Assembly: GCF_044704955.1 (NCBI RefSeq)
Contig: NC_091998.1
Coordinates: 4,960,001 to 5,024,000, forward strand
Source: Pristiophorus japonicus
Lineage: Eukaryota
Length of the DNA: 64,000 bases
Direction: 5' to 3'
Shown: piece after piece, positions 1-64,000 of the stretch
Layout of the letters: every line of letters begins with the position of its first letter
Position numbering within the stretch: position 1 is the first letter of the stretch
Translations under genes and position numbers: made by a program
Notes under the pieces: generated by a model
Database searches by the model: none
What the model saw: the letters and a program-made list of their open reading frames with translations, nothing else
What the model was told of the DNA's origin: nothing

Positions 1-438
1 ACACTCGATCAGCTTCGCTGGGCAAGCCACATAGTACGCATGCCAGATTCGAGACTCCCGAAGCAAATGCTTTATGCAGAACTCCTTCATGGTAAACGAG
101 CCAAAGGAAGGCAGTGGAAACATTGTAAGGACACCCTCAAAGCCTCCCTGGTAAAGTGCGACATCACCACTGACACCTGGGAGACCCTGGCCGCAGACCG
201 CCCAAGGTGGAGAAAGTCCATCTGGGAGGGCGGTGAGTTCTTCGAGTCTCAACGCAAAGAGCATGAAGAGGCCAAGCGCAGGCAGCGGAAGGAGCGCGCG
301 GCAAACCAGCCCCACCCACCTCTTCCCCCGACGAGTGTCTGTGGCTCTCGTATCGGGCTGTTCAGCCATCAAAGAACTCACTTTGGGAGTGGAAGCAAGT
401 CCTCCTCGATTCCGAGGGACTGCCTCTGATGATGATGA
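1..438 (+). mobile_element. RTE-clade LINE 3' end (ORF2 C-terminus plus (GAT)n tail)
   Basis: Reads QLRWASHIVRMPDSRLPKQMLYAEL...KDTLKASL...TWETLAADRPRWR...SRIGLFSHQRTH, typical of the RTE/BovB-type ORF2 C-terminus. It ends in TGATGATGATGA at ~428-439. Confidence 0.85.
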
Positions 439-1002
439 CCTATGGGTCCAAGAGTTTGCTGCCAGAGTACAGATATCAATATATACGACTGACGGTAACT
501 TCAAGCAACTTTGTCACCATTTTCACTGCAACATCATGTACAGTTCTATCAAATCTCAGATAGTTTCAAAAATCAAATGATTTTTAGTTTTTATTGTTTC
601 TTGTTCATTACCAAGGCCCAGATAGAATATCAAATAGACCTCATATCATACTCGAAAATATACACTTCTGGATAAATGCTGTGTCTAAGAAGCCTGACGA
701 TTACACTGCATTATTCCACACCAAGAGCAAGATGGAATACTCAGTACTGTAAATCACCCATCACGAAGACTGCGTCATGTAATTAAATGAACTGCCATTA
801 CCACTAGCCTCCTATATAAGAGAAAGCAAAAGATTCAAATGAGAAGAAATTCTTGGCCCAAAATATTATTTTAATAAATGTCTTCATTACTAATGTTGAC
901 AAAAGCAAAGCACCAGTGGTACAGGGTATAAATTACCTCCGTACCTTTCAGGACACAATCTCAGCAGTTAGGTGAAATAATGAAGTATTATAAAGCACCA
1001 AC

Positions 1003-1096
1003 CTCACTGCTAAGAGCTGTAAACTTGCACAGGGAGATGATAAGGTTGTCAAACACATCACTCAGTCCATAATGAGCCGAGATCATTGCACATTTC
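1003..1096 (-). CDS. GBF1: GBF1 internal exon (downstream of the Sec7 domain)
   Basis: ttag|G AAA TGT...GAG|gttggt, 94 bp. Encodes (R)[31 protein letters not shown], matching vertebrate GBF1 as I recall it. Phase is compatible with the exon at 1848-2084. Confidence 0.95.
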
Positions 1097-1847
1097 CTAA
1101 ACATGGGAAGAGAGAAAAATGATCACTGCACAGATAGATGAATCAGTCTTTCAAGTTCTAACTATGGAAAAGGTTAAACACAGAGTATGATTTGATCATA
1201 GATTTGAGCCTGAACACTCCGAATGGCACAAGTTCAATGGAATACAAGTTATTAACAATTTCAGTGGACAATGTGGAAATACATACATACTAGGAAACCT
1301 GAATAAATGAGTTCAAGTTAAACGATTTATATGTCTTATTAATAATTTTCAATATTTTCCCTAGTACAGATACATGTCGATCAAACAACTTTCATTCTCA
1401 GAATGCTCGAATAAAACAAAAAGCAAAGCTGAATGACAGAAAAACAGGAGTTCATCTAAATTCTTCTGAATATTCGATTTAAGAGTTACTGATGATGGCA
1501 AACTCTAGAATGTACAATTCGAATCTATGAAGATTCACTACAAGGTTTGGCTGAGCGTGTTATAACTCAAGTATAATCAGTGTGGGATTTGCTTTGTGTT
1601 GCAATAAGGAACAAGGTTGATTAAAGCAAGAGGTGAATCAGAGTGCTTCACTCAGCTGAAGGTCCTCCACAGCATCATACACACAAGAACATCAGCCATC
1701 ACTGCTCCACACCCAATTCAACTGTGACATGTCCTACACACACACTTTTTCCAAATATAAATATCTGTTTTGTACCACAGAGGTCCCTCTTTTACAATAT
1801 GCACTAATTTTAAGGCACACGAGCGATTAACGTTCCATAACTTTTAC

Positions 1848-2084
1848 CTGAAACCGGATATTGCCTTCTGTATTATAGTTTCATCCAAGCTCTTGTCAAA
1901 AACATAGGAAAGCGCAGCTATGGTGGGACCCCAGGTCATGGTGAATAGGTCGTGGTCAAAGCTTCCAGGAGGTACGTGGAGGAAAATGCCTTCTGATGCA
2001 CTCCCACGGTTCAAAAGTACATTCCATATGTAGTTCTCTCTGACAAAACCGGTTTGTTCCTCTGGCATCACAATCTCATCATTC
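1848..2084 (-). CDS. GBF1: GBF1 internal exon
   Basis: ctcag|G AAT GAT...TTC AG|gtaaaa, 237 bp. Encodes NDEIVMPEEQTGFVRENYIWNVLL...DLFTMTWGPTIAALSYVFDKSLDETIIQKAISGFR. Confidence 0.96.
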
Positions 2085-2444
2085 CTGAGGTAAAAAAAAA
2101 ATGGAAATGATTTGAGATATTGTACAAGCACATACAGCAATGTTACGGCACATTTGTCTCTGTAACAATAAGTACATTCAGTTTGAGCCTATTTTATAAT
2201 CTACACTTTATCCTCAATGGTAAAATCATTATTCCAGTGAAATTTTGTAAAGGGAAATTTTGGAGAGGGGAAAAAAATTAGAGAAAAGTTTATTTTGCGA
2301 TTTGTACACAGTATATTAGCTGTATATGTACAGGCAAATTAGGTACAATTAACACTCATCTGGCCCAGATGTAATCCACAAAACGGAAGCAAGGAGCAAC
2401 ATCAAAAATGGTTGTAAAATCTGAAGTCACTGCCAAAATAAGAA

Positions 2445-2770
2445 CTATTTCCACTGGCAAGAGTGTCGGAAACCAGAGGACACAGATTTAAGGTGATTGG
2501 CTAAAGAACCAAAGGTAACATGAGGGAATGTTTTTTTTACACAAGTTGGTGATTTGGAATGCACGGCCGGAAAGGGTGACGAAAATAGATTCAATAGCAA
2601 CTTTCAAAAGGAAATTGGATAAATAAGTCAAAGGAATTTATTTTAATTTTATTTTCTTTACATGGCTATGGGTAAGGAGCAGGGGAGTGGGACTAACTGG
2701 ATCGCTCCACCAAAGAGCTGGCTTAGGCACGATGGGCCGAATGGCCTCCTTCTGTGCTGTATCTTTCTAT
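2445..2770 (+). mobile_element. CR1 LINE 3' fragment (degenerate)
   Basis: ccagaggacacagatttaaggtgattgg...gatgggccgaatggcctccttctgtgctgt...tttctatg is a CR1 3'UTR and tail. Confidence 0.75.
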
Positions 2771-4489
2771 GAAATGCTAATTATTGAAACAAAATTTAGT
2801 TGCCACATTCTGAACATCATTCTGCAACCTTCCAATCCCTTTACAAGTATTTTTTCCTTTTAGTTAGGTGGTTTAATCAACATTAATGAACTGAGGTGAA
2901 TCTATTCGATTTAAAGAAATGTTGGCATTTCATTGGGTTAATGCTCCACCTGGTGTGGTACTGAGCCACACATGCACACCTGGAGTGCACTCACATCAGA
3001 CACCTCGGCAAGGCTTGTTGAGCCTTGGGATCAGCATTTCCTAATAAAAATCAGTCAAGCAAGCCTATATGGTTTCAGTTTTCAGAAACGAATGGAACAA
3101 ATGGCATTCTGAAAACCCTGATTAAAATCCTAGAATCCCCTTAATAACAAGAAGTGAACTTATCCACCAATCACAGACCGATGACCTTGGTTACAGGCCT
3201 ATATTCAGAGCTGTTTTTGAGTTGTTGGTTGTTTGAGTTTTCAAGGTTTTCCTTCAACCTGTCCAGCAGCTTTCCAGGTCAGCATAAGCATATTAACAAC
3301 TTCCAACCTTCAGAGTTACAACACTGGACCAGGTCAAATATTTCATTCATGTGTCCCTTCGTAACAAGAGCGGCTAAAGTTAGAAAGTAATTCATTGGAT
3401 GCAAAGTGCTTTGGGATGCCCGGAGGATGTGATAAGTTGCTATATAAACGCTCAGCACTTTCTTCAGAGTTAATTTTAGAAATGTAAAATGTTCCCATGG
3501 CTCATTAATCTCTGTCGGCGGTACAGATAGAGGATTTTAATAGTAAATGCAAAAGCAAAGTAGCTTTCAATAATTATGAATTGCATGTGTCTCAGATTGA
3601 AACCATCTGAGGCAATAGTATGGACATCCTGCATCTCAGGCACTCTGAGCTCTTAATCTTCAAAGCAACCAATTATACTAAATTAAATCAGGAATATATA
3701 TATTTTTTTACCAAATTTCTAAAATCTTTGCCAAGTTCTTCCTTCCCAAAAACTTTATATATGAATTTATAAACATTGAAGCATCAAAACATACGTACTT
3801 GTGCGAAGCATTTGGTATTTATGACCAAGGTGACATGACAGGAAGGGTAACAATATAAATAGCTTGCAAACATCTAACTGGCTTTTCCAACAGCGTTAAT
3901 ATTACCCAGTTCTATTTTTAAACCACATCACAGCCACCCAGGTTTATGAGGAACATATGAACTAGACCGAATGCCAGCGTCCAAATATTGCTTTAGCTTG
4001 TTACGTGATTATTCATACCCGAGCGGTGGTCTTTCATTTATTAACTGTAGTGATTTGCCCTTGAAGTGAATTAAATAAATTTTTTACATTTCTGGAACAG
4101 GTCACCAATGGGTTCACTCCCACTAACTGTGACTGAACTATCTCTAAGGGCAAAACTTCACTCTTGCCAATTGAAAATCACTATTAGCCACAGAACTGCT
4201 TCTTTGGAGAGTTACTTTATAAGGTTACACCAACAGCTCATAGCGAGTAGATACAGCAAGCAGTGTGGCACTGGGGTCAATAAATCAGGAAATTTCAGCT
4301 TCAATCCCTGGTCTTTGCTTAGTCCTCGCTGATGACGTGATAAGTTGCTAAACAGATGCATATTTTTTGTCAGCTAATTTCAGCCAAGGAGCTGAGGGTG
4401 GTGGGGGTGGGGGGGGGGACAGTTACAACTAGCCTCAATCTCCTCAGGCTCATGGATAATCACACAGGGGCTTCCTGACTCAATCAAAA

Positions 4490-4610
4490 GCTGCAGTATT
4501 GTGGATTCGTCAGTAGGGGCCTGACTGGAGGAGAGCATCACAGCAGGAGCTGCAGTATTGTGGATTCCGCAGGACAATCCCGGCTGGAGGAGAGCATCAC
4601 AGCGGGAGCA
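4490..4610. repeat. ~59-bp tandem duplication (2 copies)
   Basis: gctgcagtattgtggattc...ctggaggagagcatcacagc occurs twice. Confidence 0.75.
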
Positions 4611-4729
4611 GGAGCTCATTCCTGCTGACAAAGGCCCAATCACTACCCGAGAATTTGTTTTAATTTTAAATTTACCTAAATCTGTACTGGGTGTGGGAGC
4701 AACTTGGAGCAACTGACTGACAGACTCTC

Positions 4730-5465
4730 GGGGCAGAAATTGCACACCGCCCAAAACGGGGCGCACCCTTTGTTTTTTTGAAGTTTTTCTCTGCCACAAC
4801 CCATGCGGCGGAGATGCCGTTGATATTTGGCACTTTGAAGTGTTTTTCCGGTCGGGGCAGATGTCGTGGCAGCTGCAGGGCACAAGTGCCCTTGCAGCGG
4901 GTCACCCGCCCCGGCCAGTCACTCGCGCCACACTGACGCGGAACAAAGTCTGTCCCCTTCAGTTAAAGGGGAGGGCCGCTGCGACTTCTGCATACTTTTT
5001 AAGATAGGGTCACTGGGCCACCAGGGCGGGTTTTGGCCGAGCCAGCGGCCTAGCATCTAAGATGGGGTGCCAGGCTGCCAGGGGCATAATTGTTGGGCCA
5101 ACCTGGCAGTTGGCCGACAATAAAAAATAAAATGGCATCGCCAGCATTGCCACCTCCCCTTTAAGGGCGGCCGCCGAACAACAAGTGCACCGACAGAAAA
5201 AGATGTCGGGACACGGATTGGCGATGGTGCCGCTCCTGCGGGGCAATTCTGGGAAGGGGTTGGCGCAGGTCGGTAAGGGGTTGGCGCATGCACGCCGCAG
5301 CAGGAAAACAGGCGGAGCTGTCCTCTACATTGCTGCGACTCTGAGGAAAGGCAATTTAAAACATGATGGCCCCCCCCCGCGGAGAATCGGCTGCCATTCT
5401 GCGCCGTCCGTAGCCATCGCTTTCAGGCGGCCAAAGGCCTTATCGGGAGGGGCAAGTTCGGCCCC
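4730..5465. mobile_element. Putative non-autonomous DNA transposon (TIR-bounded, GC/CpG-rich)
   Basis: The left end GGGGCAGAAATTGCAC resembles the reverse complement of the right end, GGGGCCGAACTTGCCCC. It is a GC-rich island in an AT-rich intron with no coding capacity. No clear TSD. Confidence 0.55.
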
Positions 5466-5863
5466 ACAGAGATAGAACCGGAGGCTGCTAACCGCTCTGG
5501 ACCCGACATCCAGCTGTCAAAGCAAGAAAGCCCCCCACCTCTGGCATACAGCAGGGTCAATGACACCCACCCCACCAGGCCCCAGCAGCCACTGCTAATC
5601 TTCCTCCACCTGAACCTCAAGGCTGTTGCCCTTTAANNNNNNNNNNNNNNNNNNNNNNNNNNNNNNNNNNNNNNNNNNNNNNNNNNNNNNNNNNNNNNNN
5701 NNNNNNNNNNNNNNNNNNNNNNNNNNNNNNNNNNNNNNNNNNNNNNNNNNNNNNNNNNNNNNNNNNNNNNNNNNNNNNNNNNNNNNNNNNNNNNNNNNNN
5801 NNNNNNNNNNNNNNNNNNNNNNNNNNNNNNNNNNNNNNNNNNNNNNNNNNNNNNNNNNNNNNN

Positions 5864-7810
5864 AGGAGGGGCGAAAGGGAGGGAGGGGCGAAGGGGAGGG
5901 AGGGGCGAAAGGGGCGAAAGGGAGGGAGGGGCGAAAGGGAGGGAGGGGCGAAAGGGAGGGAGGGGCGAAAGGGAGGGAGGGGCGAAAGGGAGGGAGGGGC
6001 GAAAGGGAGGGAGGGGCGAAAGGGAGGGAGGGGTGAAAGGGAGGGGAAGAAAGGGAGGGGAAGAAAGGGGGGGAGGAGAGAAAGGGGGGGAGGAGAGAAA
6101 GGGAGGGAGGAGAGAAAGGGAGGGAGGGGAGAAAGGGAGGGAGGGGAGAAAGGGAGGGAGGGGAGAAAGGGAGGGAGGGGAGAAAGGGAGGGAGGGGAGA
6201 AAGGGAGGAAAGGGGAGAAAGGGAGGGAGGGGAGAAAGGGAGGAAAGGGAGAAAGNNNNNNNNNNNNNNNNNNNNNNNNNNNNNNNNNNNNNNNNNNNNN
6301 NNNNNNNNNNNNNNNNNNNNNNNNNNNNNNNNNNNNNNNNNNNNNNNNNNNNNNNNNNNNNNNNNNNNNNNNNNNNNNNNNNNNNNNNNNNNNNNNNNNA
6401 GGGGGGGGAGGGGAGAAAGGGGGGGGGAGGGGAGAAAGGGGGGGGAGGGGAGAAAGGGGGGGAGGGGAGAAAGGGGGGGAGGGGAGAAAGGGGGGGAGGG
6501 GAGAAAGGGGGGGAGGGGAGAAAGGGAGGGGAGAAAGGGAGGGGAGGAGAGAAACGGAGGGGAGGGAGGGAGGGGAGGAGAGAAAGGGAGGGGAGGGAGG
6601 GAGGGGAGGAGAGAAAGGGAGGGGAGGGAGGGAGGGAGGAGAGAAAGGGAGGGTGGGAGGGAGGGAGGAGAGAAAGGGAGGGTGGGAGGGAGGGAGGAGA
6701 GAANNNNNNNNNNNNNNNNNNNNNNNNNNNNNNNNNNNNNNNNNNNNNNNNNNNNNNNNNNNNNNNNNNNNNNNNNNNNNNNNNNNNNNNNNNNNNNNNN
6801 NNNNNNNNNNNNNNNNNNNNNNNNNNNNNNNNNNNNNNNNNNNNNNNNNNNNNNNNNNNNNNNNNNNNNNNNNNNNNNNNNNNNNNNNNNNNNNNNNNNN
6901 NNNNNNNNNNNNNNNNNNNNNNNNNNNNNNNNNNNNNNNNNNNNNNNNNNNNNNNNNNNNNNNNNNNNNNNNNNNNNNNNNNNNNNNNNNNNNNNNNNNN
7001 NNNNNNNNNNNNNNNNNNNNNNNNNNNNNNNNNNNNNNNNNNNNNNNNNNNNNNNNNNNNNNNNNNNNNNNNNNNNNNNNNNNNNNNNNNNNNNNNNNNN
7101 NNNNNNNNNNNNNNNNNNNNNNNNNNNNNNNNNNNNNNNNNNNNNNNNNNNNNNNNNNNNNNNNNNNNNNNNNNNNNNNNNNNNNNNNNNNNNNNNNNNN
7201 NNNNNNNNNNNNNNNNNNNNNNNNNNNNNNNNNNNNNNNNNNNNGAGAGAGGAGAGAAAGGGAGGGAGGGAGGGGAGAAAGGGAGGGAGGGAGGGGAGAA
7301 AGGGAGGGAGGGAGGAGAGAAAGGGGGGAGGGAGGAGAGAAAGGGGGGAGGGAGGAGAGAAAGGGGGGAGGGAGGAGAGAAAGGGGGGAGGGAGGAGAGA
7401 AAGGGGGGAGGGAGGAGAGAAAGGGGGGAGGGAGGAGAGAAAGGGGGGAGGGAGGAGAGAAAGGGGGGAGGGAGGAGAGAAAGGGGGGAGGGAGGAGAGA
7501 AAGGGGGGAGGGAGGAGAGAAAGGGGGGAGGGAGGAGAGAAAGGGGGGAGGGAGGAGAGAAAGGGGGGAGGGAGGAGAGAAAGGGGGGAGGGAGGAGAGA
7601 AATGGGGGAGGGAGGAGAGAAAGGGGGGAGGGAGGAGAGAAAGGGGGGAGGGAGGAGAGAAAGGGGGGAGGGAGGAGAGAAAGGGGGGAGGGAGGAGAGA
7701 AAGGGGGAGGGAGGAGAGAAAGGGAGGGAGGGAGGAGAGAAAGGGGGGAGGGAGGAGAGAAAGGGGGGAGGGAGGAGAGAAAGGGAGGGAGGGAGGAGAG
7801 AAAGGGAGGG
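5864..7810. repeat. Polypurine (G/A) minisatellite tract interrupted by N gaps
   Basis: GGGAGGGAGGGGCGAAA-type units, then a near-perfect 20-bp unit GGAGGAGAGAAAGGGGGGAG (~24 copies, 7311-7800). Gaps at 5637-5863, 6256-6399 and 6704-7243. Confidence 0.95.
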
Positions 7811-7814
7811 AATT

Positions 7815-7932
7815 GACGGCCGCGTTTCCTACATTACAACAGTGACTACACTTCAAAAAAGTACTTCACTTGCTGTGAAGCACTTTGGGAAGGGCGTGAA
7901 AGGCGCTATATAAATGCAAGTCTTTCTTTCTT
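7815..7932 (+). mobile_element. Deu-SINE 3' remnant
   Basis: gccgcgtttcctacattacaacagtgactacacttc...ggcgctatataaatgcaagtctttctttc matches the other SINE copies in the window. Confidence 0.85.
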
Positions 7933-8103
7933 TCATCGTATAAAGTTCACTTCTCAAACATGATTTGGAAATATCCTTTATAAAAGCAACAGAAGATTTT
8001 GCTCATAAGATGCAGCTCACTCTAGATTGCTGCTAAAACTATGGAGGTGGCGAGGCAATTCATAGCTGATTAGAAGTGAAATTTTTAAGTGAAACCAACT
8101 TAC

Positions 8104-8186
8104 TTGATTGCATTATAGATGTCCTCCAACATATCTTGGTCAAAATCTTTAGAACCATTGACTCCTTTTAAATTCTTCTTGAATTG
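8104..8186 (-). CDS. GBF1: GBF1 internal exon (end of the Sec7 domain)
   Basis: acag|CAA TTC AAG...ATC AA|gtaagt, 83 bp. Encodes QFKKNLKGVNGSKDFDQDMLEDIYNAI(K) and splices in frame (AA+G) to 1848-2084. Confidence 0.94.
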
Positions 8187-8754
8187 CTGTAGCAGGAAAA
8201 AAGGTAACAAAACTAAATAAGACCAAAAATCCTTGTTACAATTGCAAGGTAGTTGATATTGTTCCCACTTACCCAAATAACCATTAAAAAAAAGGAATTG
8301 AAGTCACCTTAATGTATTAACATTAAAAATCTATCATTCACTTTCCTTACAATAAACAACATGAAGGACAGGTGTGGTGCTGGTACATGTTTAGCTTTCA
8401 GTTTATTAAACTGAATTCAAGGAATAGGTCAAGCAGGCTATCTGATGAAACACAGCACCATTTTAAGTATGTAAAGGGATTTAAAAGCTTATTTTACAGT
8501 GAACAAGTAATTACTGTTGACTTTGCCTGTCAAAGAAAACATATCTTTCACTTGGAGTTTTATAAGATAGATTTCAATGTTGATTTTAACAACGTTAGTA
8601 AAATTAAAACCTTCTTCGTCTATCCATTAGGATGGAATAGTCATATTATTATTTAATGAAGCAATGATCTTACAGAATTACCACAAATAATTCGAGTCAG
8701 TATGGAGCTCAGAAATTGCATTAAAAGACGTATTTCTTCAAAAGTCCACTCCAT

Positions 8755-8903
8755 TCTTCTTCTGAGGCAGTCTCTCGGAGTCAAGGATGACTTGCATGCA
8801 CACTAAAATGAGTTCTCAGATGACTGATGAGTCCAACGAGGGACCTACAGTCTCGGTCACAGGTGGAGCAGACAGTGGTTAAAGGGACGGATGGGTGGAG
8901 TGC
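8755..8903 (-). mobile_element. Element with an RTE-type 3' tail, truncated by a gap
   Basis: aggcagtctctcggagtcaaggatgacttgc is similar to the reverse complement of the RTE tail at ~395-426, and is preceded by a (TTC)n tail. Confidence 0.55.
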
Positions 8904-9491
8904 NNNNNNNNNNNNNNNNNNNNNNNNNNNNNNNNNNNNNNNNNNNNNNNNNNNNNNNNNNNNNNNNNNNNNNNNNNNNNNNNNNNNNNNNNNNNNNNNN
9001 NNNNNNNNNNNNNNNNNNNNNNNNNNNNNNNNNNNNNNNNNNNNNNNNNNNNNNNNNNNNNNNNNNNNNNNNNNNNNNNNNNNNNNNNNNNNNNNNNNNN
9101 NNNCTCCCTCTCTCTCTCTCCCCCTCCCCGGTCGCTCTCTCTCTCTCTCTCTCCCCCTCCCCGGTCTCTCTCTCTCTCCCNNNNNNNNNNNNNNNNNNNN
9201 NNNNNNNNNNNNNNNNNNNNNNNNNNNNNNNNNNNNNNNNNNNNNNNNNNNNNNNNNNNNNNNNNNNNNNNNNNNNNNNNNNNNNNNNNNNNNNNNNNNN
9301 NNNNNNNNNNNNNNNNNNNNNNNNNNNNNNNNNNNNNNNNNNNNNNNNNNNNNNNNNNNNNNNNNNNNNNNNNNNNNNNNNNNNNNNNNNNNNNNNNNNN
9401 NNNNNNNNNNNNNNNNNNNNNNNNNNNNNNNNNNNNNNNNNNNNNNNNNNNNNNNNNNNNNNNNNNNNNNNNNNNNNNNNNNNNNNNNNNN
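8904..9491. other. Assembly gap region (N runs around a CT-rich islet) separating the GBF1 and SGPL1 segments
   Basis: N runs at 8904-9103 and 9181-9491, with a (CT)n/ccccggt islet between them. Confidence 0.95.
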
Positions 9492-11100
9492 ATTTCCGCC
9501 TCTTTCTCAGAAGGGTGTGAAAATGTCCGTGCAGATAATTACAGCGTATTCTGGGCAAGAGTACTGGGGATGCCCGAGTCACAGTTGCAGGTCGAGGCTG
9601 GAGAGGCAATGAGCTCCATGTGGTTCGTGATTCGATCGCACTTCCAGCTTCCTGATGCACATGTGTGGCCGGGTGGCGTGCGCTTGCGCAAAAAGGGGTG
9701 GAGTCCATGGAGTGCATGCGCCGAAGGGGACATATGTTCGTGCAGATAATCACTCATTTGTTTATACACGTTAACAGGCACTGGAGGGACTCCTGTCAAT
9801 CAGCATCGATTGCCTCTTGAGTCTGGCTGTAAATGGGTCCCATTTAGTCGACACCTGTGGGATCTAAATAAATGATCACTTTCTGTAGGTTGTGTGACAG
9901 TACTAAGGGTTTCCGTGTAAAGAGTATGAACTGTATGGCCTGGAGGAGCTGGTTAAGCTATCTGCCGTGGAGTTGGTTTATTGAGCAGGGGTGGGGCAAT
10001 TTCAGTTGATCTGTAAATAATGCACCGCTGAAAGCAGCTGTCGGCACAGTAACCGAGCGTGCGGTGTCACGGTATGTTGTACGTGTAACATGTACAGCCC
10101 TGCCTTGTGCCGCATTTGGAATAACAACCACTCATTACACCTACTTCGTACAAAAATGAGCATTTCCATACATTTAAGGATGCGTGTAATTTGCATCGCA
10201 TTTGCAAACCATCAGTGTTACATGTGAAGGCGGGGGCAATGACCTTGGGAGGTGTGGGGGCGTGGACAATGGCAGTGGGGGTAGTGGGGTTATATGGGGG
10301 GCATGGACGATAACCTCCGGGGGGGGGGGGGGGGGTGGATGTGACTGATCTCCGAGGGGACGTGGCGGCAATGGCCTGCTGTTTGCCTTTATAATCAATG
10401 GCGCTGGGCTTGAGCATGTAACATTCATGAAACCTGCATCCTGAGTCCAAGGGACATTGGCAGACCCCGCTTTGTGTGGGTCGACTGTGCCAGCTGTTCT
10501 CGGGGGTACAGCGGGGTTGCAGCACAGTCTGCAGCTGACCAAGGGAGAACTCCCCTGCCTCCTGTCGGCTGCTGAGTTAGTCTGAGCAACGAGGATACGA
10601 CTATTCAAGCAGCTCTGTCCTAATGTGCAAGTGTTCGTCAAACTTTGCCACCAGGGCTGCTGGTCCCTCTGCAGATTCTTTCTTCATCCAGTCTCCCTGC
10701 AAGTCCGCAGATACGTTTGAAATGTGTTTACATTTTAAAAAGTCAGCAGTCTTTTTCTATTGAGATTTGGCTTTCGGTGAGGAGGTTTAACGTTCCTCCG
10801 CCCTCGTAAAGTCTGACTGAACATAACTGCAGCACTGGGACCCCTGCAGCATTTCTCAAGGCACAGATTGTACAGTGCGGGGAGCCAAGAGCACAGCCTG
10901 TGGGTTCCTGTCAAGCCCGTATTATATCGGAGCTTGAATAAAAGGGAACTTCTTTCCACCGAATTTGTGCGAACTTTGGGAAAGGGGGAGTTTTAAACAA
11001 ACTTGCATCGATAAGCCCCCGATCATGTCTCAGAAATGCACCGAAGTGCTTCTCCTGCAATTAATTACTTTGAAACCAAACAGTGCAGTGTTCCCTGTGG

Positions 11101-11335
11101 TGAGGGAGTGCCGCACTGTCGGAGGGGCAGTACTGAGGGAGTGCCGCACTGTCGGAGGGGCAGTACTGAGGGAGTGCCGCACTGTCGGAGGGGCAGTACT
11201 GAGGGAGTGCCGCACTGTCGGAGGGGCAGTACTGAGGGAGTGCCGCACTGTCGGAGGGGCAGTACTGAGGGAGTGCCGCACTGTCGGAGGGGCAGTACTG
11301 AGGGAGTGCCGCACTGTCGGAGGGGCAGTACTGAG
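11101..11335 (+). repeat. 33-bp minisatellite, 7 identical copies, inside a SINE fragment
   Basis: Unit TGAGGGAGTGCCGCACTGTCGGAGGGGCAGTAC starts at 11101, 11134 ... 11299. Confidence 0.97.
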
Positions 11336-11393
11336 TTGGATTGTCGTCTTTCAGATGAGGCTGCACTCTCATCTGCCTCATCAGGTGGATGCA

Positions 11394-11860
11394 GAAAGAA
11401 AGGCTTGCATTTATATAGCGCCTTTCACGACCACAGGATGTCCCAAAGCGCTTTGCAGCCAATGAAGTACTTTTGAAGTGTAGTCACTGTTGTAATGTGG
11501 GAAACGCAGCAGCCAATTTGCGCACAGCAAGCTCCCACAAACAGCAATATGATAATGATCAGATAATCTGTTTTTGTTATGTTGATTGAGGGATAAATAT
11601 TGGCCCCAGGACACCGGGGATAACTCCCCTGCTCTTCTTCGAAATAGTGCCATGGGATCTTTTATGTCCACCTGAGAGGGCAGACGGGGCCTCGGTTTAA
11701 CATCTCATCCGAAAGACGGCACCTCCGACAGTGCAGCACTCCCTCAGTACTGCACTGGGAGTGTCAGCCTAGATTTATGTGCTCAGGGCCCTGGAGTGGG
11801 ACTTGAACCCACAACCTCCTGACTCGGGGACGGGAGTCCTGTCCACTGAGCCAGAGCTGA
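11394..11860 (-). mobile_element. tRNA-derived Deu-domain SINE (SacSINE1/AmnSINE1-like), full length
   Basis: On the minus strand: A-box TGGCTCAGTGG, B-box GGTTCAAGTCCC, body gtgctgcactgtcggaggtgccgtctttcggatgag, and an L2-like tail ggcgctatataaatgcaag. The family name is from recollection. Confidence 0.85.
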
Positions 11861-12187
11861 CACACACCGAAGATCCCATGGTAGAACTCGGAGAACAGCA
11901 GTGTCCTGGCCAGTATTTATTGCCTGGTCTTATATCGCATTTGCTGTTTGTGGGATCTTGCTATGCACAAATTAGCTACTACATTCACCGACATAAGTTA
12001 CTGCACGAAGAAACGAACTCACCAGCTGTGAAACGCTTTGCAATTCCTGAGATCATGGTCGTGTAGCTGGAGCTAATGCGTGGTTGAGGGTTTGGAAGAC
12101 TCTGCTTGACTGACACTTTTTGCAATGAATCACCTGCATCAGGCAGGTTGGCGCCTGCCCTCGGTGCAGGCCCTGTGTGGTTTGCTT

Positions 12188-12780
12188 TCATAGAATCATA
12201 GAAATTTACAGCACGGTAGGAGGCCATTTCGGCCCATCGTGTCGAACAGCCGACAAAGAGCTACCCAGCCTAATCCCACTTTCCAGCTCTTGGTCCGTAG
12301 CCCTGCAGGTTACTGCACTTCAGGTGCACATCCAAAAACTTTTTAATATGGTGAGGGTTTCTGCCTCTGCCGCCCTTTCAGGCAGTGAGTTCCAGACCCC
12401 CACCATCCTCTGGGTGAAGAAATTTCCCCTCAAATCCCTTTTAAACCTCCGACCAATTACTTTAAATCTATGCCCCCTGGTTGTTGACCCCTCTGCTAAG
12501 GGAAATAGTTCCTCCCTATCCACTCTATCCAAGCCCTTCATAATTTTACACACCTCAATAAGGTCTCCCCTCAGCCTCCTCTGTTCCAAAGAAAACGACC
12601 CCAGTCTATCCAATCTTTCCTCATCGCTAAAATTCTCCAGTCCAGGCAACATCCTCCTAAATCTCCTCTAGTGCAATCACATCTTTTCTGTTATGTGACC
12701 AGAACTGCATGCAGTACTCCGGCTGTGGCCTAACCAGTGATTTATACAATTTCAAGCATAACCTCCTTGCTCTTTGTATG
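12188..12780 (-). mobile_element. CR1 LINE 3' fragment
   Basis: ORF 12320-12652 (ERLDRLG.FSLEQRRLRGDLIEV.KI...FFTQR.VGVWNSLP) and tail (CTATGATT)n. Confidence 0.92.
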
Positions 12781-12904
12781 TCCTAGCCCGTGGGCATTGC
12801 ACTCTGTCTTGGTCGCGTTGCTCGCACTGCAACGCTCAGCTCCTTGCACATAACCGAAAACAATCCGGGCCAGCGTTGACTCCACTGTTTTTGTTTCTGT
12901 TCAG

Positions 12905-13013
12905 TGTCGCTCCCATCAGTGCTCATGCTGCTTTCGACAAGGCCGCTCACTACTTTGGGATGAGTATCGTGCACGTACCATTGGACAAGAGAACAATGCA
13001 GGTGGATGTGAAG
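12905..13013 (+). CDS. SGPL1: SGPL1 internal exon (first one visible)
   Basis: tcag|T GTC GCT...GTG AAG|gtaggt, 109 bp. Encodes [36 protein letters not shown]. Confidence 0.95.
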
Positions 13014-13179
13014 GTAGGTGCTCGATCAGATTGCCTTTTTATGAAATTGCACTGAACTGCTACTTTTTACTGAGATGCCACTAATATCCTGACGTTCAGC
13101 ACTGAACCTACTACTATGATCCTTTCAGCAGCCTTTAGTTTCAGAGTCATAGCCACGTTACTTATGAAAATGGATTGGA

Positions 13180-13435
13180 ACATAAGAAATAGGAGCAGGA
13201 GTCGGCTATTCAACCCCTCGAGCCTGCTCCACAATTCAGTAAGATCCTGACTGATCTTTGATCTCAACTCCACTCCCCTCCCACCCCCCCCCACCCCCCA
13301 GATCCCTTAGTTCCCCTAGAGCAGAGAATTCCAAAGATTCACCACCCACTGAGTGAAGAAATTCCTTCTCATCTCAGTCCTAAATGGCCGACCCCTTATC
13401 CTGAGTCGATGCCCTTTAGTTCCAGACTCTCCAGT
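13180..13435 (-). mobile_element. CR1 LINE 3' fragment
   Basis: aacataagaaataggagcaggagtcggc tail plus CR1 3'UTR. Confidence 0.85.
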
Positions 13436-14075
13436 CATCCCCCTCGGAATCTTGCGTGTTTCAAGGATTTGGGTATAAACTGTGGAAAATCTGCATTGAA
13501 TGCGATGACTATCAGTGTTATCTCTTGCTTATCCTTCTCCACCCCTGTCCCCCCTCCCCACAATGCCGCTGATATCCCGTGTGTCTTGAGGCTGTATGTA
13601 TTTCGTGATGACTGCCAATATTTAATCATTGCTCAGCGGAATTAGTGAGACAGTTTGAGCCTTCTGGCCGTTGCAAGTGGTTCAGGAGTCCTGCGCAGCT
13701 TAATGGGAACGCTGGTCGGTCCTACTTTGACTGATCAAAGCCTGAAAAAAATGTTTATATTGGTCAAATAATATGCTTTTAAAATATATATATTTAGCAT
13801 CATAGTAATCGGGTTAACATTAAACGGATAGCATTTACAATTACGTTTGTTTAAATGACTATATTTATGCTCTATTTGATCCGGTATCCACCTTTAAATG
13901 TGGTGCGTTCTAATACTGTGATTAACCTACCAATGTGTATAAATCATGGCCATTCTCAGGGAGGTGCAGCAGTAATGTTGTTGGTGAAAATAAATATTTA
14001 ATGGAATATGAATAAGGGCAAACATAACCACACCCGAGCGTGCAGTCTGGTTGAGAGCTTTACTCAAATGCTAAT

Positions 14076-14277
14076 TGTTACATGTAAACTTGTATTTACT
14101 CTGTACAGCCACCAGAGGGCTCATCCCCTGGAGTCCCAAAGGATCCCATAATCCCTTGGGAGCACAGGTATTTAAGGAGTTTGGAGGGGCACTTTGGAGA
14201 CCTGCAATAAAAGACTACGGTCACACTTTACTTTGCGCTCACAGTGTTCAGTCTGACTCTTATCTCTATACGTAACA
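14076..14277 (+). mobile_element. Solo LTR of the Gypsy family found at 57-59 kb
   Basis: TGTTA...TAACA ends. Shares ccaccagagggctcatcccctggagtccca and gactacggtcacac with the LTR at 57077. Flanks CTAAT/CAAAT give a 5-bp TSD with one mismatch. Confidence 0.85.
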
Positions 14278-14589
14278 CAAATAGCCTCTCTAATTGAATA
14301 TTCTGTGTCTGTGTCGACATACTGAAATGCAATTTGAGCCATTGATGTGCCGTGTACAAATGGGATACACCAGCTTTCAAACCACGGCTGTGGCTCGCAA
14401 GAGTTCCGTGAGGTCAGTTCTCTGCCTGTTTGGGTCTGCCAGGTCTGGCTGAACCACACCGAGTGCTCTCGGTCTTCGGTCCTCTGACCAAACCGCCCAC
14501 GACTTTATCCGAAAGAACAACTCCTGCATTCAAAGATCTTTAACGCCTCTCTCCGCTACCTCCAATAATAAGCGCAAGGAGCTGCTGGA

Positions 14590-15110
14590 CTTATTCATTA
14601 AGGTTGAGACCATCTATTCCCTCTCCAGTTTCCCTTGTCTGCCAATCCAAGCTCCCCCCTCTAGGTTTCCCCAGCCCTAGCTCTGAACCCCCATCTTTCT
14701 TTCGTTTCTCCCCTTATCCCGTCTCTGTACTCACCTTGGCCATGAGACGCACCTCCTGCTCCCTTAACCCTGTCCCCATCCGCCACCCCCCTGCCATGTT
14801 AACTGGTATTGTAAATAGTTTCCTCTTCTCAGGACATGTCCCCCTCCCTTTCAAAACCACTGTTATCCGCCCCCTCTTCAAAAGAAAAACTCATCCTTGA
14901 CTCTCTGTCCTTGCAAACTACTGCCCTATCTCCAGACTCCCTTTTCCTCTCCAAGGTCCTTGAACGCGTTGTCCCCTCCCAGATCCATGCCCAGCTCAGC
15001 TTGGGGTTCAAATAAGACATTATGGCCTCTGGAATTCCCTCCCTAAACCTCTCCGCCTGTCTCCCTCCTTCTTCTTGTTTAGTTTGATCACGCTCCTTGT
15101 GAACTACGTG
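14590..15110 (+). mobile_element. L2 LINE fragments (degenerate ORF2 piece joined to 3' end)
   Basis: cctttcaaaaccactgttatccgccccctc...ttgactctctgtccttgcaaactactgccctatctcc...ctccaaggtccttgaacgcgttgtc is the L2 ORF2 region just upstream of RT. Confidence 0.7.
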
Positions 15111-15111
15111 T

Positions 15112-15685
15112 ATTTACGTAGCGCCTTTCACATAGTGAAACGTCCCAAAGCCCTTCACAGGAGCATTATCCAACAGGATTTGACACCGAGCCCTGTTAGG
15201 AAATATGACCAAAAGCTTGGTCAAAGAGGCAGGTTTTAAGGAGGAGAGAGAGGCGGAGAGGTTTAGGGAGGGAGTTCCAGAGCTTGGGGCCCAGGCAACA
15301 GAAGGCACAGCCACCGATGGTTGAGCGATTATAATCAGGGATGCTCAAGAGGCCAGAATTACGGGGGGTGGGGGGGTTGGGAGAAGGAGGCTGTCGACGG
15401 GGATTAGAGAGATAGGGAGGGGCAAGGGCCATGGAAGGGGTTTGAAAACAAGGATGATAATTTTTAAATGGGGGCGTTGCCGGACCGGGAGCCAATGCAG
15501 GTCAGCGAGCACGGGAGCTGATGGGTGAGCGGGACTTGGTGCGAGTTAGGAAAACGAGCAGCAGAGTTTTGGATGAGCTGAAGTTCACGGAGGGAGGACG
15601 CTGGGAGGCCGGCCAGGAGAGCGTTGGAATAGTCAAGTCTGGAGCTAACAAAGGCACGGCTGAGGGTTTCAGCAGTGGAAGAGCT
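15112..15685 (-). mobile_element. L2 LINE 3' fragment
   Basis: Minus-strand translation AETLSRAFVSSRLDYSNALLAGLPASSLRELQLIQNSAAR...KLWNSLP is an L2 ORF2 C-terminus. Confidence 0.9.
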
Positions 15686-15821
15686 GTGAGGCACATTCTT
15701 GGCACATTCACCTTATGGAAGCGCCTTGAGACCTTTTTAGCGCCTCAAGGCTGCTATATAAATGCAAGGAGTTGTTTTAAGGAGTCTAGCCTGTGCGTGC
15801 TAACAACAGGGCTTTGCAACA

Positions 15822-16597
15822 AGAAAGAAAGAAAGACTTGCATTTATATAGTGCCTTTCACGACCACGGAACGTTCCAAAGCCAATGGAGTAGCTTTTTT
15901 CTTTGACGGGTAGTCACTATTGTAATTTAGGAAACCCGGCGGACAATTTGCGCACAGCAAGCTCCCACAAAGATCAGTGTGATAATGACCAGATGATCTG
16001 TTTTCGTGATGTTGTTTGTGAGATAAATATTGGCCGGGACTCCCCCTGCTCTACTTTGAAATAGTGCCATGGGATCTTTTACATTCATCCGAGAGAGCAC
16101 ACAGGGGCCGTGGTTTAATGTCTCAACTGAAAGACTGCCCCTCTGACAGTGCGGCGCTCCCTCAGTCCTGCCCCTCCGACGGGGCGGCGCTCCCTCAGTC
16201 CTGCCCCTCCGACGGGGCGGCGCTCCCTCAGTCCTGCCCCTCCGACGGGGCGGCGCTCCCTCAGTCCTGCCCCTCCGACGGGGCGGCGCTCCCTCAGTCC
16301 TGCCCCTCCGACGGGGCGGCGCTCCCTCAGTCCTGCCCCTCCGACGGGGCGGCGCTCCCTCAGTCCTGCCCCTCCGACGGGGCGGCGCTCCCTCAGTCCT
16401 GCCCCTCCGACGGGGCGGCGCTCCCTCAGTCCTGCCCCTCCGACGGGGCGGCGCTCCCTCAGTCCTGCCCCTCCGACGGGGCGGCGCTCCCTCAGTGCCG
16501 CAGTGGGAGTGCCAGTCTAGATGTTTGTGCTCAAGTGCTGGAGTGGGGTCTTGAACCCTGAACCCTGTGACTCACAGGGCGAGGATGCGACCGCTGA
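15822..16597 (-). mobile_element. Deu-SINE with an internal 33-bp minisatellite expansion
   Basis: SINE tail at 15822 and head near 16550-16597, with an internal array. Confidence 0.88.
16136..16496 (-). repeat. 33-bp minisatellite, ~11 copies
   Basis: Unit gcggcgctccctcagtcctgcccctccgacggg starts at 16151, 16184 ... 16481. Confidence 0.97.
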
Positions 16598-16681
16598 CAT
16601 CTGTTTTTGTTTTTGGAAGGCGCAGGAAAAATGAGACTTGGAAGATTGCTGCAGCTAACCTGACTCTGCTTCCATCTGCAG

Positions 16682-16780
16682 GCCATGAGAAGAGCCATCT
16701 CAAGGAACACGGTCATGCTGGTCTGCTCGGTTCCACAGTTCCCCCACGGTATCATGGACCCGGTCTACGAGCTTGCCAAG
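16682..16780 (+). CDS. SGPL1: SGPL1 internal exon
   Basis: tgcag|GCC ATG AGA...GCC AAG|gtgctt, 99 bp. Encodes [33 protein letters not shown]. Confidence 0.95.
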
Positions 16781-17127
16781 GTGCTTTCTGGACCCTGTAT
16801 TAACAATGCTGCGACGGAAAGACTCCAGCGGGAATTACCCGGCTTTATTTGAAGAAGTTCAAAGCCCTTTTGGTGGAGACGGAAGATGGGAAACTCTCAT
16901 GTGTTGCTTTTGTTTTTTCCTGTCCGTCCTTTATATAGTTTCACTAAGAATACAGTTGTTGAAAGAGAAATTCTTGGGGATTTGATAAGCACGTCACTCC
17001 TGTTTTCTGGAATTGTTTTGAAGCTGTCTCTGTCAGGAAGCCTTTCAATACGATTTCTTACAGATTAATAATGGTTAACTTTGCCGTTTTGTTTTTGCTC
17101 CTAATTTTCTTTTTCACTTCAAAGTGA

Positions 17128-17455
17128 AATGTTTCCCCACGTGGGGGGGATCTAGAACCAGGGAGCATAGTTTCAGAATATGGGGTCGCCCATTTAGAAT
17201 GGAAATGAGGAGGAATTTCTTTTCTCAGGGTCGTGAATCTTTGGAATTGTGGCCTGGGTCATTGAATATATTTAAGGCGGAGATGGACAGATTTTTGAGC
17301 GATAAGGAAGTCACGGGCTATGGGCAGCGGGCGGGGAAGTGGAGCTGAGGCCAGGACCGGATCAGCCATGACCTTATTGAATGGCGGAGCAGGCTCGAGG
17401 GGCAAAATGGCCGACTCCTGCTCCTATTTCTTATGTTCTTATGTTTTATATGTTC
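17128..17455 (+). mobile_element. CR1 LINE 3' fragment
   Basis: Ends actcctgctcctatttcttatgttcttatg. Confidence 0.9.
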
Positions 17456-17499
17456 TTTTGTAAAGACTGATCACCACTGAGGAGGAATCAGGTTTGAGG

Positions 17500-17885
17500 G
17501 AACGGTATTATAGTGGTTATGTTACAGGATTAGTAATCCAGAGGTTCGGACTAATGATCCAGACATGAGTTAAAATCCCACCAAGGCAGCTGGGGAATTT
17601 AAATTCAGTTTGGAATAAAAAGCTCGTATCAGTCAAGGTGAAACTATCAGATTGTCGTAAAAACCCACCTGGTTCACTAATGCCCTTTTAGGGGAGGAAA
17701 TCTGCTGCCCTTACCCGGTCTGGCCAATATGTGATTCCACACCCACAGCTTTGTGGTTGACTCATAACTGCCCTCTGACATGGCCCAGTGAGGCACTCAG
17801 TTGTTCAAAGGCAATGAGGGATGGGCAATAAATGCTGGCTTCGCCACTGATGCCCATATCTCGAGAACGAATGGGGGAAAAAAAA
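17500..17885 (+). mobile_element. Second SINE family (MER131-like), sharing its 3' tail with the LINE at 21980/51035
   Basis: gtggttatgttacaggattagtaatccagagg...ctggttcactaatgccc...ggcaataaatgctggcttcgccactgatgcccatatc. Related copies at 61185-61515 and, more diverged, ~41600-41870. The family name is from recollection. Confidence 0.65.
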
Positions 17886-18234
17886 CTAGTTCCCACAGCG
17901 TGTGGGCAATCGGCATTGTATCGCTGAGGCTGGGAGGAAATTATGATCTCTTTTTCCCCCCCCCCCCCCCCCCCCCCCCACCCAGTCACCTTCTTGGCAC
18001 AATTACCTTGTTGCTGCATAAGATCGGGGGCTGGTAACCGGGCCAAATGACCATTCGTGGTGTGGGAGCCTAGATATGTGAATTCCAGGGTGGGGGGAGG
18101 GGCACGCAGGGGGAGAAATGGGCGTTGGGAGGTATGGATTTGGGGGGGGGGGTGAGGAAGGGATCAGTACAGTTAGACTCACCCAGTGCCCATTCTTGCT
18201 CCATTCAAACGGGCATCATTTAGCTTGCTGTCAC

Positions 18235-18665
18235 GCACTGGAACCTGAGGGGGCAGAGATTTACTAGAATTGTTACCAGGGATGAGGGCTTCAGTTCATG
18301 TGTAGAGACTGGAGAAGCTGGGGTTGTTCTCCTTGGAGCAGAGAAGGTTAAGAGGAGATTTGATAGAGGGGATTTGATGGAATATATCGGGAGAAGCTGT
18401 TTCCACTGCCGGGAGGGTCGATAACCAGAGGACAGAGATTTAAGGCAACAGGCAAAAGAACCTGAAGTGACATTATACACAGCGAGTTATGATTTGGAAC
18501 GCGCTGCCTGAAAGGGCTATGGACCCAGATTCAATAGTAACTTTTAGAAGGCAATTGGAGAATTGGTGGGTTATGGGGAGTAGGGCTGATTGGATCGCTC
18601 TGTCACAGAGCCGGCACAGGCACGATGGGCCGAATGGCGGCCTCCTGTGCATGTATGATTCTGTC
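18235..18665 (+). mobile_element. CR1 LINE 3' fragment (degenerate)
   Basis: gagactggagaagctggggttgttctccttggagcagagaaggttaagaggagattt...gatgggccgaatgg. Confidence 0.8.
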
Positions 18666-18806
18666 TGCATTCAGATAACGTGGTGGTTTTATTTTTCAAA
18701 ATATGTTTTGAAATTCACTCAACTGCTTACAGTTAATTAATGATTTCTCCCCCGTCCCCTGCACCCTTCCCCATCTCTCTCTCTCTCTCTCTCTCTCTCT
18801 GTTCAG

Positions 18807-18953
18807 CTGGCCTGGGATTATGAAATCCCCTTGCATGTCGACGCCTGTCTGGGGGGGTTTCTGATTGTCTTCATGGAGAAAGCTGGTTACTCGCTGTCGC
18901 CCTTCGACTTCCGTCTTAAGGGAGTGACGAGCATCTCTGCCGACACGCATAAG
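18807..18953 (+). CDS. SGPL1: SGPL1 exon ending at the PLP-binding lysine
   Basis: (ct)n gttcag|CTG GCC...CAT AAG|gtaggg, 147 bp. Encodes [49 protein letters not shown], including the HVDA and SADTHK motifs. Confidence 0.96.
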
Positions 18954-18957
18954 GTAG

Positions 18958-19412
18958 GGAAAAGAAAGGAAGACTTTATATAGTGCCTTTCACGACCACC
19001 AATCATCTCAAAGCGCTTTACAGCCAATTAGGTACATTTGGAGTGTAGTCACTGTTGTAATGTGGGAAACGCGGCAGCCAATTTGCTCACAGCAAGCTCC
19101 CACACACAGCAATGTGATGATGACCAGATGTGATGTTGATTGAGGGATAAATATTGGCCCAGGACACCGGGGATAACTCCCCCTGCTCTTCTTCGAAATA
19201 AGAGTCGTGGGATCTTTTACGTTCACCTGAGAGGGCAGACGGGGCCTCGGTTTAACATCTCATCTGAAAGACAGGCACCTCCGACAGTGCAGCACTCCCT
19301 CAGCACTGCACTGGGAGGGTCAGCCTAGATTCATGTGCTCGAGTCCCTGGAATGGGACTTGAACCCACGACCTCCTGACTCCGAGGCGAGGGTGCTGCCC
19401 ACTGAGCCACGG
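18958..19412 (-). mobile_element. Deu-SINE, full length, inserted immediately after the splice donor
   Basis: Same consensus as 11394-11860. Its tail begins within ~5-10 nt of the gtaggg donor. Confidence 0.88.
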
Positions 19413-19747
19413 CTTGGTTACAACTGGCCCACGATGCGTGAATGAGGTTTGGTGCAGGGTGGGATACGGGCAACGGAGTTTCTGGGTGAGCTGAGGTTTA
19501 TGGAGGAGGTCAGAGGAGAAAAGGAGGCCGGCCAGGGCTGACGAAGAGGTGCTCTTTGCGATGGAAAGGCTTGGCAGTGTCGGCTCGGCATTGAATAGGC
19601 TGCGAACATGGTCTGGTTCAGCCTGCGACAGTGGCCAGGGAGGGGAGTGGAATTGGTGGCAAGGGTCGGGAGATTGTGGGTGGGGCGGGAGGTGGTGTGA
19701 AGACTAATGCTTCGATTTCCCCAACGTTGAACTGGAGGACATTGGGA

Positions 19748-19881
19748 ATACGTTCCCTCGGCCGCACAGCCTAGTACCGACATTTGCAGTGTGAAATTTT
19801 GTGCGTGCGCAAAGCTTGGAATGGGCCACGCAGCCTGTTAATGGGATCGTGCTCCCAAATTTAAAATGAGGGGGAACATTG
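19748..19881. mobile_element. hAT-type MITE with 8-bp TSD, inserted in an old L2-like fragment
   Basis: TSD CATTGGGA at 19740-19747 and 19882-19889. Ends (atac)GTTCCCTC ... GGGGGAACATTG. Confidence 0.7.
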
Positions 19882-19934
19882 CATTGGGACTTGTATTGTG
19901 TGCCTGCAGAGCATACAACACCACAGCACTTCAA

Positions 19935-20960
19935 ATGCAAGTAATGCATTTGGGGAGGGCTACAAGGCAAGGGAATACACAATAAATGGGAGGACACTGA
20001 GAAGTGTAGAGGAACAAAGGAACCTTGGAGTGCATGTCCACAGATCCCTGAAGGTAGCAGGACAGGTAGATAAGGTGGTTAAGAAGGCATACGGAATACT
20101 TGCCTTTATTAGCCGAGGCATAGAATACAAGAGCAGGGGGGTTATGCTACAACTGTATAAAACACTCGTGTGGCCTCAGCTGGCATACTGCCTGCAGTTT
20201 TGGTCACCATAGTACAGGAAAGAGGTGATTGCACTAGAGAGGGTACAGAGGAGATTTACGAACATACGAAAAATGACGGACAGGTAAAGATCACCTGGTC
20301 CAGCGAGCCTGTCCCCCACAATTGCAATACCTTGTGCATCACAACATATACACTCCACCCCACCTGGAACCATGTGATCTCCTGGGAGAGGCAAAAAAAC
20401 AGATGAAATACCCAGGCCAATTTGGGATTAAAAGAAAATATGGGAAATTTCTCTCCGACCTATCAAGGCGATTGAAACTAGTCCTGTTTACATTTATGGG
20501 GATGTTGCCTGGACTGAAGAATTTTAGCCAAGAGGAAAGATTGGATAGGCTGGGTTTGTTTTCTTTGGGACAGAGGAGGCTGAGGGGAGACCTGATTGAG
20601 GTGTATAAAATTATGAGGGGCCTGGATAGAGTGGATCGGAAGGACCTATTTTCCTTAGCAGAGGGGTAAATACCCCGGGGGGCATGAATTTAAAGTAGTT
20701 GGTAGAAGATTTAGAGGGGAGACGAGGAAACGTTTCTTCCCCCAGAGGGCGGTGGGGGTCTGGAACTCACGGCCTGAAAGGGTGGTAGAGGCAGAAACCC
20801 TCACCACAGTTTTAAAAAGTACATGGATGTGCACTTGAAGAGCCGTAACCTACAGGGCTACGGACCGAGAGCTGGAAAGTGGGATTCGGCTGAATGGCTT
20901 TGTCGGCCGGCACGGACACGATGGGCCGAATGGCCTCCTTCCGTGCTGTAAATTTCTCTG
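19935..20960 (+). mobile_element. CR1 LINE 3' portion, interrupted at ~20261-20495 by an antisense retroelement 3' fragment
   Basis: ORFs 19898-20212 (LGVHVHRSLKVAGQV...LEYC-like) and 20322-20669. The insert begins aacatacgaa and is flanked by ATTTACG/ATTTATG. Confidence 0.85.
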
Positions 20961-21180
20961 ATATTATCTTTCAAAGCAATTCAACACACGGAAATATCGT
21001 TGCCTATATGAGAGATGCAGTAGATTACGAGCTAATGGCTGCACCCATACACAAAAGATTTAAATGAGAGTTCCCCCTGCTGAACTGTTAGTGGGATTGA
21101 GTGGGCAGAAAGTTTCATTCTTCCAGTTGCTAGCTTGCTCAATGATTTTTTTTTTTAATGATAATTTCTTCCCCTCCCAG

Positions 21181-21419
21181 TACGGATACGCCCCCAAGGG
21201 TTCGTCCGTCATCCTGTACAGCGACAAGAAGTACCGTCACTACCAGTTCTTCGTCGCTCCCGACTGGCAGGGAGGGATCTACGCGTCGCCCACGATCGCC
21301 GGATCGAGACCCGGAGGGATCATCGCTGCCTGCTGGGCGACCATGATGTACATGGGCGAGGACGGCTATGTTAAAGCCACCAAGGAGATCATTGAAACAG
21401 CGCGACATATTGAAACACA
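21181..21419 (+). CDS. SGPL1: SGPL1 internal exon
   Basis: cccag|TAC GGA TAC GCC...ACA CA|gtacgt, 239 bp. Encodes [79 protein letters not shown]. Confidence 0.97.
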
Positions 21420-21979
21420 GTACGTATACTCTGTATAGCCTCACGGTTCAGGTTATGAGCAGCGATTACAGTTTCGGCTTGTTTGAATATCATATAAAGA
21501 AAGACTTGCATTTATATAGCGCCTTTCACGACCACCAGACATCTCAAAGTGCTTTATAGCCAATGGAGTGTAGTCACTGTTGTAATGTGGGAAACGCCAA
21601 TTTGCGCACAGCAAGCTCCCACAAACAGCAATGTGATAACGACCCGATAATCCGTTTTTGTTATGTTGATTGAGGGATTAATATTGGCCCCAGGACACCG
21701 GGGATAACTCCCCTGCTCTTTAGTTAATAGAAAGAGTTGCATTTCTATAGCGCCTTTCACAACCTCGAGACATCCCAAAGCGCTTTACAGCCAAGGAAGC
21801 ACTTTTGAAGTGTTGCAGGAAATTAGGCTTCTGTTCCCTGGAATTTCGATGGTTAAAGGGTGATTGGATCGATGTTTTTAGGAATTTGAAAGGAATTGAC
21901 AGGGTAGGCAGAGAAACTTTTTTCCCACTGGTAGAGTAGACTAGGACACGGGGGCATAACCTTAAAATCAGAGACAGCC

Positions 21980-22470
21980 TGGATGAGTTGCAGATTCAAC
22001 ACTCGAAGCTCGACACCATCCAGGACAAAGCAGCCGCTTGATCGGCCCCCCATCCACCACCTTCAACATTCACTCCCTCCACCACCGGCGCACCGTGGCT
22101 GCAGTGTGTACCATCTACAAGATGCACTGCAGCAACTCGCCAAGGCTTCTTCAGCAAACCTCCCAAACCCGCGACCTCTACCACCTAGAAGGACAAGGGC
22201 AGCAGGCACATGGGAACACCACCACCTCCACGTTCCCCTCCCAGTCACACACCATCCCGACTTGGAAATATATCGGCCGTTCCTTCATCGTCGCTGGGTC
22301 ACAATCCTGGAACTCCCTCCCTAACAGCACTGTGGGAGCACCTTCACCACACGGACTGCAGCGGTTCAAGGCGGTGGCTCACCACCACCTTCTCAAGGGG
22401 CAATTAGGGACGGGCAATAAATGCCAGCCATTCCAGCGCCGCCCACATCCCGGGAATGAATTTAAAAAAG
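21980..22470 (+). mobile_element. LINE 3' end (CR1/L2-superfamily-like), nested in a CR1 fragment
   Basis: IHSLHHRRTVAAVCTIYKMH...WNSLP followed by the ggcaataaatgc...gcccacatccc tail. Further copies at 51035-51575, 56168-56613 (minus) and 63913-64000. Confidence 0.8.
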
Positions 22471-22569
22471 AGAAGTTAGGAAACACTTCTTCACCCCTCC
22501 GGTAGAAGTGTGGTACACTCTCTCCCACAAAAGCAATAGGTGTTGCCTCAATTAATTTTAAATCTGAGA

Positions 22570-22870
22570 TTTGCGCACAGCAAGCTCCCACAAACAGCAA
22601 TGTGATAATGACCAGATAATCTGTTTTTAGTAATGTTGGTTGAGGGATAAATATTGGGCCCAGGACACCGGGATAACTCCCCTGCTGCTCGTCGAAATAT
22701 TGCCATTGGATCTTTTACGCCCACCTGAGAGAGCAGACGGGGCCTCGGTTTAACGTCTCATCCGAGAGACGGCACCTCCGACAGTGCAGCACTCCCTCAG
22801 CACTGCACTGGGAGTGTCAGCCTGGATTTTAATGCTCAAGTCTCTGTTGAACCCACAACCCACTGAGCCA
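22570..22870 (-). mobile_element. Deu-SINE fragment
   Basis: Matches the SINE consensus seen elsewhere in the window. Confidence 0.85.
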
Positions 22871-22949
22871 TGGCACTTTGGGGGCAAAGTAAAAGTGTGT
22901 GAACACCAACAAAGATAATTATTATCCCTGCACCAACATTTCCCTTGTC

Positions 22950-24052
22950 TGTTAAGCAACGCCTCGATTTCAAAATTCTCATCCTTGTTTTCAAATCCTT
23001 CCATGGCCTCCTCACCCCTCCCTATCGCTATAATCTCCTCCAGCCCCACAACCCCTCTGAGATGTCTGTGCTCCTCTAACCCTGCCCTCTTGAGCATCCC
23101 TGATTTATAATCGCTTAACCATTGGTGGCTGTACCTTCTGTTGCCTGGGTCCCAAGCTCTGGAACTCCCTCCCTAAACATCTCCGCCTCTCTACCTCTCT
23201 CTCTTCCTTCAAGATGCTCCTGAAAACCTACCTCTTTGACCAAGGTTTTGATCACCTGCACTTCATTCTACTTAATTCAAGTCAAACATGCAGGTGCAGC
23301 AAGCAGTTAGGAGGGCAAATGGTATGTTGGCCTTCATTGCAAGAGGATTGAGTACAGGAGCAAGGATGTCTACTACAATTATATAGGGCCCTGGTGAGAC
23401 CGCACCTGGAGTAGTGTGTGCAGTTTTGGTCTCCTTACCTAAGAAGGGATATTCTTGCCACAGAGGGAGTGCAGCGAAGGTTCACCAGACTGATTCCTGG
23501 GATGGTAGCACTGTCGTATGAGGAGAGATTGGGTCGACTAGGCCTCTATTTAGAAGAATGAGAGGGGATGTCATTGAAACGTATAAAATTCTGACGGGGT
23601 TGGACAGACTGGATGTGGGGAGGATGTTTCCCCGGGCTGGGAAGTCTAGAACAAGGACTCAGTCTCAGGATATGGGGTTGGAAATTTGGGACCGAGATGA
23701 GGAGAAATGTTTTCACTGAGGGTGGTGAACCTGTGGAATTCTCTACCACAGAAGGCTGTGGAGGCCAAGTCACTGAATGTATTTAAGAGGGAGATATCGA
23801 TTTCTAGAATCAAAAGACATCAACGGGTATGGGGAGAAAGCGGGAATATGGTGTTGAGATAGATGATCAGCCATGATCATATTGAATGATGGTGCAGGCT
23901 CGAAGGGCCGAATGGCCTACTCCTGCCCCTATTTTCTATGTTTCTATGTTAATTGGCTCGGTGTCAAATTTTTTATCTCCTAATACTCCTGTGAAGCACC
24001 TTGGGACATTTCAGTACGTTAAAGGAGCTATATAAATACAGGTTGTTGTTGT
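22950..24052 (+). mobile_element. L2 3' end interrupted by a CR1 fragment (~23285-23950)
   Basis: L2 3' sequence runs to ~23270 and resumes at ggctcggtgtcaaat...ctatataaatacaggttgttgttgt after the CR1 tail ttctatgtttctatg. Confidence 0.85.
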
Positions 24053-24679
24053 GCAGTGTGCATGAAGAAAGACTGCCGAAGAGATTTTAAAACTGTTTTC
24101 AGTCCCCACCGCTCTCCAGCACAGATTGCTGAACAAATTGGGTAATTCTAGGCTACCCAGCTCTTCTGGTTTAAAATGGATTTTTTACAGCGTGCTGGTG
24201 GTGAGATGCACTGATTGGAAGGATGTTTGTCCCGACCTGCCTGCAGTCTGGTTGGGACTGTGGTTTCAGTGAGAGGTTCTGCAATCCTTGCACGTACAGA
24301 TGAAGTCAGTAAGCTCCAACCACATCAGTCGCTCAGCCCGGTGACTAAATGGCAAACTCCTGGGTAAAGTGCTCCTCGAGCAAATTTGATTATCAGACAT
24401 CTCCTATTCAGCAGGCCACCGTATAAGTACATGCACTTACCTCATTTGGGTTGTGACAAAGATGTTTCTCTGGCTCAGTCATGTGCATTCTTTCTATTTT
24501 GTTTTGTCTGCCCTGTTCTTTTTGGCCAAACCCTCTCTGGAGTAATAGTGTTCAGTTCTTGGCCCCGCCCGTCAGGGAGGATATGTCGGTCTCGGAGAGG
24601 GAGCAGCGCAGATTCACCAGATTGATACCTGGGGCTAAAAAGGGTTAAATTATTGAGGTCAGCTTGCATAGAGTTACAC

Positions 24680-26860
24680 AAGAACATAAGAAATAGGAGC
24701 AGGAGTCGGCCATACGGCCCCTCGAGCCTGCTCCGCCATTCAATAAGATCATGGCTGATCTGATCTTGGCCTCAGCTCCTTGAGTATCGAAGGTTGAAGG
24801 GTGATCAGGTTGCGCTGTTTAAAACATGAAAAAGATTTGATGGGGTAAATACGGAGAAACAATGTCCTCTGGTGGGCGAAATCCAGAACCAGGGGATATA
24901 ATGTTAAAATAGGAGCAAGGCCATTCAGGAATGAAATCAGGAAACACCCTTTCACACATAGTAATAGAAATCTGTGATTCTCTCCCCAAACGACTGTGGA
25001 TGCTGGGCGACAATTGGAGTTTTCAAGACTCAATCGATTTTCATTGTGTAAAGCTATCGAAGGATTATGGAGCTTTAATGTTGAGATCAGCCATGATCTA
25101 ATTGAAGGCTGGAGCAGGCCCGAGGGGCTGAATGGCCTCCTCCCGTTCCTATGTAACGCTGTCTGATCCTGTGCCCATCAAACGCCACACTGCCAAAACC
25201 CTGAGAAATGATTGGGAGTGGGAAGGCTGGCTGGCTCATTCATTGACCCAGCCTCCACAGCTCTCTGGGGCAAAGAATTCCAAAGATTCACGACCCTCAG
25301 AGAAGAAATTCCTTCTCATTTCTGTTTTAAAGGGGCGACCCCTTATTCTGAGACTATGCTCCCTAGTTCTAGATTCCCCCACGAGGAAAAACATGCTCTC
25401 TGCAGCTACCCTGTCCAGCCCCCTCAGAATCTTACCCGCTTCAATAAGATCGCCTCTCATTCTTCTGAACTCCAATGACTATAGGCCCAACCTGCTCAAC
25501 CTTTCTTCATAAGACAACCCCTTCATCTTCGGAATCACCCTCCTGACCTTTCTCTGAACTGCCCTGTACAGTTGTAGCGGGACTTCCTTACTTTTATACT
25601 CTGGCCCCAATATTCCATTTGCCTTCCTAATTGTTTGCTATACCTACATGCAAATGTTTTGAGTTTCATGTACAACGATCCTTCTGTAACAAAGCATTTT
25701 GTAATCTCTCCCTATTTAAGTAAAAATTTGCTTTTTTCTTTTTTCTTCCAAAGTGGATAACCTCACACTTTCCCACATTATGTTCCATCTGCCAAATTTT
25801 CGCCCACTCATTGAACCTATCTGTGTCCCTTAGCACATACACTATTGGTGGCCGTGCCTTCTGTTACCTGGGCCCCAAGCTCTGGAACTCCCTTCCTAAA
25901 CCTCTCGGCCTCTCTTTCCTCCTTTAAGATGATCCTTAAAACCTACCTCTTTCACCTTTTCTAATATCTCTATGTGGCTAGGTGCCAAATTTTGTTTGAT
26001 AACGCTGCATTGTTTTACAATGTTTGAGGTGCTATATGCATGTAAGTTGTTGCTTGCTGTAGTCTGCGACTGCTGAGATCAGCAGTCAGACAGAGGGGTG
26101 AGTCGAGTGCTTGTGACTGGATTCCACACCGTGTGGTTCTTTTGAGTCACTGGGAAGCTGCAGATGGTTTAACGTCTCATCCGAAAGACGACGCCTCCGA
26201 CAGTGCGGCACTCCCTCAGCACTGCACTGGGAGTGTCTGTTTCGAGTTTGTGCTCCAGTCGCTGGAGTGGGACTTGAACCCACGACCTTAAGGAGACCAT
26301 ACCTGGAGTATTGTGTACAGTTTTGGTCTCCTTACCCAAGGAAGGATATACTTGCCATAGAGAAAGTGCAACGAAGGTTCACCAGATGGGGGGGGGGGGG
26401 TGAGGAGGTGGGGATTGTCCTTTGAGGAGAGATTGAGTAGACTATGCCTATATTCTCTGGAGTTTAGAAGAATGTGAGGTGATCTCATTGAAACATACAA
26501 AATTCTTACAGGGCCTGACAGGGTAGATGCAGGGAGGGTGTTTTCCCCCTGGCTGGGGAGTCTAGAACCAGGGGTCACAGTCTCAGGATAAGGGGTAGGC
26601 CATTTAGGACTGAGATGAGAAATGTCTTCACTGAGGGTGGTGAATCTGTGGAATTCTCTACCCCAGAGAGCTATGGAGGCTCAGTCTTTGAGTATATTCA
26701 AGACGGTGATCGATAGATTTTTGGATATTAAGGGAATGAAGGGATATGGGGATCGGGCGGGAAAGTGGAGTTGAGGTCAATGATCAGCCGTGATCTCATT
26801 GAATGGCGGAGCAGGCTCGAGGGGCCGAATGGCCGACTCCTGCTCCTAATTCTTATGTTC
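24680..26860. mobile_element. Cluster of CR1, L2 and SINE fragments in both orientations
   Basis: CR1 ORF2 C-terminal translations (EFRRMRGDLIE...) at 25236-25475 (minus) and ~26290-26860 (plus). L2 tail at ~25845-26050. Confidence 0.8.
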
Positions 26861-27789
26861 TGACTCCAGCTGTGGAATAATCACGGGGGCTCCCTGTGTG
26901 AGCCCCTCCCACCACAAAACCAGAAGCACAAAATACTTGAAACCGGCTGCCTGTTGCCTTCAGAGCCTCCCCTCGAGGCCTTGCGTTGTCACCGAGAGTT
27001 TTGGTTCGCAGGCCGCATTGTGCTGACTCTGCAAAGAGTGACTGCCCCAGAACGGCACAAAACATCAACATTCCCAAGTAGACAGCATCTTATTGTTCGA
27101 AAAAAAACGGCGTACCGCACAGGAACTGAGGTCATAAATCCTTACATTGGTGCGTTTGGCCCGCGTTGTTCCCTCGTGTAATGGGCAGTGTGTCAGCCTG
27201 TGTGTCCTGACAAGGAAAGGGACAAATGATGGACAGCTAAGATCTTGTTGAGTAAGAGATACAATTAACATCCGGCTTCCATGGTTGCTGGATGATTGAA
27301 AGAAAGGCACTTAAACAAATATCTGCAAATGGAGCGAAGTGCAAACAGGGCTTAAGATAATGGGACCCGGGGAGTAAACGCGTCCATAATTTCACCCGTG
27401 ACTGTCTAAACAAAGAACGCGGCCAATAGTCCAAATGTGTTGACTCCCAAAGATTGGGAGGCGATTAAATCGGAGCTCCCACCTGTAAACGAGCGAGGGG
27501 GCGCATTTTGGGTTCGCTCGAGCAGAATGGGAGTTGTGCTGACTTGCACGGTTGCGGGTGTGAACACCATCAGTTGTGGTGTTGAGCCGATGAAGGGAAG
27601 ATGTTGCTCTGCCTTGACTAGTTTTTCACAGCTGCACTCTGTTTACCAACAACAGACCTCCATTGTTCTATTTCTAGTTGCACGAACCCTCGCGGAAGCA
27701 ACTTGCGTCCACTGTATTGACTCGCTTTAGTTTGAATCCCAGTTTAATCTGCTTAAAATGAAAGACCTTTCTGGGCCAAAGACAGAAAT

Positions 27790-28196
27790 AATTTGCATTT
27801 ATACGGCGCCTTTCACCACCTCTGGTCGTCCCAAAGAGCTTCACAGCCGATGAAGCACTTTTTGAAGTGTAGTCGCTGCTGTAATGTGGGAAACGCGGCA
27901 GCTGGTTTGTGCTTCCACAAACAATCATTGTTGATTGAGGGACAAATATTGGCCAGGACACCGGGGAGAACTCCCCTGCTCTTCTTCGAAACAGTGCAGT
28001 GGGACCTTTTACGTCCACCTCCGAGGGCAGACTTTGTTTAACGTCTCATCCGAAAGACGGCACCTCCGACAGCGCAGCACTCCCTCAGCACTGCACTGGG
28101 AGTGTCGGCCTGGATTTTGTGCTCTCTCTGGATCGGGGCTTGAACCCACAACCTTATGACTCCGAGGCGAGTGTGCTGCCCACTGAGCCACAGCTG
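27790..28196 (-). mobile_element. Deu-SINE, full length
   Basis: A and B boxes at the 28140-28196 end, tail at 27790. Confidence 0.88.
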
Positions 28197-28576
28197 ATAG
28201 ACATTTAAGATCACGGCAATGTACAGAGCCATTGCAGTCCGTCTGGCTGGTCTGAAACCTGAAAGATAAATACAGTACTGTAGTTAATCCTTTGTATCCC
28301 TCAATCCCTTCTAACACCAGGAACCAGCCAGAACCCCCTCGAGCTTGTTGACAGAGTATTCTCCATAGTCTCCCTGTTCCACACGTTCCCCAATCTCTGT
28401 AAATACAAGTCTTTGGGCTAAGTGGCTACAATGGCACAACACACATGGTTTAAATATAAACCTCAAGTGAGATGGATTGATGCCGACGACTGTCTGAGAT
28501 CAATAACTCCACAGTGGGAGTGTTGCCCTGGATTTTAACAGCTTTCGGTGACATCGAGCAGCAAAGCACGAACTAT

Positions 28577-30150
28577 AAGAACATAAGATATATCGGAGCA
28601 GAAGTCGGCCATTCGGCCCCTCGAGCCTGCTCCGCCATTCAGTAAGATCTTGGCTGATCCAATCCTGGCCTCAGCTTCACTTCCCTGCCCGCTCCCCATA
28701 ACCCTTGACTCCCCATCATTCAAGAATCTGTAGCTCCACCTTAAATATATTCAATGACCCAGCCTCCACAGCTCTCTGGGGCAGAGAATTCCACAGATTC
28801 ACCAGAGAAGAAATTCCTCCTCATCTCCGTTCTAAATGGGCGCCCCCTAGTTCTCGATTCCCCCACGAGGGGAAACATCCTCTCTGCATCTACCCTGTCA
28901 AGCCCCCTCAGAATCTTATACGTTTCAGTAAGTTCACCTCTCATTCTTCTAAACTCCAGTGACTATAGGCCCAACCTGCTCAACCTTTCCTCTTAAAACA
29001 ATCCCTTCATCCCAGGAATTTCCTGAATTCCGCATTGTCCAAAGTGGTGTTTGGGCAAAGTACCTCGGTTATTTATTCTGCTGGAGCTGGTCACTGGGGA
29101 CTGGACGCACGACTGTAGGAAACGCAGCAGCCAGTTTGTGCACAGCAAAGGCGCGCAGTCAACAATGTGTTGATAACCACGTGATCTATTTTTAGTGATG
29201 CTGATTGAGGGATAAATATTGGCCCAGAACACCGGGGAAAACTCCCCTGCTCTTCTTTAAAATAGTGTCCGTGGGATCTTTCACGTCCGCCTGAGGGGGA
29301 AAACGGGGACCTTGGTGTAAAGTCTAATCCAAAGGATGGCACCTCCGACAGTGCAGCACTCCCTCAGCACTGCACTGGGAGCATCAGCCTACATTTTGTG
29401 CTCGAGCCCATGACTTTCAGACTCTGGGGCGAGAGTGCTACCTGACGCCTAAATTAAATGAGTGCGCTCCGTAACATTCTGAGAGAGGATACAGAAGAAA
29501 CTGTAAGCTCTTGGAGGTGAAAAGGTTCCACATGAAACTCCTGGAGTGCCCTTGCAGCTAAAGTACTTGTGCAAGTTGTTTCCCCGTCCTCTGGCTCCAT
29601 CTTGTGGCTCAGTTCTGTCATTGACACGAGAGGTTTTGCAAAACAAACTGACTCATGACCTTAAAAAAAAACCTCAACAAGAACGACGTGTATTTATATA
29701 GCGCCGTTGACGTAGTGAAACGTCCCAAGGTGCTTCACAGGAGTATTATGCGATTTAAAAAAAAATTGATACTGAGCTTCATAAGGAGATATTAGGGCAG
29801 GTGACCAAAAGCTGGGTCAAAGAGGTAGGTTTTAAGGAGCGTCTTAAAGGAGAAAAGAGAGGCGGAGAGGTTTAGGGAGGGAGTTCCAGAGTTTGGGGCC
29901 CAGGCAGCTGAAGGCACGGCCACCAATGATGGAGTGATTATAATCAGGGATGCTCAGGAGGGCCGAATTAGAGGAGCGCAGAGATCTCGGGGGGAAGGGG
30001 GGCTGTGGGGCTGGAGGAGGTTACAGAGATAGGGAGGGCCGAGGGCCGAGGGCCATGGAGGGATTTGAAAAACAGGATGAGAATTTTGAAATCGAGGCGT
30101 TGCTTAACCGGGGGCACAGGGGGTGATGGGTGAGCGGGATTTGGTGTGAG
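28577..30150 (-). mobile_element. CR1 (28577-29017), Deu-SINE (29115-29445) and L2 (29680-30150) fragments
   Basis: Family-diagnostic tails and translations. Confidence 0.8.
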
Positions 30151-31163
30151 CTAGGCCACCACAAATGCAGTGAATCCAAAATAGATTTTGGGGAAGTTTA
30201 CAGAATAGTACGAGGTACTGGAATGTGTTGATTGTGTTATGCCCTAGCAAAGAACCATCACTTTCAAGAGAGGAGAGGCGAAAATCACAGACAAATTCTC
30301 TCCCCATTCCCCAACACACCCATATCGAATTACTTGTTCTGACCAACATATTCCAGCAGCCTCCCTCTGCCCCTGCCCCAGTAAACTACACACTCACCTC
30401 TTCCCCCTTCTTCACTCTGGGTTTCAACCTCGGCCCAACACTTGGGAATGTTCTCTCCGAACCTCTCNNNNNNNNNNNNNNNNNNNNNNNNNNNNNNNNN
30501 NNNNNNNNNNNNNNNNNNNNNNNNNNNNNNNNNNNNNNNNNNNNNNNNNNNNNNNNNNNNNNNNNNNNNNNNNNNNNNNNNNNNNNNNNNNNNNNNNNNN
30601 NNNNNNNNNNNNNNNNNNNNNNNNNNNNNNNNNNNNNNNNNNNNNNNNNNNNNNNNNNNNNNNNNNNNNNNNNNNNNNNNNNNNNNNNNNNNNNNNNNNN
30701 NNNNNNNNNNNNNNNNNNNNNNNNNNNNNNNNNNNNNNNNNNNNNNNNNNNNNNNNNNNNNNNNNNNNNNNNNNNNNNNNNNNNNNNNNNNNNNNNNNNN
30801 NNNNNNNNNNNNNNNNNNNNNNNNNNNNNNNNNNNNNNNNNNNNNNNNNNNNNNNNNNNNNNNNNNNNNNNNNNNNNNNNNNNNNNNNNNNNNNNNNNNN
30901 NNNNNNNNNNNNNNNNNNNNNNNNNNNNNNNNNNNNNNNNNNNNNNNNNNNNNNNNNNNNNNNNNNNNNNNNNNNNNNNNNNNNNNNNNNNNNNNNNNNN
31001 NNNNNNNNNNNNNNNNNNNCCCTCCTAACTTCCCTCCCGGTTCTGGGAGGTGCTTTGGGCAGATTCAGAGAGTGAAAGACGTTGCCTATCGATGCAAATT
31101 GTTGGCTCAGCTTTTTGTTTCTGTGCGTTAAACTATTCCTTGTTGTTTCTTGACCTTTTAAAG

Positions 31164-31310
31164 GTTGAGGAAAATAAAGGAAATCTTCATTTTTGGAAAG
31201 CCTGAAGTGTCTGTTGTGGCCATTGGCTCCGAAACTTTCGATATTTTCCGGCTATCGAACGCAATGACATCCAGAGGATGGAATCTCAACACCTTGCAGT
31301 TCCCTTCCAG
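31164..31310 (+). CDS. SGPL1: SGPL1 internal exon
   Basis: ttaaag|G TTG AGG...TCC AG|gtaggt, 147 bp. Encodes (Q)[48 protein letters not shown]. Phase is continuous with the exon ending at 21419. Confidence 0.95.
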
Positions 31311-31321
31311 GTAGGTGTTAC

Positions 31322-31323
<2 letters not shown>

Positions 31324-31368
<45 letters not shown>
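31324..31368. repeat. (AC)n microsatellite
   Basis: About 22 AC units just downstream of the donor site. Confidence 0.98.
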
Positions 31369-31369
<1 letters not shown>

Positions 31370-31389
31370 CACTTCATGATCAGGCCTGT

Positions 31390-32620
31390 CATAGAAACAT
31401 AAAAAATAGGTGCAGGAGTAGGCCATTCGGCCTTTCAAGCCTGCACCGCCATTCAATATGATCATGGCTGATCATTCACCTCGGTACTCCTTTCCTGCTT
31501 TCTCTACATACCCCTTGATCCCTTTAGCCGTAAGGGCCATATCTAGCTCCCTTTTGAATATATCTAACAAACTGGCCTCAACAATTCTCTGCGGAAGAGA
31601 ATTCCACAAGTTAACAACTCTGAGTGAAGAAGTTTCTCCTCATCTCGGCCCTAAATGGCTTACCCCTTATCCTTAGACTGTGACCCCTGGTTCTGGACTT
31701 CCCCAACATCGGGAACATTCTTCCTGCATCTAACCTGTCCCGTCCCGTCAGAATCTTATACATTTCTATGAGATCCCCTCTCATCCTTCTAAACTCCAGT
31801 GAATACAGGCCCAGTCGATCCAGTCTCTCCTCATATGTCAGTCCTGCCATCCCGGGAATCAGTCTGGTGAACCTTCGCTGCACTTCCTCAATAGCAATGT
31901 CCTTCCTCAGATTAGGAGACTAAAACTGAACACAATATTCCAGGTGTGGCCTCACCAAGGCCCTGTACAACTGCAGTAAGACCTCCCTGCTCCTATACTC
32001 AAATCCTCTCGCTATGAAGGCCAACATGCCATTTGCCTTCTTCACTGCCTGCTGTACCTGCATGTCAACCTTCAATGACTGATGTACCATGACACCCAGG
32101 TTTCGTTGCACCTCCCTTTTTCATAATCTGTCACCATTCAGATAATATTCTGCCTTCATGTTTTTGCCACCAAAGTGGATAACCTCACATTTATCCACAT
32201 TATACTGCATCTGCCATGCATTTTCCCATTCACCTAACCTGTCCAAGTCATCCTGCAGCCTCTTAGCATCCTCCTCACAGCTCACACCATCACCCAGCTT
32301 AGTGTCATCTGCAAACTTGGAGATATTATTCTCAATTCCTTCATCTAAATCATTGATGTATATTGTAAATAGTTGGGGTCCCAGCACTGAGCCCTGCGGC
32401 ACCCCACTAGTCACTGCCTGCCATTCTGAAAGGACCCGTTTATCCCGACTCTCTGCTTCCTGTCTGCCAACCAGTTCTCTATCCACGTCAGTACATTACC
32501 CCAATACCATGTGCTTTAATTTTGCACACCAATCTCTTGTGTGGGACCTTGTCAAAAGCCTTTTAAAAGTCCAAATACACCACATCCACTGGTTCTCCCT
32601 TGTCCACTCGACTAGTTACA
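31390..32620 (-). mobile_element. CR1 LINE 3' 1.2 kb including an RT fragment
   Basis: GVPQGSVLGPQLFTIYINDLD...KFADDTKL, LVRPHLEYCVQF and a tail at 31390. Confidence 0.95.
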
Positions 32621-32835
32621 TCGTGGCAGAAATGAACATATCTTTACTTACTGACCACTCGCTTGCACAATAGTAGAAATATTGAGGGGCGCGGGGGGAC
32701 GAGGTCACACGATATCCGGACTGTCTCCCGTCCCCACGCTGAGCCCTGCTCCTGCGACGCAGAAACCCCACCACCAAAACGAACCTATGGGAGTGTCCAC
32801 GGTTGTGTTAACGCGGATTGCCTCTTCCCTTTCAG

Positions 32836-32956
32836 CATTCACATCTGTGTGACACTCCTGCACACCAGGAACAGGGTAGCTGATCAGTTTGTGGAGGATG
32901 TCTGTCAGAGTGTGGCCGAAATAATGAAGAATCCCGATGAGAAAACCACCGGCAGG
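32836..32956 (+). CDS. SGPL1: SGPL1 penultimate coding exon
   Basis: ttcag|C ATT CAC...GGC AGG|gtaagc, 121 bp. Encodes (S)[40 protein letters not shown]. Confidence 0.96.
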
Positions 32957-32999
32957 GTAAGCATGCTACGGCCTTTCGCAGAAAAGTTTTGGTTTATCA

Positions 33000-33560
33000 A
33001 CAACAACAACAACAAGATCCGGCGTACTTATATAGCGCCTTTAACAAAGTAAAACATCCCAAGACGCTTCACACAAAGTTTTACACACAGCCACATCAGG
33101 AGATATTAGGGCAGGTCACTCATTGGAGTTTAGAAGAATGAGAGTCGATCTTGTTGAAACATATAAAATTCTGAGCGAGTTTGACAGGGTAGATGCAGAG
33201 AAGATGTTTCCCCTCGTGGGGGAATCTAGAACTAGGGGGCATAGTTTCAGAATAAGACGGAGATGAGGAAGAATTTCTTCCTTCAGAGGGTTGTGAATCT
33301 GTGGAATTCTCTGCCCCAGAGAGCTGTGGAGGCTGGGTCATTGAATATATTCAAGGTGGAGATGGACAGATTCTTGAACAATAAGGGAGTAAAGGGTTAT
33401 GGGGAATGGGCAGGGAAGTGGCTGATTTGAATGGTGGAGCAGGCTCGAGGGGCCGTATGGCTGACTCCTGCTCCTATTTCTTATGTTCTTATGACCAAAA
33501 GCATAGTCAAAGATATAGGTTTTGAGGAGAGAGGCGGAGAGGTTTAGGGAGGGAATTCCA
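33000..33560. mobile_element. L2 tail (minus) interrupted by a CR1 fragment (plus, ~33122-33492)
   Basis: The L2 sequence ggagatattagggcaggt...gaccaaaagc is split by a CR1 fragment ending cttatgttcttat. Confidence 0.82.
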
Positions 33561-34213
33561 GAAGTTGAATGAATTTCTCTGCTGCATGATGAAGGTATTC
33601 TGGACGTCTCCACCTCTCCGAGTCTATGGGCCTCTCATCCAGGCTCTGGAGGCTCCTCCCTAAAGCTCTCATCCTTTACACCACCTTAAACCCCAGCTCC
33701 CAGGATTGCTGCTTTTGGCTCGCGCCCACGTTTTATAATCAACCTCTATAAAGCGTCTTGGGACGTTTCACTACCCTTTAAAATGTCAGTTCCAACTCAT
33801 TTCAGCATCGTTCCTGCTCCTCAGTGTTTAAGGAACTTGCAAGTTTTAATTTCACTCGTACATGGGCTGCAAAAAATTGCATTAAAGGAAACCGATAATG
33901 CAGAGGAGGATAAATTTAAAAAACACTCAAAATTGCAGTTAAAAGATCAGAAAAATGACCCGCTGAGCTCGAAAATCTGGTCGCGATGTCGAGGGAGCCC
34001 CGACCAAGCGCGATGGGAGGATATTCGCGTTTGCGAGTTGGGGCGGGGCAGATTGGTGGGCAGGGCAGGTTTTTGGGGCGGAGATTCGTTCGGCCGGAGG
34101 GTTTGATTGTCAGGCGTGAAAGATTGACGAGACTCTAGCGTATTGAAGTTGCTTGCGCAAACTCACTCACGCAAAAAAAAATTCACGATCTTTTAAACCC
34201 CGCAATTTGATAG

Positions 34214-34469
34214 TGTAATGTAGTAAGAGGATGCTCACAGATTTGTAGCGCTGTTGCATCACGTCACGCGATGTTGTTCACAAGACTCAATAAAACCCCA
34301 GCCAGTTGGGTCTAGGTCATCCATTTGTGGATGCAGTTGTGAGCCTGATGGATGAACTGGTAATGTGTAGTGTGATTGTTAAACCATTGTTAATAAACCA
34401 ACTAGTTCTTAATAGCAATGTGTTGCTATGAATTATTAAGCAAAGAACCCATGAAGCAAATACATCACA
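34214..34469 (+). mobile_element. Solo LTR (second LTR family)
   Basis: Terminal inverted repeats TGTAATGTA...TACATCACA and internal AATAAA. A second copy lies at 39253-39797. Confidence 0.75.
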
Positions 34470-34609
34470 GGTGGTGCCCAGATTATGGGTGTGTCTGGGA
34501 GTGAATGCGATGGGACTCCAGGCCATAGTACATTACACCAGAATAAACTAACTGTAGGGAACATTCTAAAGAGGTTGCGCTGTGTTTACAGTATAGAGTG
34601 CCTGTTGTC

Positions 34610-35645
34610 AAACTCAGTTGCCCGTCTCATAACTCGCACCAATTCCCATTCACCCATCATCCCCATGCTCGCTGACCTGCATTGGCTCCCGGTCCGGCAA
34701 CGCCTCGATTTTAAAATTATTATCCTTGTGCTCGCCCCGCCCTGTCTCTGTAACCTCTGACAGCTCTTCCGAGATCTCTGCGCTCCTCCAATTCTGACCT
34801 GTTGCACCTTCCCGGATATAATCGCTCCACCATTGGCGGCCGTGCCTTCAGCTGCCTGGGGCCCTAAGCTCTGGACTTGCCTCTTTAAACCTCTCTACCC
34901 CTCTCTCCTCCTTTAAGACGCTCCTTAAAATCTACCTCATTGACAAAGCTTATGGTCACCTGTCCGATCTATCTCCTTATATGGCTTGGTGTCAAATTTT
35001 GATTGTTGATGTTTTAAAGACGCTATATAAATGCAAGTTGTTAGTTGTCATGGATACCTATTGGAGTCCATCAACCAGCCTGATCTCTGTTGTAGATCCA
35101 CCTCAGCGGGTTAGTTGGCTTGACCTGTAAGACATAAATAAACATAAGGACATAAAAACGAGGAGCAGGAGTAGGCCATTCGGCCCCTCGAGCCTGCTCC
35201 GCCATTTAATAAGATCATGGCTGATCTTCGACCTCAACTCCACTTTCCCGCCTAATCCCCATATCCCTTGATTCCCCGAGAGTCCAAATCTATCGATCTC
35301 GACCTTGAATATACTCAACGACTGAGCCTCCACAGCCCTTGGGGGAAGGGAATTCCAAAGATTCACCACCCTCTGAGTGAAGAAATTCCTCCTCATCTCT
35401 GGCCAACCCCTTATCCTGAGACTGTGACCCCTGGTTCTAGACTCTCCAGCCCGGGGGAAACATCCTCTCTGCATCTACCCTGTCAATCCTTCTCAGAATC
35501 TTACATGTTTCAATGAGATCACCTCTCATTCTTCTAAACTCCAGAGAGTATAGGCCCAATCTACTCTCCTTATAGGACAACACTCTCATCCCAGGGGTCA
35601 ATCTAGTGAACCTTCGTTGCACCAACTGTGAGGCAGGTATGTCCT
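34610..35645. mobile_element. L2 (plus, 34610-35045) and CR1 (minus, 35130-35645) fragments
   Basis: LADLHWLPVRQRLDFKI (L2). CR1 tail at 35130. Confidence 0.85.
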
Positions 35646-35682
35646 TGCCCGTGTCCTGATTTAATTTCCTCTCTCCCTGCAG

Positions 35683-35826
35683 GGTGCTATATACGGCATG
35701 GCACAGTCCATTCCCGACCGTTCCCTGGTGACGGAGATATCGCATGGATTCCTGGATTGTCTCTACAGCACTGAACTCCCCGGCGATGAGAAAAATCACA
35801 TGAATGGAGACTCGGCACAACACTGA
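35683..35826 (+). CDS. SGPL1: SGPL1 last coding exon
   Basis: ctgcag|GGT GCT ATA TAC GGC ATG...CAC TGA. Encodes GAIYGMAQSIPDRSLVTEISHGFLDCLYSTELPGDEKNHMNGDSAQH*. Confidence 0.96.
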   Translation, partial: GAIYGMAQSIPDRSLVTEISHGFLDCLYSTELPGDEKNHMNGDSAQH

Positions 35827-38670
35827 AAAGAGAAAAAAAACACCCCCCCCACAAGTTTTTAAAAAGAAAATCATGGATTGGGTGGCAAAGGAAATTTCGG
35901 AAAGCAACCCGAGAGATCTGAGGTGTTGAGAATCGAATTCTCTTCCGTGATTTTTTTTGCAGACTCCGCGGAAATCTGGGAAAATGCAATCGGAGACGCG
36001 CTGGGGATGACATCAGTGATCTTTATACCACTTTCGAAGCCTAATAAGCCTTTACTTTGTACTTTTAAAATTTTAGCCCCAAAAATAGTATCTTTGGCCT
36101 GGAATCCTATATATGGGGGAAATGTGAAATCGAATCATTTATATAAAACAAAAAGAAAATGCAAAGATGTTTGTGAACGGTGTTCCTGTAAAGTGAGCAT
36201 AGGTTTTTACCGAGGCAGCGATTCAGTGACCGATGCAAGTGGCAATTCACCTCAAAATGCCTTTCTGATTTTCGTTTTGTTATTGAGAAGGAATGTTTTG
36301 GCAGAATCATTCTCAAAGGAGCGAAACCGTGTTTGTGTGTTTGGAAGTTGCTGCTACTGGCGATAACTCTGAACGGAATCTTGCGATAACAGCAGCAGTA
36401 CGGTACGGTACGTTACTGGTGGTGGGGGGGGGGGGCGAGGGTGAGAAGTTATTTGGGCTGAGTCGTTCGGGTGGGGGGAGGGGGCGGGCGAGTGATTAAC
36501 CCTTTACCGCTCACCTGTAGGGCAGGTAATGGTCCACCTGGAACGTACAGGTGACCCCCTGCCCCCACGAAGACAACACCTTGAGTTGCTCCCAGTTAAC
36601 TGAAGACGGTTTTAAATCCGAGATAGACACGGTTACAATCACTGACGGACAAGAGGTGGATTTTTTCACTGCCGTAGAAATTACCTTCAGACAGTTTTAA
36701 AAAAAAAGAAAGATTGCTGTGCAATTTTTTTTCTGATTGTTTAAGATAATCAAATATTATGAAACAGATGTGATTTTAAAAAAAAAAACTCACACACACA
36801 CCCGGATCGCTCCTTTGAGACCCTGTGAATAAAACTCATTATCCATTTTTGTGCTCACTGCTCACTCCATTGTTGTCATTTACGGTCCGATTATTTCAGA
36901 ACGTGTTGCAGTCTGTGTTTCAGTTGTATTAGTGTCATGGTAGCGATGTTCTGAAATGCTGTATGTCTTGTAGTGGGTCCACGCACAGTGCCATCGCTTT
37001 ACAGGGGAGTGCCTGTGAGTAATTGCATCAAGATTTTAACGGTACTTTAATGCTATCTTTAAAAAAAAAACCATGCTGATTCTTACTAATCCTGAGATGC
37101 TTGAACAATAATCCCTTTGTTAACCAGCCCCTCTGCGCACACGACCACAAACGGTTCTGCCTCAGTTAGCCTTTAATAAAACACATTCCGATGCGCGCTC
37201 CCCAAATCAAACTGTTGCCAAGCGAAACTCTCTCGTTGACCATTTCCGCTTTATTTTTCCAAGGTAGTGGTCTCACGGTAAGTCCCTTTACGCGGGGGAA
37301 CTTGAATGTGTAAACTTGTAGCCTAAAGCTGCGTGAAATTCCCTCTGATTTGGACTGGGACATGCTGGCAATGTTGGGCTGTAAATGGGCACCCACCTTG
37401 GGCAAAGCAGTTGATCTGCGTACCCCAGCGATGGTGAGCCCCAACCATCTCACTTTATTTCCCCCCTTGCTGCGAGCTTCTCCGGGGTAAAACAAGTGAC
37501 AACATGAACCAACCTCCCCTCCCCACCCCCTCCCTTAACCCCACACACGCGCTGTTCTTTCCACCTTCTTGCACAGAGTTCCCGGAGTGTAACTAAGATT
37601 GAACCTGCTCCCCTGCGGTGAATGGAAAGCAGCATACTTGTTCAGCACGCCGCTCCCAAACGGTTTTGAACCAGAATCAGACCAGTTACCCGTAATGACT
37701 AACGTGAAAGGGCTGCATTTCACACTGTCTTAATAACTTGTCGTGTGTTTTCAAAAAGAAGATTTGTGCACAATTTTCTGACTTTTGATACAAGGGCTTC
37801 TACCTTTCTAAAAAAAAAAAATTGCGCTAAGATCACTGGTTACTGGGGTCCCTCGCTAACCCAGACGTAACACTCTCATCGTTTGGCCTTGAAGAGTATA
37901 TAAACCCATTCCCTTGGCTACATTTTTGTTCACACGAACCTGAGGCAGGATGTTCTGTGACAACCGAGTGGTTATAGCTCTGGGAACTCTGCCACAGTCT
38001 GAATAACTGGCCTGGTCACCATGCGCCTCTCCACACGAGGAGGAAACGCCAAGAAGATTTGGTCGAGTTCACAAACTAGTCGGGAACTTTTGTTGTTTTT
38101 TCTCCTGCCCTTTATCAAGACAACATTTCTTTTTTCCCTCCACCACACATTTCCAATAGGGGTGGGGGTGGATATACTGACCCAGCAACGATCTTCGGTT
38201 TGCAGACAAGTGTGACTCGGCTGCAATAAGGCAAGTCCTTTCCCGCCCTTGTATTGCTTTGAACCATCTCCTGTCCCACATTGTTTCAGTGGAATCCGAG
38301 TCGCACGTTGTGTGTGGTGTCCCTTTAAGGATGTGTGTGTGGGGCGCTGGCTTTTTTTTTTGAGACGTGAACTTGAAAATCTCACAACCCTACCGGGAAT
38401 TATTGCCAGACGGTTAGCCAATGGGATGGCTCTATTTTAATTGTCAGTTTACTAGTTGGAACAGTTCCAGAGCAACCTTGTGTGTATTGTGAGGTTTATG
38501 GTATCCCTCAGGCGGGGGTGGAATTCCGACATCTGGGTTATTGGCACCCGGACAAACCGTGCACCTCTGCATTACTCGTGTGCAAAATGATACGAATTAA
38601 TTCCTTGTATTATGTATTAACAAGTTTGTCATTGAGATTTGGTAATAAACTTAATTTGTTGAAACCGTAC
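35827..38670 (+). other. SGPL1: Probable long SGPL1 3'UTR with alternative poly(A) signals
   Basis: About 2.8 kb free of the young TEs that fill the introns. AATAAA at 36828, 37175 and 38644, the last followed by a GT-rich element. Confidence 0.6.
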
Positions 38671-39072
38671 GAGTAGTTTGTGTCTCTCGCCCTGTTCACC
38701 TTCATTGCTGTCGGTTTCCCTTCTCCTGTTTGTACATTTACTCCCTTTTGTTCTTTCCCTGGCCCCCGTTTTTCCCTAACTCGTCACTTGCTTAAAAGCT
38801 ACTCATCGCTAACACCTTCCAGTTCTGACGAAAGGTCATCGAGCTAAAACATTGACTGTGAGACTCGCTCCACAGACGCTGCCTGACCCGCTCAGTGTTC
38901 ACAGCAGTTGCTGTTTTCCCAATTGCCAGCGTTGGCGGTATTTTGCAGTTGATGTATTTTGCATGTTGGACTCTGAGCTTGTGGTAACAAGCTACTACAC
39001 ATTTCTGATCATAATTCCACAAACCTATCTGACCAAACGGGCCAATGCCAGTGTTTGTGAACTGTCCCAATC

Positions 39073-39797
39073 ATAAGAACAGAAGAAATAGGAACAGGAG
39101 TAGACCATTCGGCCCCTCGAGCCTGCTCGGCCATTTAATACGATCATGGCTGATCCGATCATGGACTCGGGTCCACTTCCCTGCCCGCTCCCCAAAACTC
39201 CTTATTGCCTTGTCTGTTAAAAAACCATCTATCTCTGTCTGGTAATCACTGGTATAATGTGTGTACCTGTGAGTATGCTCACGGGTTTGTAGAGCCGTTG
39301 GGGCTCGTGCAGCCCGACTGCCTGCCTCTCTTCCACGGTTCCATCTGAGCCAGGGTGTCCCTGGAGATGGAGCACGCGGTGTCCACCGGTACGCTCGCGG
39401 CCTTCCGCGAGAGGTGGGCACCGGAGGGACTGGAGTGCATCATCACCCCCGGCAACCAAATTTTAATTTGATCCAGTTGACTGTCCAAAGTTTAATTGTG
39501 TCGGTTTTAGTGCCCCTCCCCCCTTAACCAGGGAGCACTTGATTTACAGGTGCAACTTAAAATAATTGTGGAGCTGTTGCATTGTGAGTGGCTTAGTCCG
39601 TCACGTGATGTTCACAAGACTCAATAAAACCCCAGCCAGTTGGGTCTAGGTCATCCACGATGAGGTATGTAGTTGTGAGCCTAGTGGAGGAACTGGTAAT
39701 GTGTCGTGTGATTGTTAAACCTTTGTTAATAAACCAACTAGTTCTTAATGTTGCTATGAATCCTGAAGCAAAGAACCCATGAAGCAAATACATTGCA
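39073..39797. mobile_element. CR1 tail (minus) adjoining a solo LTR (39253-39797) that contains a Tx1-like LINE 3' fragment (39301-39565)
   Basis: LTR homologous to 34214-34469 with flanking ACTGG/ACTGG. The Tx1 piece matches 53570-53740 and is flanked by TTGTAGAGCCGTTG/TTGTGGAGCTGTTG. Confidence 0.8.
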
Positions 39798-40069
39798 ACT
39801 GGCACCATCTGTGGCTGGGATTTAAACTTGCAGCTCATTTCTTGATGAACCCGTAAATACTGGGGTAGAGTTTCCGCATTGGGCGCAAATTGTGCTTGAA
39901 GTTGCATTGTTCAGGTTACAGTTTCTGCTAAAATTAATTTGCATAATCACAAATGTAAACTCTTCCATGGACCAGTGCAATCGGGCAGCGTGATGGAATG
40001 TCATCGCATTTAAGGAACTGAAGCCGCTTTTGGCCTTTGGCTCCTACGGTCTGGATGTTAACCAAGTAA

Positions 40070-41550
40070 ACTCATCTGCTGCCGAAACCCTCATCCGTGC
40101 CTTTGTTAGCTCCAGACTTGTCTCTCCCAACGCTCTCCCAGCTGTAAACTTTAGCTCATCAAAACTCGGCTGCCCGTATCCTGTTTGCCCATCACCCCCC
40201 GTGCTCACTGACCTGCACTAGCTCCCGGTCCGGCAATGCCACTATTTTAAAATTTTTGTCCTTAATTTCAGATCATACCATGGCCCCTCGACCCTCCCTA
40301 TCTCTAATCTCTGACCCTACAATCCTCCGAGATCTTTATTACAAGAGGATTTGAGTATAAGAGTAAAGATATCTTCCTGCAATTATATCTGACCCTGGTG
40401 AGACCACACCTGGAGTATTGTGTACAGTTTTGGTCTCCTTACCTAAGGAAGGATATACTTGTCATTGAGGGAGTGCAACGAAGGTTCACCAGACTGATTC
40501 CTGGGATAGGAGGATTGTCTTATGAGGAGAGATTGAGTCGACTAGGCCTATATTCTCTAGAGTTTAGGTGATCTCATTGAAACATACAAAAATCTTACAA
40601 GGACGAACAGGATATATGCAAAGAGGATGTTTCCCCCTGGCTGGGGAGTCTAGAATCAGGGGTCACAATCTCAGAATAAGGGGTCGGCCATTTAGGACAG
40701 AGATGAGGAGAAATTTCTTCACTCAGAGGGTGGTGAATCTTTGGAATTCTCTACCCCAGAGGGCTGTGGAGGCTCAGTCATTGAGTATATTCAAGGCAGA
40801 GATAAATAGATTTCTGAATATTAAGGGAATCAAGGGATATGGGGATAATGCAGGAAAGTGGAGCTGAGGTCGAAGATCAGCCATGATCTTATTGAATGGT
40901 GGAGCAGGCTCAAGGGGCCGAATGGCCGACTCCTGCTCCTAATTCTTATATCTGCGCTTCTCCAATTCTGGCCTATTGTGCATCCCGATTTTAATCACTC
41001 CACCACTGGCGGCCGTGCCTTGAGCTGCCAAGGCGCTAGGCTCCAGAATTCGCTCCCTATGCCTCTCTGCCTTGCTCTCCTTTGAGACCCTCCTTAAGAA
41101 CATAAGAAATAGGAACAGGAGTGGGTCATATGGCCCCTCGAGCCTGCTCCGCCATTTAATACAATCACGGCTGATCCGATCATGGACTCAGCTCCACTTC
41201 CCTGCCCGCTCCCCATAACCCCTTATTCCCTTATCGTTTAAGAAACTGTCTATCTCTATCTTAAATTTATTCAATGTCCCGGCTTCCACAGCTCTCTGAG
41301 GCAGCGAATTCCACAGATTTACAACCCCCAGAAGAAATTTCTCTTCATCTCAGTTTTAAATGGGCGGCCCCTTATTCTAAGATTATGCCCCCTAGTTCTA
41401 GTCTCCCCCACCAGTGGAAGCATCCTTGAAACCTATCTTTTTGACCAAGCTTTTGGCCGCCTGTCCCAATCTCTTTAACGTGGCTCGGTGTCAAATTTTG
41501 TTCCTTGGGATGTTTTACTATGTGAAAGGCGCTACGTAAGTTCAAGCTGT
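40070..41550 (+). mobile_element. L2 3' element with two CR1 insertions (~40338-40950 plus; ~41098-41420 minus)
   Basis: L2 sequence (SSAAETLIRAFVSSRL...) resumes after each CR1 block. Confidence 0.82.
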
Positions 41551-42019
41551 TGTTTGTAAAGCTGTCAGAGCAGTGACTTAAAATCTCTCGTGCTCCAATT
41601 GCGGGGTGGGCCGAGTGGCCAAGCGGTTGTCCTCCCAGAGGTTCTGAGTTCATATACCATCGAAGTTGTCGGCCAACACCATGAAAGCTGTTAATTGTAA
41701 TTTAAAAAACCCAACTGCTTCCCCGGCGGGGAGAAAACCTTGCCCCGCCCTTGCCTAGCTTGGCCTCCATGTGACTCCAGTCCATTCGAACTCGATGTTC
41801 AATCGCTATAGAGGAAATCCCATCATCAGCACCTCTGAGCAATAAATGTATGGCTGTGTCTGCAATGCTCACAAACTGAGCAATATGTACAGGCTGATCG
41901 TGGGGACAACAGCTTAATGGGGCTGTGCCCCTTTTAACTGGCAGCAATGCCCAGCAGATCACTGCACACAGTGCTGGAATTGATCAGTGTCGACCCCTTG
42001 GTAACTGTGCTGGGATCAA

Positions 42020-42452
42020 AAGATTGGATAGGCTGGGTTTGTTTTCTTTGGAACCGAGGATGCTGAGGGGGAGACCTTATTGAGGTGTGTAAAATTGAGG
42101 GGCCTGGCTAGAGTGGATAGGAAGGAGCTATTTCCCTTTTGGGAAGGGTCAACAACCAGGAGACGTAGATTTAAAGTAATTGATAGGAGGTTTAGAGGGG
42201 ATTTGAGGGGAAATGTTTTCACCCAGAGGGTGGTGGGGGTCTGGAACTCCCTGCCTGAAAGGGTGGTAGAGGCAGAAACCCTCACCACATTTTAAAAAGT
42301 ACTTGGACGTGCACCTGAAGTGTCGTAACCTACAGGACTACGGACCGAGAGCTGGAAAGTGGAATTAGGCTGGGTAGCTCTTTGTCGGCCGGCGCGGACA
42401 TGATGGGCCGAAATGGCCTCCTTCCGTGCTGTAAATTTCTACGATTCTATGT
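42020..42452 (+). mobile_element. CR1 LINE 3' fragment
   Basis: FTQRVVGVWNSLPERVVEAETL and tail gtaaatttctacgattctatg. Confidence 0.88.
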
Positions 42453-42640
42453 AACAGTGTTGGAATCTGTGGCATCACTGCAGTTTTGGCAAACGTCACC
42501 AAGGGAACCATCCAAACTTGGCCCGATCTTCAGTTCCAGTTTCAAAGCATCGGTGAACCTGCCATCTGGTTTTACTCTCGCTACAACTCAGGAACTATTT
42601 AATCTTGTACCAATGAAGGCAGGGTTATTTTGATTTGTGT

Positions 42641-42646
42641 TTTATT
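42641..42646 (-). terminator. PCBD1: Probable PCBD1 polyadenylation signal (AATAAA)
   Basis: tttatt on the plus strand, ~190 nt past the stop codon. Confidence 0.6.
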
Positions 42647-42833
42647 CACATAAGGCACAGTTTCCCCACAAACTACATACATCAATACTGCAACATGTAA
42701 ACTAGCTCTCGGTTCATCCCGATTAAATACAATTTGATTCTGGTGTAATCCACGGCAAGTTTCAAACATACGGATGACCTTTGAAATGTATCAGTTAATT
42801 TGGTCCCAATAGCCGCTGACATGCCCTTGGAGC

Positions 42834-42929
42834 TCATTGAGAAACCGTAGATTCTTCAGTGAAGGTGGCCAGCTTGATATCTCGCTCGGACAGCCCTCCG
42901 CACTCGTGTGTACTCAGAGTGATGTGAAC
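42834..42929 (-). CDS. PCBD1: PCBD1 last coding exon
   Basis: ccgcag|GTT CAC ATC...CAA TGA. Encodes [31 protein letters not shown]. Confidence 0.95.
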
Positions 42930-43492
42930 CTGCGGAGATAAAACCATTCCCATGATGAGGTCTTCCTCCCTTTAGCTTATGCAGTTGAGGGATTCTTCCA
43001 GCACCTGTTCGGAGGCTTCCTGCCCAGTCCATACAGTAAATGAACATACACCTGCAGAATTCACATCAGAGCCTTAAAATCAACGGCGAGGAAAACTGGG
43101 CCACCGACATAAACCCTCCCCATTCCCGGTGGGAGGGTTGGGTTAGAATCAGGGCTGTACCTGACCTAGGAGTGCGAGAGACTGGTGTTTAAAAAGTGAG
43201 CCATTCACTTCCCCCATCGATGAACATAAGAAATAGGAGCTGGAGAAGGTATACGGCCCCTCGAGCCTGCTCCGCCATTTAATACGATCATGGACTCCAG
43301 TCCACTTTCCTGTCTGCTCCCCATAACCCCTCAATCCCTTATCGGTTAAGAAACTGTCTTTCTCTGTCTTAAATTTATTCACTGTCCTGGCTTCGAATAA
43401 ATTTATTAAATAAATGAGGACCAAATAAAAATTGTTCATTGGCAATTCTGCATACACTACAAGGCAATAAAATACAGGGACTGTACGTGTGT

Positions 43493-44066
43493 TAGCCGTG
43501 GCTCAGTGGGTAGCTCTCTCGTCTGAGTCAGAAGGTTGCGTGTTCAAGTCCCACTCCAGAGAATCTTGGCTGACACTCCCAGTGCAGTACTGAGGGAGCA
43601 CTGCACTGTCGGAGGGGTAGGTACTGAGAGAGCACTGCACTGTCGGAGGGGCGGTACTGAGGGAGCGCTGCACTGTCGGAGGGGCGGTACTGAGGGAGCG
43701 CTGCACTGTCGGAGGGGCGGTACTGAGGGAGCGCTGCACTGTCGGAGGGGCGGTACTGAGGGAGCGCACACTGTTGGATGAGACATTAAACCAAATTCCT
43801 GGCCCCGTCCTCGCTCTTTGGTGATGTTAAAGATCCCATGGCCAGTATTGGAAGAGCAGGGAAGTTCTCCCCAGTGTCTTGGTGACTATCCATCCCTCAA
43901 CTGATATCATCAAAAACAGATTATCACATTGCTGTTTGTGGAAGCTTGCTGTGCGCACATTGTTGTCATGTGGGAAATGCAGCAGCCAGCGACTACAAGT
44001 AAAATATTAACTTGGCTCTGAAGCACTTTGGGAAGTCCCAAGGTTCTATATCAATGCAAGTCTTTC
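43493..44066 (+). mobile_element. Deu-SINE with an internal 33-bp array (43587-43778, ~6 units)
   Basis: Head gccgtggctcagtgggtagc...gttcaagtcccactcc. Units GTACTGAGGGAGCGCTGCACTGTCGGAGGGGCG. The tail abuts the PCBD1 exon 3 donor. Confidence 0.9.
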
Positions 44067-44071
44067 CTTAC

Positions 44072-44152
44072 CTTGTTATAAACGTTAAACCACTCTGGGT
44101 GATGGTCCATTTTCTCGGCCTGTAGTGCCACTCTCGTCATAAAACCAAAAGC
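44072..44152 (-). CDS. PCBD1: PCBD1 coding exon 3 (catalytic HHP motif)
   Basis: aaag|GCT TTT...AAC AAG|gtaagg, 81 bp. Encodes [27 protein letters not shown]. Confidence 0.96.
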
Positions 44153-44213
44153 CTTTTTAAAAAAATATAGGAAAATGCAGTTTACTGCAAAACCAGGTCC
44201 CTTGCATTTACAC

Positions 44214-45037
44214 CGGATCGCATCGGATATACGGCACAGAAACAGGCCATTCGGCCCAACCAGTCCATGCCGGCATTTATGCTCCACTCGAGCCTCCTCC
44301 CGTCTTTCCTCATCTAAATCTATCAGCATAACCCTCTATTCCCTTCTCCCCCATATGTTTATCCAACCTCCCCTTAAATGCATCGATACTATTCGCCTCA
44401 ACCCCTCCCTATGGCAGCGAGTTCCACATTCTCACCACTCTCTGAGTAAAGAAGTTTCTTCTGAATTCCCCATTGGATTTCTTGGTGACTATCTTATATT
44501 GATGGCCTCTAGTTATGCTCTTCCCCACAAGTGGAAACATTCTCTCTCTATCCACTCTACCAAACCCTTTCATTTTAAAGACCTCTATGAAGTCACCTCT
44601 CGACCATTTATCAAGAGGAAAGAGATCCAGCCTGTTCACCCTTTCCTGATAGGTATACCTTCGCATTCTTGGTATCATCCTTTTAAATCTTCTCTGCACC
44701 CTCTCCAGTGCCTCTATATCCTTTTTATAATATGGCGACCAGAACTGTACGCAGTGCTCCAAGTGTGGTCTAACCAAGGTTGGATACAGGTTTAGCATAA
44801 CTTCCCTAATTTTCAATTCTATCCCTCTAGAAATAAACCCTAGAGCTTGGTTTGCTTTTTATGGCCTCGCTAACCTGTGTCGCAACGTTTAGTGATTTGT
44901 GTATTTGTATCCGAGATCCCTTTGTTCCTCTACCCCACCCAGACTCGCATCCTCCCAGTAATGTGACCTCCCTATTCTTCCTACCAAAATGTAATCCCTC
45001 ACATTTATCTGTGTTGAACTTCATTTGCCAATTATAT
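44214..45037 (-). mobile_element. CR1 LINE 3' fragment
   Basis: ORF 44409-44816 [17 protein letters not shown]...WNSLP. The same subfamily occurs at 46280-46660 (plus). Confidence 0.9.
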
Positions 45038-45192
45038 GCAAATGCAAATGAACTGAGACTACAGAAATTAATTTACAGGCAGGGGAGTTCTCCCTGGTGT
45101 TCCGAACAATATTGATCCCTCAACCAACACAACCTAAAAACCGATTGGTGTCTCATTTTATTATTGTGCATCGAGCCATTATAAATTCTCAC

Positions 45193-45324
45193 CTGGTTGA
45201 AGTTTTTGAAGACAAACTCTTTATAAATTGCATCTCTCCCTTCCACTTCCGCCCAGCCGGCCCCTCGGAGGTTGGGGAGCAACTGTTCACGTTGCTCAGT
45301 GCTCAGTCTGTGCGCTTTTCCTGC
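45193..45324 (-). CDS. PCBD1: PCBD1 coding exon 2
   Basis: gttag|GCA GGA AAA...AAC CAG|gtgaga, 132 bp. Encodes [44 protein letters not shown]. The AGKAHRLS start and adjacency to SGPL1 favour PCBD1 over PCBD2. Confidence 0.95.
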
Positions 45325-45488
45325 CTAACAGACAAAAATAACCAGCGTTTCCATTGCAGTAATATCAGCCGCGCTTTCCTACCGAACTGAGACTGCAGAA
45401 AGTAATCTACAGGCAGGGGAGTTCTGCCCGCTGTCCCGGACAATATTGATCCCTCGGCCAACACAACCTAAAAACAGATTGGTCATTT

Positions 45489-45720
45489 ACGTTTTAAAGT
45501 TTAATTTGTTTTAATTGCCGGTGCTTTTAGTGTCCCCCTTCCCTTTTATAGGGGGCACTGGGAAAAAATTGTAATTTTAGTGCCCAAAAAAACCAAAAAA
45601 AAAAAGAAAAACACACAAAAAAAAGGAAAAAAAGGACCTTGTAAATGTCTGGTGTGTCACCCAGGTAGGGTGGCACGGTTTAATGTCTTTTGTTTTTGCA
45701 GATAAACTCCAAAAAGAGTT
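45489..45720 (+). mobile_element. Tx1-like LINE 3'UTR-only insertion with 10-bp TSD, inside a SINE remnant
   Basis: Near-identical to 53742-53959. TTGGTCATTT at 45479-45488 and 45721-45730. Confidence 0.88.
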
Positions 45721-46937
45721 TTGGTCATTTATCTCATTTGTGTTTGTGGCAGCTTGCTGTGCACAAATTGGCTGCCACGTGTTCTATATTGCAACCGTGC
45801 TTCAATATATGTGAAGTGCTTTGGGACGTCCGGAGGTCAGGGAATGCACATGAGAAATGTGAATTATCTTTTACCCATTCACACTCTGCTGTTTCCCTCT
45901 AATTTTCAGAGTTTCATGATCGATGGACTAAAGGTCGCGGTCCTGGTCAGTTTATTATTGACCAAAGTACGCCTTCAATCACCGGTTGTTACATTCCGAT
46001 CTCTCCAGTAATTTAAACAAAGTAGCCAGAAAAGGTTCTGTTACAGAACGGAGAAGTTACATTTAAAGGCGGGCGAGACGCACTGGTTACTGCACAAACC
46101 GTCTGCACCACCAGTTTATCAAGTTGCTATATTGTATTTTGGAAACAACGTGATTCAGTCGGACAAGAAACGGAACGCTACTTTCACCAGATCCTCTGAA
46201 CAGCTGACAGCTCGCAACATGCAAATTACTGGCAACACATTGTGGGTGGAATTCAAATTCAATGGGGCAGTGGAAAAAAAAGAGGGGTGAGCTAATAGAG
46301 GTCTTTAAAATGATGAAAGGTTTTGATAGAGTGGATAGAGAGAGAATGTTTCCACTTGTGGGGAAGAGCATAACTAGAGACCATCAATATAAGATAGTCA
46401 CCCAGAAATCCAATGGGGAATTCAGGAGAAACTTCTTTACCCAGAGAGTGGTGAGAATGTGGAACTCGCTGCCACAGGGAGGGGTTGAGGTGAATAGTAT
46501 CGATGCATTTAAGGGGAGGCTGGACAAGTATATGAGGGAGAAGGGAATAGAGGGTTATGCTGATAGATTTAGATGAGGAAAGACGGGAGGAGGCTCGAGT
46601 GGAGCATAAACGCCGGCATGGACTGGTTAGGCCGAATGGCCTGTTTCTGTGCCGTGTACCCGGTTATCCTATGAACGGGCGGGGCGAGGAACGGGAGAGC
46701 AATCCACTACTGCTTGGTTTGTGCTGCCGCCAAAGTTGAATTTCATTCGTGGTTGAAAATCCATACATGGTTTCCGAAGCTTCAGGCAAATGGCCCACAA
46801 AGTCAGCAAGTTAGAATGGAGCCACGTTCACTGCATAACCAGTTTTGCTGAGAGAATACTTTGGATAAATAATTCTGTAGTTATGTCATTTTGCTGATCG
46901 TTTTGTAGCTCAGTTGGAAAATCTTGTTGTAAAAACG

Positions 46938-47260
46938 GTGGGCAGCACCCTCGCCTCTGAGTCAGAAGGTCGTGGGTTCAAGTCCCACTCCAGGGAATTG
47001 AGCACATAAATCTAGGCTGACACTCCCAGTGCAGTGCTGAGGGAGTGCCGCACTGTCGGAGGTGCTGTCTTTCGGATGAGACGTTAAACCGAGGCCCCGT
47101 CTGCTCTCTCGGGTGGATGTAAAAGATCCCACGGCACCATTTCGAAGAAGAGCAGGGGAGTTATCCCCGGTGTCCTGGCCAATCAATCAACATAACAAAA
47201 ACAGATTATCACATTGCTGTGTGTGGGAGCTTGCTGTGCACCAACTGACTGTCGCGTTTT
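46938..47260 (+). mobile_element. Deu-SINE
   Basis: tRNA-like head ggtcgtgggttcaagtcccactcc followed by the Deu-type body. Confidence 0.88.
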
Positions 47261-48104
47261 CTCTCCTACATGTGGAAGGGATTTTTTTGCAAGACATTGG
47301 AGGCGAGGATCCTGGGATTACTTTAGAATACAGGATGGGCCGTAGGGCTTTCCCCAGCACTCACTGTACATCTTTGAGTTGTGTGTGGGGTCAACCGTCC
47401 CACATTATCTGACTCGAGCTGCGTTGAAAAAGCGATTTAATTCAATTAACTGCTGGTTACTGCACTCAGAGCTCCTGCCACACAGCAAGCGTTGTGCAGT
47501 TTTCCAGCTGACGGCGAATGTTTGCACTTTTATTAAAGTTTGACTCAATGCAAACAAAAAGGCACTGGTGTGTCCATGATCATTGCCCTCTCCCCCTTCA
47601 AAAATGACGAGGTATCATAGCAACCGCTGCACAGGGAGATTCAGAGAATGGCCAAGGCTCGCAGCCTCCCTGTCTGAGACTGGGGGAAGAGAGAAGCCAC
47701 CACGTTTACACTCCCTTACACCGTGCCCAATAAACAGATTCCCCTGTAACCAGTTATGCAGCGAGCAAGGGACCCTGAGCCACACACTTACTGCAAACAC
47801 ACTCAGCTCAACTCAATTGCAATTTGAATCTTTGTAATATGCTTTCCCAAAACAACTGTTGCTGAGCAGATCGGCACAAAAATGAGGCAGAAATGTCATT
47901 AATGATGATTAAATTTAAGATTTTTTTAAAAATAGCAATGTAATTTCACTCAACTGTCCTCAAATAATTTCAGGAAAAATGGCTTTTATTTTTTGTTTCG
48001 CATTTAAAGATGTAAACACCGAGTACCACCCCCCCTCCCCAATTATACATTAAATGAAATCCTGAAGAAGGCAGAGAGACGTTAATTGCATTTAAATGAC
48101 TTAC

Positions 48105-48107
48105 CAT
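48105..48107 (-). CDS. PCBD1: PCBD1 start-codon exon (ATG only)
   Basis: GCCAAATG|gtaagt is an ATG followed by a perfect donor. Exon 2 starts at Ala2 in phase 0, as in the human gene where only the ATG lies in the preceding exon. Confidence 0.8.
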
Positions 48108-48149
48108 TTGGCAATAAAGGCTGCAAATCAGCGGCTCGCCCTGGGCAGG

Positions 48150-48215
48150 TCCCGGAGATTTGGAATCTGGTCCCGGGGATTTGGAATGTTGACCCGGGGA
48201 TTTGGAACGCAGCCC
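48150..48215. repeat. 21-bp tandem repeat x3 in the PCBD1 5' leader
   Basis: cccggagatttggaatctggt / cccggggatttggaatgttga / cccggggatttggaacgcag. Confidence 0.85.
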
Positions 48216-48614
48216 GGATTGACAGCAGCAGCTCTTTGCAAAGCCACGGTCGGCAACCCAGGACCTGCAGGGTGTCGGCAGGAAAGGCCAGCGACCAGGC
48301 AAGGACAGGTGAGGCAGAATGAAGAGGGAGGCAGCAAAGACAAGAAATCCTCCTTGAGATTTAAGCCTGTGGGCTGGGGGAGGCGAATAACACGCGCATA
48401 TATCGTGTCATCATTGTGCACGTACTTTGCAACGAGCTGCATTTTCGTCTTTTGCAAAGGGAGCTTTTTGTTTTTAAGCACTATTTAAGGACACCTAAAG
48501 TTGGGTCCTTGCAGTGCAGTGGAGGGGCAGGTCCTTCTGCAATGACTACATATTATTGTTGTCAATAAGCCTGTTGCAATGTGAACTGCTGTATTTGCTT
48601 GCATAAGTCTTCTG

Positions 48615-49027
48615 AAGTTTGAAAGAATGAGAAGTGATCTTAATGAAATGTATAAGATACTGAAGGGGCTCGACAGGTTGGATGCAGAGAGGATGTTTCC
48701 CCTCGTGGGAGAATCTAGAACTAGGGGCATAGTCTCAGAATAAGGGGCCGCCCATTTAAAACTGAGATGAGGAGGGATTTCTTCTCTGAGAGGGTTGTAA
48801 ATCTGTGGAATTCTCTGCCCCAGAGAGCTGTGGAGGCTGGGTCATTGAATATATTTAAGGTGGAGATAGACAGATTTTTGAACGATAAGCGAGTAAAAGG
48901 TTATGGGGAGCGGGCGGGGAAGTGGAGTTGAGTCCAAGATCGGATCAGCCATGATTGTATTGAATGGCGGAGCAGGCTCGAGGGGCCGAATGGCCGACTC
49001 CTGCTCCTATTTCTTATGTTCTTATGT
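48615..49027 (+). mobile_element. CR1 LINE 3' fragment
   Basis: Tail ctatttcttatgttcttatgt. Confidence 0.9.
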
Positions 49028-50169
49028 GGCTAGATTGTATCTGTCTGTTTTGATAGCTTTTCATTAGCTAAGCAATTTTTGTCACTTTTCATGTTGAGAG
49101 CTCACTGGTATCAAATGTCTTGTTGTTTTGTTCAGTGGTGTATGTTATAAGAAAAGGATTCTTCAACAGAAAGAAAGATGATGAATATTTTATTCAAGTT
49201 AATTCTACCTACAATTTGCATATTTACACATAACCTTTCATTGCAGCCAAACGTTTCATAGTTGTGGAGGTGGGTTGTCGGGGTGGGAGGGGCATGAGGG
49301 GAGGTGTCCGAAGGAAGGAGAGATGGAGCAAGGGAGAGGAGTTGAGGACAGCGTTGTCCAATAGGAATCGCTGAATAGCTACAGGTGCGGCTTGGGCAAC
49401 AATCACAATACAGGTAAAGGTGCTTCATGTGTGGATAGTTACTGAATGAGCATCTACCATCATTCAGTAACCAAGGAGGTAAAACACTTAACGATCAAAA
49501 AAACACACTCTGTTTTTCATCTTACCAAATTACCAACAAATGCACAAAAAGGTTAAAGTTCACATGCAGACACTGTGCGAATAGTGAGATCACATGACCA
49601 ACGGCGGGGTTTGACTTGTTTTTTTTTAAATTCGCCACATCTGGAATCCCAGTTAGCCAGATGTGGCAAACTCAATGAGTGACACTGGGGCCAGATGGCT
49701 GAAAGCACTGCCACTATTGGTAGAACAGCGGGAGGGTGAATGTGCAGCGACCTGGAGTTGGAGGAAGTCCCAGATGGAAGGATTTGCAGATGAGGGCCTG
49801 AGCTTCAGAGTTGCTGCCCAGTGTAGGAAGATATCTACTCAAAGGAGTTCCCTTCCTTGATACAACAGCAAAATTCTGCCAATCCTGGAAACCTGATGTG
49901 TCAACTTTTTATCACATAATACCCCTGTGAAGCACCTTGGGATGTTTCACTGCATTAAAGGTGCTATATAAATACAAGTTGGTGTTGTTGTTGAAAAACA
50001 TAAAATGCTGGAAATACTCGAGAAATGGAGTTATCCTTTCATCTGAATTCTTTAAGACACCATTCAGTCTCTGAGCACAGAAGAGATTTGGAGAGGTGCA
50101 GTGCAGTTTAAGTGCTGTGGGGTACAGTTACATCAGGGAGTGAGGGGTCATCTCTGGTAACAGCTATGT

Positions 50170-50705
50170 GTCCTAACTCGCACCAAGTCCCGCTCACCCA
50201 TCACCCGCTGTGCTCGCTGACCTACATTGGCTCCCGGTTAAACAACACCTCAATTTTAAAAATTCTCATCCTTGTTTTCAAATCCCTCTGTGGCCCTCGC
50301 CCCTCCCTATCTCTGTAATCTCCCCCAGCCCCACAACAAATGTTCCCTGCAATTTTCTTTGGCCCTGCGTGGCCCCTTTAAGGGTCCGTGCGTGTTCCCT
50401 AGAGAGCAGCTTAAAATGAACGTTGCCACAACCCCCCGCTCCTCTAATTCTGCCCTCGAGCATCCCTGATTATAATCACTCCACCATGGGTGCCTTCTGT
50501 TGCCTGGGCCCCAAGCTCTGGAACTCCCTCCCTAAACCTCTCCGCCTCTCTCTCCTTTAAGACGCTCCTAAAGCCTACCTCTTCATCTGAGCTAATATCT
50601 ACTTATGTGGCTCGGTGCCAAATGTTGTTTGATAATCGCTCCTGTAAGCGCCTTGGGATGTTTTACGATATTAAAGATGCTCTATAAATACATATTATTG
50701 TTGGG
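50170..50705 (+). mobile_element. L2 3' fragment containing an 88-bp MITE (50338-50425)
   Basis: LADLHWLPVKQ. The insert aaatgttccc...gaacgttg is flanked by CCACAAC on both sides. Confidence 0.78.
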
Positions 50706-50866
50706 GTTGTTCCCTTTGCTTGTCTCTGGCTGGGTCAGTGACATGGGTGATTTGGGTGTTGGAGCGAGGGTCATTGTGAGACGCCCAGACCAGGCTGCAG
50801 CCTGCTACATATAGAATCCCAAAGGAAACTAAATGGTTTGGCACATAACGGTCCTGCTTAAGTTTG

Positions 50867-50880
50867 CCACAAGATGGCAG
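50867..50880 (+). promoter_or_regulatory. Candidate CTCF motif
   Basis: CCACAAGATGGCAG, one mismatch to CCASYAGRKGGCRS. Confidence 0.4.
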
Positions 50881-51034
50881 TATTGCGTCAGTCACTTTTG
50901 CTGTTGCTTTAGTCGAGTGAGTTGTTCAAAATCACATTTTAAACAGGGATAAAGATGACTTTTTGGCCACTTAACTGACTGACTAGCTTAATATCCCCTC
51001 AATAATTCCATACTCGCCTCTTCAGTACTGTTAC

Positions 51035-51575
51035 AAACACCATCTACAAGGCACAAGTCAGGAGTGTGATGGAATACTCCCCACTTGCCTGGATGAGTGC
51101 AGCTCCAACAACACTCAAGAAGCTCGACACCATCCAGGACAAAGCAGCCGCTTGATTGGCTCCCCATCCACCACTTTTCAACACTCACTCCCTCCACCAC
51201 CGGCGCACCGTGGCTGCAGTGTGCACCATCTACAAGATGCACTGCAGCAACTCGCCAAGGCTTCTTCGGCAGCACCTCCCAAACCCGTGACCTCTACCGC
51301 CTAGAAGGACAAGGGCAGCAGGCGCATGGGAACACCACCACCTCCACGTTCCACTCCGAGTCACACACCATCCTGACTTGGAAATATATCGGCCGTTCCT
51401 CCATCGTCGCTGGGTCAAAATCCTGGAATTCCCTCCCTAACAGCACTGTGGGAGCACCTTCACCACACGGACTGCAGCGGTTCAAGAAGGCGGTTCACCA
51501 CCACCTTCTCAAGGGGCAATTAGGGACGGGCAATAAATGCCGGCCTTGCCAGCGACGCCCACATCCTGAGAATTA
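51035..51575 (+). mobile_element. LINE 3' end (same family as 21980-22470)
   Basis: YKAQVRSVMEYSPLAW-type ORF2 C-terminus and the ggcaataaatgccggccttgccagcgacgcccacatcc tail. Confidence 0.85.
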
Positions 51576-51680
51576 ATTAAAAAAAACAAGAGTAATAATC
51601 TTTGTACGCTCTCTGCCGGAATCTGAAGCCCAACATAATCAAACTGAACGATCGACTTTACCAGATTGAAGGTCTGTGTA

Positions 51681-54200
51681 CATAAGAACATAAGAATTAG
51701 GAACAGGAGTAGGCCATCTAGCCCCTCGAGCCTGCTCCGCCATTCAATAAGATCATGGCTGATCTGGCCGTGGACTCAGCTCCACTTACCCGCCCTCTCC
51801 CCGTAACCCTTAATTCCCTCATTGGTTAAAAATCTATCTATCTGTGATTTTGAATACATTCAATGAGCTAGCCTCAACTGCTTCCTTGGGCAGAGAATTC
51901 CACAGATTCACAACCCTCTGGGAGATGAAATTCCTTCTCAACTCGGTTTTAAATTGGCTCCCCCGTATTTTGAGGCTGTGCCCCCTAGTTCTAGTCTCCC
52001 CTACCAGTGGAAACAACCTCTCTGCCTCGATCTTATCTATCCCTTTCATGATTTTAAATGTTTCAATAAGATCACCCCTCATCCTTCTGAACTCCAACGC
52101 GTAAAGACCCAGTCTACTCAATCTATCATCATAAGGTAACCCCCTCATCTCCGGAATCAGCCTAGTGAATCGTCTCTGTTCCCCCTCCAAAGCCAGTATA
52201 TCCTTCCTTAAGTAAGGTGACCAAAACTGCACGCAGTACTCCAGGTGCGGCCTTACCAATACCCTATACAGTTGCAGCAGGACCTCCCTGCTTTGGTACT
52301 CCATCCCTCTCGCAATGAAGGCCAACATTCCATTCACCTTCCTGATTACCTGCTGCACCTGCAAACTAACCTTTTGGGTTGGTCTTGAGTCTCCCGCTTG
52401 AGGAGGGCGGTCAGTCGTTGGTGTGCGTCAGCGCCCAGCTCGCGACTTTCCGTCTTCAGACCCTGCAGAGATACCTTTACGTCGAGCCCCCTCCTAGGTG
52501 GTGCGCTCTGGCGATGTATTTCTTCTGCCAGCAGCGCGACCTCAATTACGACACGCAGCTCCTGTTTGTGAACTTGGGGGGTGTCAGGACCGCCCTCCGG
52601 GAGCTGCCTGTCTTTTACAGGGACCTCATCAGGGTCTGGAACAAAGTCTCCACCAAGCGCAGCTCTCCGCCGGCTGGAGTGGCGGCCGTCCTGCAGGAGC
52701 CGCTGCTCGGGAATCCGTACCTCCACGACCGAGGTTTTATGTGGCGGTCGGAAGAGAGGGCTGTGGCTGGTGAGGTGACCAGGGTCAGGGACCTGCTCGA
52801 TGGTGGAGGAGCGGGCTGGATGGCGCCAGACACGCTGGCGCGGCGCCTAAATTCTGCCAACGTCCGCCACGCGGCCGATGCCATCGAGTCGCTAAAAACA
52901 GCTCTGGGCCCTGACTCCGTTAGGTGCATCGAGGAGGCTCAAGCACGTGGGGAGATCCCGTCCGAACTGACCCCCGTCCGGACGGAATTCCTCATCGGCG
53001 CCAAGCCCCGGAATCTCCCTCGGGGGGCCGGCGCCTCACAACTTGAGCCGCCTCGGGGAAATCCCCTCCGTGCCTTTCAGTTCCGCGCGGAGGGGTTTCT
53101 TGTACGGGCTGCTCCTGCACACTCTCAACTTTGCCATCCTCGCCTGCCGTCCGGACACGCCATGGCGTACCATCCTGCTGTCCGGAGGAGGCGGGGGTCC
53201 CTGATGGAGGGCACTCTACGCAGGGGTCCTCCCACTATTCATCGGGGACTTGGCCTGGAGGGTGGTGCACGGAGCAGTGCCGTGCAACAAATTTTTAAGC
53301 CAGTTCACGGACTCCCAGGCCGCCTGCAATTTCTGCGGTCTGGAGGAGTCCGTGTTCCATGTTTTTATTGAATGCACGAGGTTGCAGCCCCTGTTCCATT
53401 ATTTGAAGGGGCTGCTCCTGAAATTCTGGCTGCACTTCAGTCCCACTCTCCTGATCTTTGGGCACCCTGTGCGGAGGGGAGCGGGTAGGTCCGAGGGCCT
53501 CCTCGTAGGACTGCTCCTGGGCACGGCCAAGGGTGCCATCAGCCGGTCCAGGCAGCGGGCGGTCGAGGGGGTCGTTCAACCTGACTGCCTGCCTCTCTTC
53601 CGCTCTTGCATCCGGGCCAGGGTGTCCTTGGAGATGGAGCACACGGTGTCCACCGGTACGCTCGCGGCCTTCCGCGAGAGGTGGGCACCGGAGGGACTGG
53701 AGTGCATCATCACGCCCGGCAACCAAATTTTAATTTGATTTTACGTTTTAAAGTTTAATTTGTTTTAATTGCCGGTGCTTTTAGTGTCCCCTCCCCTTTT
53801 ATAAGGGGCACTGGAAAAAATTTGATTTTAGCGCCCAAAAAAAAGAAAAACACAAAAAAAAAAGGAAAAAAAAGGGCCTTGTAAATGTCTGCTGTGTCAT
53901 CCAGGGCGGGTGGCACGGTTTAATGTTTTTTGTTTTGCAGATAAACTCCAAAAAGAGTTTCATGTACAAGGACCCCCAGGTCCCTCTGTACCGCGGCATG
54001 TTGTAATTTCTCCCCATTCAAATAATATTCCCTTTTACTGTTTCTTTTCCCAAGGTGGATGACCTCACATTCCGACATTGTATTCCATCTGCCAAACCTT
54101 CGCCCATTCGCTTAACCTATCTAAATCTCTTTGCAGCCTCTGTGTCCTCTACACAACCCACTAATCTTAGTGTTATGCAAATTTTGTTACACTGCACTCT
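51681..54200 (-). mobile_element. Young CR1 LINE split by a Tx1-like insertion
   Basis: ORF 51834-52364 is an intact CR1 C-terminus. CR1 stops at ...ccttttgggtt (52380) and resumes at tcatgtacaagg (53960). Confidence 0.9.
52381..53959 (+). mobile_element. 5'-truncated Tx1/L1-clade LINE (ORF2 C-terminus with CCHC zinc finger plus 3'UTR)
   Basis: LSLPLEEGGQSLV..., DLAWRVVHGAV and CNFCGLEESVFHVFIEC. Frameshift near 53025. The 3'UTR ends ...AAACTCCAAAAAGAGTT. Confidence 0.88.
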
Positions 54201-54534
54201 GTAGGACACAAAACTCTCAGATTTTGATGATGTGACTTGGGATTTATCCACCAGCCCTTTGCTAACCTCCAGGTGGGTGAGAAAGATAAGGGCAAATCAA
54301 AGTTGAGTTCCCAGGGCTGTAGTTTGGAGACTCCTGTTGTAGGAAGAGGGGAGGGGAGGGCAGACAGGGAGAGGTACAGAGACCTGCCGTGTAGAGGTCG
54401 TTGGCTGGAATAGCTTGGAACAGGAGACAGTGAGCCGAGTCCCAATTTTAACACAGTAGGGAGGATGACATACATGCAGATTAAGAGGTTAATTGCGTGA
54501 CAGCGACCATATTATTTATTGTGAGCATTTGAAT

Positions 54535-54940
54535 GAAAGGAAGATTTGCATTTTTTATAGCGCCTTTCTCGACCACTTTACAACCAATGAAGTACTTTTT
54601 GAAGTGTTGTCAGTGTTGTAATGTGGGAAACACAGCAGCCAATTTGCGCACAGCAAGCTCCCACAAACAGCAACGTGATAATGAGCAGATAATCTGTTTT
54701 AGTGATGTTGGTTGAGGGATAAATATTGGCCCCAGGACACCGGGGATAACTCCCCTGCTCTTCTTCGAAATCCACGGGATCTTTTACGTCCACCTGAGAG
54801 AGCAGACGGGCCTCGGTTTAACATCTCGTCTGAAAGACGGCACCTCCGACAGTGCAGCACTCCCTCAGCCCTGCACTGGGATTGTCAGCCTAGATTTTAT
54901 GCTCAAGTCTCTGGAGTGGGACTTGAACCCACAACCTTCT
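54535..54940 (-). mobile_element. Deu-SINE
   Basis: Matches the SINE consensus. Confidence 0.88.
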
Positions 54941-55467
54941 ATACAAGAACAGTGTCAGTCAGAAATATTAGCTCCGTATATCACTGTTCACTGGTTCTGG
55001 CTGTGCTGCTGAGAACCATTTCTTTCCTCTCAGTTGTAATGTAATCTTTATAAAATACAAACCGGGCTAATGGAGATGACATTGATAATGAAATACATGT
55101 ATACACAAAAAACACAGATTTTGTCGTGTGTGCGTCACGTCAGACTTATGTTTTTATTTTTTTGGCTCTTTTCCATCCTGCTCTCGGATGGAAATACTCT
55201 CTTTGATTAACTCTTTTTGTTATTGACTAGTTTGCGATGTAACTAGTGAACAACTAGTTAAAAACTTGTTTTGGCTGCTTTTGGTGGGTGCCGCCTTCCC
55301 AGGGAATGCAAAAGTGGACGTAAAGTTTCTTGGTGTTGGGTCAAAAATTTGCAACATTGATTATTTGTGTATCATCGCTTTGGATGATAGATTTTTAACC
55401 CATTTTAGCATTTGTGATGAAGTGGAATTGGATCGAGGCAGCACGTCACTGCATGACTCTGCTGTAC

Positions 55468-55491
55468 TGACCTCTGACCAGCAGATGGCAG
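55468..55491 (+). promoter_or_regulatory. Overlapping DR1 nuclear-receptor element and CTCF motif
   Basis: TGACCTCTGACCA (55468-55480) and CCAGCAGATGGCAG (55478-55491, full match to the CTCF core consensus). Confidence 0.45.
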
Positions 55492-55817
55492 GAGAGGCCT
55501 ACATTGGTAACGATCAGGGTGAAAATGAACCAGAAATATTGGATTTAATAGCATTAATATTTTTAAGTGCTGCTTTACGCTCGTTATCAACCCTGCTTTT
55601 TCAATTTCTTGGAAGAACAACTGGAGTCTACCAATAATGCCTTAAATGCATAATAATCTGCTTGAATGAATACCCAATTGCCTTTTTTTGGTTTAATTTA
55701 AATAATTGTTCCTGCGAAGAAGTCTCCGTGTGATTTAAGTTCACTGATTTTTCAGTTTTTTGGGGGCAGACACAAATGAATGTCCTGCTTTTTCCTTGCC
55801 CCGCACCGAGCCTCAGC

Positions 55818-55872
55818 CTTCCTGGTGCTTTCCGTTCCTCTCAGTCAGAGAGCGACGGAAAGCACCAGGAAG
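55818..55872. other. Near-perfect hairpin / inverted repeat
   Basis: CTTCCTGGTGCTTTCCGT (55818-55835) is the exact reverse complement of ACGGAAAGCACCAGGAAG (55855-55872), with an inner CTCTC/GAGAG stem. Confidence 0.9.
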
Positions 55873-56094
55873 CCGCAAAGGTGGAAGGCGAGGTGGTGGA
55901 GTTTGGCCGGGTTTGGGGATGATGAGAAACTAAAGCCGGCAGACTAACTTTCTATGTTTCATTGCTGTCTGCACAAGTGTTTATGAAATGTGGTCTGGGC
56001 AAGTGTTAGCAGCCAAAACTGTACATTAATCAACAGATTAGCAGCTTTGCTAAATAGCGTACAAAGGAATTCCACACAAATGTGTTAAGCATTC

Positions 56095-56880
56095 ATAACA
56101 ACGACAATATAATACCTTTCACGTAGTAAAATATCCTAAGGCCCTTCAGTGGAGCATTATCAAACAGTTCCCGGGATGTGGGCGTCGCTGGCAAGGCCGG
56201 CATTTATTGCCCATCCCTAATTGCCCCTTGAGAAGGTGGTGGTGAGCCGCCGCCTTGAACCGCTGCAGTCCGTGTGGTGAAGGTGCTCCCACAGTGCTGT
56301 TAGGGAGGGAGTTCCAGGATTTTGACCCAGCGACGATGAAGGAACGGCCGATATATTTCCCAGTCAGGATGGTGTGTGACTGGGAGGGGAACGTGGAGGT
56401 GGTGGTGTTCCCATGCGCCCGCTGCCCTTGTCCTTCTAGGCGGTAGAGGTCGCGGGTTTGGGAGGTGCTGCCGAAGAAGCCTTGGCGAGTTGCCGCAGTG
56501 CATCTTGTAGATGGTACACACTGCAGCCACGGTGCGCCGGTGGTGGAGGGAGTGAATGTTGAAGGTGGTGGATGGGGAGCCAATCAAGCGGGCTGCTTTG
56601 TCCTGGATGGTGTCGCGATATTAGGGCAGGTGACCAAAAGCTTGGTCAAAGAGGTAGGTTTTAAGGGGCGTCTTAAAGGAGGAGAGAGAGGTAGAGAGGC
56701 GGAGAGGTTGAGGGAGGGAGTTCCAGAGCTTGGGGCCGAGGCAACAGAAGGCACGGCCACCATTGGTGGAGCGATTATAATCTGCAGAATTGGAGGAGCG
56801 CAGAGATCTCGGGGCGGTGGTGTTTGAAGGCATGGAGGAGATTAGAGATAGGGAGGAACAAGGGCCATGGAGGGATTGGA
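56095..56880 (-). mobile_element. L2 tail interrupted by a LINE 3' fragment (56168-56613)
   Basis: L2 sequence on both sides. The insert matches 51100-51570 in reverse. Confidence 0.82.
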
Positions 56881-57076
56881 ACACTAATATTCGCACGGCG
56901 TAATCTCAGAATCTTTCCTTTCCTTCTACGTAATGTGTTGACCACCTTCTGTGCCGATTGATTTACAGAGAAACGATACTTGTCCGCTCAGTTCTGAAAC
57001 ACCACGGTTAATTCCAATCCGTGTTTTTTCTCCAGAAAGTTGCGTCACTCAATATCAAACAAAAAGGTGGCATCTC

Positions 57077-59436
57077 TGTTATGTATGTAAACCTGTAATT
57101 ACCTTGTTTAACCACCAGAGGGCTCATCCCCTGGAGTCCCAAGGGATCCCACAATCCATTGAGAGCACCTGTATATCAGGAGGCCTCACAGGCTGGAGAG
57201 ACACTCTGAGATCTGTGATAAAGGACTATGGTCACACCTTACTTTGAGCTGGCAGTATCTGATCTGACTCTTTATTCAAGACATAACAACTGGCGACGAA
57301 AATGACTAATCCCAACGCAACAATGCAGAGAACTGTGGGCATCCTGGAGAAATTTTCAGAGGGAGATGATTGGGAAACCTTCGTGGCGCGACTTGACCAA
57401 TACTTCGTGGCCAACGAGCTGGAAGCAGAAGGGAACGCTGCCAAACGAAGGGCGATCCTCCTCACAGTTTGCGGGGCATCAACGTATGGCCTCATGAAAA
57501 ACCTGCTCGCTCCATCGAAACCCACAGACAAGTCATACAATGAGTTGTGCACACTGGTCCGGGAGCATCTAAACCTGAAGGAAAGCGTTCTGATGGCGAG
57601 GCATCGGTTCTACATGTACAAGAGGTCTGAAGGCCAGCAAGTGGCGAGCTACGTCGCTGAGCTAAGGCGCCTTGCAGGACATTGCGAATTTGAAGGACAC
57701 TTGGAGCACATGCTCAGGGACTTCTTTGTACTTGGCATTGGCCACGAAACCATACTTCGCAAACTTTTGACTGTAGAGACCCCAACCTTGAGTAAAGCCA
57801 TAGCGATAGCCCAAGGCGTTTATCTCCACCAGTGACAATACCAAACAAATTTCCCAGCACACTAGTGCTGCTGCAAGTACTGTGAACAAAGTAACGTTCT
57901 TTTTGAATCGATATGCACATGGCAGGACTTACGCGCCTGTAGCTGCAAGTCCGCAGATGACTCGGATTCTGCCATCAAGGGTGGTGACTACAAGGCCATT
58001 AACACTTTGTTGGTGCTGCGGGGGTGATCATCGTTTCCATTCATGCCGCTTCAAAGGATACGTTTGCAAGGGATGTGGAACAATGGGATACCTCCAACGT
58101 ATGTGCAGGTGAGCTGCAAACCCTGCTAATCCTGCAAACCACCATGTTGCAGAGGAGGACAGATCCACGGTGGATCATGACGAACCAGAGCCTCAGACCG
58201 AGGAGGCAGAGGTATATGGGGTGCATACATTTACCACAAAATATCGCCCAATAATGCTGAAGCTTGATTTAAATGGACTCCCGGTGTCCATGGAGCTGGA
58301 CACGGGCGCAAGCCAGTCCATAATGAGTAAAAAGACTTTTGATAAGTTATGGTGCAACAAGGCTTCAAGGCCAATCCTGACTCCCATTCGTACCAAACTT
58401 AGAACGTACACAAAGGAACTGATTCCCGTTATTGGCAGTGCTACCGTAAAGATCTCCTATGATGGAGTGGTGCACGATTTACCACTCTGGGTGGTATCGG
58501 GCGATGGCCCCACGCTGTTCGGCAGGAGCTGGCTGGAAAAGAAGCGCTGGAACTGGGACCACGTCCGAGCGCTTTCATCTGTCGACGACACCTCATGTGT
58601 CCAGGTCCTAAGCAAGTTCCCCGCACTGTTCGAACCAGGCATGATGAGGGAGAGGGTGGAGATTGAGCTGGACAGGCTGCAACGAGAGGGCATCATTTCG
58701 CCGATCAAATTCAATGAGTGGGCCAGTCCGATTGTTCCAGTCCTCAAGGGAGACGGCACTGTCAGAATCTGTGGTGATTACAAAGTAACTATCAGTCGTT
58801 TCTCACTGCAGGACCAATACCCGCTACCAAAGGCAGACGATCTATTTGCGATGCTGGCGGGAGGGAAAACGTTCACGAAGCTGGACTTGACCTCGGCCTA
58901 CATGACGCAGGAGCTGGAGGAATCTTCAAAAGGCCTCACCTGCATCAACACGCACAAAGGTCTTCGTTTACAACAGATGCCCGTTTTGGATTCGATTGGC
59001 CGCGGCGATATTCCAGAGGAACATGGAAAGCTTGCTGAAGTTGATCCCGCGGACTGTGGTCTTCCAGGACGACATCTTGGTTACAGGTCGGGACACCATC
59101 GAGCACCTGCAGAACCTGGAGGAGGTTCTTAGTCGGCTTAATCGCGTGGGGCTCAGGCTAAAATGCTCGATGTGCGTTTTTCTGGCGCCTGAAGTGGAGT
59201 TCCTGTGGAGAAGAATCGCGGCGGACGGCATCAGCCCCAACCTGTAATTACCATGTCTAACCACCAGAGGGCTTGTCCCCTGGAGTCCCAAGGGATCCCA
59301 CAATCCCTTGGGAGCACCTGTATATAAGGAGGCCTCACAGGCTGGAGAGGCACTCTGAGATCGATAATAAATGGCCACGGTCACATTTACTTTGAGTTTA
59401 CAGTATCTGATCTGACTCTTTATCCAAGACATAACA
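57077..59436 (+). mobile_element. Internally deleted Ty3/Gypsy LTR retrotransposon
   Basis: 5' LTR TGTTATGT...ACATAACA (57077-57288) and PBS TGGCGACG at 57291. Gag (57302-~58110) has CX2CX3HX4C knuckles, protease MELDTGA, RT WASPIVPV...FTKLDLTSAY...FQDDILV. Partial 3' LTR at 59239-59436. Several frameshifts and stops. Confidence 0.93.
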
Positions 59437-60287
59437 ATTCCGAATGTCATTTGCGAACATTTTATTTCCGAGATAGCGAACGTGTATTTAACGATGTGAT
59501 CGGCGTGTCGTGCACAGAACTGTTGACGATTGCAGCCTGAGCTTGTTCCTACCTTCCCGCATTGACGGCTTGCTGCAGCGATCCAGAACTAATCCCACTG
59601 ATCTGGGCTCTCCCCACAGCCCTGTATATGCCGCTGCTTCAAATCTTTATCCATTTTTCTTCTTTTCTTTTTTAAAAAAAAAAACATGCGATGGTTCTCC
59701 GCCTCAATGGCTCCCTGTGGCCCAGTGCTCCTCGCTCCAGCAACTCTCCGCACAGCCGGCAGTCATTGAGCCATTAACTTGGTCAAAGGACAGCAGCATT
59801 CATCTATCCGAGGGAGGGAGTCCCTCCCAGTGCAGCCGTGTCCCAGGACGAATCCACGCAAAGGTTAACGGCACTTAATTGGGCCAAGTTCACCACACGG
59901 GATCGTGTATTATCCCAGTAAGGTCGTGTGTATTGATTCATTCATCGTTGCTTCAAACCTCAACTCAAAGAATTTGCATTTTTTACACCGCCATTCGTGA
60001 CCCCTGGGCATCCCAAAAGCGTTTTATAACCTAATGAGGTATTTTTTTTGAAGTGTAGCCACTGTTGTAATTGTGGAAATGTGGGGGCCAATTTGCACAC
60101 AGCAAGGCACTTCCTATAGGCATGGTTAGACACACATGCACACCAAGCCAAAGAAGGCGATATCGGGAGATGCGTTTTAAGGACGGGCCTTAATGGTGGC
60201 GAGGCGGAGGGGTATAGGGAGAGAGTTACAGGGCTTGGGGCCAAGATGGCTAAAGGCATGGGGGGGATCGACAAGAGGCCGCGATCA

Positions 60288-60680
60288 GAAAGAAAGACTT
60301 GCATTTATATAGCGCCGTTCACAACCACTGGACGTCTCCAAAGCGCTTTACAGCCAATGAAGTACTTTTTGGAGTGTAGTCACTGTTGTAATATGGGAAA
60401 CGCAGCAGCCAATATGAGCACAGCAAGCTCCCACAAACAGTAATGTGATAATGACCCGATAATCTGTTTTTTTGTGATGTTGGTTGAGGGATAAATATTG
60501 GCCCCAGGACACCGGGGATAACTCCCCTGCTCTTCTTCAATATCGTGCCGTGGGACCTTTCATGTCCACCCAAGAGCAGGCGGGGCCTCGGTTTAACGTC
60601 TCATCTGAAAGACAGCCCCTCCGACAGTGCGGCGCTCCCTCAGCACTGCACTGGGAGTGTCGGCCTGGATTTTGTGCTCA
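60288..60680 (-). mobile_element. Deu-SINE
   Basis: Matches the SINE consensus and carries the GGAGGGGC variant without an array. Confidence 0.86.
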
Positions 60681-61184
60681 AGGGAAAGAGTTAAGAGTTC
60701 AGTTTTTCCCGGTAAGTTGCATAGTCTGATATTTTCATGTGTCTTGTGATATTTTTGATTTTTATCGCGTGTACCTGTCGGGTAAATTTGTGTGTATTCA
60801 CTCCAGCTCTTGTCCAAGTTGCACTATATCTCCTGAGCAGCTCCCCTGAAGTTGGTCTGAAGTCTAAATTCCATTTTAAAAACTCTATCTGTCCAGGGCA
60901 ATATTTCCCCTGGGAACATTGCTGAGCAATCAGTGACGTGAGGAGCTGTGACACTGGTTTTCTCTCCAGACTACACGATGTAGAAAGACAGAATCTCTCG
61001 CTCCGCAATGCACCAAAGGTGACTTTTATTGTTTTGAAATTCATTCGTAAACTTCCACAGCTGTGATGCGTGTTGCTTTTGTAATAAACCCCAAGTACAA
61101 AGATTACCCGAGGACTTGCAGATTGTACACTGAAATGTCACATCTCTCTGAAATGCTTCAAATTTCACATCGCAAGAATAATGG

Positions 61185-61515
61185 GCTCGGTAACACAGTG
61201 GTTATGTTACAGGACCAGTAATGCAGAGGTCTACCTAATGATCCAGGGTCGTGAGTTCAAACTCAGTTCATTAAATAAACCTGGAATAAACAGCTAGTAT
61301 CAGTAATGGTGACCATAAAACTATCGGATTGTCGTAAAAACCCAACTGGTTCACTGATGTCCTTTTTAGGGAGGGAAATCTGCCGCCCTTACCCGGTCTG
61401 GCCGATTTGTGACTCCAGACCCACTGCGGCTCAAGAAGTCTCTCCACCACCTTCTCGAGGACAGTTAGGGAAATGTCAGCCTAGCCAGCAACGCCCACAT
61501 CCCATGAACGACTTA
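61185..61515 (+). mobile_element. MER131-like SINE copy
   Basis: Homologous to 17500-17885. Confidence 0.65.
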
Positions 61516-61799
61516 AAGCAATAAGGACTGATTTAGGAACAAATATTAGAACCGCAGCCTGTTTATATATTTAAATAATGAGGCATGATTTTGAAGGAGT
61601 GTTCGGGTTGTTCCCAGTGATGTAGAGATTGTTTTAAACATGGCTTCAATTCCCTCCAATCTGCCCAACAATATGTTAATCTTGGAATCATTTCCTAAAC
61701 CGACTATTGTCTTTGCTTCTCTGAGTGAGATTTCCAGTTGCAGTTTTGCTGGTGTGGACTTTATCAATCACTTTCCCTGGGACATAAACGAACTACAGA

Positions 61800-62270
61800 A
61801 CTACTCCACTTTCCTGCCCGATCTCCATATCCCTTGATTCCCTTAATATCCAAAAATCTAACAATCTCTGTCTTGAATATACTCAAAGAGTGAACCTCCA
61901 CAGCCCTCTGGGGTAGAGAATTCCAAAGATTCACCACCCTCTGAGTGAAGAAGTTTCTCCTCATCTCAGTCCTAAATCATCGGCCCCTTATCCTGATACT
62001 GTGACCCCTGGTTCTAGACTCCCCAGCCCGGGGGAAACATCCTCCCTGCATCTACCCTGTCAGGCCCTGTAAAATGTTGAATGTTTCAATGAGAGAATAT
62101 CGGCCTAGTCTACTCAATCTCTCCTCATAGGACAATCCCCCCATCCCAGGAATCAGTCTGGTGAACTTTTGTTGCACTCCCTCAATGACAAGTATATCCT
62201 TCCCTAGGAAAGGAGACCCAAACTGTACACAGTACTCCCAGATGTGGTCTCACCCGGCTCTATATAATTA
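61800..62270 (-). mobile_element. CR1 LINE fragment
   Basis: MRRNFFTQRVVNLWNSLPQRAVE. Confidence 0.88.
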
Positions 62271-62751
62271 CATTAGGATGTTCGAGTCTGAAAACCAATC
62301 AATTGAATTAGAAATAATGAAGATAAATTCGACTTATTCTTTGCAGGAAAAAGGTTTTATGTTTGGTCAGTTAATCATCGTTCATTTCCCACATTATAAC
62401 AGTGACTGCACTCCAAAAATACTTCATTGACTGTAAAGCGCTTTGGGACGTCCGGTGGTTGTGAAGGGCGCTATATAAATGTAAGTCTTTCTTTCTTGCT
62501 GAAGCCCCTTGTCTTTCCTTAACTTACAATGTCTCCATGTCCTGAGCTCGTCACTGTTTGAAAACATCTTCTCAATATGGACGCCTCACTCAGTTTGCTA
62601 TGTCCTTGTGACCAATAACTTCAAGATTGACATAGCGTTCTCTTATTCCTTGGGTTTGATTACAGGGTAGTCATCTCCGCCAGGAGATCAGATGACATCT
62701 TGGGCTGGAATCATGTGATCCTTTAACCAAAAACTGAGAGTCAACACAATG

Positions 62752-63880
62752 GAAGTCTTGCATTTATATAGCGCCTTTCACGACCACCGGACATCTCAAA
62801 ACGCTTTACAGCCAATGAAGTATTTTTTGGAGTGTAGTCACTGTTGTAATGTAGGAAATGCGGCAGCCAATTCGCGCACAGCAAGCTCCCACAAACAACA
62901 ATGTGATAATGACCAGGTTATCTGTTTTAGTGATGTTGATTGAGCGATAAATATTAGCCAGGGTACCGGAGATAACTCCCCTTCTCTTGTTTGGAATCTA
63001 GGGGATCTTTCACGTCCACTGAGAGAGCAGACGGGGCCTCGGTTTAATGTCTCACCCGAAAGACAGCACTTTAGCACTGCACTGGGAGTGTTAGCCTAGA
63101 TTTATGTGCTCAAGTCTCTAGAGTGGGACTTGAACCCACGACCTTCTGACTCCGAGGCGCGAGTGCTGCCCACTGAACCACAGCTGACACTGGGAGACTC
63201 GCGTGGGTGAGATAGGAAGGGTATTTTGATGGGGTGAGTAGCTTTCGGTACACATTGCCAGCGGTTGTAGGCAGTGTGTTTGATGCGTGTTGACATCCAC
63301 ACTGAAGCATTTCTAATTCTGTCATGATCTCCACAGGTTTTTAGCGTGATTAATTAAAGTCGATTGCTGGGAAGCAATGCAGTCAGTACATATTACAGTA
63401 ATTTAAACTGCGCATTAGCAAGCACGCTCCGATTTAGAGTACACACGAGTAGGTACTTTTAATGAACTGTTGTTTACTCCACAATGTCAGGAGGACAACT
63501 GGAAACTCTCTGACCTATAATTTAAATCATTGCAGTACACGTTGCCGTGGCACAGAGGGCAGCCCTCTTGCCTCTGAGGCAGAAGGTCGTGGGTTCAAGT
63601 CCCACTCTAGAGACTTGAGCACAAAATCTCGGCTGACACTCCCCGTGCAGTGCTGAGGGAGTGCTGCACTATCGGAGGTGCCGTCTTTCGGATGAGACGT
63701 TAAACCGAGGCTCCGTCTGCTCTGTCGGATGGATGCAAAAGATGGCATGGCACTATTTCGAAGAAGAGCAGAGGAGTTATCCCCGGTGTCCTGGGCCAAT
63801 ATTTATTCATCAATCAACATCACAAAAATCATTATCTGGCCATTGTCACATTGCTGTTTGTGGGAGCTTGCTGTGCACAA
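62752..63880. mobile_element. Two Deu-SINEs head-to-head (62752-63187 minus; 63545-63880 plus)
   Basis: A and B boxes and Deu-type bodies in opposite orientations. Confidence 0.86.
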
Positions 63881-64000
63881 ATGTGTCCCAGATTTTGGAT
63901 AAAGGATCTGCATGTGTGTACCATCTACAAGATGCACTGCGGCAACTCGCCAAGGCTTCTTCGGCAGCACCTCCCAAACCCGCGACCTCTACCCCCTAGA

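What the first reader, a model, noticed from the sequence alone, without database searches (positions are those of the whole stretch)
8104..13013. Two half-genes diverge from one gap: GBF1 3' half (minus) back-to-back with SGPL1 3' half (plus), neither 5' half visible
Seen: the most 5' GBF1 exon present (8104-8186, end of Sec7) needs its upstream exons at higher coordinates. The most 5' SGPL1 exon present (12905, mid-protein) needs its upstream exons at lower coordinates. I found no SGPL1 exons in 1-12.9 kb and no GBF1 exons in 9.5-64 kb by eye. Between them lies the N gap 8904-9491. The sequence also changes character across it, from an AT-rich, TE-poor intron to a dense young SINE/CR1/L2 landscape. 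Inference: most likely a scaffolding misjoin or mis-oriented contig. Alternatives are a real rearrangement breakpoint leaving truncated copies, or interleaved antisense genes with very long introns.
Basis: partly seen in the sequence, partly recalled or inferred. Interest (0 to 1): 0.7.

Follow-up and report, generated by a model that had tools for sequence, protein, structure and literature searches.

The report
Assembly gap hiding an unplaced contig
The two apparent half-genes are ordinary genes with unbroken reading frames, whose front halves lie on a 335-kb piece of this shark genome that the assembly left unplaced and that most likely belongs in the gap between them, so this is an assembly artefact and not new biology.

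Summary
The window is G000:C22:4960001-5024000. Only 8904-9103 is N in the genome copy, exactly 200 N. One unplaced 334,567-bp contig, C3878, carries both missing halves: 19 GBF1 5' exons on minus from its left end, PITX3 in the middle, and 7 SGPL1 5' exons on plus up to 3 kb from its right end. C3878 707-1769 is identical to window 7841-8903 and includes the 8104-8186 exon. Splice phases fit at both breaks, giving stop-free models of 1889 aa (GBF1) and 565 aa (SGPL1). In 3 of 3 spliced-looking contig sets from a second study, exon 12905-13013 is preceded by exactly the last 30 bases of the C3878 SGPL1 exon. The GC step is a gradient along the omitted DNA. Scaffold order and orientation fit; this is an omission, not a misjoin, inversion, rearrangement or interleaving. 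Both ends of C3878 lie in GA/CT microsatellites, the likely cause of the breaks. No long read across the gap could be tested. No earlier scan note bore on it.

The parts
1003..1096 (-). GBF1 coding exon 22 of 39 (model numbering)
   Evidence: tblastn; AG/GT ends; extra exon added
1848..2084 (-). GBF1 coding exon 21 of 39
   Evidence: single match in G000
8104..8186 (-). GBF1 coding exon 20 of 39 (end of Sec7 region); present both on C22 and on C3878 (970-1052); its upstream exon is C3878:10002-9877, phase 0 to phase 0
   Evidence: covered exon-only by 3-kb contigs in X5 and X7
5864..7840 (+). Purine-rich (GA/GGGA) microsatellite, visible letters; C3878 begins inside it (its base 1 is about window 7135)
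   Evidence: purine fraction 0.97-0.99; offset and TRF on C3878
7841..8903 (+). Overlap of the C22 left contig with C3878:707-1769, no mismatch; C22 stops at 8903 inside a dispersed repeat while C3878 runs on
   Evidence: contigs of X5 and X7 bridge C3878 1769/1770 with 0 differences
8904..9103 (.). Assembly gap of exactly 200 N, the only N run in the genome copy of C22:4890001-4980000; stands for at least 332,798 bases (C3878:1770-334567)
   Evidence: the size is arithmetic
9104..9180 (+). Start of the right contig in a CT-rich microsatellite of the same polarity as the CT microsatellite that ends C3878 (333109-334567); related units but no true overlap
   Evidence: pyrimidine 0.94 against 0.85-0.88; best match to this stretch 75-77% over 83-90 bases
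12905..13013 (+). SGPL1 coding exon 8 of 14; upstream exon is C3878:331398-331486, phase 2 to phase 2
   Evidence: spliced junction seen in X5, X6, X7
16682..35826 (+). SGPL1 coding exons 9-14 (16682-16780, 18807-18953, 21181-21419, 31164-31310, 32836-32956, 35683-35826 with stop); ADTHKYG lysine is residue 349 of the model
44054..44161 (-). Exon of a Pterin_4a (PCBD-type) gene, tail to tail with SGPL1
   Evidence: PF01329 E 4.2e-8; translation; the name PCBD1 is recalled from human gene order, not tested

Best explanation
The front halves of both GBF1 and SGPL1 lie on one unplaced 334,567-bp contig, C3878, which most likely belongs inside the 200-N gap at 8904-9103, so the two half-genes are an assembly omission. 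With C3878 inserted on its + strand the order is: macro-H2A gene (+), GBF1 (-, 39 coding exons, 1889 aa), PITX3 (+), SGPL1 (+, 14 coding exons, 565 aa), PCBD-type gene (-). Shown: where the exons lie, the identical left overlap, phase-compatible junctions, stop-free models, and the spliced SGPL1 junction in other samples. Inferred: contigs broke in long GA/CT microsatellites at both ends of C3878 (a known weak point of HiFi data; this assembly's technology is not known to me), the scaffolder joined the two flanks with a fixed 200-N spacer, and the middle contig stayed unplaced.
For: (1) SGPL1 aa 3-232 match only C3878:308724-331490 (+): 6 of 13 matches; the other 7 are the window's exons. The contig ends 3 kb later. 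(2) GBF1 aa 1-881 lie on the same contig, minus strand, 178735 to 9877. (3) C3878 707-1769 equals window 7841-8903 with no mismatch and ends exactly at the gap. (4) Junctions read ...CTG GAG|GT and AG|CAA (MTLE/QFKK) and GAA AT|GT and AG|T GTC (YPEI/VAP), as in the shark references. (5) Models: GBF1 1889 aa, 1797 of 1894 identical to P0008; SGPL1 565 aa, 511 of 565 identical to P0168; one terminal stop each. (6) In X5, X6 and X7 (samples S2-S4, study P2, not flagged as the source DNA) one contig of 2287-2365 bases covers only 12905-13014; its 30 loose letters before equal the last 30 of C3878:331398-331486 (found once in C3878, never in the window), and its loose letters behind equal the next exon. 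(7) A 267-base contig of X7 and a 92-base contig of X5 bridge C3878 1769/1770 with 0 differences. (8) One full-length match each for the C3878 probes of GBF1, PITX3 and SGPL1. (9) GC rises gradually along C3878, from 0.40-0.45 to 0.46-0.51.
Against: No read or contig was seen spanning the right break; C3878 and the right contig do not overlap, so the remaining gap size is unknown and adjacency on the right rests on the splice junction. X5-X7 are not on record as RNA and come from one study. For GBF1 the loose-end letters were crowded out of the table by repeats, so only the lengths of the contigs fit, not their letters. The source-sample DNA contigs gave no useful cover of either exon. The bridging contigs lie in a dispersed repeat whose uniqueness I checked only within the roughly 467 kb fetched (next best 78%). 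Genome searches score only the best candidates, and one search used a stricter first look. Scyliorhinus shows different contig lengths for the two genes (43,981,544 and 30,786,469; species name cut off). Equal lengths give no gene order.
Confidence: 0.97

Rival explanations
1. Scaffolding misjoin or mis-oriented contig: the two flanks do not belong together in this order or orientation.
For: The join is a 200-N spacer with no sequence support; the composition steps across it.
Against: One contig links both flanks in their present orientation: identical overlap on the left, a spliced junction on the right, all exons collinear. The composition step is a gradient along C3878.
Confidence: 0.01
2. 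A real deletion allele of about 333 kb in the sequenced animal removes PITX3 and both 5' halves; C22 shows that allele and C3878 is the intact other haplotype.
For: C3878 and C22 differ in the shared microsatellite (9 mismatches and 28 gap openings over 1654 columns), which could be haplotype difference; no spanning long read was available.
Against: A real junction would more likely be assembled as sequence than as a 200-N spacer (inference); C22 stops mid-repeat at a base where C3878 and contigs of two other samples carry on; the unique overlap is identical; both tips lie in microsatellites where assemblies are known to break (PMC9186530, passages).
Confidence: 0.015
3. Interleaved antisense genes with very long introns, or truncated duplicate copies at a rearrangement breakpoint.
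For: None beyond the look of the window.
Against: The 5' exons lie between the halves and point away from each other; single copies; intact frames.
Confidence: 0.005

Closest known systems
'Fragmented' false gene loss in genome assemblies (bioRxiv 10.1101/2021.04.09.438906; passages seen)
   Same: A gene's exons are split between different scaffolds, and a piece of a chromosome is left unplaced.
   Different: Here one omitted contig splits two genes at once and also carries a whole third gene (PITX3), which gives the back-to-back look.
Assembly breaks from HiFi coverage dropout at GA-rich sequence (PMC9186530; two passages seen)
   Same: Both ends of C3878 lie in GA/CT microsatellites.
   Different: The read technology and depth of this assembly were not tested; the C22 left contig runs through the GA run and stops 1 kb later in a dispersed repeat.
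Vertebrate GBF1 (Sec7 ARF exchange factor), PITX3 and SGPL1 (PLP-dependent sphingosine-1-phosphate lyase)
   Same: Models are 89-95% identical to four cartilaginous-fish GBF1 proteins and 86-90% to three SGPL1 proteins; the PITX exon's best hit is PITX3 at 90%; gbf1 and pitx3 are named as neighbours in bony fishes (PMC9386070, passages).
   Different: In those fishes the paper lists a pancreatic lipase gene, hspa12a and eno4 in the same neighbourhood; here SGPL1 follows PITX3. Whether other sharks share this order was not tested.

Membership tests
Assembly gap with omitted contig (fragmented-gene artefact) | An N spacer in the assembly at the break | tested here: met
   Exactly 200 N at 8904-9103, the only N run in 90 kb of C22
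Assembly gap with omitted contig (fragmented-gene artefact) | Missing exons found on another scaffold, once only | tested here: met
   C3878; single full-length matches; searches are lower bounds
Assembly gap with omitted contig (fragmented-gene artefact) | The omitted piece links to both flanks in the scaffold's orientation | tested here: met
   Left: identical overlap. Right: spliced junction in 3 of 3 contig sets
Assembly gap with omitted contig (fragmented-gene artefact) | Long reads or Hi-C place the contig in the gap | not testable with these tools
   All 7 runs listed are held as Logan contigs only
Scaffolding misjoin or inversion | Flanks are non-adjacent or wrongly oriented | tested here: not met
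   All 39 GBF1 and 14 SGPL1 coding exons are collinear once C3878 is inserted
Truncated pseudogene at a breakpoint | Stops or frameshifts, or a second intact copy elsewhere | tested here: not met
   No internal stop; one match for the window GBF1 exon; 13 SGPL1 matches form one gene
GBF1 | Full-length match to GBF1 with Sec7 domain | tested here: met
   PF01369 on C3878; 1797 of 1894 identical to P0008; activity not tested
SGPL1 | Full-length match with the DTHK lysine motif | tested here: met
   565 aa, 511 identical to P0168, motif intact; best PDB hits are SGPL1; the role of this lysine in binding PLP is recalled; activity not tested
HiFi GA dropout as the cause | HiFi read depth falls at the microsatellites | not testable with these tools
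   Only the sequence context was measured

The most novel reading that the evidence does not exclude
The sequenced shark is heterozygous for a deletion of about 333 kb that removes PITX3 and the 5' halves of GBF1 and SGPL1, with breakpoints in an intronic repeat and a CT microsatellite; C22 shows the deleted allele and C3878 the intact one.
Probability: 0.015. Interest if true: 0.3.

Novelty: not a real feature. Interest (0 to 1): 0.05.

Why it matters
No new biology. It is useful as a curation note: C3878 should go into C22 at the gap (C22:4968904-4969103), + strand, trimming a 1769-base overlap. Until then annotation would split GBF1 and SGPL1, leave PITX3 unplaced and distort synteny. For the scan: back-to-back 3' halves around a round-number N run should first be checked against unplaced contigs.

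Tried and rejected
Whole-protein search of G000 with GBF1 P0008 failed twice for machine reasons; the Sec7 family search and tblastn on fetched DNA replaced it. The first GBF1 model (38 exons, 1856 aa) missed a 99-base exon that tblastn had merged with its neighbour; found, added. The first SGPL1 model began with two intron-coded residues; exon 1 was picked by a pattern search upstream that gave one hit, at C3878:285669 in a CpG-rich stretch; its letters were not checked against transcripts. No RNA holder is listed as such. Source-sample DNA contigs X1 and X3 left both exons almost or wholly uncovered; a filter leaves records out, so this proves nothing. No overlap between the end of C3878 and the right contig. 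Looking for more genes on C3878 170-315 kb: 559 frames passed my filter, 150 were printed, 22 were sent to Pfam; 2 hit PITX domains, 1 an RT-RNase H domain, 19 nothing, so other small genes there are not excluded. Left of GBF1 I expected NFKB2 from recalled human order; 60 of 115 frames gave a histone H2A C-terminus and a Macro domain instead. Papers: none hold pitx3, gbf1 and sgpl1 together; one holds pitx3, gbf1 and synteny; two searches were seen as listings, and only PMC9186530, PMC9386070 and 10.1101/2021.04.09.438906 were read, as passages; no supplements were read. Earlier scan notes: none near; 8 of 44 shown for the genome, none on this locus or on gaps. No structure prediction was run; it would not bear on the question.
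Full report
Observation. The window is G000:C22:4960001-5024000 of a 5.92-Gb assembly in 4318 pieces. Full-length cartilaginous-fish GBF1 and SGPL1 proteins came. tblastn on the window finds three GBF1 exons on minus (8186-8104, 2084-1848, 1096-1003; aa 880-1019 of P0008) and nothing credible for earlier residues, and seven SGPL1 exons on plus from 12905 to 35826 (aa 232-565) with nothing credible for aa 1-231. One correction: in the genome copy of C22:4890001-4980000 the only N run is window 8904-9103, exactly 200 bases. A round 200-N spacer is a usual scaffolding convention (recalled).

Where the missing halves are. A search of the genome with SGPL1 P0168 gave 13 matches: 7 are the window's exons and 6 (aa 3-232) lie on contig C3878 at 308724-331490, + strand. 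C3878 is 334,567 bases long, so it ends 3 kb after the last of these exons. The Sec7 family search put 3 of 27 matches on the same contig near its start, minus strand. With the whole contig fetched, GBF1 aa 1-881 map in order from 178735 down to 9877, and the exon at window 8104-8186 appears again at C3878 970-1052. C3878 has no N. In its middle, at about 199-210 kb on +, lies a homeobox gene with an OAR motif whose last exon's best hit is PITX3 at 90%.

Left link. C3878 139-1769 aligns to window 7260-8903 (97.5%). The differences lie in the purine-rich microsatellite; from window 7841 to 8903 there is no mismatch. C22 stops at 8903 inside a dispersed repeat and C3878 runs on. A 267-base contig of X7 (C3878 1567-1833) and a 92-base contig of X5 (1721-1812) cross that point with 0 differences; the next best copy of the 267 bases in the fetched DNA is 78% alike, which is not a genome-wide check.

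Right link. C3878 ends in a CT microsatellite (333109-334567) and the right contig begins in one of the same polarity, but they do not overlap, so some sequence is still missing. The link is by splicing. The donor at C3878:331486 is phase 2 and the acceptor at window 12905 completes the codon. Seven runs hold the SGPL1 3' end: four from a sample that may be the source of the assembly and three (X5-X7) from three other samples of a second study, of unrecorded kind. In all three, one contig of 2287-2365 bases covers only 12905-13014, with no cover of the introns beside it. Its 30 loose letters before the exon are the last 30 bases of C3878:331398-331486, which occur once in C3878 and not in the window, and its loose letters behind are the next exon at 16682. 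These contigs hold 764, 757 and 681 bases upstream of the exon; the model has 692 coding bases there. For GBF1, 3-kb contigs of X5 and X7 cover only the shared exon, X5's with 1105 bases on the upstream side and 1845 on the downstream side, X7's with 2908 upstream against 2625 coding bases in the model; their letters were not shown.

Gene models. With C3878 inserted, GBF1 has 39 coding exons (19 only on C3878, 3 in the window, 17 left of it), 1889 aa, no internal stop, 1797 of 1894 residues identical to P0008. SGPL1 has 14 coding exons (7 and 7), 565 aa, 511 of 565 identical to P0168. The internal junctions found are all AG/GT. DNA probes from the C3878 parts of PITX3, GBF1 and SGPL1 each have one full-length match; the three other PITX hits are 72-73% alike, and the other 39 hits of the SGPL1 probe cover only a short repeat at its end. 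So C3878 does not look like a redundant haplotig, within the limits of these searches.

Composition. GC is 0.40-0.45 over the GBF1 part of C3878 and 0.46-0.51 from 240 kb on, and the share of bases repeated within the fetched DNA also rises towards the SGPL1 side.

Neighbours. Left of GBF1 lie macro-H2A exons on +; right of SGPL1 a Pterin_4a exon on minus at 44054-44161. This points to one chromosome but gives no order. gbf1 and pitx3 are named as neighbours in bony fishes (PMC9386070, passages). No paper holds all three gene names.

How it arose (inferred). Both ends of C3878 lie in GA/CT microsatellites. HiFi coverage dropout at GA-rich sequence is documented as a cause of fragmentation (PMC9186530, passages); I do not know which reads built this assembly. 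The flanks were likely joined by long-range data with a fixed spacer while the middle contig stayed unplaced. The result matches the 'fragmented' class of false gene loss (10.1101/2021.04.09.438906, passages).

Verdict. Not a real feature: an omitted contig, not a misjoin, inversion, breakpoint or interleaving (0.97). A real heterozygous deletion cannot be strictly excluded without long reads (0.015). Interest 0.05. No earlier scan note bore on this.

Noticed in passing
G000:C3878 about 199390-209560 (+); L024, L025: A whole PITX3 gene lies on the unplaced contig, so it has no chromosome place in this assembly.
   Followed up: yes
G000:C22:51031294-51031840 (+): A second PITX-family last exon (73% alike to PITX3) on the same chromosome, beside hits on C2 and C4: four PITX-type loci in all; one search lists separate 'pituitary homeobox 3-like' proteins in other sharks. 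Not assigned.
   Followed up: no
L043:2069-2329 and 8304-8498 (+), C22 about 4.902-4.908 Mb: Histone H2A C-terminus and Macro domain exons, a macro-H2A gene tail to tail with GBF1.
   Followed up: partly
window 44054-44161 (-): Pterin_4a (PCBD-type) exon downstream of SGPL1; other exons not mapped.
   Followed up: partly
G000:C3878 about 242-244 kb (-); L029: Broken retroelement with an RT-type RNase H domain and, by eye, integrase- and gag-like frames, between PITX3 and SGPL1.
   Followed up: no
G000:C3878 3245-7905: Head-to-tail duplication of about 2.3 kb, 84% alike, in the GBF1 intron just beyond the gap; related sequence at window 31.4-32.6 kb.
   Followed up: no
G000:C3878 186501-191281: A 4.8-kb GC-rich minisatellite (33-base unit, about 145 copies) between GBF1's first coding exon and PITX3.
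   Followed up: no
window about 11100-11340 and 16130-16520; C3878 275639-276097 and 285907-286336: Tandem 33-base repeats inside a dispersed element, recurring across the SGPL1 side.
   Followed up: no
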